Shown piece by piece: positions 1 through 64,000 of a DNA stretch of 64,000 bases. The translations under genes were made by a program, and so were the position numbers. The DNA is from Eledone cirrhosa (lineage: Eukaryota): the NCBI GenBank assembly GCA_964016885.1, contig OZ024740.1, positions 52,452,001-52,516,000 of the forward strand, in the 5' to 3' direction. Position 1 is the first letter of the stretch. The number at the start of each line of letters is the position of its first letter. Below the pieces are notes generated by a model. The model had not been told where the DNA came from, ran no database searches, and saw only the letters and a program-made list of their open reading frames with translations.

Positions 1-765
<765 letters not shown>

Positions 766-769
766 AGTA

Positions 770-2640
770 TTAGTTATACTATTTATGGTTATGTAAACAC
801 AAAACCTTAAGCAGTTGTAAGTATTTTACACACACCCTAAATAGTGGTAGGCAGTAATGTATTACTACCTTATTACCAGTAAGTTAAGTAGCTCAATGTA
901 AAAACATCAGATGATTTACAGAGCAGTTATATGAAATATAAGAATCAAAGAACTGTTCAAAACATTATTGTGCTTACAGCTGTTTCCTCCAAACCGAGGT
1001 TTGGATTCTTCGGAGCAATTTATTAATGCATGGACAGTTATATGACCTCCTTTTCAGCCGAGAGACATACCAACACATATTCAAACATTGATACATATTC
1101 AAACATTGTGGGTCAACATTCATTACAGAATTTAGATTGGCAGTACACACTTCGAGATTACATTTATATTAATAGGTACAATCAAAAATCAAAGATATAG
1201 GTTAAAGTACAACATGAAGATAAGTGGTTATATAGTGCAAATGTTATATGTGTGGCACGCATGTGCGTCTTGTTTATATAGTGTGGCAGAGAGATATGTG
1301 TGGTAGAGGCACTTAGGTAGGTAAATAAGAGTGTTAGGTTGGTAGATCTGGTGGCAAAGTCTTTATATGATTGATATAGTCTGTGTGTGGAGAAATATTA
1401 TAAGCATTAAAGATAGTGCAAGCATTAAAAGTGTTATAAGTATTGGAGATGCACAGCGCAGGGATGTCAAGTAATTCATGTACTTCGGCATTTTCATGGT
1501 CAAGGGAGTGTATATTTCGATTATATGCCTTTCACATAATCCACGACAATCCAGTTAGAGATCGTAGTCTGGTGTTCTTTAGTTCGATACAGGAGGTTGT
1601 TACGTTTCGAGAAACGCCATTGAATACCGGAAGTGTGTGTGTGGCTAAGGGGAGTTAATGCATGCGGGGAGGTAACTCTGGGGTTTCTATATCTAGCCAT
1701 TAAAATGTGTCCCAATATAGACCCTAAATTCTATGGTGAGGTGCACCTTCCAAGAGAGACTTTTAAAGCATAAAGTGTACTAACTATAGAGTAGTTTAAC
1801 TAAATTATGCTGAAGGTGATCATATTATTATTAAGGTGGATTAACCCATCTTAAGGTGCTACAAATGGAAATTATAGCTGATGAGCGAGGATTCTAAATT
1901 AATGATCTCTGTGGTTGTAGTCTGCTCATATGACCAGGCGCGGTGACTGCAGGATTGCTTCAGGACCCAATGATCTCTGGTAAGATCTGGGTCATCGCTT
2001 GCTACATTGGATGTCGAAAGATAATCATCCCCAGGCAGGCCAAAGGTCAATCCGCAGTCCTCGCGACCCCTCTCTGACCGTCAGATCATCCATATACGTA
2101 CAACCCGCACGGCAGTTGCATTGCATTCACTCACTGCGCTCAGCAGCCCGGTCCTACTGGTCAACAGCGCTACTCGATTAAATCATTTTACATCTGTCTA
2201 GGAAGGTGTTTCCTCTGCCCAACACCATCCAACCGATCAATTCATGCTCAAATTACCCTTAGAGCGGTGTAGTGCCGTCCAAGTGGGTGGATGTTGTCAC
2301 ACCTGCCGTAGAGGTATAAATGGGTATTTTCCCTGCGAAGGATTCCAGAGGGATGTCGTTGTTTGTGTTATAATGGATCAGCTAGTGTTGGGTATGTAGT
2401 ATAGGGTGTGTCTCTGGTGTTTGTTGCTAGATGTGGTGTTAGGTTCCAGTCCGACATTGCTATATATAGGGCTTAAAGTTTTGGAAGGAATGTCTGAGGC
2501 GGTGCTGGCAAGTTGCAAACACCTCAGATTTTTTGTTAAGTAGGTTACGGTTGGAGAAGATAATATTGTGTGTCTCTAGTATACAGAGGTTACAGAATTT
2601 ATTAGGTGGTTTGTACGAGGTCGCGCTGCCTATCACTTCT
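770..2640 (-). mobile_element. Heavily degenerate Penelope-like element 3' portion
   Basis: Lies between TA tracts and carries a PLE-type HHR near its 3' end on the minus strand. No intact ORF, so the family call is mostly contextual. Confidence 0.5.
971..1017 (-). ncRNA. Type I hammerhead ribozyme, C4 core variant
   Basis: Minus strand: TGCT CCGAAGA a-TCCAAAC-ctcg-GTTTGGA-g GAAA CAGCTG TA AGCA. Stems I and II pair; stem III is palindromic. Confidence 0.75.
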
Positions 2641-2661
2641 CAATATATTTCATATTTCATA

Positions 2662-2715
<54 letters not shown>

Positions 2716-2718
<3 letters not shown>

Positions 2719-3260
2719 TTGCGAGGTTTTTTATATGAAATCGTGTGTAGAAACAAATATTGTTATACCTGGGGAGGGTCATATTTGTGTAATATTGCCA
2801 GAATTAATAACAGAACACACTCACTGTTTGGTTGGTTTTCACTTCTCGCTTCTCTGTCTTTTATATCGGTAATCTAATATACTCGGTCCTCAATGTTGCC
2901 ATTGACTGACCGGCGGTCAAAAATAATACAGATACAATATAGACACAAGCACATATATATAGTTTATCATAAATCTTTCGTTGCACATCTGCAACATCGT
3001 CAGTGGTGCTGTATTTTCCTCCTGCTGTATTGTATGTCTACGCCATTTTTATTCAGTCTGTCTATATATTTATTTATTTATTTGCTTCTTTGTTTATTTT
3101 ATTTTGTCTTCTTTGCGCATGCGTTTGCGTGTGTGTATAGTGTTTTGTTTGCTGTGTGATGCGTGACTAGTGTGTGTTTATGTGCTTGTTATTATTTTGC
3201 TTGTGTATGTATTTATTTATTTATTTATTTATTTTATTTTATTTACTTACTTATTAAGAA
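2716..3260 (-). mobile_element. PLE 3' tail fragment, same family as the 61350-63112 palindromic element
   Basis: Colinear similarity to 61350-61860 and to the reverse complement of 63058-63112; begins at a TA tract. Confidence 0.8.
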
Positions 3261-3684
3261 GTATAAATAATTAAATAAAATAAAATAAATAAAACTGACC
3301 AATGGGAAGTTTGACATTTTTTTGTTATTTTGTTCCTTTACCATCTTATTCCTTCTACCACTTTATCAATGTGTTTGAGCTAACTCCAACACTACCAACA
3401 CAAGAATTTAGGTCAGATGTACCTAACAATAACAAGAACAACAACTACAGATTGGCTTGCCTCAGAACGAATTTGTATAGACTTTTGAATGAGGAATGTT
3501 CTAACAACTGACCAATGAGAGGAGAAGAGGCCCTTGGACATTGAAATTCGTTTGTTTGAATTCATATGATTCGATTCCAGTTCCTCAGTGAAATAACAAC
3601 CCACCAGGAACTGGGCATATCAGAGTATTGACAAGGTTATACACCTCAACAACATATGTATTTGTCTATACCACACTAATTCGG

Positions 3685-3720
3685 ACTGCCTGAAGAGGTC
3701 ACCGAAATATATATAGCAGT
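3685..3720 (+). ncRNA. Minimal type I hammerhead ribozyme
   Basis: ACTGC CTGAAGA GG-tca-CC GAAA TATATA TA GCAGT. Canonical core, 5-bp stem I, palindromic stem III, followed by AATAAA. Confidence 0.85.
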
Positions 3721-3890
3721 AATAAACGAAGCTAAATTTTAAACATTCGACTTATTTATTTTATTTTATTTTACATTACTCCGGAGTAACCAAACCAACC
3801 TGCGCACTTCGTCGAGTGCTCCGATCTGCATACTGAGGTGTTGGTATACAACCAACATATACTAAATAAATATATATATATATATACACA

Positions 3891-4060
3891 AACAAAGAAG
3901 GTGAGGGTAGATACCAGGTGGACCATAATGCACTAGAGTACTCGATACTTAGGACAGCTGAACTCCGGCCGTTTCGACAGCTAGATCTCAACGCATTCGG
4001 ATCTAGCTGTTGAAACGGCCGGCGCTCAGCCGTCGGGATCCTGACTCTTTTCTTTTCCTA
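3891..4060 (-). mobile_element. Hairpin+tail element (half-HHR family), copy A, internally deleted
   Basis: Conserved tail (GGACCATAATGCACTAGAGTACTCG) plus palindrome GCCGTTTCGACAGCTAGATC...GATCTAGCTGTTGAAACGGC, between TA tracts. Confidence 0.8.
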
Positions 4061-4082
4061 TTGTATATATATATATATATAT

Positions 4083-4267
4083 AATTGTTTCTACTTTAGG
4101 CACAAGGCCGGCAATTACCCAGTGCATTACTGGTACTTTATTTTATCGACCCCGTAAGGATGAAAGGCAAAGTCAACCCCGGCGGGATTTGAACTCAGAT
4201 CGTAAAGGGGCGTAACTATGCTGGAAAGCATGGCGTCCGACCCTCTACCGATACTGCCAATCCACCG
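4083..4267 (-). mobile_element. tRNA-derived SINE with Nin-type central domain
   Basis: Minus strand has A-box-like TGGCAGTATCGG, B-box GAGTTCAAATCC and GCCTTTCATCCTTACGGGGTCGATAAAATAAAGTACCAG; many copies in window. Confidence 0.85.
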
Positions 4268-5024
4268 ACCTTACTTGACAGATAGTTGAATTGCATATTT
4301 AAGAATATTTAGTTTTATCACTATTCATGTCTAATTTCAAATTCCACTGATGTCAACGAAGCCCTTCATCCCTGTGGGAATGAGGAATTAAATACCAGTG
4401 ATATAATAGTGTCAATACGAATGGCTTCATTTCACTTTGTATCATTCTGAAAAATCGATATGCTGTGCTGTTAAAGCTGGAGAGTAGCGGGGGGGGGGGG
4501 GATGCCCATATTTCATGGTTTAGTCAGTGAAGGAAAGACAAATCGCATGCCATTTTTCAGCCAATACTGGTTGGAAAAAAGACAGAAGCTAATCGCAAGT
4601 CATCGATGTAGCTCGAACGCTTGCAACGGGCCTACACTATGTTAAAGGCACCCAAGTGTTAAAAATGGAAATTTAGTCGCGTGGTTTTAAGTTCTGAATT
4701 CATATCAACACAGAAATCGACTCAATCGTTCATCTCTCTGGGCTCATGAGTATCAGGCATGTACTGGTATGGTTACAGCAGCCGTCTCGCTCACTACAAC
4801 CCCTGTGACCTTGTGCCAAGGTAAGAAAGTATCGTTGTACGACATCTTTGACATCGGACGTTCGTGACTGCCTATAAATGTGTAGGGGAGGTGGGTAAAA
4901 AAATGTTCACAACATGATGTACATTAAGATAATATATTATATATTTAGTGCTGATAAAGGGGACATGAGAGAATAATTATGCTGTGTGTACGTATGTCGA
5001 TGTGTTTGTAAAAATGTACACATA

Positions 5025-5076
<52 letters not shown>

Positions 5077-6385
5077 GGGCGGGGGTTAATGTGTACGCAT
5101 GCGTGGGGATATGTTCAGATCAAAATACATGGCTAAAACTAAAACCTAAAGAAGATTAACAGAAGAATAATGTGGATTATATCAAACAATTAAAGATTAA
5201 TACTTCAAATGAAAAACGTATTTTTCAATTGAAAATTTTATGTGAACCATTTCTCTGAACAGCTTCAATAAGAATAATATTTTGTTTATTTAATTTTTGT
5301 GTATTTATATATTATTATTTTATTATATTGTATTATTTATTTGTTTATTTATTTTTGCACATATTCTATGGTTTTAAATCTTTGGGTTTTTTTCTATTAT
5401 GCATGAAATCTTGTCGTTATCATTAATATTATTATGATCAGTCCTGAAAACCCATCAATTGTAATCTTGTCTTTTAAAAAAAAAAAATCACAAAAAAAAA
5501 AAATCATAAAGTAACAACAATAATTACAGCACAAACAGCAGCAACAACAGTAACAACAACAACAGCAGCAACAACAACTATCCACTGAATGCATATATGA
5601 GAAATACATTAGTTAAATACGAGGAGCTTGTAATAGAAGTGTGTTGAGGCATATTTATGGTATGCTAAAAGAAATATGTTCAGAAATGTACAAATCTGAT
5701 TTTTCTATTTCTGGTAAGGAAATGGGATTGTAGACTGAGTGAGATTAACAGAGGAAATTCATTTCCTTAATGATAAAACGTACATTTTGGTGTCATAAGA
5801 CTAAATTATTAAAGAACATGTGTAAATATTCCAGCGTTTTTAAACTGGCATTTCGAGAAGAAAAAAATGATTTATTAATTTTCTTATCACTTTATTTTAT
5901 TGTTAATATCTTGATATGTCTCTATATATTGTTGTTTTTGCCTTGAAATAAGTTCTTTTAAAAGTTTCATCGAACGATAATTAGTAATATAACTATTTGT
6001 TAGAATTTTTAGAGCGTCATAGAAAATGATTTCCGGTATTTAGTTACATGTCTTTTAGTTTAATATTATAAAGTGTACGTTGCTCTTCGTTTTTCTAGAG
6101 TCGATAAAATAAAATAGGAGTCAACTGCTGAGATCGATATAATCCACACAACTTCTAACTCCCAGACATGTAGGCTCGTGCCTTTGTTAGAATTACTATT
6201 ATTATTACTTATTTATTCTATCGATGGATGCTGATAAATAAGGGGAATTACTTGACCTACAAGTGCTTATAGGAATGGTTGAGGGAAATTTAAATAACGG
6301 CTACTACAACTGTGATCTAATTAGAAATTGTACAGTATGATCTAACCTGAACACAGTCATGTACTTAATATAAACTCACACACAT

Positions 6386-6423
<38 letters not shown>

Positions 6424-6994
6424 TAAAATAACAGATTAATGTGAGGGTGTGAGTGTATGTGGTATGTGTGTGAGTGTGTTTGTGTGTGTATGTGAGTGTA
6501 TATGAATTTATAACCTTTGTTGGTATACGCAATCAGCGCATGACATCTTTTACTTTTACTTGATATTTCACCATTCTAGTCTAGCCAAATATTGTGTTGA
6601 TTTACTTCGCTGAGAAGATCTAATAAGATCTAAACATATTCATAGCTTTCATAAAGTTGGCTTATAATCAAAGTCTACTCAAACTACACCGTCTTAAATT
6701 GTTCCAAAACACTTGGATCAGCTCAAGTTATAAGAGTTCTCTCTTTTGTTTCTTCTCATTAACTGAATACCCTTAAAGTTAGATTCAATCTTGAAATTGG
6801 GAGGATAGTCTCAGTTGATTGAAGTCTTTTATTATTTTTACACCCACCATATTCAGACTGCCACACTATATTTGCATATATATATACCTTTACAGGGGCA
6901 GAAGGAAAGTGAAGAAGGAAGGGAAAGGCGAAGAGAAAAATAGATTAATAGATGACAGATCGTTGGATAGGATAGAATGAATAGATAGATAGAG

Positions 6995-7447
6995 AGATAG
7001 ATATATTACTTTATTTGCCACAAGGGCGCACAAGAAAAGGGGACAATACAAAGATATGCCGGAGATTTTACATACAGTCGTGTAAAAAATATAAAAACAA
7101 ACAATTACAACAATCGAAATCCCCAATAGGGGGTAGGCGCCACAAATGGGTTGTTTAATACCCCGTCGAAAGAACAACCCTCAACTTCAGGAGCGTGTTG
7201 TGCAAGTGGTCCTTTCTTCCCTTTGCTCTCTTCTTCAACCTACAGGCTTATAAACAGAGAAGGCCCAATCACTCGGGCCATTTTCTCTTCATTCACCCAC
7301 CTTTCAGTAAATTTACTGGGATGCAGTGCCTCTCTCTCCACTCTGATTCTCCTTCTAAAATGATACTTAAAGAAGGGAATCAATTGTTGTCCGGAGAGAA
7401 AGACATCTGTCCTCAGTCCTCTCAATCTCGTCCACCATATAACTTCT
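6995..7447 (-). mobile_element. Tx1/L1-clade LINE, short 5'-truncated copy
   Basis: ORF2 C-terminus (FLSGQQLIPFFKYHFRRRIRVERE) plus 3' UTR ending GTGGCAAATAAAG; GATA repeats on both sides. Confidence 0.88.
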
Positions 7448-7687
7448 TAGATAGATAGATAACTTTCTATTTATTTGCCACAAAGGCATAAAAGATTGGG
7501 ACAAATACAGGGGGGGGGGTGTTACATACAATAAAACGAGTACAAAAATATAACAAACAAAATAAAACAATCGAAGTCCTCAATAGGGAGGGGATGTTTT
7601 GGGGGTCGCACACACCCCCGAAAAGATGTGCAACCCTCCTCCTCGGGAGCACAAAGAGAGGGTGCTCCCTTCTCCTATTCTTTCCCC

Positions 7688-10600
7688 CTACAGGCTGGTG
7701 TAGAGAGAAGGCCCATTCACACGGGCCATTCTTGCCATTTTCACCCACCTTTCATAAAACTGGCTGGGGTGGAGCACCTCTCTCTCCATCCTGATCCTTC
7801 TTCCGAAATGATATCGGAAGAAAAGGACCAGTTGTTGGCCGGAGAGAAAGGTGTCCGACCTCAGTCCTTTCAAACGCGTCCACCATACAACCTCTTTCAC
7901 CATGGCTATTACACAGAGGAAGACTGCCTCTCTTTCGTTTTTGAAGAGGGGAGGCGGTTTGATCGTAACAATGGACTCGGTTGTCAACCCGATTGGTCCC
8001 ACCCGCGACAATAGTCGTTCTACATAGCCCCACAGGTCGGTAACGCCCGAGCAGTGTATGAATGCGAGCGCGACGGTTTCCTCGTCGCTCACGCATCTCG
8101 GACAGATCTTTTTCGAAGAGTCCCTACCCGGGCGCCCGTGTCTGTAGAGCTTGTCTCGAACGGGCAGAGCCCCACAGTAGCACTGCCAGATCAGGGACCT
8201 CTGGAAGTTGTCCATCGGTCCCGGACCAAATGTCCTACCGAACAGGCTGGCCAGTTCTTCCTCCTCCATGCCTAGAGCTTCTCCGAGGGCGTCGTCGCAC
8301 CTGCTGCTGACCAACCCTCTATAGAATGTCGAGGTGGAGTCTCCAGTGATAGCTGGGTCCACCTGCCAGAGAGCCGTGAGCGCCTGAGCACACGGAGTAT
8401 GCCAGGCGCCCAGTTTTCTCGGTCTTTGCTTGACAAAGGATTTCAGCTCGGTAAGCGAGACGAGTCTCGGAAAGGCTCCTCTCACAAACGGGGCCCACAC
8501 CGGTTGACCGGTAAGGAATACCTGGAGTTGCCGTAGCCTTAATGCGTATTTACGCATCTGCAGCCACGGCATCCCCAGCTCTCCTTTCGAAGGGTGTTGA
8601 TAGCAGATGGATCTCCTCACCAAAGGGGCCCGCTTCTTCCAAAGGAATTGGAAGAGTGCGCGCTCCATTTTGGTGAGCGTTTTACCTGGGCAAGGCACGA
8701 CAGTCAAGCGGTAATGGATCACGGACGCTATATAAGCGTTCGCCACCTCCGCCCGACCTTTCAGGGATAGTTCGCACTCGGCCCACTTCTGGGCTAGTGC
8801 AAACACCCTGTTCGTTACCTCACTCCAGTTCTTCTCCACCTGGAGATCTGCTCCGAACCAAACCCCGAGCAGCTTCACCGGGCCCTCCGTCCAGCGTCCG
8901 ACGACGCCGTCGGAGGGCATCGGTTTTCCCCTCCACGCGCCGAGTTGCAAACCGACGGACTTGTCCCGGTTCAGCTTCGCCCCTGTAAACCTTTCGTATT
9001 CCTCCAGTAAGGTGCCAATCCCCCGATTTCCGAGGTACTCGACACCATTACTATCACGTCATCGGCGTAGGCCGACACAGCTTTCCACAGTCCCGGTTCC
9101 AGAGGGATGCCCTGCAATAGCTCCAACTTCTGCAGCAGTGGCTCGAGAGCCAGCACATACACAATGGAGGAGAGAGGGCACCCCTGTTGGATGGACCGCG
9201 CGATTTGGAACGGCTCCGAGAGGTAGCCGTTCACCTTGACCGTCGAGCAGATGCGGCTGCTGTACATGGCAGTAATCCAACCCCTGACAACGGGTCCGAA
9301 ACCTGCCACCGCTAGCACCGCATCCAGGTAACCATAGTCGACTCTATCGAACGCCTTATATTGATCCAAGTTGATCAGGGCCTCACCAAAGCCGGGTTCA
9401 TTCCCTACCCTCTCTATGATGTATCGCATGAGGTGGTGGTTGTCGTGTATGGACCTAGACGGGATAGCGCATATCTGCGCATCTTCCACCAGGTTGCCCA
9501 CGACAAGCGCCAACCTCTTTGCTAACACCTTGGCCAAAATATTTAACTCCGCATTTAGCAGAGTTATGGGCCTGAAATTACTTATTTCATCCCCCTTGTT
9601 CTCGTCTTTCCTCACTAGCGAGACTACGCCCTTGGTCACAGAACAGGGAATTCTCCCGTTCTGTTGCCAGTTGCAGTAGACCGCCTCGAGGAGATCGGAG
9701 AAAAGGTCCGGCATCGCTACATGAAGTTCGTATGGAAGACCATCGAGACCCGGGGATTTGCGTTTGCCGCATTGGCTCAGCACGTCCCCCATTTCAGCAG
9801 CTGAAATCGGCTTTTCGCAGGACTTCGCCTCCTCGTTCGAAAGACGCGGTAGGCCGTCGAGGTATGAACCGAAATCCACATCCCCATCTGGCCCCGCGCC
9901 CCTCCCGAACAGTCGTGCAAAGTGCCTTTGAAAGGCCTCACAAATCTGTCCAGGTTCAAGGATCACCCGTCCATCCTGGTCCTTCAAAGACCGGATAGTG
10001 GATTTAATCCCACTTTTGGCTTCTGTCACTCGGGCCCAGCTAACAGCTTTGGCCCCCTCATTTCTTAGAGCACGTATTTTGCTTCTGACAACGCAGCCTT
10101 CGTGCTTCGCGTCGAAAAACTGGTCTAAGGCCGTTCTCGACGCTAGCACTCTAGCAACGTTGCCGCTTCTAATCGCCTCTTCTACTCTATCTACCAACTC
10201 CCTTTCCTTCCTATTCCTATCTGAGGCTAATTCCTTACTAAAACCTATCGAGACTACTCTAATCTCTCTCTTGAGAGAGCCCCACCACCTGCTGTTGACG
10301 ATAGCCCCCGTCAACCGTTCCTTAACTAAAGCGCTAATCCGATCCCTGTAAGCTTTACTTGTCGGTAAGGACAAGTTAAGCTTCCAGTAACCGTGTCCCT
10401 GTTTATGTGTTCTATCAAGGTTGACTAAGCAGGTCACTAATTTGTGATCTGAATAGCCAACCATATGCATCTCTGGATAACTTAGTAGGTCCCTATCCTT
10501 ATTTCTAACTAGGACCCTATCTAGGTACGACCTAGATGATCCGCTATGATTAGTCCAAGTCCAGGTTAGCGCAGTCGAAAAATCCAGTCGATATCTATCG

Positions 10601-11126
10601 GCCAGGTCAAATCGGCCGATTAACCGTTTGAGGCTGTTACCCCCCCCCCCCTCTATCGGGACATGCTCCTACATAGTCCCAACGTGCATCTAGGATACCA
10701 TTCCAGTCCCCCACTAAAAGCAAGGAGCGGGACGTCCCTAGAAAAGTCTCCAGACGTTGGCAGAAGTCCAGCCTCGCTGCCCCAAAAGGGGCATAGGCGG
10801 CGACCAGCCTAAAGGCTCCACCTTCACCACTGCCAATGTCTAGTACCACCAGTCGACCCTCCGGGTCCAAGTGCACCGTCTGCGTTGCGAGGCCCAGGTA
10901 TTTTTGCAGCAGAACGACAACCCCACCCCACCTCCTGACTGACAGAGAGATGCATAGATCTCAAACTCGTTAAAGGTAGGAGCTAGCTGGCGTTCGCTGC
11001 TGACCCTGGACTCGCAAATAGCCATGACATTATACTGCGCGACCTGAGGTCATTTAGAATTTTTGCCTGCTTCCAAGGTGAGCTCAGGCTACGCGCATTC
11101 AAACATCCTACTCTCAATACAGCCAT
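7688..11126 (-). pseudogene. LINE ORF2 (APE endonuclease, reverse transcriptase, Zn knuckle), several frameshifts
   Basis: Starts MAVLRVGCLNARSL at 11126. Motifs GDWNGILD, SDHKLV, GYWKLN, KSPGLDG, FRPITLLN, KAFDRVD, QGCPLS, AYADDV, CPRC..EETV..AFIHC across ORFs 10637-10876, 8971-10470 and 7688-8950. Confidence 0.93.
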
Positions 11127-11129
11127 GTT

Positions 11130-12985
11130 AGCGGCGAAGGGGAAGAAAAAGAAAAGGCACCTACCTCCTTACGTTCCGAGGACCGGGCTGCACAACTTCC
11201 ATGGGGGTGGGGTGGTGGTTTGTGGTGGTGTGGGGACATCAGAGTGTGGTGGGGTTGGGGGTTTCGGTGTGGTGTGGGTGTCTGGGGTGGGGTGGGGAAA
11301 TGTTTCAATAGTACGCGGTTCATTAGTTTTACACAGGGAGGGGGGGGGGCACGTCCTCAGGAAAATTGCCTTTTAGTTCTATATAAATGTCTATCGGAGT
11401 TTTAATCATTTTAAAAGAGGGGTTCTCTGTGTCCCTCATGAAATTTGGCCCTTCGGTTTGCACCGAAGGGTTTTGTTCAATTTTGTTTACAAGTTTTATA
11501 TTTTTTGTGTTGAAGTATGTGTATAGCTGTGTCTGTGTAATTTTTGTTGGTTTTTGTTCTTTATTTTTTTGTGTTTTGTTTTGAGGAGGGGTTATTTTTC
11601 TTTGTGTGGGTGCGGTGTGTTTTCTTTTTTTTCGCTTTATTTTTTGGAAGGGTTACCCCTCGTCTTCTGACGTTAAGGGATCCTCTTCCATGTTGGAGGG
11701 GAGAGGTATATTTTGGGGTTTTGTTATGTATGGTGTTGGAGTTGTTTTAGGTGGGGAGGGGTTGAGTGGGACCGTGTTCAGTTTTTTGTTGACTTGTTGT
11801 GTTTGTTGTTTTGGGGTGGTGGTGGTGGTGTTGTTTTTGGAGGTGTTGGCAGTAAAGGGTTTTTAGTTTGTTGAAGACAGGCAGCCCTCATGTGACCTCT
11901 GCCTCCACAGAGGTAGCAAGCGGGCCGCCTACCCTCAACTGCAATGTTCATAAATAGGGAGCCTTCCAGGGACACTCTTTGGGGTATCTTTGTTATACGT
12001 TCTGGTTTCATTCGAACCAGAACCTGTATGCCTATACCGCCAAAGTGGCCCCTGGTGGCCTTGCCTATATCAAGGAGTTCATCTTCGTCGTCAAGTATCC
12101 CTCCTAGTATCCACCACATATTTGTATTTGGGTGTATACCGGAGACTGTTATTTTTTTAGTTTCCTTCCCCATGTAGGTGGGGAAGAAAGTGTACTGTTT
12201 GGACCCAATTGGCGACACCGAGTATTTTTGGGCCACCAATTGGTCCTTCATCAAAATTATCAGACTCCCATATAATTTCTCTCTCAATAAAAATCATGTC
12301 CTTCAACGCGTCTTTTAACACCAGCTCGATTTCGCTATGCGATAATTGAGCTGGTTTTTTCGACGCATTTGATATAGTTCTAAAATTAATTGTCCTTAGG
12401 ACCGTGTCTCTTTTAATATCCTTAGGGGAGATTATGGTGAATTCATCGTTTTCACCAAAGCTCACCTGTTTTCTCCCCTCTTTTAGCAATTCCGCTGCAT
12501 TACTGATGTCAACTGGGGTGAAAGTTTCGGTCTCCTTAACGACCTGGGCAAAGGATATTCGTGTAGTGGGGTCTTTTTTATGTTTCGTTGCTGTTGTTAT
12601 TGTTTTCTTGGGTGTTTGCGTTTTGGTTGTTGTTGTTTGCGGTACAGTTTTTTGGGTTTTCACCCATTTTTTCGTGTTTTGAGTTCACATTTATGCTGTT
12701 TTCTTTGTCATTGTTGTTGTTGTTTTCGCTTTTGTGTGTGTTTGTGTTATTTTCTTTGTTATTTGTGTTGGTGTTGTAGGTGTCAGTGTAATTTATACAT
12801 TCTTTCAATTTACTGTTTCCATTGTTTGGGTTATTACCCAAGTTTTTACAATCGTTCGCCAAATCCACTTCCATACTCGCATGCGAAAGCGAGAGAAGGG
12901 AAGCTTCAGTAGGTTGAGTTACTTGTTCCTCTTTATCACTTTCCCTGGGGGGCGTGGCAGTGGTGTTTTCATGTATGGTGTCCAT
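11130..12985 (-). pseudogene. LINE ORF1 (nucleic-acid-binding protein), frameshifted
   Basis: Overlapping ORFs 12578-13033, 12157-12663 and 11778-12287; CYLCGGRGHMRAAC (CX2CX4HX4C); low-complexity N/T/K/P flanks. Confidence 0.85.
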
Positions 12986-13189
12986 TATTGTAAGTTGGTA
13001 TACACATTTTTTTAAAGTAGTTTTTACCCCCAAAAAGGGGTAAAAATAAAATAACCACCCTACAGCAAGTCTAGGCGGCAGGTTAGGTCACACAAATAAA
13101 ACAAATGAAACACAAACTCACAGTCAAAAACGTAATACAAATCCAAAAAGACTGCAGCCGAAGTAACACACGATAGATAGATATATTGA

Positions 13190-14422
13190 TAGATATATTT
13201 CTTTATTTGCCACAAGGACGCACAAGAAAAGGGGACAATACAAAGACACATGCCGGAGATTTTACATACAATCGTGCAAAAAAAAAAATATATATATATA
13301 TATATAACACAAACAATTATAACAATCGAAATCCCCAATAGGGGAGACGCCACAAATGGGTTGTTTAATACCCCGTCGATAGAACAACCCTCAACTTCAG
13401 GAGCGTGTTGTGCAAGTGCTCCCTTCTTCCTTTTGCTCTCTTCTTTAATCTACAGGCTTATAAACAGAGAAGGCCCAATCACTCGGGCCATTTTGCCACA
13501 TTCACCCACCTTTCAGTAAATTTACTGGGGTGCAGTGCCTCTCTCTCCACTCTGATTCTCCTTCTAAAGTGATACTTAAAGAAGCGAATCAATTGTTGTC
13601 CGGAGAGAAAGGCATCTGTCCTCAGTCTTCTCAATCTCGTCCACCATATAACCTCTTTCACCATAGCCACTGTACAGAGGAAAACCGCCTCTCTTTCGCT
13701 TTTGAAGGAGGTTGGCGGTTGGATCCTTACTATGGACTCGGCAATCAACTGGGTTTGTCCCATACGCGACAGCAGTTGTTCTGCGTAGTTCCACAGGTTG
13801 GTTGCGCCCGGGCAGTGTACAATTGCGTGCAAGACAGTTTCAATGTCCTGTCCGCATCTTGGACACGTCCTATTGGAAGGATCCCTGTCGGGGCGTCCGT
13901 GCCTGTAGATCTTATTACGAACTGGTAGAGCTCCTCAGTAGCACTGCCAGGCTAGGGACCTCTGGAAGTTGTCCCTAGGTCCCGGGCGGAAAGTCCTACC
14001 AAACAGACTGGTGAGTTCGTCGTCTTCGACGCCTAGAGTCTCTCCGAGCACGTCGTCGCCCTTGTGATGTACTAACCCTCTATAGAATGTCGAAGTAGAG
14101 TTTCCACTTATTGCCGTGCCCGCTTGCCAGAGGACTGTGAGCGCCTGAGCGCATTCAATGTGCCAGGCGCCCATCTTCTTCGGTCTCTGCTTGATCCAGG
14201 GCTGCAGCTCCGTCTGCGAGACAAGTTGCGGGAAGGCCTGTCTCACAAACGGTGCCCACACAGGTTGGGGGTCGGTGAGGAATACCTGTATATACCGTAG
14301 CCTCGGTGCATGCTTGCATCATTAGCCACGGCATGCCCAGCCCTCCGTTGGAAGGGTGTTGAGAGCAGACGGATCTCCTGTCAACACCCTTCCAACGGAG
14401 GGCTGGGCAAGCCGTGGCTAAT
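13190..14422 (-). mobile_element. Tx1/L1-clade LINE, 5'-truncated copy with terminal fold-back
   Basis: ORF2 3' region (ORFs 13479-13832, 13935-14261); 3' UTR nearly identical to the 6995-7447 copy; GATA flanks. Confidence 0.9.
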
Positions 14423-14442
14423 AGATAGATAGATAGATAGAT

Positions 14443-16770
14443 ATGTTTCTTTATTAGATACAGGGGCACAAAAGAAGGGGTCAAATACAAAGGGGGAAGT
14501 TTACATACAATAAAAACGTGTAAAATACTATTACAAATGCAATTTAAAAATCAATCGATTTTCCCCAATAAGGGGAGACATTACATATGGGTAACACATA
14601 CCCCCGAAAAAATGTGCAACCCTCATCTCCAGGAGTACGAAGAGTGAATACCTCTTTCCACTCTTCCTCTTTTTCCTCAACCTACAGCCTGATGTAGAGA
14701 GAAGGCCCATTCACTCGGGCCATTCTCGCCACTTTCACCCACCTTTCATAAAACTTGCTGGGGTACAGCACCTCTCTCTCCATCCTGATTCTTCTTCTAA
14801 AGTGGTATTTGAAAAAAAGAATCAGTTGTTGGCCGGAGAAAAAGGTGTCTGACCTCAGCCCTTTTAACCTTGTCCACCATACAACCTCTTTCGCCATAGC
14901 TATCACACAAAGGAAAACCGCCCCTCCTTCGTTTTTGAAGGAGGGTGGCGGTTTGATCATGACAATGGACTCGGTGGTCAACCCGATTGTTCCCACCCGC
15001 GACAATAGTCGTTCTACATAGCCTCACAAGTCGGTAACGCCCGGGCAGTGTACGAATGCGTGCGCGACGATTTCTTCGTCTCGTACGCATCTCGGACAGA
15101 TCTTTTTCGAAGGGTCCCTTCCCGGGTGCTCGTGTCTGTAGAGCTTGTCTCGAACTGGTAGAGCTCCTCGGTAGCACTGCCAGGCCAGGGACTTTTGGAA
15201 GTTGTCCATCGGTCCCGGCCGGAAGTCCTACCGAACAGACTGGCCAGTTCGTATTCCTCTACGCCTAGAGTTTCTCCGAGCGTGTCGTCGCACTTGCTGC
15301 GGAACAACCCTCTATAGAATGACGAAGTGGAGTCTCCACTGATCGCCGGGTCCGCCTGCCAGAGGGCTGTGAGCTCCTGAGCACATTCGATGTGCCAGGC
15401 GCCCAGTTTTCTCGGTCTTTGCTTGACCCAGGATTGCAGCTCGGTAAGCGAGACGAGTCTCGGAAAGGCTCGCCTCACAAACGAGGCCCACACCGGTTGA
15501 CCGGTGAGGAATACCTGGAGGTTCCGTAGCCTTAATGCGTATTTACGCATCTGCAGCCACGGCATCCCAGCCCTTCTTTCGAAGGGTGTTGATAGCAGAT
15601 GGATCTCCTCACCAAAGGAGCCCACTTCTTCCAAAGGAATTGGAAGAGTGCGCGCTCCATTTTGGTGAGCATTTCACCTGGGCAAGGCACGACAGTCAAG
15701 CAGTAATAGATGACTAACGCTATATAAGCGTTCGCCACCTCCGCCCGACCTTTCAGGGATAGTTTGCACTCGGCCCACTTCTGGGCTAGTCTAAACACCC
15801 TGTTCATTAGCTCACCCCAGTTCTTCTCCACCTGGAGCTCTGCTCCGAACCAAACCCGGAGCAGCTTCACCGGGCCCTCCGTCCGGCGTCTGACGACGCC
15901 ATCGGAATGCATCGGTTTGCCTCCCCACGATCCGAGTTGCAAACCGATGGACTTGTCCCGGTTCAGCTTCGCTCCTGTGAACCTTTCGTATTCCTTCAGT
16001 AAGGTGCCGACTTCCTCGATTTGCGAGGTGCTCGACACTATTACTGTCACGTCGTTGGCGTAGGCCGATGCCGCTTTCTGCAGTCCCGGTTCCAGAGGGA
16101 TGCCCTGCAATAGCTCCAACTTCCGCAGCAGTGGCTCGAGAGTCAGTACGTACAGAAGGGAGGTGAGAGACCATCCTGTCGGATGGATCGAGTGATATGG
16201 AACGGCTCCGAGAGGTAGCCGTTCACCTTGACCCTTGAGCAGATGTTGCTGCTATGCATTGCAGCAATCCAGCCCCTGAACACGGGTCCGAAGCCTGCCG
16301 CCTCGAGCACCGCATTCAGGTAACGATGGTCAACCCTATCGAAAGCCTTAGACTGATCCAAGTTGATCAGGGTCCCACCGAAGTCGGTTTACACCCTAGC
16401 CTCTCTACGATGTATCGCATGAGGTGGAGGTTGTCGTGTATGGACCTGGTCGGGATTGCGCATGTCTGCGCTTCTCCCACCAGGTTTTTGACGTCAAACG
16501 CCAGCCTCTTTGCCAACACCTTGGCCAAAATCTGTAACTCTGTGTTTAGTAGAGTTATGGGCCGGAAGTTGCCTATGTCATCCCCCTTATTCTCGTCCTT
16601 CCTGACTAGCGTGACTACGCCTTGGTCACACAACTGGGAATTCTCCCGTTCTGCTGCCAGTTGCAGTAGAAGGGTGCTGACAGCAGACGGATCTGCTCAC
16701 CAGTGGAGCCTGCTTCTTCCAAAGGAACTGGAAGAGCATGCGTTCCAAGTTGGTGAGATGTTCACGAGAT
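14443..16770 (-). mobile_element. Tx1/L1-clade LINE, 5'-truncated copy (RT to 3' end)
   Basis: FRPITLLN, KAFDRVD, SAYANDV, CPRC..EE..HAFVHC; flanked by (GATA)n and (GGTA)n(GATA)n. Confidence 0.9.
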
Positions 16771-16778
16771 ATGTTGGT

Positions 16779-16860
16779 GGGTAGGTAGGTAGGTAGGTAG
16801 GTAGGTAGGTAGGTAGGTAGGTAGGTAGGCAGAGAGATTGATTGATAAGTCGATAGATAA

Positions 16861-16900
<40 letters not shown>

Positions 16901-16902
16901 TG

Positions 16903-16962
<60 letters not shown>
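16779..16962. repeat. Compound microsatellite (GGTA)n(GATA)n(GA)n
   Basis: Directly visible. Confidence 0.93.
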
Positions 16963-16965
<3 letters not shown>

Positions 16966-17592
16966 TCTGGTTACTTGGAGTGTTGCACATAAAATATTTC
17001 TTGGTTTCATTGTATCCAATCCATTCAAAATGTATTCTCTAAGGAGGCCGTAGGTGTACTGTAATTCTATTACATTGTATTAAATACATACCATGGCTTT
17101 CGTCATCAACTGATCTTCCTTTACTTCTCATACCAACCCTCTATGTTTCAGTGATTTCATTTGTATTTAATATTTGTTCAAATTATCTGTGAACAATGAG
17201 ATGGCTTTCCATATATTTAAAGTTTTTTAATATTTCTATATTTCTATTTAAATTTTAGCTACTAAAGGAGGAAAAAAAATAAAGTATGCGACCTTTTGTT
17301 TTATGTCGGTAAATATTATTATTATTTTTTATTTTGTTTTTATTTATACAGAAATTTTAAAACAATCAAATATATATTATAAAAAATAATGTTAATAAAG
17401 TGACAACATAGGAGATAAATGTCGGATCCAAAAATATATATTCCTAAAAACATTGTCAAAATATGTTTCACGAAATATATATAGAGATAGAGAGAGGGGA
17501 AGAAGAAGAAGAAGAAGAAGAAGAAGAAGAAGAGGTCTTTGATGTCCCAAGTAATTTTCAATAAGGAGTTTCTTTCCACCTACCCTATATAT

Positions 17593-17799
17593 AATGAAAG
17601 AAGTGTGGTAAGGAACCAGATGGACCATAACGCACTAGAGTACTCAATACTTAGGGTAGTAGAGTGGGTAATAGGAAAATGTTCAAGACCCCGACGACAG
17701 AGCTCAAGTCGTTTCGACGGCTATTTCTGAACTAAATAGTCCAGAAATAGCCGTCGAAACGGCTTGAGCTCTGCCGTCAGGGTCTAGAACATTTTCCTA
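17593..17799 (-). mobile_element. Hairpin+tail element, copy B
   Basis: Tail 17593-17672 plus near-perfect palindrome 17673-17798; ends in TA. Confidence 0.88.
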
Positions 17800-18112
17800 T
17801 ATATATATATATTAAGAGTTTAGATCGATTGTTCGCTCAGTGGGATTAACGTGTAAGTAAGTGACTTTTCGACAGACACGTGTACTCTTATCGTAATTTT
17901 CAAGGAGATTCAGTTTGATACAGTATATGATAAGGCTCGCCTCTTTTGAATAACAGATACAGTCCACCCAACGAGCTTCCTATAGTTTAACAGTCAATGT
18001 CTCCCACGGACATTATTTAGAGTTCCCTAGACACAAGCACTTACCACCACTTTATATTTCCGTAGAAAATGGGACGTTTGAGTCACCATCGACCAGAAAG
18101 AAAACTCCTTAA

Positions 18113-18281
18113 TAATTGTTTCTACTTTTGGCACAAGGCCAGCAATTATCCCAGTGCATTACTGGTATTTTATGTTATCGACCTCATAAGGATGAAAGGC
18201 AAAGTTAACCTCGGTGGGATTTGAACTCAGACCGTAAATGAGCGTAACTCTATGCTGCAAAGCATAGCATTCGACCCTCTA
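18113..18281 (-). mobile_element. Nin-domain tRNA SINE
   Basis: Same consensus as 4083-4267. Confidence 0.83.
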
Positions 18282-18741
18282 GCGTTGTAAACAGAGCTCC
18301 CACAGGATATGCCAAGTCACTTGACACAATTCGAAGTGGAAGGCTAACATATCGGAATTCTGCAAGGCGCAGCGGTGATAACACTGCTAAGGTTGCATTC
18401 CGTGCAGGGATGATGACACCTTGGTTCCCTCTGGAATTATACTTCATATATGATTTGAACTGGAACAAGATGAAAGTTTCAGATTAAAGAGGTATTATAT
18501 ATCCATATATACCATTGACTAACGCATGTGCATTCTCTACACGCTTGAATATGTACTTCATTCTCATTGCCTCTTTAATTATTAGACTATTCTCTTGTAT
18601 TGTTGTACAATTCTCGTATAATATATGTCGCATACATTACACCCTGTAAATACTAAACTGTTGTTCACAACATCAATATATATGTATCTATATGATTGTT
18701 CAGTTGAATAGGAGGTTAATTATATGTACAAACATTGATAA

Positions 18742-18787
18742 TGCTCCGATGATTCCAACTAAAGTTTGGAAGAAACCATTGTCAGCA
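18742..18787 (+). ncRNA. Type I hammerhead ribozyme, C4 core variant
   Basis: TGCT CCGATGA TTCCAA-ctaaagt-TTGGAA GAAA CCATTG TC AGCA. Confidence 0.72.
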
Positions 18788-18826
18788 AATAAATGATTTG
18801 AACATAACTTTGATACTTGTGTAATG

Positions 18827-18860
<34 letters not shown>

Positions 18861-18861
<1 letters not shown>

Positions 18862-19055
18862 GGAAAAGAGTCAGGACCCTGACGGCTGAGCTCCGGCCGT
18901 TTCGACAGCTAGATCCGAACTGTTCGGATCTAGCTTTAAAATGGCGGAGCTCAACCGTCGGGGTCCTGACTCTTTCCCTATTACCCACTCTACTACCCTA
19001 AGTATCGAGCACTCTGGTGCGTCATGGTCCACCTAGTTTCTTGCCACACTTTATT

Positions 19056-19058
<3 letters not shown>
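18861..19058 (+). mobile_element. Hairpin+tail element, copy C
   Basis: Palindrome 18861-18980 plus conserved tail; TA tracts on both sides. Confidence 0.88.
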
Positions 19059-19092
<34 letters not shown>

Positions 19093-19252
19093 TTGAGTTA
19101 ACCCAGGAGTATACTAACTGCTTTTTCTAGCAAATATGTTATTCGCTCACTGTCCACCTTACTACCCTTCTGTGACCACTGTGTTAATTTCTCCCTGCGC
19201 CTCTCGAGATATTCTCACTTGCTACGAAAGAAACAGTCCTTTTTTCTGAAGG

Positions 19253-19345
19253 GTCTCTTGATAAGCCGTATCAACCTCACAGCGATGATGCATTTTTATA
19301 GTGCAAAATACATTGCACACGGATCGGCGAAACTGCAGTCGGAAC
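19253..19345 (+). ncRNA. Hammerhead ribozyme, U3-A8 core variant, long stem II
   Basis: GTCTC TTGATAA GCCGtATC...GATCGGC GAAA CTGCAG TC GGAAC. Stem I has one mismatch. Lies in an island of about 300 bp between TA tracts. Confidence 0.62.
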
Positions 19346-19934
19346 TTTGAAGAAAACATAGGTACATTCTTGTTTATTATTTCCTCATATTTTGTAATTT
19401 ATATATATATATATATATAATACAGATGTGTGTGTGTGTGTGTGCGTGTGTGTGTTTCTCCTTTTTATGCCAAGGAATGGAGAGTACGAGACGGATGTAG
19501 TTCTCCAATCCGTAAATGGGATGGTGGGAGAGGTAGTAACTCTGAATAAGAACTGACTCAGGCAATGATGACCTGTTCAACAGATCTAAAGAAGAATAAA
19601 TTTTCCCATCATATATGAAAACATAATGATACACTAATGACGAGTGAAATTTAAATACTATTAAAACAACCTGGATATGAATACATATGTATAAAGAATT
19701 GTATGCCATAGGTTTAGGCAACATATACTTAGTGTCACTGTGATTACCTGTAGTTCGTATCACTGAAACTTCAGTAGTTAAATGAGGATTGAGCAACTAG
19801 TTTCTTCTTTCTTAGGACTTATAAATCACAATTGAAAAGGAAGATAAGCTATACATGTTGAATCTTACAAAGAGTAGTTGAACGATTCACGCACATACAC
19901 ACACACACACATACATACATATATATATGTGTGT

Positions 19935-20124
19935 GTGTGTGTGTGTATGTATGTATATATATATACATGTGTATATGTGTGTGTAAAAACGGATATGTAT
20001 ATATATACATGTGTATATGTGTGTATAAAACAGATATGTATATATATATACATGTATATATATACATATATATATATACATGTGTATATGTGTGTATAAA
20101 AACAGATATGTATATATATACATG

Positions 20125-20156
<32 letters not shown>

Positions 20157-20204
20157 CATGTGTATATGTGTGTGTATAAAAACAGATATGTATATATATA
20201 CATG

Positions 20205-20263
<59 letters not shown>

Positions 20264-20270
20264 ATGTATG

Positions 20271-20307
<37 letters not shown>

Positions 20308-20345
20308 GTGTGTATATGTGTGTATATAAACGGATATGTATATTT
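19935..20345. repeat. Minisatellite of about 40-60 bp units built from TA/TG repeats
   Basis: Recurring GTGTATAAAAACAGATATGTATATATATACATG. Confidence 0.85.
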
Positions 20346-20568
20346 ATACATGCATATATATATGTGTGTGTGTGTACGTATGCATACTTACTTTTATATA
20401 AATCGTTTTTTAATTTGTTTTGCAAGATTTTTTGCAAACGTTTTGAAACAGATTGTTATATTTGGGAGGGTCAAGCTGCCAATAAAAACACACGCACCTG
20501 ATAGTTTCACTTCAATTTATTATAAATTTCCGGTTGTTTGGTTCAATAACCGGATGGTTGTTAATATA

Positions 20569-20615
20569 TTGTCAAAGCTCTTTCGTCACACATTCTGTGA
20601 CCTCCTCAATGACAA
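20569..20615 (-). ncRNA. Type I hammerhead ribozyme, U3 variant
   Basis: Minus strand: TTGTCA TTGAGGA g GTCACA-gaatg-TGTGAC GAAA GAGC TT TGACAA; 6-bp stems I and II. Confidence 0.65.
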
Positions 20616-20796
20616 ATTTCTTATTTTGTGTCTCTCCTTCGTTCTGTCCTACACCATCTTGTGTTTGTGTGTTGTCTACTGAGGAGGTCATGGTTTCCGA
20701 GTCTCTTGTTCTGAATGTCCCTAGAATCCAACCCACCAGTAGTCATCTTTTTGATGATGTATGAATAAAACGATGCATCATTGCTCATCTCAATAA

Positions 20797-20840
<44 letters not shown>

Positions 20841-21149
20841 TTCAAGAGTAACCAATCTTAAAGAGAGAGATGGAGATAGGAGAGGAGATAGGAGATAGGA
20901 GAGGAGAGATTGGTGAATTAGTTAGAAGCCAAAGCATAAAGGCATGTGCTCAATGTGCAATATGCAGTGGAAGGCAACTAGGTGGCTGGGTTCATGCAGA
21001 GGTTAGGTGCACAGAGCTGAAAATATTCATTAGTTAAGCAAAACAAGACCACAAATTTCACAAGGAAGACATTATTAAAAGATTGTCAACATATTTTAGT
21101 TTGATGTAAGGAATGTAGAGAATAATAATAATAATATTAATAATAATAA

Positions 21150-21265
21150 TAATTGTTTCTACGTTAGGCACAAGGCCAGCAATTACCCAGTGCATTACTG
21201 GTACTTTATTTTATCGACCCCGTAAGGATGAAAGGCAAAGTTAACCTTGCCGGGATTTGAACTCA
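21150..21265 (-). mobile_element. Nin-domain SINE, truncated, inserted in the PLE left arm
   Basis: SINE consensus inside an (AAT)n run; absent from the right arm. Confidence 0.83.
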
Positions 21266-21292
21266 TTATTAATAATAATAATAATAATGTCC

Positions 21293-21411
21293 GTTTACAA
21301 TTGTTTCGCTACTCCATATAATATTTCTGGATCAAATGATTATATATCATTATTGATCTGGTTCAGTTGAACATAATTAACATAGGTAGAAATAGAGCAG
21401 CTCATCGGAAC
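21293..21411 (-). ncRNA. Hammerhead ribozyme, C4 variant with extended stem II
   Basis: Reverse-complement copy of 24063-24181. Confidence 0.68.
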
Positions 21412-22984
21412 TTCAAAATGAATATAAATTAAAATAAGGAAAGAATGTTACATAAATGTAATGTTCCATATGTTGGTATTTCACTATGGTTGTCTGCCAT
21501 AGTGGAGCAGAATTCTTCTGTCGAGGCTGCATTGTGTGAGATCTGCCTATGGGTAACAAGATGGCCGCCAATGGACATATTTACCTTACTAATTAGAGGG
21601 TGGTTTCAGGGGAAGTAACTCCTCGAGAGATTAGAAATTGTGGATAATTTATAGTTAAGTGCTAATTTTTTAATTTTTTAATTGAGAGACAATGTAAGGG
21701 AGGTAACTTATAATTAGCTAAGTTAGTTATAGCTATTTAACTTATTAGCTACAAGTAAAAATGGGGCTAGATGACTATGTTGGGTCAAATATTCTATTGG
21801 CGAAGGAATTAGCCCTTCGATGTTGACAGCTAATAGTTACCTCCGTTCTATCGTTAATCGGTAGAGGTCGTGATAGAGTTATGTAATATGCTTCGGTAAG
21901 ACAGAGGTCACAAGATTTCTTCGTCCATTGAACGGTTGGGCCCTAGCCAAGATATCCCATGTTAGTGAGTGTTCAATGTTGGTTAATTTAAGGTTTTTAA
22001 TGAGCCTAGCTAGAGATGTCGAACATCTGTTGTTAGGGTCTCGGAATGAAAAAGAGTGCGCGTTATAGCGTACCTTAAAAGGGTTAGAGCTAGACCCGAT
22101 ACATGAGCTGGTCTGCGAAGCAGTTTTAACCGTGCACCTATAGACTATGTTGGGTGTCAGGCAATGTCCACTTAGTGGGCATGCATTAGGGTAACGGCAG
22201 TTGCAGTTACTTCTGCGGATAGTGAGAGTAGGGTTGTTTAACCTAAGCGGTTGGTCAGTGCAGAAGGATTAGATGGGGGAGGTGTGCTACTAGAGTAATT
22301 ATTGGTGTAGTGGCGTGGTATATTTGATGGAGGGGTACCGCGGTGTGGGAGTTATACTGTCTTAGTTTATGATGGTTACTGAATGCGATGTGGCTAGCTA
22401 GGTTAGGTGTTGTGGAGAATGAGATTTTAATGTTATTTTTATTAAAGAGTTTGTAATATCTATGGTTGGGGGGTGGGTGTTTAGATAGGATAGAGAAGAA
22501 GCGTTTAGGTATATTAGTGGCTAGATTAGATGAGAATGGGGGGTTAAGCCAGGTGATATTTCTAGGCCTATTCCTTCTAGGGGTTCTAGTGGAGTTAGTA
22601 GGGCCTTCATAGGGTTATTATTACCTGGGCATTTGTTATTTGTCATCCCATTGCTCATTCCTATTCTAGGGTTGATTTTTAATTTGCTACTTGGAGTGGG
22701 GAGCAGGCCACTGCCACCATTAAGGTTCCCTGTATAAGTGCTAAAATTCCGGCGAATCTGGCTATATACTAAGGTATTTCTAGTTCTAGTGTTAAGTTTA
22801 TTATGGTTGTGGTGAATTGCTGTGTTATGGCATTTAGGTATGTAGTAAATGGACTTTTCATAACCAGATTCAGAAAGAGCCTTATTATAATATGTTGCAT
22901 GGTTTATAAATATCTCCTCATTTGCTGATATATATATAGATATATGAGATAGATTTGATTACTGCTCTGATGACTGACTCGATG

Positions 22985-24306
22985 CATTGACTTGCTCAAA
23001 AAACAATTACACAGATTCTTTAAAAATAACGGTCTCTCTATCACCATCGAGCCGAACCATAAAGTAGTAAACTTCCTAGACGTTACCCTGGATCTTAACA
23101 ATAACCTATATTATCCTTACCATAACCCAGGTGAAATACTTACATATATTAGCCCACACTCTAACCACCCACCGGCAGTTATCAGAGCAGTAATCAAATC
23201 TATCTCATATAGGATCTCCATGCTATCAGCAAATGAGGAGATATTTATAAACCATGCAGCATATAATAAGGCTCTTTCTGAATCTGGTTATGAAAAGTCC
23301 ATTTACTACATACCTAAATGCCATAACACAACAATTCCCCACAACCATAATAAACTTAACACTAGAACTAGAAATAACTTAGCATATAGCCAGATTCGCC
23401 GTAATTTTAGCAGTAACAGCACTTTTACAGGGAACCTTAATGGTGGAAGTGGCCTGCTTCCCACTCCAAGTAGCCAATTAAAAATCAACCCTAGAATATG
23501 AATGAGCAATGGGATTACAAATAACAAATGGACGAAGAAAATCTTGTGACCTCTGTCTTACCGAAGCATATTACATAACTCTATCACGACCTCTACCGAT
23601 TAACGATAGAACGGAGGTAACTATTAGCTGTCAACACCGAAGGGCTAATTCCTTCGCCAACAGAATATTTGACCCAACATAGTCATCTAGCCCCATTTTT
23701 ACTTGTAGCTAATAAGTTAAATAGCTATAACTAACTTAGATAATTATAAGTTACCTCCCTTACATTGTCTCTCAATTAAAAAATTAAAAAATTAGCACTT
23801 AACTATAAACTACCCACAATTTCTAATCTCTCGAGGAGTTACTTCCCCTGAAACCACCCTCTAATTAGTAAGGTAAATATGTCCATTGGTGGCCATCTTG
23901 TTACCCATAGGCAGATCTCACACAATGCATCCTCGACAGAAGAATACTGCTCCACTATGGCAGACAATTGATATACCCAGGACACCATAGTGAAATACCA
24001 ACATGTGGAACATTACATTTATGTAACATTCTTTCCTTATTTTAATTTATATTCCTTTTGAAGTTCCGATGAGCTGCTCTATTTCTACCTATGTTAATTA
24101 TTTTCAACTGAATCAGATCAATAATGATATATAATCATTTGATCCAGAAATATTATATGGAGTAGCGAAACAATTGTAAACGGACATTATTATTATTAAT
24201 ATTATTATTATTATTCTCTACATTGCTTACATCAAACTAAAATATGTTGACAATCTTTTAATAATGTCTTCCTTGTGAAATTTGTGGTCTTGTTTTGCTT
24301 AACTAA

Positions 24307-24311
<5 letters not shown>
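22985..24311 (+). mobile_element. Penelope-like element, right arm (RT C-terminus, GIY-YIG deleted, tail)
   Basis: ORF 22992-23501 has PLE RT motifs GLSITIE..KVVNFLDVTLDL..YYPYHNP..YISPHSNHPP; ends in a TA tract. Confidence 0.88.
24063..24181 (+). ncRNA. Hammerhead ribozyme, C4 variant with extended stem II
   Basis: GTT CCGATGA GCTGCTCTAT...(about 74 nt)...ATGGAGTAGC GAAA CAATTG TA AAC; 10-bp stem II including G-U pairs; palindromic stem III. Confidence 0.68.
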
Positions 24312-24359
<48 letters not shown>

Positions 24360-24425
24360 AAAAGGATGATATAAAGGGGGTTTGAAAAGCGCACATTGTA
24401 TATATATATATATATACATATATAT

Positions 24426-24515
24426 GACTCTTTTCCTATTACCTACTCTACTACCCAAAGTATCGAGTACTCTGGTGCGTTATGGTCCAACTGGTTCCTT
24501 ACCACACTCCCTTTG

Positions 24516-24517
<2 letters not shown>
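24426..24517 (+). mobile_element. Hairpin+tail family, tail-only copy D
   Basis: Conserved tail without the palindrome, between TA tracts. Confidence 0.85.
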
Positions 24518-24559
<42 letters not shown>

Positions 24560-26263
24560 GAACTTTATAACATGGACAAATAATTGATGCTTAGCAAAGT
24601 TTGCTTTCTCCCTGTTGGATGATCAAAACAATTGTTATTTGGTTAAATTGTTTTTTCTCGTTAAAACTCTTGTATGCTGAGTCTCGATCATATTGGATTG
24701 GGTCGCTTCTGTAAGGAATGCAACTGATTTTATCATTGTCGTTTGTGTGTAGAAAAGTTATAATCTAGGACAAGGGGCGTAAGTCTACCTTCCTTTAACG
24801 TTGAAAAATTAAATTATGTTGCGTGTTCAATCTCGGTTTGAGTTTTCTAATAAAGATTCTCTCAGTATTAATTCCACAAAGCAGGCAATGCGGTCAGTGG
24901 AAGTTCTATAGATGCTTAGTGGTGGACAAGTGCGACGTGAAGGCCCTTGTCGCCAATAAAGAAATTATTATTATTATTATTTACTACAACAACTACTACT
25001 GCTACTACTATCTTAATCGTTTAATGAGTACATTTCATAAGTGGAGTATGTATTTTTATTGTTGTTATTACTGTTGCTGTTTTTGTTGTTGATGTGGCAG
25101 TTGATCTTTTTTATTTGTTGCCATTGCTGTTCTTTCTTGTCATTATTGGTCTAACACTGTTGCTGTTATTAACGTTGTTCGCTGGTGTACTTGTTCAGCC
25201 CCTGATCAGCTGTGATTGGACGGACTGCAACCGTAAACACCCTGTCCTATTTCTTAGACGTGGTGTCTCTTAAACTATGTTATCCGATATCTGTTCCTTT
25301 TTTAAAGAAGGGTAAGTGGGGTTTCAATGAGTTCTGGCTGTTATTTCAGCAGGCTGAAAGTGTAATACTAAACCGATCCCATTTATCGCTATAAAAAATT
25401 TAAAGAAGGATCCCTTGTGTTGTGATTGATACAGTAAGTTGTCATAATAAGTTCTATTATAGAGTTATTATAAGGTACTCAGTGATGTCTACTGCCAGAA
25501 AAACTATTAGTAAAGTGGGCACTAACATACAATGAACCAAAAGGTTTTAATTAATTAAAATTATATTCGTAGCGAGGAGAAACAATCTTTATCTTAATGC
25601 CTAACTCTGGTGAAGAAAGTCAGATGAGACAACTGTGGAATTTAAATAATTTAAAATGAAATAGAAAAGAATGCAATAAAAATAGAATGCAATGGGAAGT
25701 CAGTTTAGTAGTACGGTGGTAGAGTTATCAGAGTACTCGGTGATTAAAATAGCGAGCTTGACTAAAGTATGGTACGTATTTATATTCATTTTTTACCAGG
25801 TTATTTGTGAGTTAGGAAACTTTTCTGTCAACATAGATCGATGGCGAGATACGAAACTTTGAACGACAGTTCGACATTCTATCGATTCGACGAATGGCGA
25901 TACTTTACTAATGCGATAAACAAAATGAAACCTCAGCTAAACTAAGATTGAACTGATTTTGTTTATATTTCATTCACAATCTGATGACCTCGATATCATA
26001 ATTACACGTATATAAGCATAACACCTGAATACAACTGTAATTGAAGTATTAATTTGACTCCTTTTAAGCGTATTGTTTACCAGGTCTGGGTTTCTAAATA
26101 AAGCGCTAATATTCATTAATTATATACTATGTATATACTATACATTTAATTGCATACTCTGCGTAATTAGCATTAACTGTTCTGGTTTAAAGGGAAGAGT
26201 TTTGCACTCACTGAACCATTGGGTATTTTCTGGCTTATTTTCGTAGAGATCGCGTGTCATAAT

Positions 26264-26483
26264 GATTTCTAGTATAGGCACAAGGCCAGTAATTTGGGGG
26301 GAGGGGAGAGTCGATTAAATCGACACCAGTACGTTACTGGTACTTTATTTTATCGACCCCGTAAGGATGAAAGGCAAAGTTAACCTCGGCGGGATTTGAA
26401 CTCAGATCATAAAGGGCCGTAACTCTGTGCTGCAAAGCATGGCGTTCGACCCTCTACCGATACTACCAATCCACCGCTCTCCT
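26264..26483 (-). mobile_element. Full-length Nin-domain tRNA SINE with 14-bp target site duplication
   Basis: TSD TCGCGTGTCATAAT at 26250-26263 and 26484-26497. Confidence 0.92.
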
Positions 26484-26699
26484 TCGCGTGTCATAATCAA
26501 AGCGATGATACATTTTTCACACAGACACAGTCAATACCGTCCGAAGGTACGATGGTTCATTTCCCATTAGGCTTTCTGTTTAATGCTGAAACAACTTAAT
26601 ATTTATTAGCTGACTAAGCACATAGGAGTCGATTGACTTTCATCAAATCGGACCGAGGAAATAATGTTTCCATTTGTCTTTCCAATTGCTAATACTATC

Positions 26700-26845
26700 T
26701 ATTGGTCGCAACTCCAAGTAGAAGGAGCAACGTGAAATAAAGTGTCTTGCTCAAGGACATAACGCATCAGCCGGTCCAGGAATCGAACTCACAACCTCCC
26801 GATTGTGAATCCTATTCGCTACCCACTCAGCCACGCGCCTTCACA
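26700..26845 (-). mobile_element. Second tRNA-derived SINE family, 5' part
   Basis: Minus strand TGGCTGAGTGG A box, GAGTTCGATTCC B box, then GTCCTTGAGCAAGACACTT. Confidence 0.75.
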
Positions 26846-28052
26846 CTAAGTACATATTACCTTAAATGTTACCAACAATGGACAAATACAAAATAATGTC
26901 TTAAATTAACGGTGCAGGATCTTATTTTGCACAGTTCTGTTCTACCTATAACTCCGAGCTATGATAAAAACTCTTACACACAGGTATTTATTCTCAATCA
27001 ATTCTGTTTTTATATCATGCTGAAGTAAACTTGATATAAATATATTTCAATACTTTGTTTTATTTAAAGCATATTGGATACATTCGGGGAAAAAACACGG
27101 ACGACATGGTTTCACTCAAGATATTTCAGCTTTGTGAGTTTCATCACAAACTGTATTCATATGAGGTTGAAATGTTCCTCTATCTGTTGCTGGATAATGT
27201 ACTTACAGGCCAGTATACTGTTGGCCTGTAAATCTTTATTAGAATTCAATCTATTTCTGATAACTTGCCAGAAGTTGATTGCCTTCTTGGTCGATTCTAT
27301 TGTATAGGAAAAGTGTTGGCCACGGTGTGTGATCTGGTCTAGAATAACTGGATCCACGATGGGTGATATGTTAAGAAATGAAGTTGCTTTTACCATCACC
27401 TATATATGGATTGTGCTTAGTTCGGAGGTATATATCCAAACCTAATCACCTGGAGGTTTAATATAAACTGGACATGTTTGAGATGAAAGATGTCATTCAA
27501 TTTCCCGCTAATCCAGCTTGAGAATACAGTAAAGAGACACGTTTCTGTTGAATAGTAAATCACACGTTAATCCACAACCTGTGGTAGTCCAGTTGATCGA
27601 CCAACTGAATGCTCATCCGTGAAATCGACGAAGAATCCTTCAATTATACCGACCCACTACTTTACAAGTCACTTATCCACCGTCTAAGGAATGGTCTTCT
27701 AGGCCAACAAAAAGTACGTTCCTGGGTATGGCTCCGTTGTAGTAACTGGCCTTTTGGACGGCAAATTGATAGAAGAGCTAAATGTCAGACAAAATGTCTT
27801 GAGATATTTGTTGTTCGTGTAAATCCCTCTGCGGTCAACTTTACCTTTCATTCTTTCCATTTCTATTTTTAAAAAACCTTCTTCAAGAAGAGAGATGAGC
27901 AGCAGTTTGACAAAATCAAAATGGATTCTTATTAATCTGAATTAAAATCTCACTGTGTTCTTTCAACCACCGTGGAGGTGTTTGGAGGCCCGCCACTTAT
28001 ACACCCATAGTTTACCAGGGATAGTATTAGAACGATGCATGGTGTTCAACAT

Positions 28053-28161
28053 AGTTGTTTCTACTTTTGGCACAAGGCCAGCAATTATACCAGTACATTA
28101 CTGGTACTTTATTTTATCGACCCCGCAAGGATGAAATGCAAAGTTAACCCCGGCAGGATTT
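28053..28161 (-). mobile_element. Nin-domain SINE, truncated
   Basis: SINE consensus. Confidence 0.8.
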
Positions 28162-28381
28162 AGTGCAAGCAGACGATACCTAATCATGAGGATGATGATG
28201 ATGATGATGACATACAGTATGTATCATAAATGGTAATTTGATATATTCCCTCTTCCTCTTTTTCACACAACAGTGGTCAAAGATGGTCAACAGCTATTTA
28301 TATCTACCTACCTATCTTCGGACAATAAATATAACTATTTATCTTTATCTCCCTGTCCATCTGTCTGTCTATCTATTTGTC

Positions 28382-31300
28382 AAGGCCTTTTGCCTTCTTT
28401 CAAACAAACCAAGGACAAACAAGGAGCTACTACCAACACCAAAACCCCAACATCAACACCCCAAACCAAACACAACACAAAAACCTGGAACGTCCACTCC
28501 CGCACGACCACAGACCAGAGACAACAACACACACAAAATCCCACTGAAAACACCCTCCCTTGCCTCCTCTCTCTCTGTCAAATACTTCCACAAACACCTG
28601 CACAAACACTCCACCACACAACATACCCCTCCCATCCACCCCTGATTCCGAAGTCTCAGACACAGGAACCTCTACATCTCCAAGTGAGGATGAAAAGGAA
28701 CCCCAAAAATAAAAACAAAACAAAAAAAGAGACAAAAAAAACATAAAAGCAAAAATATCTACAGAAAACACGCACACACCCAACACAACCATAAACATAC
28801 CGCCACAAACGACAAACACACCAACAACACAATCACCACCAACATAACCAAACATTTCAACAACAAAACAAACACCCACACCTCCACAATCACAAACCCC
28901 AACCGCAAAAAGAAAACTACAAACAGAAACAGTACACATAAAAAACAAAACACATTACACATACATAAAAACAACAAACAAAGAACTGGTGGAAACTGTC
29001 CGAAAGGACCCCACAATCCAAAAGGAAGGGAAAACCTTCCCCACCAACGACCCACCCCAAACCTTAAACTAATCAGGGTAACAACCCTACAACACGAAAC
29101 ATTAAAAGGGAACTTCCCACATGATGTGGGCCCCCCTTGCCAAAAACCCCTTAACCGTGTCCTGCTAAAAGGATTCCCTCCGTCCCCAAACACCCCCAAT
29201 CTAGACATGGAGATCGTACAACCCACCTCCAGGAAACTAAAAGGTAAGTGTCCTGCCTTTTCACTCCCTAACTCTTCTTCGCCAACATGGCAACTATACA
29301 AGTTGGATGTTTGAATGTACGTGGCCTGGGCTTGCCCTGGAAACAGGGCCAGTCTTTGAATGATCTCAGGTCACATTGTATAGATGTGTTAGCCATCACC
29401 GAGTCCAGGATTCACGACAAGCAGCAGCTAACCCCCATTTCAGATGATTTTGAGATCTACGCTTCTCTCTGTCAGCCAGGAGGTGGGGGGGGGGGGTTGC
29501 TGTTATTTTTCGAAAAAACCTGGATCTCAAAGTACAGACGATTCACTTGGACCTGGAAGGCAGCCTGGTGGTCCTGGACGTGAATGGTAGTGAAGGTGGA
29601 GCTTTCAGACTGGGTGCCGTATATGCTCCGACTGGGACATCGCGACCAGAGTTCTTCAAGCATCTGGAGCTATTCCAAGGAACGTCTCGCTCCTTAGTGT
29701 TAGCGGGGGACTGGCATTGAATCTTAGACGCACATTGGGACTATGTAGGAGCTTGTGATAATAGAGGGAGGTGTAATAGCCTCAAAAATCTCATCAGCCA
29801 ATGCCAACTGGCTGATAAATATCGACTAGACTTCCCAAGTGCACCACTGTGAACGTGGAGCAACCACACTGGGTCTTCTAGATCGTATTTAGATAGATTT
29901 CTAATTAGACAGAATGATAAGGAAACATTAATCTGTCCACAAATGCACATGGTTGCCTATTCAGACTACAAATTAGTCACCTGCATAGTCAAACTTGATA
30001 GAACACAGACAGGGACCAGGATACTGGAAGCTAAACATGTCGCTCCCGGCGTGTAAGGCCTACAGTAAACGGATTAGCACCTTAGTTAAGAGCCAGATTA
30101 CGGGGGCCATCGTCAACAACAGGTGGTGGAGCTCTCTCAAGAGAGCAATTAGAATAGAATCGATAGCGTTTAGCAAGGAAGTAGCTTCAGAAAAAAACAG
30201 TAGAAGAAGCACTTACGAATGGCAGTACAGCTGACGTGCTAGCGGCGAGAACGGCACTAGACCAGTTCTTCAACGTGAAACGCGAAGGTTGTATTGTCAG
30301 AAGTAGAACACGTTATCTAAGAAACGAGGGAGCCAAAGCTGTTAGCTGGGCCCAAGTGGCAGAGGCGAAAAGTGGTAACAAATCTACAATTCGGTATTTC
30401 CAATACAAAGATTGACGCATTCTACTTGAATCCAAGCAGATGTGCACGGACTTCCAGCAGCATTTTGCACAACTATTCGGGCAAAGCGGTACGTCGAGCG
30501 AGGTGATGGACTTCAGTTCCTACCTCGATGGCCTACCACGACTCTCGAGCACGGATGCAGAGAGCTGCGAAAGGCCGATCACAGCGGACGAAATAGAAGA
30601 TGCCCTAGGCCGCTGTGGGAAACGCAAATCACTCGGTTTAGATGGTCTACCCTACGAGCTTTACATAGGCATGCCAGACTTGTTCCTTGGCGTCCTCGAA
30701 GCAGTCTACTGCAACTGGCAGCAGAACGGGAGGATTCCCAGTTCTGTAGGCAGAGGTGTAGTAATGCTGATCAGGAAAGATGAGAACAAGGGGGATGATA
30801 TAAGCAATTTCAGGCCCATAACTGCTCAACACAGAGTTAAAGATTTTGGCCAAGGTGTTAGCAGCGAGGCTGGCGCTTGTCGTCGAGAATCTGGTAGGGG
30901 AAGCGCAAACGTGTGCAATCCTGACCAGATCCATACACGACAACTCCACCTCACGACAACATCCACCTCATGCGATACATCATAGATAGGGTAGGGTGTA
31001 AACCTGGCTTCGGTGGGGCTCTGATCAATTTAGATCAGTCTAAGGCATTTGATAGGGTCGACCATCAATACTTGGAAGTGGTTCTCAAGGCGGCCGGCTT
31101 CAGTCCCGTCTTCAGAAGCTGGATCGCTGCCATGCACACCAGCATTCCAAATCATGCGTTCCATCCGTCAGGGATGCCCTCTCTCCTCCATTCTGTATGT
31201 ACTGACTGTCGATCCCTTACTGCGGAAGTTGGAGCTATTGCAGGGCATCCCGATTGAACTAGGACTGCAGAAAGCAGCGTCAGCCTATGCCGACGAAGTA

Positions 31301-32677
31301 ACGGTAATGGTGTCGAAAACCTCGGAAATCGGGGTAATCGGCAATCTATTACAGGAATACGAAACGTTGACAGGAGTAAGACTAAACCCAAACAAGTCTG
31401 TCGGTTTGCAACTTGGCACATGGAGAGGCAAACCCATGCTTTCAGACAGTGTCGTTGGACGTTGGACTAGTGAAATTGCTCGGGGTCTTGTTTGGTCTAG
31501 ACCTGCAGGTGGACAATAACTGGAACGAGGTCACGACGAAGGTGTTTGCACTCACCCAGAAGTAGGCTGAGTGCAAACTCTCCTTGAAAGGTCGAGCAGA
31601 GGTGGCGAACACTTACATAGCGTCCGTCATTTACTACCGCTTGACAGTCGTGCCTTGTCCCCGCAAATACCTCACCAAAATGGAACGCCTACTCTTCTAG
31701 TTCCTCTGGAAGAAACAGGCTCCATTGGTGAGGTGATCCATCTGCTGTCAACACCCTTCTAACGGAGGGCTGGGCATGCCGTGGCTGATGATGCGCAAAC
31801 ACGCGCTGATGCTACGCCATTTCCCAAGTATTCCAGACCAGCGAACCGGTGTGTTTGTCGTTTGTGAGACGAGCTCTTCCACAACTCACTAACAGAGCTG
31901 CAGTCCTGGGCCAAGCGAAGACCGAAAATGGGCGCTGGAACCTCGAGTGCCTTCAGGTGCTCACAGCCCTCTACCAAGCGGAAACGGCAATCAGCGGAGA
32001 CTCCACTTCGACATTCTATAGGGGATTAATGGAGGATAAGTGCGACGGCGTTCTCAGGAAAACTCTAGGCATCAAGGCGGACGAACTGACCAGTCTGTTC
32101 GGGAGGACTTTCCGTCCAGGGCCTATGGATAACTTCTATCGTGAGAATCACCCCGCCGCCTTCATTTATGAATGAAGGAGGGGTGGTTTTCCTCTGCCTG
32201 GTGGCTATGGCAAAATAGGTAATATGGTGGACGAGGTTAAAAGGACTGAGGGCAAACACCTTTCTCTCCGGACAACAACTCACCCCCTTCTTTAAGTACC
32301 ACTTCAGAAGGAAGGTGAGAGTGGAGAGAGAGGTGTTACACCCCAGTAAATTCGCTGAAAGGTGGGTGTATATGGCGAAAATGGCCCGAGTGAATGGGCC
32401 TTCTCTATATATAAACCTGTAGGTTGAGGAAGATAAACAGAGGGTAGACTGGAACACTTACAAAACGTGTTCCTGGTGTTGAGGGTTTTACTATCCACGG
32501 GTGTAAAACAACCCCGCTGTAGCGTCCCCCCCCCCCCCCCACTAGTGGGGATTTCAATTGTTTTATTTTTTATATAGTTTACTGTTATTTATCATTGTTA
32601 AAGATTTTATGAAAAAACCCCGCCGTCACGTCTTGTAATGTCCCTTTTTGTGCGCCCCTGGGGCAAATAAAGAAAGA
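28382..32677 (+). mobile_element. Older Tx1/L1-clade LINE, 5'-truncated within ORF1, 12-bp TSD
   Basis: ORF2 starts MATIQVGCLNVRGL at 29287; APE and RT motifs (GYWKLN, KAFDRVD, QGCPLS, AYADEV) with many stops; TATCTATTTGTC at 28370-28381 and 32678-32689. Confidence 0.92.
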
Positions 32678-32738
32678 TATCTATTTGTCGATCTATTTAG
32701 CTACTTACCTATCCCTCTACCTGCCTACCTAACTACTT

Positions 32739-33057
32739 ACTCTCCAAGTATCAGTCGCTCTCCGACAGATTTGCGGTCGTGCCTCCAGCAGTGGAGACTT
32801 CTGGTGTCCTTGGCCCTAGGGCTACCTCCCTACTTAACACCATAGGCGCTGAGCTGGCTAGCCGCAGATGTGAGCCTCGCAAGATGGAATGACTCTTCCA
32901 GCACCATCCTCCGGGGAAACCCCTTCTCCATTCTGGCCGCCAGGGCCGTGGGGCGGCCAGCACGTGGGACCCCATTTGCTCATAATACAGAGAGATGGGG
33001 AGGGCGAGAGAGGCGATGACAGTGGGACTTCGGCTCTTCCGCGTTCGGACCTGGTGT
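32739..33057. repeat. Unclassified GC-rich dispersed repeat (also 33221-33417 and 58072-58381)
   Basis: Shared ACTCTCCAAGTA..GTCGCTCTCCGACAG..GCAGTGGAGACTTCTGGTGTCCTTG; two copies end at TTCGGACCTGGTGT. Confidence 0.75.
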
Positions 33058-34394
33058 GCAGCGTCAATTGTCCGTAGGGAGGTAGTGATTCGTACATACA
33101 TATATATATGTATGTATGCATATATAAGTATTATATTGTTCTCTATCGTTTCACTACTTACCTACCTATCTACCTAAATACATACGAGTTCTGTGTCTTT
33201 TGTTTGTATTTTTTTTTTTTAGCGAGCTGGAATGGTTCTTCCAGCGCGTCTTCCTCACCATCTTCCGGGAAAACGTCTCCTCTCTTCTATCTACCGGGGC
33301 CGCGGGGCGGTCAGCGCGTGGGCCCCCATTTTCTGATAGCAGTGAGATTTGTGGAGAGCGGGAAAAACGGAGGACGTGACAGTGGGAGTTTGGTTCCTTT
33401 GTGTTCGGACCTGGTGTATATGTATATATTTACTTACCACACCACACACATTAATAGTTAAACCTAAACACATGGAAAGCTTTTAGATAAGTTATATTAA
33501 CTGGAATATTCTTCAAAGTAGATTGTAATGTTTCCTTATTTACTTTTATTAAAATAAACATTTTTATCTGTAATTCACTCACAAACAAATACATATACAT
33601 TTTTTAAGGTTTCTCCTTTAAAAAAAAAATTTTTCGTTTTGCCTTGCCCTCTCTTTGTTAATTTTTCTAAGTTTATCAATACTAATGTGACGAACGTTTT
33701 ATCTCTTCTCCCCACATTAATTTCAATGGCTTACATTTTTAACACGATATCTTACTTTCTTCTTCTTGCCGTTTTCTGCCTTTGTTTCATTCATGAGACT
33801 CTCGTGCTATAAACATCGCCACACCTTTCCCTGGCGTCACATAATTTTATGTGTACTTGTTATAGCTTAATTGCTATAAATTAATGTTTTGTCTCTCGTC
33901 TCGTGCTCCACTGGACAGCGTTTTGGCTTGTGTCAGATGCTGTGACACCGGGTGGATTAACAGTACCATTAGTAGGTTTTTGATGCTTCCAAATTCCATT
34001 TCAACGGTCGATGACCCTGGAGTCCTGTGTGGTTCGTTTATATTTTTATTTTTCAAAATAATTTAAGGTTTCTCCTTTAATAAATTATTTTTCGTTTTGC
34101 CTTGTTTTCGTCCGTTGTTTTGTTCTCTTTTTTTAAATTTTGGTAAGTTTACATACATACCTAGCTACCTAGCTACCTACCTACCTACCTACCTACCTAC
34201 CTACCTACCTACCTACCTACCTACCTACCTAACTACCTACCTACCTACCTAGCTACCTACCTAGCCTACATACATACATAGATACCTACATACATACCTA
34301 GCTACCTACCTACATACATACATACATACATACATACATACATACATACATACATACATACATACATACATACATACATACATACATACATACA

Positions 34395-35000
34395 GGGAGG
34401 CTGCCAACTCGTTTTCGAGTACGGCCACTAATTTATATCCATGTAGGACAACCCCTACCGATGCGCTGAACGAGTGTGACTTTTTAACCCAGCCAGCGAC
34501 TTGAAAACTCTGGTACAAACACTACACTTGTGACAATTATTGACACAGTGCTGGGCCCATGGTACCATGTGCCGACAAGTGCAGAGTGATCTCCAGATAT
34601 AAAGCAATGCCTGTGCCGTGAAGCTTTTATAGTGAGCAAAGGCACCGCACAAATCCAGTCCCACTCTCTTAACCAAGATGATATTTACCAAAAAGAAGAA
34701 CAAGTCAACATCATTGGATACCATCAGGGATGCAGGTGTTATATCAGAGTTTTCCTTTTCTTAGAATTCTGCCTTGACAAAGGCTAAGAGGTCATCTCTC
34801 TCGGTGATTTTGGATGGCCATTGACTCTTAAGAGCTCCTTTTCCCTATGACAGGTTTTGTTTTTAGTCCTGCAGGATGTCCAAAGTCACCCTCCTCACCA
34901 AGAAACCTTGGTGGGGTTGCAAGTTTAGTCGCCAACGACCCGACCATGAGACAGGTTGTACTGGGATACATGTTACCAGTAGCACCAACTGGTGACCTGA
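34395..35000 (-). mobile_element. Non-autonomous RTE-clade derivative, copy 1
   Basis: 3' end encodes CSVCTRVFKSLAGLKSHTRSAHR* (C2H2 finger typical of RTE ORF ends), short UTR, (TGTA)n tail; no RT. Confidence 0.72.
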
Positions 35001-35138
35001 CATACATACATACATACATACATACCTAGCTACCTACCTACCTACATACATACATACATGCATGCATGCATGCATGCATACATACCTACCTACCTACCTA
35101 CCTACATACATACATACATACATACATACATACATACA

Positions 35139-35713
35139 TGGTGGCTGCCAACTCGTTTTCGAGTACGGCCACTACTTTATATCCATGTAGGAGAACCCCT
35201 ACGGATGCGCTGAACGAGTGTGACTTTTTAGTCCAGCCAGCGATTTGAAAACTCTGGTACAAACACTACACTTTTGACAATTATTGACACATAGTGCTGG
35301 GCCCATGGTACCATCTGACGACAAGTGCAGAGAGATCTCCAGATATAAAGCAATGCCTGTGCCGTGAAGCTTTTATAGTGAGCAAAGGCACTGCACAAAG
35401 CCAGTCCCACTCTCTTAACCAAGATGATATGTACCAAAAAGAAGAACAAGTCAACATCATTGGATACCATCAGGGTTGCAGGTGTTATATCAGAGTTTTC
35501 CTTCTCCTAGAATTCTGCCTTGACAAAGGCTAAGGGGTCATCTCTCCCGGTGATTTTGGATGGCCATTGACTCTTAAGAGCTCCTTTGCCCTTTGACAGG
35601 TTTTGTTTTTAGTTCTGCCAGGATGTCCAAAGTCACCCTCCTCACCAAGAAACCTTGGTGGGGTTGCCAGTTTAGTCGCCAACGACCCGACCATGAGACA
35701 GGTTGTACTGGGA
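35139..35713 (-). mobile_element. Non-autonomous RTE-clade derivative, copy 2
   Basis: Colinear with 34395-35000, inside (TACA)n. Confidence 0.72.
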
Positions 35714-35880
35714 TACATACCTACATACATACATACATACATACCTACCTACCTACCTACATACATGCATACATACATACATACCTACCTACCTACCTAC
35801 CTACCTACATACATACATACATACATACATACATACATACATACATACATACATACATACATACATACATACATACATAC

Positions 35881-36462
35881 AAAAACATGCGCAGTAGTGG
35901 AAAACATGCACAGTAGTGGAAATTAGCTGCCCAGCAGATGCCAATATAATATCAAAGATTAGTGAAAAGGAGAATATTTATGCAGAACTGATGAGAAATC
36001 TGCAGATACTCCACCCTGATTACACCTTCAGATTTATGTCTGTGATTATTGGGGCACTGGGATATGTTAGTAACTGCCTCAATACAAATCTTGAGAAGCT
36101 AGGTTTCACAGTAACAGAAAGAACACAACTAGTTAGGAAACTACAAGTACAATCCATTAATGGAACTGTAAAAATATGTAAAACATTCCAAATATTTTGC
36201 ATCTAATAACTGCGTATACACATGTACAGATACAAAGCATATACACATGCACACATACAACTCAAAATATACACATCCACACATACAACTCAAAATATAC
36301 ACATCCACACATACAATAACATCCATATCTACACATGCATGCATACATACATATCTACCTAGTTGATGTTGTGTAAATTCCAATGAGAGGGTCTTGTGTC
36401 TATGTTAGAAACCGACTCTCTCTCTATTGGTAAAACTTTGTGAAATTATAAAACCAGAAGAA
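35881..36462 (+). mobile_element. R4/Dong-like RLE non-LTR retrotransposon 3' fragment
   Basis: ORF 35916-36206: EISCPADANI..K..EKENIY..L..VIIGALGYV..LEKLG..LQ..SINGT.KI; (TACA)n on both sides. Confidence 0.8.
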
Positions 36463-36576
36463 CATACATACCTACATACATACATACATACCTACATACA
36501 TACATACATACCTACATACATAGATACATACCTACATACCTATATACCTGCATACATACATACCTACATACATACA

Positions 36577-36855
36577 TGGCGGCTGCCAACTCGTTTTCGA
36601 GTACGGCCACTACTTTATATCCATGTAGGAGAACTCCTACCGATGCGCTGAACGAGTGTGACTTTTTAGTCCAGCCATGTAGGTATGTACATACATACAT
36701 ACATACATACATACATACATACATACATACATACATACATACATACATACATACATGGTGGCTGCCAACTCGTTTTCGAGTACGGCCACTACTTTATATC
36801 CATGTAGGAGAACCCCTACCGATGCGCTGAACGAGTGTGACTTTTTGGACAGCCA
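36577..36855 (-). mobile_element. Two 3'-end stubs (about 100 bp) of the RTE derivative (36577-36677, 36756-36855)
   Basis: Same 3' terminal sequence, separated by (TACA)n. Confidence 0.78.
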
Positions 36856-37186
36856 CACACATACAGTTACACAGTTATACACAGACATATAAATATTCAG
36901 ACGGCATCCCCCAAATTACTGCCACAGCTACCCTTACCACCCAGCTACCCGACTCTATGATTACTACATGGTTCCTCTTCCTCTAAACTTGCCAACTATT
37001 TTCCATCTTATGATCCTTCTTCTCTTTCTCTATGGGGTTTGCACAATCAATTTCTCATTTTTCTAAACTAAACAAATATTTTACCAAATGTTTCCTTCTC
37101 GCAATTTCCTCCCCTCGAAATTTCATTTAAATAAAAGTACTAGTCCAATAGTGTGATCGTTTCTTCCTCTCTCTCTCTAACACACA

Positions 37187-37274
<88 letters not shown>

Positions 37275-38193
37275 CACTACGGTGCCTCTACGACTCCACC
37301 AGGAGTTATGGGTTCATACATACATAACAACAACTGCATCTCTTCTTTCTTTCTTCTTTTAACAAACATCGACCTATAAGGCGATCGAGCTAAATATGAA
37401 CAATATTGACCTGACCAGGCTGGAGAGGAATCGTAAAAGACGGTGCTAGAACACATGGTTTTTATTGGTGAGCGAAGAAGGGGCAGTAATCATGTCTTTT
37501 GGAGACCTTTCTAGACAAATGAAATTGATGGGATCGATTTGCAGACGAGATATCTGCAGATATTTAGTAGTTATCCTACAGGAAATAAAGCGGTTGTTTG
37601 GTGTTAATGTTTGCAACTAGAGAAACTCTACTAAAAGTGCCCTGGGACCAGGTGATGGTGTTTAACAGGACTGCTTTTGACACTGCTACCGCAGATAATA
37701 ATCTCATTTTTATGCATCATTAACAATTTCTTTTATTAATTCTGTAAATTTTCTCATACAAACTTTATATAAGAAGAACATTACTAGCTATTAAAGTATG
37801 CTATGAAAATGGACACTATTACAATGAAATTACAGAAAGCATTCTTCTTCTTTAATGTTAATGCTATATTCGTAGTACAATTATTAACCATACAGTGACG
37901 GCTATTTGTGAACAAATCCGTTAACAAAGCATGAAATAATAAGATAAATCAGAAGAAGAAGAAAGGAAGGAAGGAAGGAACCAATTGCTATAATCCGATT
38001 AAATTTACAATCTGCTTTGAGAGAATAAATTGCAGATTATTTTTAAGAATCATTTATATTCAGACGAAAGATTCCATATGATTAAGAAACTACTGCTTCT
38101 TTTCATTCCTTCAATTTTAAATGTTCTTTTTGGTGTGTACGTTTTGCAGACTCTGCTAATTTGAAGTTGAAATTTGTGTTTTTTCATTTCATT

Positions 38194-38308
<115 letters not shown>

Positions 38309-38361
38309 TTTAGTTATATTGTTTTGTTTTTTTTTGTTTTATTATATGTTCATTATTTCAT

Positions 38362-38471
38362 TAATCCCGCCGAGGTTGACTTTGCCTTTCATCCTTATGG
38401 GGTCGATAAAATAAAGTACCAGTAATGCACTGGGTAATTTGCTGGCCTTGTGCCTAAAGTAGAAACAATTA
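38362..38471 (+). mobile_element. Nin-domain SINE, truncated
   Basis: GCCTTTCATCCTTATGGGGTCGATAAAATAAAGTACCAG. Confidence 0.83.
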
Positions 38472-41400
38472 TTTCATTTCTGTTTTATTAATTTTTCGTT
38501 TAGTTCTGCCTGAAGGCAATATGAACTTTGAAAACTACAAATACATCGATCTCTTTATCACAAGGCCTAAAAATATTGTCATTTAGATCCCTTACAGACA
38601 TAAACGAGTAGACGTATAGTAGAAGACATTTCAGTTGTGACCATCAGATTTTTCCAGATATTGTAGAACCATGACTACATTATCTAATATGTCGTTTCCA
38701 TTTTTAAGTCGGTAAGATACGATTTTAGGAAAATGTGGCTGCTATTTCTAGTAAGTCGACTAACTACATAGAAACTCATCTTTTTCTAAACATTTTCCTA
38801 TGGAAAGGAAGTTATAACTATGAGCTCTGTGTATACGACTAGGACCAGTGTAATGTTGTTTAGCCCCATGTCATGGCTTAATCGTCTGAAGCTATTTTCA
38901 AAGTCATTTCAGCTGTGACTATCCTGTCTTTGTATAGGTCTCTAGGAAAAGATTATCTAATGTGTCCTTTCCTTTTATTAAATTACAGATGTTATCAACA
39001 GATTGTTATTATCAAAATTAATGGGTACTCAAACCCCTTATTTGCATAATGTTTCCCATCGGTTATTGTTACCGGTAAAGCTTTGTCTCAAAGTAATCGT
39101 TATATGGACAAAATAATTAAATGAATTTATAAAAGCAGTCATACTTTTTATAAAGACATAATTTAAAGAAACAAGAAAAATATTGGATTATCTACGTACA
39201 CACTACTAAGAAACTACCGGCTAGTTTGTGTCACCTTGCCAATTCTCTTAACACACCTCTTTAGGTGCCTAGCCCACCCAAAGGCATTCATGAGCATTTT
39301 CGGTGTTGGACGGAACAAGTAGTATCCAACATTTTTTCACTTTCTGTTCTTTGCGTTGACCCCAACGGTTTTCCACCTCTGTTCAGTTTACATTTTCTCA
39401 TTCTCTCTAGAAGGTAGTGTGATAATGCTGGGAGGGCTTCTTGGTTGTCTGCTCTTTGGTCATCAATTTTAAAGACAGAAAGAAGTGGCGAATCTTTTGA
39501 CCATCCTAGGATATGCAACCGGTGGTGATAATGGTCATACTTTCGAAACACAAGCCTCTGGGACCTACTGTTGTTGCTGCTTTTTCTGCAGCTCTTTTCT
39601 CTCTGCTTTTTTGGAAGCTTTTACACAACCCTTGTTGCTACACATGTGGCAGCTAGGTCTGCCTTGTGCCACCAGCCTCTTAGCTTTTCTTTCACCTCTT
39701 CTCTATGGTTTTGTGATATTCGGAGATAATCAAAAAGTGTATGTACATTGAAACCCCTCTTTGTCGCATACCATGTCTTGCTATCTCAGTACACGTCACC
39801 TTCCCGAACTGTTCCACAAAGGGAACGACAAGTTAAAAGTCAACGACATTGCCTGAGCACTTTTAGAACGAAATACATAAGCTACAACCAAACTTCTCCT
39901 GGGAAAAGCTAACAAAAATAGTGCAACGATTACTGAGTAACAAAGTAGGCAATAAACCATACAATGAGGTTGGGAAATAAGAGGTGATGATAAGAACGGT
40001 GATGTTTGTGAGATATGAAATAGAAGAGCCAACATACAGCTTTTTGTAGTTAAATTTATAATGCTCTTTGAGCTAAGGGCATTTTTTAATTAGATCTGTT
40101 GAGAGTTAAAATCATATCGGCAGCTATGCAACAAATATTTAATTAACATCCCTTAGCTAATAATTTAGAATTAAATCTAGATATAACTCATTTATTTTTA
40201 TGGAATCTTTTTTTTTTATTCATTACATTTTTTTTCTTTTTTTTTTGCTTTAATAACATTTCGCACCTTTTTATCTTTAATTAAAATATATATATGAATC
40301 TTCAGGGGGAATATTATATCATATCCATATGATTGTTTTTGTTCTTGGATTTTCATGCAGAACAACCCAAGGCTAAATCATTTTAAAATTGACTATAGTT
40401 TTACAATAATTATCAATTTTGTTTCGTATATGGTTTTAAAATAAGCAACTTTTTAAAGCAAAACTTCCAGTTTGTAGAAAAAAAAAGAAATGTATGTGTT
40501 TAGGTGATTAAATCATTAAATAAACATCTGTTATTCTAAGTTTAACAATAATGACAAAAAATATATTAATAATTAACTTTCATATATTTGTTTTGTATAT
40601 TGCTCGTGCTTACTATGTCTATTTTCTAGCCATGAATAGGTGGTATTTTCGTCTACTCAAGTAATGTAGCTTTTTAATATTCCGATAGAAAAAATTCTTA
40701 GTCTTCTATTACAATTCTGTCACTTCTAGGATGCATTCTAAGGATATATATTGGTCCAATACTTGACTGATACTTTATTTTATCGACCCCTGCCCCGGAA
40801 GGATGAAAGGCAAAGCTGACCTCGGGGCTAAGGACTATAACTAAACATCACAAAACCTGTTATCCAACGATTTCATGTGAAAAATATATTTATCAAGCAA
40901 ATGGTGTGCATTAGATTATATAAGAAATTTTATTTACATAAATTTTTCTCATAATAAACAAACAGGGAGATAGGAAAAAAGAAACATGGGTACACTCTAC
41001 ACCTCTGACTTGGCGATATATCTCAGCTGAACCACCAACAAGCTAACGATTTTCCTAGTCCTTGATTTAACACGTTAATCCAATCTATAATCTAATGAAG
41101 AACAGGGGATTCAGAAGGTGTTAATACCCTATTACCTGTAATCTAACAATGGAAAACCCAAAGTCTTAGGCTTCGGTAACGGAGTAAAACCGGCAGAGTA
41201 TCACAGCAGAATTAGACAAAATACCTACGAGTGATTTTGGTGAAACTAGAAAAGTATATAACTTACGGTGGACGAGCAGAAATGTGAGGTGTTCTGACTC
41301 GACGTAACTAGTGGGTTCGCATCCATATGTGGGTGGGTAGCTTTAAATATTTTTCAGGTTTTATACATCTCTTTCATTACATCGGGGATATATCAGAAAT

Positions 41401-41474
41401 ATTTTAACAACCATTTGTTCTTCAATAATGCCATCCATGTTGTCGGTGTTTTTGTTGCTGCTGTTCTTGTTCTA

Positions 41475-41800
41475 CAACTCCAGGTCAGCCCTGATACAGC
41501 AGACCTATGATCAAAATATTCGATCCATTATTCAATCACAGAATATTGATGATTAGATTACCCAGTATGTCCTTCATTTTTAAGAGAGTAAGGTGTGATC
41601 TTTTAGAGATTTGGCGGCTATTTCGTGCAGATTGGGTGACCATGTAGAGGCTCTCTCGTTGGCTGGTAATCTTCATGGTTTACTGTTTAGCCCCACTTCT
41701 AACCTGATTGGGCAGAACTATGATCAAAGACGTTCCAGCCTTGACAGCCCAATCTTTTTCTCGTGCATAGTTTATTTAAGATTACATTTCATTTTAATGT
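41475..41800. repeat. Old dispersed repeat family, two adjacent copies (related pieces near 25190-25360 and 38620-38980)
   Basis: Recurring CCAGGTCAGCCCTGAT..GCAGACCTATGATCAAA..TTCCAGC and GATTTGGC.GCTATTTC motifs. Confidence 0.55.
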
Positions 41801-42599
41801 CTAGTAATAGACAAAATTTAGCATATCTACGAGAGGATCGGTAAAAATTATAAACAAGAGGAGGCATAACACCAGGTACGCTGCATAGAAAAAATACCAC
41901 ACACATGTAACGAATACTCGAAGATGAGTTTTAAAAAAAGAAAAACAATATTTAGAGAAAGATAATCAGAAAAGAATTTACTTTGAAACAAACACTCGAA
42001 GACATAGAAAGTCAGAGTCACAATTTAATGAAAATATAATGTTTATAACGTAAATAATAGTAATAACAATAGGAACACATACACGCACATATACTCGTCA
42101 AACGATAAAAATAGCAAAAGGTTTTGCATACTGTACTAGCCATGAGCAGTTGGTAAAGATAGTATTTTCTGAAACATATATTAACAGTTTAACTGTTTTC
42201 AATGGTTCGTTAGGTAAACAACAATAACTTTAACATGTACAGGCAGATAGAAACCTTCCTAAGCAAAAGGAACACAAATGGAGTTACATTCTCCAGTATA
42301 ACCTGCAATGTTGAATCTTTAGACATGGCCAAAGCAGAATCCTAAACCGACTCGTGGCAACGTTGTGTCCAAAAGAACTGCCTCTCCTTGTCCAAAGAGT
42401 ATATTCAGAAGCAGACACGGAGAAAACTTATCTTCCTTCGTCTCACAAAGAGCCGGGGTGGGGGTCCTATGCTTTCAAAAACTTAATTTAAGGAAGTTCT
42501 ACCTGGCATTTGGGCTAATAATTTATGTATAAAAAAGAGAAAAACGGTGCAGTGGGTGTTCTACCTTACTTTCGGGAGTAAAGACGAAGCGAAAGACAA

Positions 42600-42925
42600 G
42601 CAGGGATAGTGCACAAAAAATATTTGCTCATAAACTTATACCCCAGTGCATGGGTCGGCGTAACACTAGTGTAACCTCTGAGGCATAGCAAGCGACATTA
42701 TCTATTGGATCATTGTCGCCTTTGTAAAGCAATATGGGCATGTAATAAGCGCTAAAATAGTGAGAAATGATATGTGGTCGGGAAGAGTCAGTAGGGACTA
42801 CTTAGTACCACAAAGCTATTCCAGAACAATACCGCGTTATGGGCACTGAATCAAAAGCAATAAGAAAACCTAATTGTCACACATGTGGCAACAAAAGCCA
42901 TTTTAAGTGTTTTCTGTCCCGATAA
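42600..42925 (+). pseudogene. Degenerate Tx1-like ORF1 remnant
   Basis: Manual translation KLIPQCMGRRNTSVT...WIIVAFVKQYGHVISAKI...RKPNCHTCGNKSHFKC parallels ORF1 at 11778-12287. Confidence 0.6.
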
Positions 42926-44684
42926 ACTGAAATAACGGTAAAATAATGAGCAGGTTTCTAGGGCTACTCTGGCAGTAGCTCTAATCACACCATCCGCTTC
43001 ATTTCCGACGATGACAGGAAAATCCGCTTTTTCGGTTCCTGAAGTGAACGTCACGGGGCACCTTCTCCCAATCTAGAGATGGCAGAGAAGGTTACATCTT
43101 GCTCGATTTCAAAAGTAAATGATGCCGAAGTTCCACCGTATAAGAGTACCCCACCATTCATTTGTGATGACGAAGACCAAATAGAGATTGAGTAAAACCG
43201 GCAGAATATTACAGCAGAATTAGAAAAAATTCCTACGGGTGATAAAATGTACGGTGGGTGAGCAGAAATGTGGGATGCTCTGACTCAACCTAACTAGTGG
43301 GTTCGCATCCATATGTGGGTGGGTAGCCTTAAATATTTTTCATGATTTATATTATATCTTGTGTTAATTATTTTGTGTCTTATTTTATACATATTTCAAA
43401 TTTTAATCCGTTTAATCAATTTCCGAAGAATGAAGAAACACTAAGTGAGGTTTGAACTTCGAAAGTAAATCTTTGTAGCAGTTCTGAATTATATCTAGAA
43501 CATAATGTGGACATGATGTTGTGAGAGATTTAGTCAGACGTTTAGGGTTTATTTCATAACGACCCTGCCCTTCTTTATTCAGTAAATTGATCTGAATACT
43601 ATGGACGATGCCTGGCTGTTCAATCGACTACATACAGGCCTTAGATCTTCTTGATAACAACACAACAACAAAAGCACGTCTCTTTATTCAGCATATTGTC
43701 GATTTTTAAGGCAAATATGCCAGTACTAGATTCATATATTTATTCTATCGGAACAAGCCTGGGACTATATAGTAATGACAACAGAAACAATATAGCTTTT
43801 TAAGAAACGTTATAATAATAGTTATCATTTTTTTTCAAATGGTTGAGATGTTGTTTCAAAATTTCGTTGCTTTATCTTAAGTTTAATTTGTGTTCTCAAA
43901 CATTTAGTTTTAGTTAAATCGATTGAAAAAAGAAACCACAAAAGTAGTTATCTACAGATGTGCAGTTGTTTTACACAGTGTAAACATATACTATAGTTTC
44001 ATTTCTGAGCTGTAAAAAGTATTTTACAAACGAAAAAAATGAAACTTCTTCGAAAAATGCTGAATGTTATTCTTATAACTATCCGCGAGAAGTGTATTGC
44101 GTTAGCGAACTAATTCGAAATGTTATTTTGTTATTTGACTACCTTGGAATGAAAAATACACCTAACTGTGGAGCAAGTTGGCAAACGTTGATGAACTGAG
44201 AGATATTGGCAATAACTGATACTTTCCGGAGAAAATTAATAGTAATTCTGAATTATATGTATAACATGCGTACAGGATTTTGTAAACATCAATGATTCAA
44301 AAAAGACGTTTAAGGCACGTAGACAGGATTTTTCGGACATTATGAATAAACTTCGTATGAATTTATAGATGTACTGTATATGTCTTATCAAGACTATACC
44401 AGTATAGATCTCTCGCTAGTCATCAAAATATTGATTCTGCAAATGTGAATATGACTGGTTATTATGTTACATTTGTATTTGTGTGTTGGGGGTGACTTAG
44501 TGGTGAGTTGTTAAGTGAATATATTCCACTAGTGAATTGTGTATATGGCTGGTTGCTTGCTTAGTATTTTTCACATCGCACCATAACTCCAAAAATATGC
44601 GAAATATATTCATTATAAACAACTACACTAACAATCTTATTGTTAGTGTAGTTGTTAACTGCACTGAAGGTACACAGCTATATA

Positions 44685-44742
<58 letters not shown>

Positions 44743-44914
44743 CACTTCAGAAATGAGGTCGATTCTTTCTCAACATCTCTCAACCCCCTCCTCTCCTCCT
44801 TTCTCTCTCTCTGAAAGAAATCGGTTGTGTTCAGATCTGGAGAGATGGACTCAGCTAGGTTAAAGGTACCCAAGACACAACGTGCTCTTATGACGCCATC
44901 AGGAGTTGCAGGTT

Positions 44915-44995
<81 letters not shown>

Positions 44996-44998
<3 letters not shown>

Positions 44999-45177
44999 AA
45001 AATGTTTAACCCCGACGGCAGAGCTCAGGCCGTTTCTAGAGTCCAGAAATAGCCGTCGAAACGGCCTGAGCTCAGCCGTCGGGGTTAAACATTTTCCTAT
45101 TACCCACTCTACTACCCTAAGCATTGAGTACTCTGGTGCGTTATGGCCATCTGGTTCCTTACCACACCTCCTTCGTT
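44996..45177 (+). mobile_element. Hairpin+tail element, copy E
   Basis: Palindrome 44996-45098 with asymmetric loop, plus tail; TA flanks. Confidence 0.88.
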
Positions 45178-45183
45178 ATATAC

Positions 45184-45247
<64 letters not shown>

Positions 45248-45269
45248 TATATATATATATATATATATA

Positions 45270-45311
<42 letters not shown>

Positions 45312-45355
45312 TATATATATATAGTATATATATATATATATAGTATATATATATA

Positions 45356-45401
<46 letters not shown>

Positions 45402-45403
45402 TA

Positions 45404-45435
<32 letters not shown>

Positions 45436-45724
45436 GTATATATATATATATATATATATAGTATATATATATATAGTATATATATATATATAGTATATAT
45501 ATATATATAGTATATATATATATATAGTATATATATATATAGTATATATATATATATAGTATATATATATATATATATATATAGTATATATATATATATA
45601 GTATATATATATATATATATATATAGTATATATATATATATAGTATATATATATATATATATATATAGTATATATATATATATAGTATATATATATATAT
45701 ATATATATAGTATATATATATATA

Positions 45725-45782
<58 letters not shown>

Positions 45783-46297
45783 TATATATATAGTATATAT
45801 AGTATATATATATATATATATATATATAGTATATATATATATATATATATAGTATATATATATATATATATATATAGTATATATATATATATATATATAG
45901 TATATATATATATATATATATAGTATATATATATATATATATAGTATATATATATATATATATATAGTATATATATATATATATATAGTATATATATATA
46001 TATATATATAGTATATATATATATATATATAGTATATATATATATAGTATATATATATATATATATAGTATATATATATATATATATAGTATATATATCT
46101 ATATATATATATAGTATATATATATATATATATAGTATATCTATATATATATATAGTATATATATATATATATATAGTATATATATATATATATATAGTA
46201 TATATATCTATATATATATATAGTATATATATCTATATATATATATAGTATATATATCTATATATATATATAGTATATATATCTATATATATATATA

Positions 46298-46328
<31 letters not shown>
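45178..46328. repeat. Long (TA)n array with periodic TAG interruptions
   Basis: Directly visible. Confidence 0.95.
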
Positions 46329-46331
<3 letters not shown>

Positions 46332-47178
46332 GGAAAAAATGAAACGAAATTTCATTTCTCACTCTTAGTACGGCTGTTACTTAAATATAAGTATGTATAC
46401 GTACATACATATATGTATACAGACGTACAGTAGTATGTATATATATATACATACATGCACACATATATATATGTACGTATCGATTGACCGAATATTTATT
46501 ATAATGCTCGGTGTGTTTGTAAACAAACATCCCGAATTAAGCTGTACAGTGTCTAGCAACGATCGTTGCTCATTTGTTCAACACTGACAAAGGGACACCG
46601 AGCATTCGGGATGTTTGTTTACAAACAAACCGAGTATTATAATAAATGTTCGGTGAATCCATACGTACATATATATATGTGTGCATGTGTGTATATATAT
46701 ATACATACTACTGTACGTTTGTATACATATATGTATGTACGTACACATACTTATATTTAAGTAACAGCCGTACGAAGAGTGAGAAATTAAATTTCGTTTC
46801 ATTTTTTCCGTTTATTGTTTTCGGTACCCCGGCCGATTAACTCACTCGATATGCAAATTAGGCTGCTCAGCCGTTAATATGCATAAGGAAAGTATATACT
46901 TTCAGACGTTCAACCATCTGGCAGGAAAGTATACGTTGCTGACGATAGCTAATAAGCTTGAAACTAGTACAGCGTTCCTTTGTCAGTGTTGAACAAATGA
47001 GCAACGATGGTTGCTAGACACTGTACGGCTTAATTCGGGATGTTTGTTTACAAACACACCGAGTATTATAATAAATATTCGGTGAATCCATACCTACATA
47101 TATATATGTGTGCATGTATGTATATATATATACATACTACTGTACGTCTGCATACATATATGTATGTACGTATACATA

Positions 47179-47183
<5 letters not shown>
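46329..47183 (+). mobile_element. Retrozyme-like unit of about 429 nt, partial tandem with inverted arm
   Basis: TTCGGGATG recurs at 46605 and 47034; 46329-46597 is an inverted copy; contains an HHR; another fragment at about 50255-50347. Confidence 0.78.
46934..46974 (+). ncRNA. Minimal type I hammerhead ribozyme
   Basis: CGTTG CTGACGA t-AGCT-aata-AGCT-t GAAA CTAG TA CAGCG; canonical core, palindromic stem III. Confidence 0.87.
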
Positions 47184-47247
<64 letters not shown>

Positions 47248-47795
47248 AATTTTAACCCGTCTGTTGAGAACTCTAATTCGATATGTGATATTTTGTATTT
47301 TTACAAATATATACACTACTGAATTCATTCGCCTAATATAGGGGTTCCCTTCCTTGCTAGACCCCACGTGGATTTAGTAACGGGTGCCTTTGTATTTTTG
47401 AACGAAATGCCTGTTGAGAAAGTGGTTTCCTCGTTCATCATTTTACCAGAAGCCAGATATTTTTTATGTAGGCTGACGGTAACTGATTTAGGAACCGCAG
47501 AAACCAAAATGCTAGAATTTAACATCCTTCTAGCGGGTCCGGGTAAGATTTTTCATTCATTTAATTTATTATTTGTATGACCCGAATTTTACTGGTCGTT
47601 TTTTCGGCTGTGCGAATGATTTTAAGCATTGTCTCTATGTGTTGGTACTTAAACGTTAGTTATAGCTCTGGTTTATCCAAACTATTGAGCCCTTTGCCAC
47701 GCATTTCGAAGATTGTGTTTCGTTATTTCGTGGGCCGAGATTCCGATTCTCGATAATTTATTTGTATTTATATGTTTATTAAAATAACAGATTAA

Positions 47796-47846
47796 AGTTT
47801 AAGCAAAGAATCGCTGCTTTCACCCTTAACGGGATCTTCTGAAACT
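47796..47846 (-). ncRNA. Type I hammerhead ribozyme, A4 core variant
   Basis: Minus strand: AGTTT CAGAAGA t-CCC-gttaa-GGG-t GAAA GCA-gcgattctt-TGC TT AAACT; three stems pair. Confidence 0.65.
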
Positions 47847-48703
47847 AACAAAGTCAATCTGTAAACGCAGAACTGGATATTTCAAAAAACGTTGCAACCG
47901 GAGGAAGACAGGAAGACGATACTTTGGTTCGTGGTAACGTTCGCTGGCTAAGAACGGGAAAAAACGAATATAATACGTCATTAATAGGAGCGGTGAAAAA
48001 CAATTACGCGCAAAGACGGAACCACGTTTATGGTATAAAAGAGATCGTAGACTAATGTTCTCTGAGGTGGTTCATAGAGACGTTCTCTGGCAATGAACGA
48101 AAAAAACGAAGATAATACGTCATATGTGGAGCGTGGAGAACAATAGCACGCAAAGACAAAACCACGTAAATGGTATAGCAGAAGTCGTAGACTAAAATTT
48201 TAACTAGGAGACCGAATGAATCTCCGCTACAGAGTTAAGAACAAAGTAAATAAATACAATACAGAAGTAATAGAAATAAATAAATACATACACGCAAACA
48301 GAAACGTACATACACAAGCACACGCAAAACACTTACCATAGGTATACAAACCCCGCACATATAAATATGTGTGTGTGTGTCTGCGTGTATACAAATAAAT
48401 AAATAATTATATAAACGTATATAAATAAATAAATACGTATATAACAAGCGCGCACATATACCTACATGTAAATACACGAATGTTCGGAGACGTAAGTCAA
48501 CCAAAACATGAAGTACACATATACACACACCCTACATACGTACGAACCTGCATACTCACACAGACGCAAAACTCCCGTATACACATAGCCAAACCATATG
48601 TACCAGAATATATAAAAAATTATACGCCATAACATAAACAATCAAATATACGTACAAGAAGGTATACATACCTTCACAAAACATACGGGTAATATATATT
48701 TAC

Positions 48704-49435
48704 CTATGCAAATAAGTAATGGTATAAACAAAACATATACTTAGCTCCCACATCAATGACGTAAAATATCCACGTATGGCTCGTACTATCCGTTAGGGTA
48801 TAACGTAAGGCTGTAATACAGGAACGTTTTGTGCAATTTATGTTTACAAGCCGAAATTGCCTCAGATTTTTGTTTAAGATGTGGTCTGTGGCGTAGAGTA
48901 TTTCCAGGGCATCAGCGGCGCAGAGGTCACATGGTCTTTTATTTCCGTTATACGATCTAGCCCTAGCTAGGATCTCCCAGTGTAACTTATATTGGGTGTG
49001 GTTGTCTTTTAGACTCCAGATATAAGCTGAAAGTGACGTCATATTCCTTCTTAGAGGGTAACGAAAAGAATGGGTATGCATGTAAAGACGCTGCTTGAAT
49101 CTATTGGCGGTTAACCCTATGTAGGCCCTACGGGATGTGGGTGTTACAACCTTACATTTGTAGACACTGTTACTAGAGAGGCGTTTCCCGGATAGGGGGC
49201 AATCAACCCGATTCCTACAATTACAGTTAGTACTAACTACAGGGCTGCACGTGTTCCTACGGCTAGGTAGTTTACCTAAATTTGAAGCTGTGATGTTATG
49301 TGCAAGGTTAGGAGTCGTAGAGTAAGAAATTTTAATAGTATTTCTATTAAAAATGTTACTATATTTATGTGTAGGGGGAAAATGCTTCGTAATAAGGGAA
49401 AGAAAGATCTTAGCTAATGGAGTGGCCATCTCCAT
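48704..49435 (-). pseudogene. PLE GIY-YIG endonuclease region
   Basis: IFNRNTIKISYS..NL..CNCRNRVDCPLSGK..VYKC..YIGLT..FKQR..H..SF..TSLSAYIW.LK..WEIL..CDLC. Confidence 0.88.
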
Positions 49436-49699
49436 ATTATATGGTGGGTTATACGAACAAATGCGACGGGATCTATTTCTTCTAGGTCTATTTTCGTACT
49501 CAGTATATGCTACCTTTGGATTTTAGTCTTCAAATTTATTATTATTACTATATATATATATATATATAAGACCCTGCTGACATATCTGTATTCGTGTATG
49601 CCTACATATATACTTCGTCGAGTGTTCTATCCTGCGTACACTTGGGTCGGTTGATTAACTAACACAAAATATACCAAGCATACATATATACATATATAT

Positions 49700-49821
<122 letters not shown>

Positions 49822-49938
49822 GAATACAAATATGTCAGCAGGGTCTTTAGGGAACAACACCAATAACCAGCCCGTGGTATACCACTGAATGGAAATTACA
49901 TAAGTCATTTTTATTTTTGTTCGTGTCATTTTATTTAT

Positions 49939-50054
<116 letters not shown>

Positions 50055-50071
50055 TATATATAAAAAGTCTA

Positions 50072-50255
50072 AAGTCTGTCTTAAGCCAGAAGGCTCATTT
50101 GGCCGGTGCTTATCTCGGTTTCATGGCGTGAATCGACTGAGAGTACAAGACTCCCCCCTGGACAGGACGCCAGTCCATCGCAAGGTTAAACCTCCAGCTA
50201 TTGCTGGTACTCATTTCCAGCTGACTATACTGGAGCAACGTGAAATGAAGTGTTT
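50072..50255 (-). mobile_element. SINE 3' part (second family)
   Basis: Minus strand GCGATGGACTGGCGTCCTGTCCAGGGGGGAGT; shares GGAGCAACGTGAAAT with 26723-26737. Confidence 0.65.
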
Positions 50256-50404
50256 ATACGTCTGTATACATATATGTATGTACGTATACATACTTATATT
50301 TAAGTATCAGCCGTACTAAGAGTGAGAAATGAAATTTCATTTTTTCCATATATATATATGCAGCCCTGCTAAGAAGACGAGCTGCGGGAAAATGTGTCTA
50401 ATGA

Positions 50405-50587
50405 TAATTGTTTCTATTTTGGACACAAGGCTAGCAATTATCCCAGTGTATTACTGGTGCTTTATTTCATCGAGCCCGTAAGGATGAAAGGGAAAGTTAA
50501 CCTTGGCGGGATTTGAACTCAGACGATAAAGGGCCGTAACTCTTTGCTGCAAAGCATGGCGTCAGACCCTCTCCCGATATTGCCAAA
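50405..50587 (-). mobile_element. Nin-domain tRNA SINE
   Basis: SINE consensus. Confidence 0.83.
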
Positions 50588-52209
50588 TGATAATAATATG
50601 AAATCAGCATTAATATTATATAAATATTATATCATTTAAAAAATGGCAGTGGATTGTAAGATCGGTATAACACCGCACAAAATGCATTGCTATTTTTTGT
50701 TACGATCTTTTGCGTTCTCTGTTCTAATCTCGGCAAAATCCAGTTTGCCTTTCATCTTTTAGCAGTCGATAAAATATCTACTAGGGAAATACTGAAGACG
50801 GTTTAAATAACTATGTTCCTGCAAACATGTTCTTGTATCAATTTAATAAGGCTCTATCATACCTATCAGTTAATCCTTGCCTGTACTGTGTGGCTCTCTG
50901 TGGAGTTTCAATCCAGAATCACAGAAATTGTCTTCCTCCCAAATAATAAATGCGATTTTTTTTCTGCGTCTGTCCGTATGGCTTTCTTGCATATAGACTT
51001 GGCCCTGAGGTCAACCCCTATAAATGACATATATTTGGAATCTGGGAAACCTCGAAAGTGTCTCTCTATTACTTTGATCCAACGACCTGTGGCGTAAATT
51101 TGGACCATCTTATAACAAGCCCAAACAAGCAAAAATCACACCTTAAAAATACCATTCCCCAGTGAAATAAAATTCAAATTAAAACTACATCAGAAAAGCT
51201 TTTGCACGAGAAACCTTTTAATAGAGGTTTTAGCCCACATAATATTGGAGGTATGATACAATATACATAATTCTTCCTTACTCAAACCTACCCAATATCT
51301 AAATACAACAAATCTAAGCTAACACAAAACACACCACATGAAATACAACTACTCAATTAAATGAAATCAAAATTAATACCCATTGATACCCAGAGAATAA
51401 GCTTAATCAAATCACGATTACTCTCAATGCTTGATTTTGCCGAGTTGTGGCTACCAGATAAATTCCTACCGTATATTCTGTAGTGTTCGGTCACTCACCT
51501 GAAAAAAATCTCCTTCGTATCCAAGACCTTTTAAAGAAGATCCTAATCCACACAATACCAGAAGTATGATTCAATCTTATATATAATGATTGGAGGACTG
51601 TCAAGGATATTTTTTCTGAACACGTTATCAAAATAAGTTGGATTAATCACGAATGAATATTGTGTAATTTATCTACTAAATTTCGTAGCTCTTGATTAAA
51701 CATAAATATTCTTATGTATTGCTTATTTTAAGATTCACTTCTTTAAAAATGTTCAAATGCCAATACTTCCGGTTAACGTCCGTTATATCTTAACACTTAG
51801 GATCTTCTAATATTTGCATCGTTATATAATGTATATATTTCCGACGCTAATTTTCTCCTTTTTCGTTTTCATAACATTTCACCGTAATGTAGTTAATATA
51901 TAATATCGTCATTTTTAAATGTATCATGGATTACTTTACTGATTACAGAAGGCAGTGTAACACAGTCTCTCTTCAATTTCTGTGCATATTCTTAATTACG
52001 ATTATATTTGACGTATCATATCTACATGCATGTATATTTGCGTATAATATCAATATGCACACTACACATGCTAGCAGAAAACCACCTGAACGGTGGTTTT
52101 TCTGCTACTATATATAATTCTTTACACAAACCTGGCCAATAACAAAATACAAACTTAAATTAGCTTAAAATTCACCACTCTATAGTTTCCTGATTAAATA
52201 TTGAAATGA

Positions 52210-52293
<84 letters not shown>

Positions 52294-53789
52294 ATAGTAA
52301 CCGGAAACAACAAATCAATTAGGAAAAATGGGTTACAATTAAACATAATAGTAATAATAATGAATGATGATCTGGTGATAGAGATGATCATAAAAATGAT
52401 GATGATGGTAGTTTCATCTTATTTATTTGTAAAATTGTTATTGATTAATGTGAAAATAATGGTTTAATCTCCTAACAGAAAAATAGTTGACCAACGATGT
52501 TGTTATTTGAATTTATCATTTTAAAATGTATTTAAAATATACGATAGACCAGCGTATGATGTTAATATTTTGCGGGGTTTTGTTTGTTTCTTTTTATTTT
52601 GTCTGAAAAGTTCGTCACAAATGAATAACACTGCAGCATTTCAATATAATTAGCGCTCATTTCTACACAGTATGTACCACAGTGATTAAACCACAGATGA
52701 TACCACTCCTCTTTAATATTCCTCACACAGATGTCATCCATATGTAACCAACACCCATCAATTAAAACTTGCAATGCCTCCTTAAAACAGAACCTCGAAA
52801 ACATGTGAATTTGACTATATTTATATACGATAATACTTACTTGCAACAAATCAATTAATTCTATACGTCAAAATATTTTTTTCCGTTATACAATAGTATA
52901 TGGCCATAAACTATAAGAATCTCTACATTTACTTTACATTTAATCAACTATTTAATGTAGTTGTCACTAAATATAAAACCCATTTCTTTTATTCATCCAA
53001 AATAGGTTTCACTTCTCCATATTTTTTAATTATCGTAACTCGACGAACAAATTTGATAAAACTTATCGTATTATCATGTATTATCAGGTGTAATTATAAA
53101 AATATGAAATAGCTAAAATCCGTCTTCACAATTTACAATCAATATATTTTGAAATACTAATCGGTTCTCTAAGAAATATTCTTGCTCAAATTATTAATAT
53201 TGCTAGAGCAATTCGTTCTTATTATTTGTTTAGTGTTTATTGATTCAATCAATGCAGTCTTCATAATAATTATCGTTATTTTCTTTATCACTCTCTATTT
53301 TGCCAGCCTTTTTCTGCTATACCACATAATGCCACAGACATTTTTAATGACTTAAAGAAAAAGGAGCATCAATGACTGGAATTGATGGGAGGAAAAATAC
53401 ATATCTTCAGACCAGAGAATTGGCCCAAACAATTCCGCTAGAGTGTGTTTAACTAAAGGCCCATCGGGACCAGATTAATTCTACCACGCAAGAACAGGTA
53501 CAACTTCTACGGTAGGGTTCAACACAGTTTCCAACCAATTTTCTCTTTCGTCAAGCCAGCGTTATAGTAGAAAATATTTTTCCAAAGCGCGGCGTAATAG
53601 TATGCTACTTCTATCTGTGTGAATATTTGTCTATTATTATGATGTGTCTCCGAGTTTATCTTCCCTAGTTAACAAAGCACTTTAGCTATAGATATATTTC
53701 ATGATTATAGATATATATGCCTATCATTCTACCTTCCTATATATCTACTTCTTTGTTTATCTATCTATTTATCAACTTATATACCGCCT

Positions 53790-53842
<53 letters not shown>

Positions 53843-53899
53843 CCTCTCTCTCTCTCCCTCTCTCATCTCTCTTTCTCACTCTCTCTGGAAGCGATGACG

Positions 53900-54350
53900 A
53901 ACCTCTCGGAAACTGAGGTCATAACAACAATTAAAGAGTTCAAATGTAGCAAGACCACTGCTGAGGATGAAGTTCAGCCTGATATATTAAAGGCCTTAAA
54001 TAGAGAAGACATTCTCTGACAGGCTCATGTATGCTGGGTGGCCTGGATCTCTGGAATACTTCCTTAGCAATGGCAATTGGGAATGATAATCCCAATTTTC
54101 AAAAAGAGAGAGAAATTAGTTCAATTATAGAGAGATCTCCTTGTTAAGCTTCTCGAGTAAATTCTATGCTAAGCGTTGAAATGGAGTGGAAACTGTTCAG
54201 CTAGACAGTTTCTGCTTCAGCTGTTAAATGCACTGTGGGCGAAAGCAGCTTGGTGTGGTGCCGGGTAACAGGAGGCCTCCTTGGGTCAATCAAATGGTCG
54301 AAGATGCCATCCCAGCAAAGAAGGAGGTTTACAAAGCTTTGCCTGGAAAT
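53900..54350 (+). pseudogene. Degenerate RTE-like reverse transcriptase fragment
   Basis: EV...IK.FK.SKT..EDEVQPDILK, then W..G.IIPIFKK...NYREISLLS...KFY with stops. Confidence 0.7.
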
Positions 54351-54449
54351 AATACCACTTCTTGTAGCAAAAACAGCAAAGGCTGTCCTACATTGAAACT
54401 TTCGTAGTGTAAAATCATGTTATAAGTCTAAATTGGTTATTCATTCTTA

Positions 54450-54511
<62 letters not shown>

Positions 54512-54517
<6 letters not shown>

Positions 54518-55126
54518 TGAATATAAAAAAAAAGATAAACACAGTATTTACATATATGTGTTCAAATCGTAAGGGAACAGATTCGTATTTTTTAGTATTT
54601 TTTTCACCTTAGCGAATCTGGTCCCTTTCAATTTGAACACATATATGTATATATCTGTGTTTATCTTTCTTTTATATTCAATTATAATATACGGCTCGGA
54701 AAAATCTCTTTCCTAGAGCTATTTTATTGTAAGAGAGTATTTTGAGCTTCTAACTCAATATATACCTTTGATATATTCGGCTCCGTTAATTTGTTGAGCT
54801 AATTCAAATGTCGAGTAAACCTGGCTGCTATTTTTAGTGGTGTGAGCTTGTGAGACACGCTAAGTTTCGATACCATGTGCGTTATTATATATACGCACAC
54901 TATTCAGTTTTTTTAATATACTTAGAAGTGACCAGGATACTAATTCTTCACCCACTGACGAGCAAGAATCGGTATTCCTCTTCACAATCAATTTGCGAAA
55001 CTGCATAGCCAAACGCTGTCTGGGTGATTGGTAGTTACCACAATTCCGATTTGAATTTATTTTCTTGATTTATTCTTAAATTGAGACTGGCAAACCCTAT
55101 CGTCCATATTTAGTATTTTTTTCCTT

Positions 55127-55128
<2 letters not shown>
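54512..55128 (+). mobile_element. Retrozyme-like unit of about 518 nt with inverted 5' arm
   Basis: Inverted repeat 54512-54585 / 54612-54688; TAGTATTTTTTTC at 54593 and 55111; contains an HHR; TA flanks. Confidence 0.7.
54949..55026 (+). ncRNA. Type I hammerhead ribozyme, canonical core
   Basis: CACCCA CTGACGA GCAAG...TTTGC GAAA CtGC-atagccaaac-GCtG TC TGGGTG. Confidence 0.85.
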
Positions 55129-55160
<32 letters not shown>

Positions 55161-55163
<3 letters not shown>

Positions 55164-55362
55164 AACCAGTAAGACCCCGACAGCTGAGCTCAAGCCGTTT
55201 CGACGGCTAATTCTGGATTAGCTAATTCTGAATTAGCCGTCGAAACGGCTTGAGCTCAGCTGTCGGGGGTCTTACTGGTTCCTATTACCCACTCTACTAC
55301 CTCAAGTATTGAGTACTTTGGTGCGTTATGGTCCACCTGGTTCCTTACCACATTTCCTTCGT

Positions 55363-55363
<1 letters not shown>
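55161..55363 (+). mobile_element. Hairpin+tail element, copy F
   Basis: Palindrome 55161-55283 plus tail; TA flanks. Confidence 0.88.
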
Positions 55364-55397
<34 letters not shown>

Positions 55398-55399
55398 AA

Positions 55400-55450
55400 A
55401 GCTTCTACAGGACTAAAAATGTTTCATTCGTGAGAAATCATCAGGAAGCT
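55400..55450 (-). ncRNA. Type I hammerhead ribozyme, canonical core
   Basis: Minus strand: AGCTTC CTGATGA t-TTC-tcac-GAA-t GAAA CA-tttttagtcc-TG TA GAAGCT; at the 3' end of an island of about 290 bp. Confidence 0.8.
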
Positions 55451-55686
55451 GACCGTCCAAGTAATATGGTGGTATTTATATCTTTTCTGGTGGTAGGAGA
55501 GGAGGTGATTAGGATGGGTGGAGGTCATTGGTTGATGGGTTTAAAGAAAAGGGAATTCATTAAAAGCTATATTTAGAGTTACAAAGGCAAAAAGAATTCT
55601 ATAAACAAGTTCATACTGGGGGTGCCACTCCTTATTTTTAAGATTCACTTAAGCTAACAATGCCTATAGTCAGGTGCCTACACGCA

Positions 55687-55746
<60 letters not shown>

Positions 55747-55804
55747 AAGCTCTTACTCCCACACACTTGCAAAAAGACACACTCTTATATATATATATAT
55801 ACAT

Positions 55805-55867
<63 letters not shown>

Positions 55868-55869
55868 AA

Positions 55870-56620
55870 TTAAAATGATGAATTAGAAATAGATGCCAGG
55901 ACTACCTATCATTAGTGGTCTACTAGCCATCATAGATGTTTCTTTGCATTAAAGATCAGATACCTCAGGCTAGCGCGAACAATAACTAAAATAAGTTATT
56001 GCGATAAAAAGAATTGGGTGGAGAAAGAGAGACAGGTAAACAAACATGAATGGTGAAGCAACGTAAGGAGAGGAAAAAATGAGAAAATCAAATCAATGAT
56101 TCATTTGAACATAAGAACTTGCGAATATTGACGAGAAGACGAAAGACACATCTTAACCGTGCGAAAGTAAGCGAGGAAAGAATTTCGCACTTTGTGGGAC
56201 GATGGAGGAAGTGGGAGAGAGGGTGAGTAGCAGAGAGTGAGTGATTGAAAGTGTGAGGAAAAGGCTAGCCGAGAGAGGGTGACTAGCAGAGGGGGTGAAT
56301 GAAAGTAAGAGGGAGAAGGAGAGAGAATGGGGAGAGAGAAAGAGGATAGCAGTAAGGGAAGAGAAAAGGACAGGTCACAGCGAAGGGAAAAGCATGTAGG
56401 AATGAAAAATTGTGTGCTGTGTTTTGCAAATGTGATATACAAATTAATATGAAGAATTAGAAATAGAAGCCAGGACTATCCATCATCAGTGGTCTACTAG
56501 CCATCATAGGTATTTCTTCGCATTAAAGACCAGATACCTCAGGCTAGCGCAAACAATAACTAAAATAAGTTATTGTGGTAAAAAGAATTGGGTGGAGAAA
56601 GAGAGACAGGTAAACAAACA
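55870..56620. repeat. Partial tandem duplication, period about 574 bp
   Basis: About 170 bp at 55881-56046 repeated at 56455-56620, between TA/CA tracts. Confidence 0.85.
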
Positions 56621-56706
56621 CGAATATTTATAAAACAAACTTTGTATTTTATCTATTTGTCGGACTTCAAACAAATTAAATACCCCTTCTACTTATATAT
56701 ATATAT

Positions 56707-56950
56707 AGGAACGAGTAGGACCCCGACGGCTGAGCTCAAGCCGTTTCGACGGCTAATTCTAGACTCACTCTCTGCTACTCACCCTCTCTCCCACTTCCTC
56801 CATCTGGACTCTGAGTCCAGAATTAGCTGTCGAAACGGCTTGAGCTCAGCCGTCGGGGTCCTACTCGTTCCTATTACCCACTCTACTACCCTAAGTATTG
56901 AGTACTTTGGTGCGTTATGGTCCATCTGGTTCCTTACCACATTTCCTTCG

Positions 56951-56952
<2 letters not shown>
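56707..56952 (+). mobile_element. Hairpin+tail element, copy G (longest loop)
   Basis: Palindrome 56707-56872 plus tail; TA flanks. Confidence 0.88.
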
Positions 56953-57019
<67 letters not shown>

Positions 57020-58631
57020 CACACACATACATACACATATATATACATATATAGACATACATATACACATACATATACATCTATATATATATGTATATAT
57101 ATACACATATATACCCCCGATTGAACCCAGGATAAACTTATATATACATATATATATATATCAGCGAGAGTGAGAGATAAATAGATATAAAGATAGATGT
57201 TTGTGTATATAATATATGTGTGTGTGCGTCTATACGTATATTTATAAATGAATTTGTGTGTATGAGTATGCATAAATGTTAATATTATGTCGGATATAAC
57301 ATATAAGTGAACATATAATGATTGTATCCAATTCAACTTTCACAAAATTACATTGACACTTCTAATCCGGAATGGTATCGCATGTGCTTTTCTAATTTAA
57401 TAATTAGACAACGTAAAACTAATTACGTTTGTTGCAATTCGAAATAACCTTGAAATGTGTAAATGTAACACGAAAGCCCAGCTATTAAACAATACAGGGT
57501 TAAAAGGTTATCCGTGACGAGTTACCTGAAAATTAAATTGTACAATGATGTGAAAAGTTGTAGTTGTTTTAAATAATCACCAAAGTCAATTTCATAGCAC
57601 ACTCTTTAAGATATATATTGTTGTATCAATGAAGCTTATTCTAACACTTTACAATTATGTTATAAGACAGATTTGAGTTTCTTTATTAAAAAAGAAACTT
57701 TTTTGTATGTTAACTTTACTACTGTTCTGCTATTATTCTATGTCAATTATATTCAAGTTTTATAACAATACAGGGCTACCAAAGCTCTCTTCCATAGCTT
57801 TAAAAATTGCTCTTTTTTTTTTCAGTTTCAGTTTTTTCAGTTTCAGATCTTTGTGATATTGCGGTATTAATTGCGGTCCTTTAAATCCTGCCGAGGTCAG
57901 CCTTACTTTTCATTCTTCTTGGATCAATATAAATATAATCGACAATAGCCATCTCTCAAATTTATTGAAAATGCCGCACGTACTACAGTATAACACAGTG
58001 CTGTGGGATTTTGTTATCTTTCTCTTCCGTTATGAACCATATGACATATTTACACAATACGAGGAGGGCAAACTCTCCAAGTACCGGTCGCTCTCCGACA
58101 GGTTTGCGGTCGTGTCCTAGGCAGTGGAGACTTCTGGTGTCCTTGACGCTAGGGCTACCTCCCTCCTCACCACCATAGGAGCTGGCCAGCTGCAGATGTG
58201 AGCCTCGCGAGATGGAATGGCTCTTCCAGCGCATCTCCCTTACCACCCTCCAAGGAAATGTCTTCTCCATTCTGTCCGCCGGGGCTATGGGGATGCCAGC
58301 ACGTGAGACCCCATTTGCTCACTATACAGAGAGATGGGGAGGGCGAGAGAGATGGAGGCGATGACAGTGGGAACTCGGCGCTGAAAAATGTATTAGTTCA
58401 GTTGCTAGATTATCACCCCAAGCATTACTGAAAATAAGCGCAAACATAAATGGATAGTTATAAAGGTCTCTTTGTAACTTTATGATTCCGGATTCAATCC
58501 AACTGCACAGTACATTGAACACGCACCTTCTACCGTAATATCGGTTTTCAGATTGACTAATACCATGTATGTGGAATTTGGATGATGGAAACTGTTTGGA
58601 AGCCTTTCGTTTGTGTGTGTGTATGTGTATG

Positions 58632-58673
<42 letters not shown>

Positions 58674-58907
58674 TTAGAAACACACAGATACATGCGGACA
58701 CACACATATATACATGAATGCATCCGCACCCAACTGTGAGTTAAGGGTGCCAACTTCACCGATGTTGCTCAATGAATGACTGGGACAGACCAATTAAATT
58801 TGAACCAGACTGAACCAGTATCAGAGTTAAAAATACATTATGAAGAGAGAAGAAACATTTAGATATAATTAGTAATAAAATGTATCATACCTAAACTGCT
58901 CCTAAAT

Positions 58908-58995
58908 TCCTCGACTACGTAGTTTCGTGGCATAAACAAAAACAATATATCAAAGATATAGAGTCCTTGCGAGGTCTGCCAACTTATCAAGAGGA
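58908..58995 (-). ncRNA. U3-A8 hammerhead ribozyme, array copy 1
   Basis: Reverse complement of 59975-60062. Confidence 0.8.
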
Positions 58996-59498
58996 TACCT
59001 CATTTTACTAGTCTCAAGAACGCGTCTACACGACGTGAGAAAGAATCCCAAAAGGCGGAGGGGGAGATAGTCACGCGATATAACGGTCGAGAAACAGAGC
59101 TAAGCCTCTTATAACCACGAAGAAAATACCACGGAGGCGGAGGGGGTATTCATATCGAGGCCGTAGAAGAGGTAGTGAAGAAGGCGAGAAGTATGAGTAA
59201 TGGAAGCTTTCCAGTTGTCCCCACACTTCAAAGATTGCTCGACCAGAGGGAGTTATTAATATATTTAGAAACACACAGATACATGCGGACACACACATAT
59301 ATACATGAATGCATCTGCACCCAACTGTGAGTTAAGGGTGCCAACTTCACCGATGTTGCTCAATGAATGACTGGGACAGACCAATTCAATTTGAACCAGA
59401 CTGAACCAGTATCAGAGTTAAAAATACATTATGAAGAGAGAAGAAACATTTAGATATAATTAGTAATAAAATGTATCATACCTAAACTGCTCCTAAAT

Positions 59499-59586
59499 TC
59501 CTCGACTACGTAGTTTCGTGGCATAAACAAAAACAATATATCAAAGATATAGAGTCCTTGCGAGGTCTGCCAACTTATCAAGAGGA
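59499..59586 (-). ncRNA. U3-A8 hammerhead ribozyme, array copy 2
   Basis: Reverse complement of 59975-60062. Confidence 0.8.
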
Positions 59587-59974
59587 TACCTCATTTTACT
59601 AGTCTCAAGAACGCGTCTACACGACGTGAGAAAGAATCCCAAAAGGCGGAGGGGGAGATAGTCACGCGATATAACGGTCGAGAAACAGAGCTAAGCCTCT
59701 TATAACCACGAAGAAAATACCACGGAGGCGGAGGGGGTATTCATATCGAGGCCGTAGAAGAGGTAGTGAAGAAGGCGAGAAGTATGAGTAATGGAAGCTT
59801 TCCAGTTGTCCCCACACTTCAAAGATTGCTCGACCAGAGGGAGTTATTAATATATTTATAAGAGGCTTAGCTCTGTTTCTCGACCGTTATATCGCGTGAC
59901 TATCTCCCCCTCCGCCTTTTGGGATTCTTTCTCACGTCGTGTAGACGCGTTCTTGAGACTAGTAAAATGAGGTA

Positions 59975-60062
59975 TCCTCTTGATAAGTTGGCAGACCTCG
60001 CAAGGACTCTATATCTTTGATATATTGTTTTTGTTTATGCCACGAAACTACGTAGTCGAGGA
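59975..60062 (+). ncRNA. U3-A8 hammerhead ribozyme, array copy 3
   Basis: TCCTC TTGATAA GtTGGCA...(44 nt)...TGCCAC GAAA CTACGTAG TC GAGGA; predicted cleavage after GUC at 60057. Confidence 0.82.
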
Positions 60063-60565
60063 ATTTAGGAGCAGTTTAGGTATGATACATTTTATTACTA
60101 ATTATATCTAAATGTTTCTTCTCTCTTCATAATGTATTTTTAACTCTGATACTGGTTCAGTCTGGTTCAAATTGAATTGGTCTGTCCCAGTCATTCATTG
60201 AGCAACATCGGTGAAGTTGGCACCCTTAACTCACAGTTGGGTGCGGATGCATTCATGTATATATGTGTGTGTCCGCATGTATCTGTGTGTTTCTAAATAT
60301 ATTAATAACTCCCTCTGGTCGAGCAATCTTTGAAGTGTGGGGACAACTGGAAAGCTTCCATTACTCATACTTCTCGCCTTCTTCACTACCTCTTCTACGG
60401 CCTCGATATGAATACCCCCTCCGCCTCCGTGGTATTTTCTTCGTGGTTATAAGAGGCTTAGCTCTGTTTCTCGACCGTTATATCGCGTGACTATCTCCCC
60501 CTCCGCCTTTTGGGATTCTTTCTCACGTCGTGTAGACGCGTTCTTGAGACTAGTAAAATGAGGTA

Positions 60566-60653
60566 TCCTCTTGATAAGTTGGCAGACCTCGCAAGGACTC
60601 TATATCTTTGATATATTGTTTTTGTTTATGCCACGAAACTACGTAGTCGAGGA
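60566..60653 (+). ncRNA. U3-A8 hammerhead ribozyme, array copy 4
   Basis: Same motif, +591 bp. Confidence 0.82.
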
Positions 60654-61156
60654 ATTTAGGAGCAGTTTAGGTATGATACATTTTATTACTAATTATATCT
60701 AAATGTTTCTTCTCTCTTCATAATGTATTTTTAACTCTGATACTGGTTCAGTCTGGTTCAAATTGAATTGGTCTGTCCCAGTCATTCATTGAGCAACATC
60801 GGTGAAGTTGGCACCCTTAACTCACAGTTGGGTGCGGATGCATTCATGTATATATGTGTGTGTCCGCATGTATCTGTGTGTTTCTAAATATATTAATAAC
60901 TCCCTCTGGTCGAGCAATCTTTGAAGTGTGGGGACAACTGGAAAGCTTCCATTACTCATACTTCTCGCCTTCTTCACTACCTCTTCTACGGCCTCGATAT
61001 GAATACCCCCTCCGCCTCCGTGGTATTTTCTTCGTGGTTATAAGAGGCTTAGCTCTGTTTCTCGACCGTTATATCGCGTGACTATCTCCCCCTCCGCCTT
61101 TTGGGATTCTTTCTCACGTCGTGTAGACGCGTTCTTGAGACTAGTAAAATGAGGTA

Positions 61157-61244
61157 TCCTCTTGATAAGTTGGCAGACCTCGCAAGGACTCTATATCTTT
61201 GATATATTGTTTTTGTTTATGCCACGAAACTACGTAGTCGAGGA
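61157..61244 (+). ncRNA. U3-A8 hammerhead ribozyme, array copy 5
   Basis: Same motif, +1182 bp. Confidence 0.82.
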
Positions 61245-61316
61245 ATTTAGGAGCAGTTTAGGTATGATACATTTTATTACTAATTATATCTAAATGTTTC
61301 TTCTCTCTTCATAATG

Positions 61317-61349
<33 letters not shown>

Positions 61350-61352
<3 letters not shown>

Positions 61353-63112
61353 GAGGGTCATATTTGTGTAATATTGCCAGAATTAATAACAGAACACCCT
61401 CACTGTTTGGTTGGTTTTCGCTTTTCGCTTCTGTGTCTTTTATATCGGTAATCTAATTTATTCGGTCCTCAATGTTGCCATTGACTGACCAACGGTCAAA
61501 AATAATACAGATACAATATAGACACAAACACATATATATAGTTTATCAAAGTTCTTTCGTTGCACATCTGCAACAGCGTCAGTGGTGCTATTGTTTCCTC
61601 CCGTTGCATTGTATTTTCTACGCTATCTTTATTTAGTCTGTTTATATATTTATTTATTTGTTTATTTTATTTTGTCTTCTTCGCGCATGCGTTTGCGTGT
61701 GTGTATAGTGTTTTGTTTGATTTGTGTTCGTGATTGGGTGGCTGTGTATTGGTTAATGTATTCTATCTTCGCTAGTGTGTGTTTATATGTGTTTGTTGTT
61801 ATTGTGCTTGTGTATGTATTTATTTATTTATTTATCTATTTATTTATTTATTTATTTATATTTCCTTAGGTCAGTGTTGTTTGTTTGGGTGTTGTTGTTA
61901 TTCCATTCATTTTTTTCTGTTTAGCCTTGGCCTTCTAAGTTCTATTTCACTGGCCTCTCTGATTTGCCTATCTGCTGGGTCATTTCTATGTTTAGATATT
62001 ATTCTAATTTCTATGTTGTCTATGTTACCGTCGTGTTGTTGTCTGGCATGTTCGTATAGTACTGAACCGTTTTTTCGTCCTTTTAGTTCCCCCCAGTGTA
62101 TGTCTATCCTTTCACCTATGCTACGAGCTGTCTCTCCTATGCATGTTGTAGTCATGTTTCTGCAAGTACCCTCTGTACATCTTATGCTATAGACTACGTT
62201 TCTAGAAACGTAATCTATAGCATAAGATGTACAGAGGGTACTTGCAGAAACATGACTACAACATGCATAGGCGAGACAGCTCGTAGCATAGGTGAAAGGA
62301 TAGACATACACTGGGGGGAACTAAAAGGACGAAAAAACGGTTCAGTACTATACGAACATGCCAGACAACAACACGACGGTAACATAGACAACATAGAAAT
62401 TAGAATAATATCTAAACATAGAAATGACCCAGCAGATAGGCAAATCAGAGAGGCCAGTGAAATAGAACTTAGAAGGCCAAGGCTAAACAGAAAAAATTGA
62501 ATGGAATTACAACAACACCCAAGCAAACAACACTGACCTAAGGAAGTATAAATAAATAAATAAATAAATAGATAAATAAATAAATAAATACATACACAAG
62601 CACAATAACAACAAACACATATAAACACATACTAGTGAAGATAGAATACATTAACCAATACACAGCCACCCAATCACGAACACAAATCAAACAAAACACT
62701 ATACACACACGCAAACGCATGCGCAAAGAAGACAAAATAAAATAAACAAATAAATAAATATATAAACAGACTAAATAAAGATGGCGTAGAAAATACAATG
62801 CAACGGTAGGAAACAATAGCACCACTGACGCTGTTGCAGATGTGCAACGAAAGAACTTTGATAAACTATATATATTTGTTTGTGTCTATATTGTATCTGT
62901 GTTATTTTTGACCGTTGGTCAGTCAATGGCAACATTGAGGACCGAATAAATTAGATTACCGATATAAAAGACACAGAAGCGAAAAGCGAAAACCAACCAA
63001 ACAGTGAGGGTGTTCTGTTATTAATTCTGGCAATATTACACAAATATGACCCTCCCCAAGTATAACGATATTTGTTTCGACACACGATTTCATATCAAAA
63101 ACCTCGCAAAAC
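61350..63112. mobile_element. PLE 3' fragment as a spacerless 1.7-kb palindrome
   Basis: Arms 61350-62203 and 62204-63057 are centred on TCTAGA; the right arm continues to 63112; TA flanks. Confidence 0.93.
62201..62500 (+). pseudogene. PLE GIY-YIG endonuclease C-terminal domain (mirrored on minus at 61907-62206)
   Basis: SRNVIYSIRC..C...CIGETARSIGERIDIH...SVLYEH..QQH...IRII...RQIREASEI...PRLNRK. Confidence 0.87.
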
Positions 63113-63118
63113 TATATA

Positions 63119-63195
<77 letters not shown>

Positions 63196-63249
63196 AAAAG
63201 AAAAAGAAAAAGAAAAAGAAAATTTCGCTCTACATGGGTGAATACAATA

Positions 63250-63433
63250 AATGTAATCTGAGTTTTTCGAATATTAATTATATCATTCGATTCGTTTGCA
63301 TTTCTGTTCACATGCCAACACAAGAGCAAGAATGAAGGGTTCATTCTACTCACATGGCTATAAAATTGAGGCTTGTTTGCATAATTACAAACGAATCGAA
63401 TGTTATAATTAATATTCGAAAAACTCAGATTAC

Positions 63434-63437
<4 letters not shown>
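63250..63437. repeat. Inverted repeat with arms of about 50 bp ending at a TA tract
   Basis: AATGTAATCTGAGTTTTTCGAATATTAATTATA..TTCGATTCGTTTG versus its reverse complement at about 63388-63437. Confidence 0.85.
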
Positions 63438-63516
<79 letters not shown>

Positions 63517-63802
63517 GATATAATTACGGTATGTGCGCATTTCTTCTAACTTTAATTTTACTACTAATTGTGTGTGGTTGATGGTATATTTGGTCGAAGT
63601 CTACATGGTGTCGAAATGTTCGATAAATAATGGAACGGGGCTGCCGCGAAGAGGCTACGGTCGATTGTTTGTCAGAGATTTCCCCATAAGAAAATGTATT
63701 CTTAAAGCTTGCTAGATTTGATTTTGTATATGGTTAATTGTGCTAATTAGAAGAAGAAATAGTATATATTTTAATATCTGATGATTCTAAAGACATGATT
63801 TA

Positions 63803-63884
<82 letters not shown>

Positions 63885-63891
<7 letters not shown>

Positions 63892-63947
63892 TAACAGATT
63901 AAAGTTTAAGCAAAGAATCGCTGCTTTCACCCTTAACGGGATCTTCT
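63885..63947 (-). mobile_element. PLE 3'-terminal stub with truncated A4 HHR
   Basis: Matches 47779-47840, embedded in (TA)n. Confidence 0.82.
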
Positions 63948-64000
63948 ATATATATATATAAACGCGAGTTAAAACATATCTGAGGAGCTTCCGATTCCAG

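What the first reader, a model, noticed from the sequence alone, without database searches (positions are those of the whole stretch)
46329..47183. 429-nt unit whose inverted arm starts almost at the predicted ribozyme cut site
Seen: a canonical minimal HHR at 46934-46974 with predicted cleavage after 46969. The inverted arm 46329-46597, read on minus, begins GTGTCCCTTTGTCAG, matching GCGTTCCTTTGTCAG about 2 nt after that cut. The plus arm is a permuted 1.3-unit tandem. The inverted arm and the copy at about 50255-50347 both end at TTTTTTCC next to TA. Inference: a DNA record of an HHR-processed RNA 5' end and a preferred 3' priming point.
Basis: partly seen in the sequence, partly recalled or inferred. 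Interest (0 to 1): 0.72.

Follow-up and report, generated by a model that had tools for sequence, protein, structure and literature searches.

The report
Penelope-type ribozyme repeat with inverted arm
This is one copy of an abundant 429-base non-coding repeat that carries a predicted self-cutting RNA motif and is laid out like a known class of jumping-gene insertion; its copies share a preferred end, but the closeness of the flipped arm to the predicted cut site is not shown to be more than coincidence.

Summary
The anatomy is real. A predicted type I hammerhead (helix I 46933-46975, cut after 46969) sits in a 1.36-unit direct arm of a 429-nt ORF-less repeat. That arm is joined head-to-head to a ~270-nt inverted arm, and the whole lies between (TA)n runs. 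This is the published layout of Penelope-like element (PLE) insertions, including a one-sided 3' 'tail' (~60 nt here), so the unit is a non-LTR retrozyme / non-autonomous PLE-type repeat.

The preferred 3' end holds up: 42 contigs of run X1 leave the unit at 46815 into (AT)n, and 3 contigs of run X4 leave at the second end, 46756.

The 5' claim is unproven. A templated filler blurs the breakpoint to 2-6 nt past the cut. One independent head-to-head junction in RAD reads lies at cut+4, but that is 1 of 10 non-discovery ends (P about 0.06-0.14). The direct arm spans the ribozyme uncut, and 0 of 4 arm ends of two other hammerhead families in the window lie at their cuts. I put run-off at a ribozyme-cleaved RNA end at about 35%. 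Verdict: new member of a known kind.

The parts
45177..46328 (.). Left target: 1.15-kb (TA)n array interrupted by 49 G and 9 C; no target-site duplication can be read
46326..46597 (-). Inverted arm, about 270 nt; RNA-sense on minus; covers unit positions about +5 (range +2 to +6) to +272-275 after the predicted cut; contains no ribozyme core
46326..46384 (-). 3' 'tail' (56-64 nt) that the direct arm's 3' end does not reach; ends in a stem-loop followed by TTTTTTCC, GTT and 3 nt shared with (TA)n
   Evidence: ends at 46815 and 46756
46595..46606 (+). Head-to-head junction; 6-nt filler 46598-46603 inside a 12-mer that is the exact reverse complement of 46503-46514 (snap-back-type templated insertion, inferred)
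46604..47185 (+). Direct arm, 582 nt = 1.36 units of 429 nt; begins 64 nt after the cut position of the preceding unit, spans one intact ribozyme, and ends 211-216 nt after the cut with 5 nt shared with (TA)n
46933..46975 (+). Predicted type I hammerhead ribozyme: helix I 6 bp, helix II 4 bp closed by a U-U mismatch, helix III in the palindrome ACTAGT (dimer type); predicted cut between 46969 and 46970
47186..47243 (.). Right target (TA)n run
50257..50349 (+). Separate 5'-truncated 3' fragment of the same family, with tail, ending next to (AT)n; its 5' end is 174 nt after the cut

Best explanation
This is a copy of a high-copy, protein-free 429-nt repeat with a predicted type I hammerhead ribozyme, likely moved in trans by a Penelope-like element's reverse transcriptase-endonuclease, and its inverted arm is most likely an ordinary 5'-truncated second cDNA whose end happens to fall near the predicted cut. 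Shown: the layout (head-to-head arms, partial tandem, one-sided tail, (TA)n target), two recurrent 3' ends about 60 nt apart, head-to-tail tandem copies elsewhere in the genome, and a templated filler at the junction. Inferred: the PLE protein would nick both strands of a (TA)n run and prime one cDNA from each side, starting at the two internal RNA sites that bound the tail. One cDNA would run 1.36 units through an uncleaved ribozyme (multimeric or circular RNA) and the other would stop after about 270 nt. The two cDNA ends would then be joined by snap-back microhomology repair. The ribozyme likely acts as a dimer to cut multimeric transcripts into monomers that may circularise.
For: Layout. 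The same layout is described as typical of PLEs in PMC8557442 (passages) and PMC3846280 (passages). A purified PLE protein cuts and extends both target strands, prefers AT-rich DNA, starts RT at two internal sites that bound the tail, and needs no ribozyme cleavage in vitro (PMC11167929). Family data: 11,239 of 16.3 million contigs of X1 and 74,067 of 12.5 million RAD reads of X19 were laid; the 3' loose ends are 46815 (42 contigs, X1) and 46756 (3 contigs, X4); joints 47092->46700 with about 36 nt between occur from 22-24 read starts, showing tandem units. The longest ATG ORF in a unit dimer is 51 aa. PLE ORF remnants lie in the same window. 5' ends are scattered: 9 of 10 non-discovery ends are away from a cut. 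The snap-back signature is as in PMC2943611 (passages).
Against: An independent head-to-head junction (46837|46973) puts a 5' end at cut+4, almost the same base as here, and the other such junction I could read (46828|46954) also falls inside the ribozyme. For family-A free ends alone this is 1 of 4, P=0.064, so ends may be enriched at the ribozyme. No autonomous partner sharing this unit was found; none of the window's PLE remnants matches it and no genome is held. The tail is longer (~60 nt) than the 30-40 nt reported. Rfam does not recognise the ribozyme, and the MFE fold of the 51-nt motif is not unusual (z -0.47). Two-sided priming is not established in vivo; PMC3846280 argues for self-priming instead.
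Confidence: 0.55

Rival explanations
1. Same element and route, but the inverted arm ends where it does because the RT ran off the 5' end of a ribozyme-cleaved linear monomer, and a few bases were lost during end joining. The locus would then record one cleaved and one uncleaved template in a single insertion.
For: The breakpoint is 2-6 nt past the predicted cut, a 1.6% chance for a single end. An independent junction lies at cut+4 in both RAD runs (26 and 20 reads, 2 starts each); its short side of 23 nt equals the distance to the AATT site at 46856-59, which fits head-to-head geometry. Variants shown inside the ribozyme fall at tolerant positions (N7, loop II, a helix I wobble pair), consistent with a maintained ribozyme (only 40 of 163 variant rows shown).
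Against: Only 1 of 10 non-discovery ends is at a cut (P=0.14); 1 of 8 free ends (P=0.11). 0 of 4 arm ends of the 591-nt and ~518-nt hammerhead families in this window are at their cuts. No 5' loose end near the cut is among the 6 shown for X1, whose weakest shown row has 12 contigs. In the anole PLE, ribozyme mutants insert normally and no RNA reads begin at the cut (PMC11167929). The discovery end was picked after the fact.
Confidence: 0.35
2. 5' ends cluster near the ribozyme because the RT stalls in the long helix formed by the ribozyme's helix I and its flanks, with no cleavage involved.
For: Both free RAD junction ends (46954, 46973) and the window's end fall within 46954-46976. The region 46907-46995 is predicted to form an extended hairpin.
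Against: Three ends only; folding z-score is -1.5; many other helices are predicted in the unit, so this place is not singular.
Confidence: 0.12
3. The inverted arm arose after or apart from retrotransposition, by fold-back or template switching at a replication fork or break in the (TA)n-flanked copy.
For: Templated filler at the junction; long TA runs on both sides; rare alleles are shared among arms in a mosaic way.
Against: The inverted arm is 4-5% diverged from both direct copies (6-8 of 156 nt) and carries the family-majority allele at a site where both direct copies do not. It ends at the family's recurrent 3' end. At least four repeat families in this window show the same head-to-head layout.
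Confidence: 0.05

Closest known systems
Metazoan non-LTR retrozymes (PMC7229834; bioRxiv 10.64898/2026.07.22.740005)
   Same: ORF-less unit of a few hundred nt (429; reported 150-450), type I hammerhead with weak palindromic helix III, tandem copies, high copy number, co-occurrence with PLEs. The U-U mismatch at the base of helix II is as in axolotl HHR_Amex2.
   Different: This locus has only one ribozyme, so it is not 'active' by the two-HHR criterion of the preprint. Expression and circles could not be tested. The parts of those papers that I read do not analyse inverted arms, tails or breakpoints.
EN+ Penelope-like element insertion structure (PMC8557442, PMC3846280)
   Same: Partial tandem, inverted 5'-truncated copy head-to-head, tail on one end only, (TA)n target, ribozyme in the repeat.
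   Different: No RT or GIY-YIG ORF; tail about 60 nt rather than 30-40; no autonomous partner identified.
Poseidon element of the green anole, PAc (PMC11167929)
   Same: Two internal 3' start points bounding a tail, near a predicted stem-loop; AT-rich target; both strands could be extended.
   Different: PAc is autonomous and its start sites lie 111-118 nt into the ORF; here the ends lie about 215 and 273 nt after the cut. All three window 3' ends share 2-5 nt with (TA)n, whereas PAc starts without homology; the chance of >=3 nt is 0.15 per end, so this is weak.
R2 retrotransposon with HDV-like ribozyme (recalled; R2 and HDV ribozymes are mentioned in PMC11167929 and PMC4209133)
   Different: Different ribozyme and retroelement class; a fixed 5' end is not shown for this family.

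Membership tests
Canonical metazoan type I hammerhead | Core boxes CUGANGA, GAAA, UH with helices I and II | tested here: met
   none in 60 of 60 shuffles
Canonical metazoan type I hammerhead | Helix I 6 bp, helix II 4 bp, helix III 1-2 bp with palindromic loop | tested here: met
   against the definition in PMC4209133
Canonical metazoan type I hammerhead | G10.1-C11.1 pair closing helix II | tested here: not met
   U-U mismatch; the same departure is reported for axolotl HHR_Amex2, which cleaves
Canonical metazoan type I hammerhead | Match to an Rfam hammerhead model | tested here: not met
Canonical metazoan type I hammerhead | Self-cleavage at the predicted site | not testable with these tools
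   needs an in vitro assay
PLE min-HHR (strict sense) | No helix III/loop 3, long helix II | tested here: not met
   helix III present, helix II 4 bp
Non-LTR retrozyme | Tandem unit of about 150-450 nt with a type I hammerhead | tested here: met
   period 429; head-to-tail joints in RAD reads
Non-LTR retrozyme | No protein-coding ORF | tested here: met
   longest ATG ORF 51 aa
Non-LTR retrozyme | Two consecutive ribozymes at the locus ('active' copy) | tested here: not met
   one ribozyme at this locus; tandem units exist elsewhere
Non-LTR retrozyme | Expressed as linear monomer and circular RNA | not testable with these tools
   no RNA run was available to lay
Penelope-like element insertion | Partial tandem plus head-to-head inverted 5'-truncated copy | tested here: met
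Penelope-like element insertion | Optional 3' tail between two recurrent ends | tested here: met
   ends 46756 and 46815; about 60 nt versus 30-40 reported
Penelope-like element insertion | AT-rich or (TA)n target | tested here: met
Autonomous PLE | RT plus GIY-YIG ORF | tested here: not met
Non-autonomous PLE derivative | Sequence shared with the pLTR of an autonomous PLE | tested here: inconclusive
   no match to PLE remnants in this window; whole genome not held

The most novel reading that the evidence does not exclude
Ribozyme-cleaved linear monomers are real in vivo templates for Penelope-type reverse transcription. The inverted arm is a run-off cDNA that stops at the hammerhead cut while the partner cDNA reads through an uncut or circular RNA, so genomic inversion breakpoints are a fossil record of in vivo hammerhead cleavage and give the PLE ribozyme a demonstrable role.
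Probability: 0.35. Interest if true: 0.6.

Novelty: new member of a known kind. Interest (0 to 1): 0.3.

Why it matters
What the hammerhead does for EN+ PLEs is stated to be unclear (PMC8557442), and the one in vitro system found cleavage dispensable (PMC11167929). If breakpoints in this very abundant family pile up just past the cut, that would be cheap genomic evidence of cleavage in vivo and of which RNA form is copied. The family also links retrozymes to PLE machinery by insertion anatomy (tail, two 3' ends, inverted arm) rather than only by co-occurrence and pLTR phylogeny. If the pile-up is absent, the locus is an ordinary repeat insertion.

Tried and rejected
1. Whole-genome breakpoint plot: no genome is held.
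2. More copies from collections: 0 matches in metagenome contigs with two patterns and 0 in viral contigs; the prokaryote genome collection was not scanned.
3. Expression: no RNA holder listed; not evidence either way.
4. A step-up of about 5,000 RAD reads between 46972 and 46980 looked like 5' ends at the cut, but reads starting at the CATG at 47113-16 end there by length (145 nt reaches 46972), so I rejected it as a likely artefact.
5. Contigs ending at 46971 (X1) or starting at 46968 (X4) coincide with the common variant at 46972 and lie 30 nt from the one at 46998, so I read them as assembly-graph breaks.
6. Most large loose ends (46750, 46828, 46929, 46997, 47022) continue in family-like sequence, so they are diverged subfamilies, not breakpoints.
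7. Of 7 opposite-strand joints shown (15 joints shown, 41 hidden), I dropped 4 with an end in 46700-46750 (three inside the palindromic low-complexity stretch, one ending on the AATT site). I counted 2 as head-to-head junctions by read geometry. The tally above covers 46700|46722, 46702|46714, 46750|46750, 46750|46859, 46828|46954 and 46837|46973, which is 6 rows; the table shows no seventh, so the count of shown opposite-strand joints is 6.
8. Rfam miRNA matches at 46385-46480, 46660-46760 and 47090-47175 are below gathering score and due to (TA/TG) low complexity.
9. Pfam found nothing in the four PLE-like fragments; one longer homologue with PF26215 was found for 48707-49522.
10. Unconstrained cofolding of two ribozyme copies did not give the active dimer fold; this is uninformative.
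11. Earlier-scan look-ups by place, by sequence and one by words were empty.

Full report
Setting. The window is AT-rich eukaryotic DNA dense in (TA)n, (CA)n and (TACA)n runs with broken retroelement ORFs. Its repeat style recalls a cephalopod (recalled, not tested). No whole genome is held.

Observation. The element lies between a 1.15-kb interrupted (TA)n array (45177-46328) and a (TA)n run at 47186-47243. The plus arm 46604-47185 is 1.36 copies of a 429-nt unit, and the arm 46326-46597 is the reverse complement of the same unit. A type I hammerhead lies at 46933-46975 with a predicted cut after A46969. A strict descriptor found 2 such motifs in the window and none in 60 of 60 shuffles. Rfam did not recognise it. 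Its helix sizes fit the 'canonical metazoan' dimer-type form of PMC4209133 (parts 1-2 of 4 read), except for a U-U mismatch at the base of helix II, which PMC7229834 reports for a cleaving axolotl ribozyme (parts 2-4 of 6 read).

The junction. Ungapped homology of the inverted arm begins at 46974, five nt after the cut, with a mismatch at 46976. The 12 bases 46595-46606 occur once more in the window, as an exact reverse complement at 46503-46514 inside the inverted arm, and carry that arm's allele rather than the direct arm's. That allele is also the family majority, so another template is possible. An insertion plus both flanks copied as an inverted repeat is the snap-back signature described in PMC2943611 (passages).

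The 3' ends. The inverted arm ends at unit position 46812-15, the solo copy at 50257-50349 ends at 46809-11, and the direct arm ends at 46751-56. Laying four public runs on 46700-47092 showed a very abundant family: 11,239 of 16,285,364 contigs in X1, 74,067 of 12,467,656 RAD reads in X19, 69,144 of 12,785,554 in X20, and 61 of 8,254,286 contigs in X4 (a second organism). X1 may be the window's own source and is not independent support for this locus. In X1, 42 contigs leave the unit at 46815 into (AT)n; in X4, 3 contigs leave at 46756 into AT repeats. Two recurrent ends 59 nt apart are the PLE 'tail'. PMC8557442 (passages) and PMC3846280 (passages) describe partial tandem, inverted 5'-truncated copy, one-sided 30-40 nt tail and AT-rich or (TA)n targets as typical. 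PMC11167929 (parts 1-2 of 4) shows that the tail is the stretch between two internal RT start sites and that the protein cuts and extends both strands. Joints from 47092 back to 46700 with the missing 36 or so nt between them (22-24 read starts) show head-to-tail units elsewhere. With no ORF above 51 aa, this is a non-LTR retrozyme in the sense of PMC7229834 and of bioRxiv 10.64898/2026.07.22.740005 (parts 1-3 of 5; supplements not seen), which treats such repeats as non-autonomous PLE derivatives.

The 5' ends. One search showed 15 joints and hid 41. Six of those shown change strand; four have an end in 46700-46750 and were dropped as palindrome or ligation effects. Two, 46837|46973 and 46828|46954, have short sides of 23 and 32 nt, exactly the distance to the AATT site at 46856-59. 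I therefore read them as head-to-head junctions at two other loci; this is inferred from geometry, since the enzymes are not on record. One free end is at cut+4, the other 15-16 nt before the cut. The window also holds two other hammerhead-bearing head-to-head insertions, a 591-nt family at 58666-61320 and a roughly 518-nt one at 54507-55129 whose period rests on a 15-nt match. None of their 4 arm ends is near a cut. Leaving out the discovery end, 1 of 10 ends lies in +1 to +7 (P=0.14), 1 of 8 free ends (P=0.11), and 1 of 4 free ends of this family (P=0.064). None of the 6 loose ends shown for X1 is a 5' end near the cut, but 952 rows were hidden and ends spread over several bases could be missed. 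A depth step at 46972-80 in RAD reads is explained by read length. The direct arm contains the ribozyme intact, so at least one template was uncut or circular. The two overlapping direct copies differ at 8 of 156 sites, one of them past the element's end, and at two sites the first copy carries an allele common in the family. This fits a heterogeneous tandem transcript better than one circle, though later mutation or conversion could contribute. In PMC11167929, ribozyme mutants insert normally and no RNA read starts at the cut. An earlier agent report from another genome (e1-9850483; an unchecked AI note) called the same coincidence only mildly favoured genome-wide; I treat it as a lead, not as support.

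Ribozyme maintenance. Among the 40 of 163 variant rows shown, those inside the ribozyme are at N7 (46943), loop II (46953) and the two partners of one helix I wobble pair (46936, 46972); none is at a core base. Hidden rows prevent a claim of invariance, and linkage of the two helix I changes on one molecule was not shown.

Mechanism. Shown: layout, recurrent 3' ends, tandem source copies, templated junction. Inferred: transcription of a tandem source; dimeric self-cleavage; binding of a PLE protein near the tail stem-loop; nicking of both strands of (TA)n; one cDNA primed from each side at the two start sites; joining of their ends. For the inverted arm's stop I give roughly 50% ordinary truncation, 35% run-off at a cleaved end and 12% stalling at the ribozyme helix; these are judgements, not computed values.

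Novelty. The class and layout are in print. In six library searches and the parts of papers read, I found no report mapping PLE or retrozyme genomic 5' ends to the hammerhead cut. The library lacks most subscription papers, and I read no supplementary files (Fig. S2 of PMC11167929 bears on this). PMC3088659 was seen only as a search listing. Verdict: new member of a known kind, interest 0.3, with a testable open side-claim.

Noticed in passing
window 58666-61320: A very young (99.5-100% identical) head-to-head array of a 591-nt unit, about 2.0 plus 2.5 copies, between (TA)n runs. It has five predicted type I hammerheads with the U3-A8 core covariation and a palindromic helix III (cuts after 60057, 60648, 61239 on plus; 59504, 58913 on minus). 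U3-A8 is reported for Schistosoma PLE ribozymes in PMC4209133. With consecutive ribozymes it is a better candidate for an active retrozyme than the locus studied. The left arm stops about 14 nt beyond two full turns.
   Followed up: partly
window 54507-55129: A third hammerhead-bearing head-to-head insertion between (TA)n runs; ribozyme core at 54955 with long helices II and III, predicted cut after 55020.
   Followed up: partly
window 55400-55450, minus strand: A predicted type I hammerhead whose cut (55406) lies about 12 nt from a (TA)n run.
   Followed up: no
window 3863-4083, 17586-17812, 18833-19087, 24431-24551, 44964-45182, 55129-55395, 56694-56985: Seven copies of another short family in (TA)n runs; at least five have short inverted arms of variable length and a one-sided tail of about 70 nt; no hammerhead seen in these fragments.
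   Followed up: partly
window 48707-49522 (minus), 22521-23501, 61350-63057: Remnants of PLE-like ORFs (GIY-YIG-type C-terminal region recognised by eye; homologue P0001 carries PF26215). 61350-63057 is a 1.7-kb near-perfect palindrome, and 21023-24313 has nested inverted arms.
   Followed up: partly
window 45177-46328: The (TA)n array is broken by single G bases mostly every 14-24 nt, and it lies between the 3' ends of two different PLE-type insertions; slippage is likely, reiterative RT addition was not tested.
   Followed up: no
window 6980-16760 and 29254-32699: Several broken copies of a LINE-type retroelement with an RVT_1 domain.
   Followed up: no
window 49568-49612 and 49803-49847: A 45-nt inverted repeat flanking a microsatellite-filled stretch, possibly a small MITE.
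   Followed up: no
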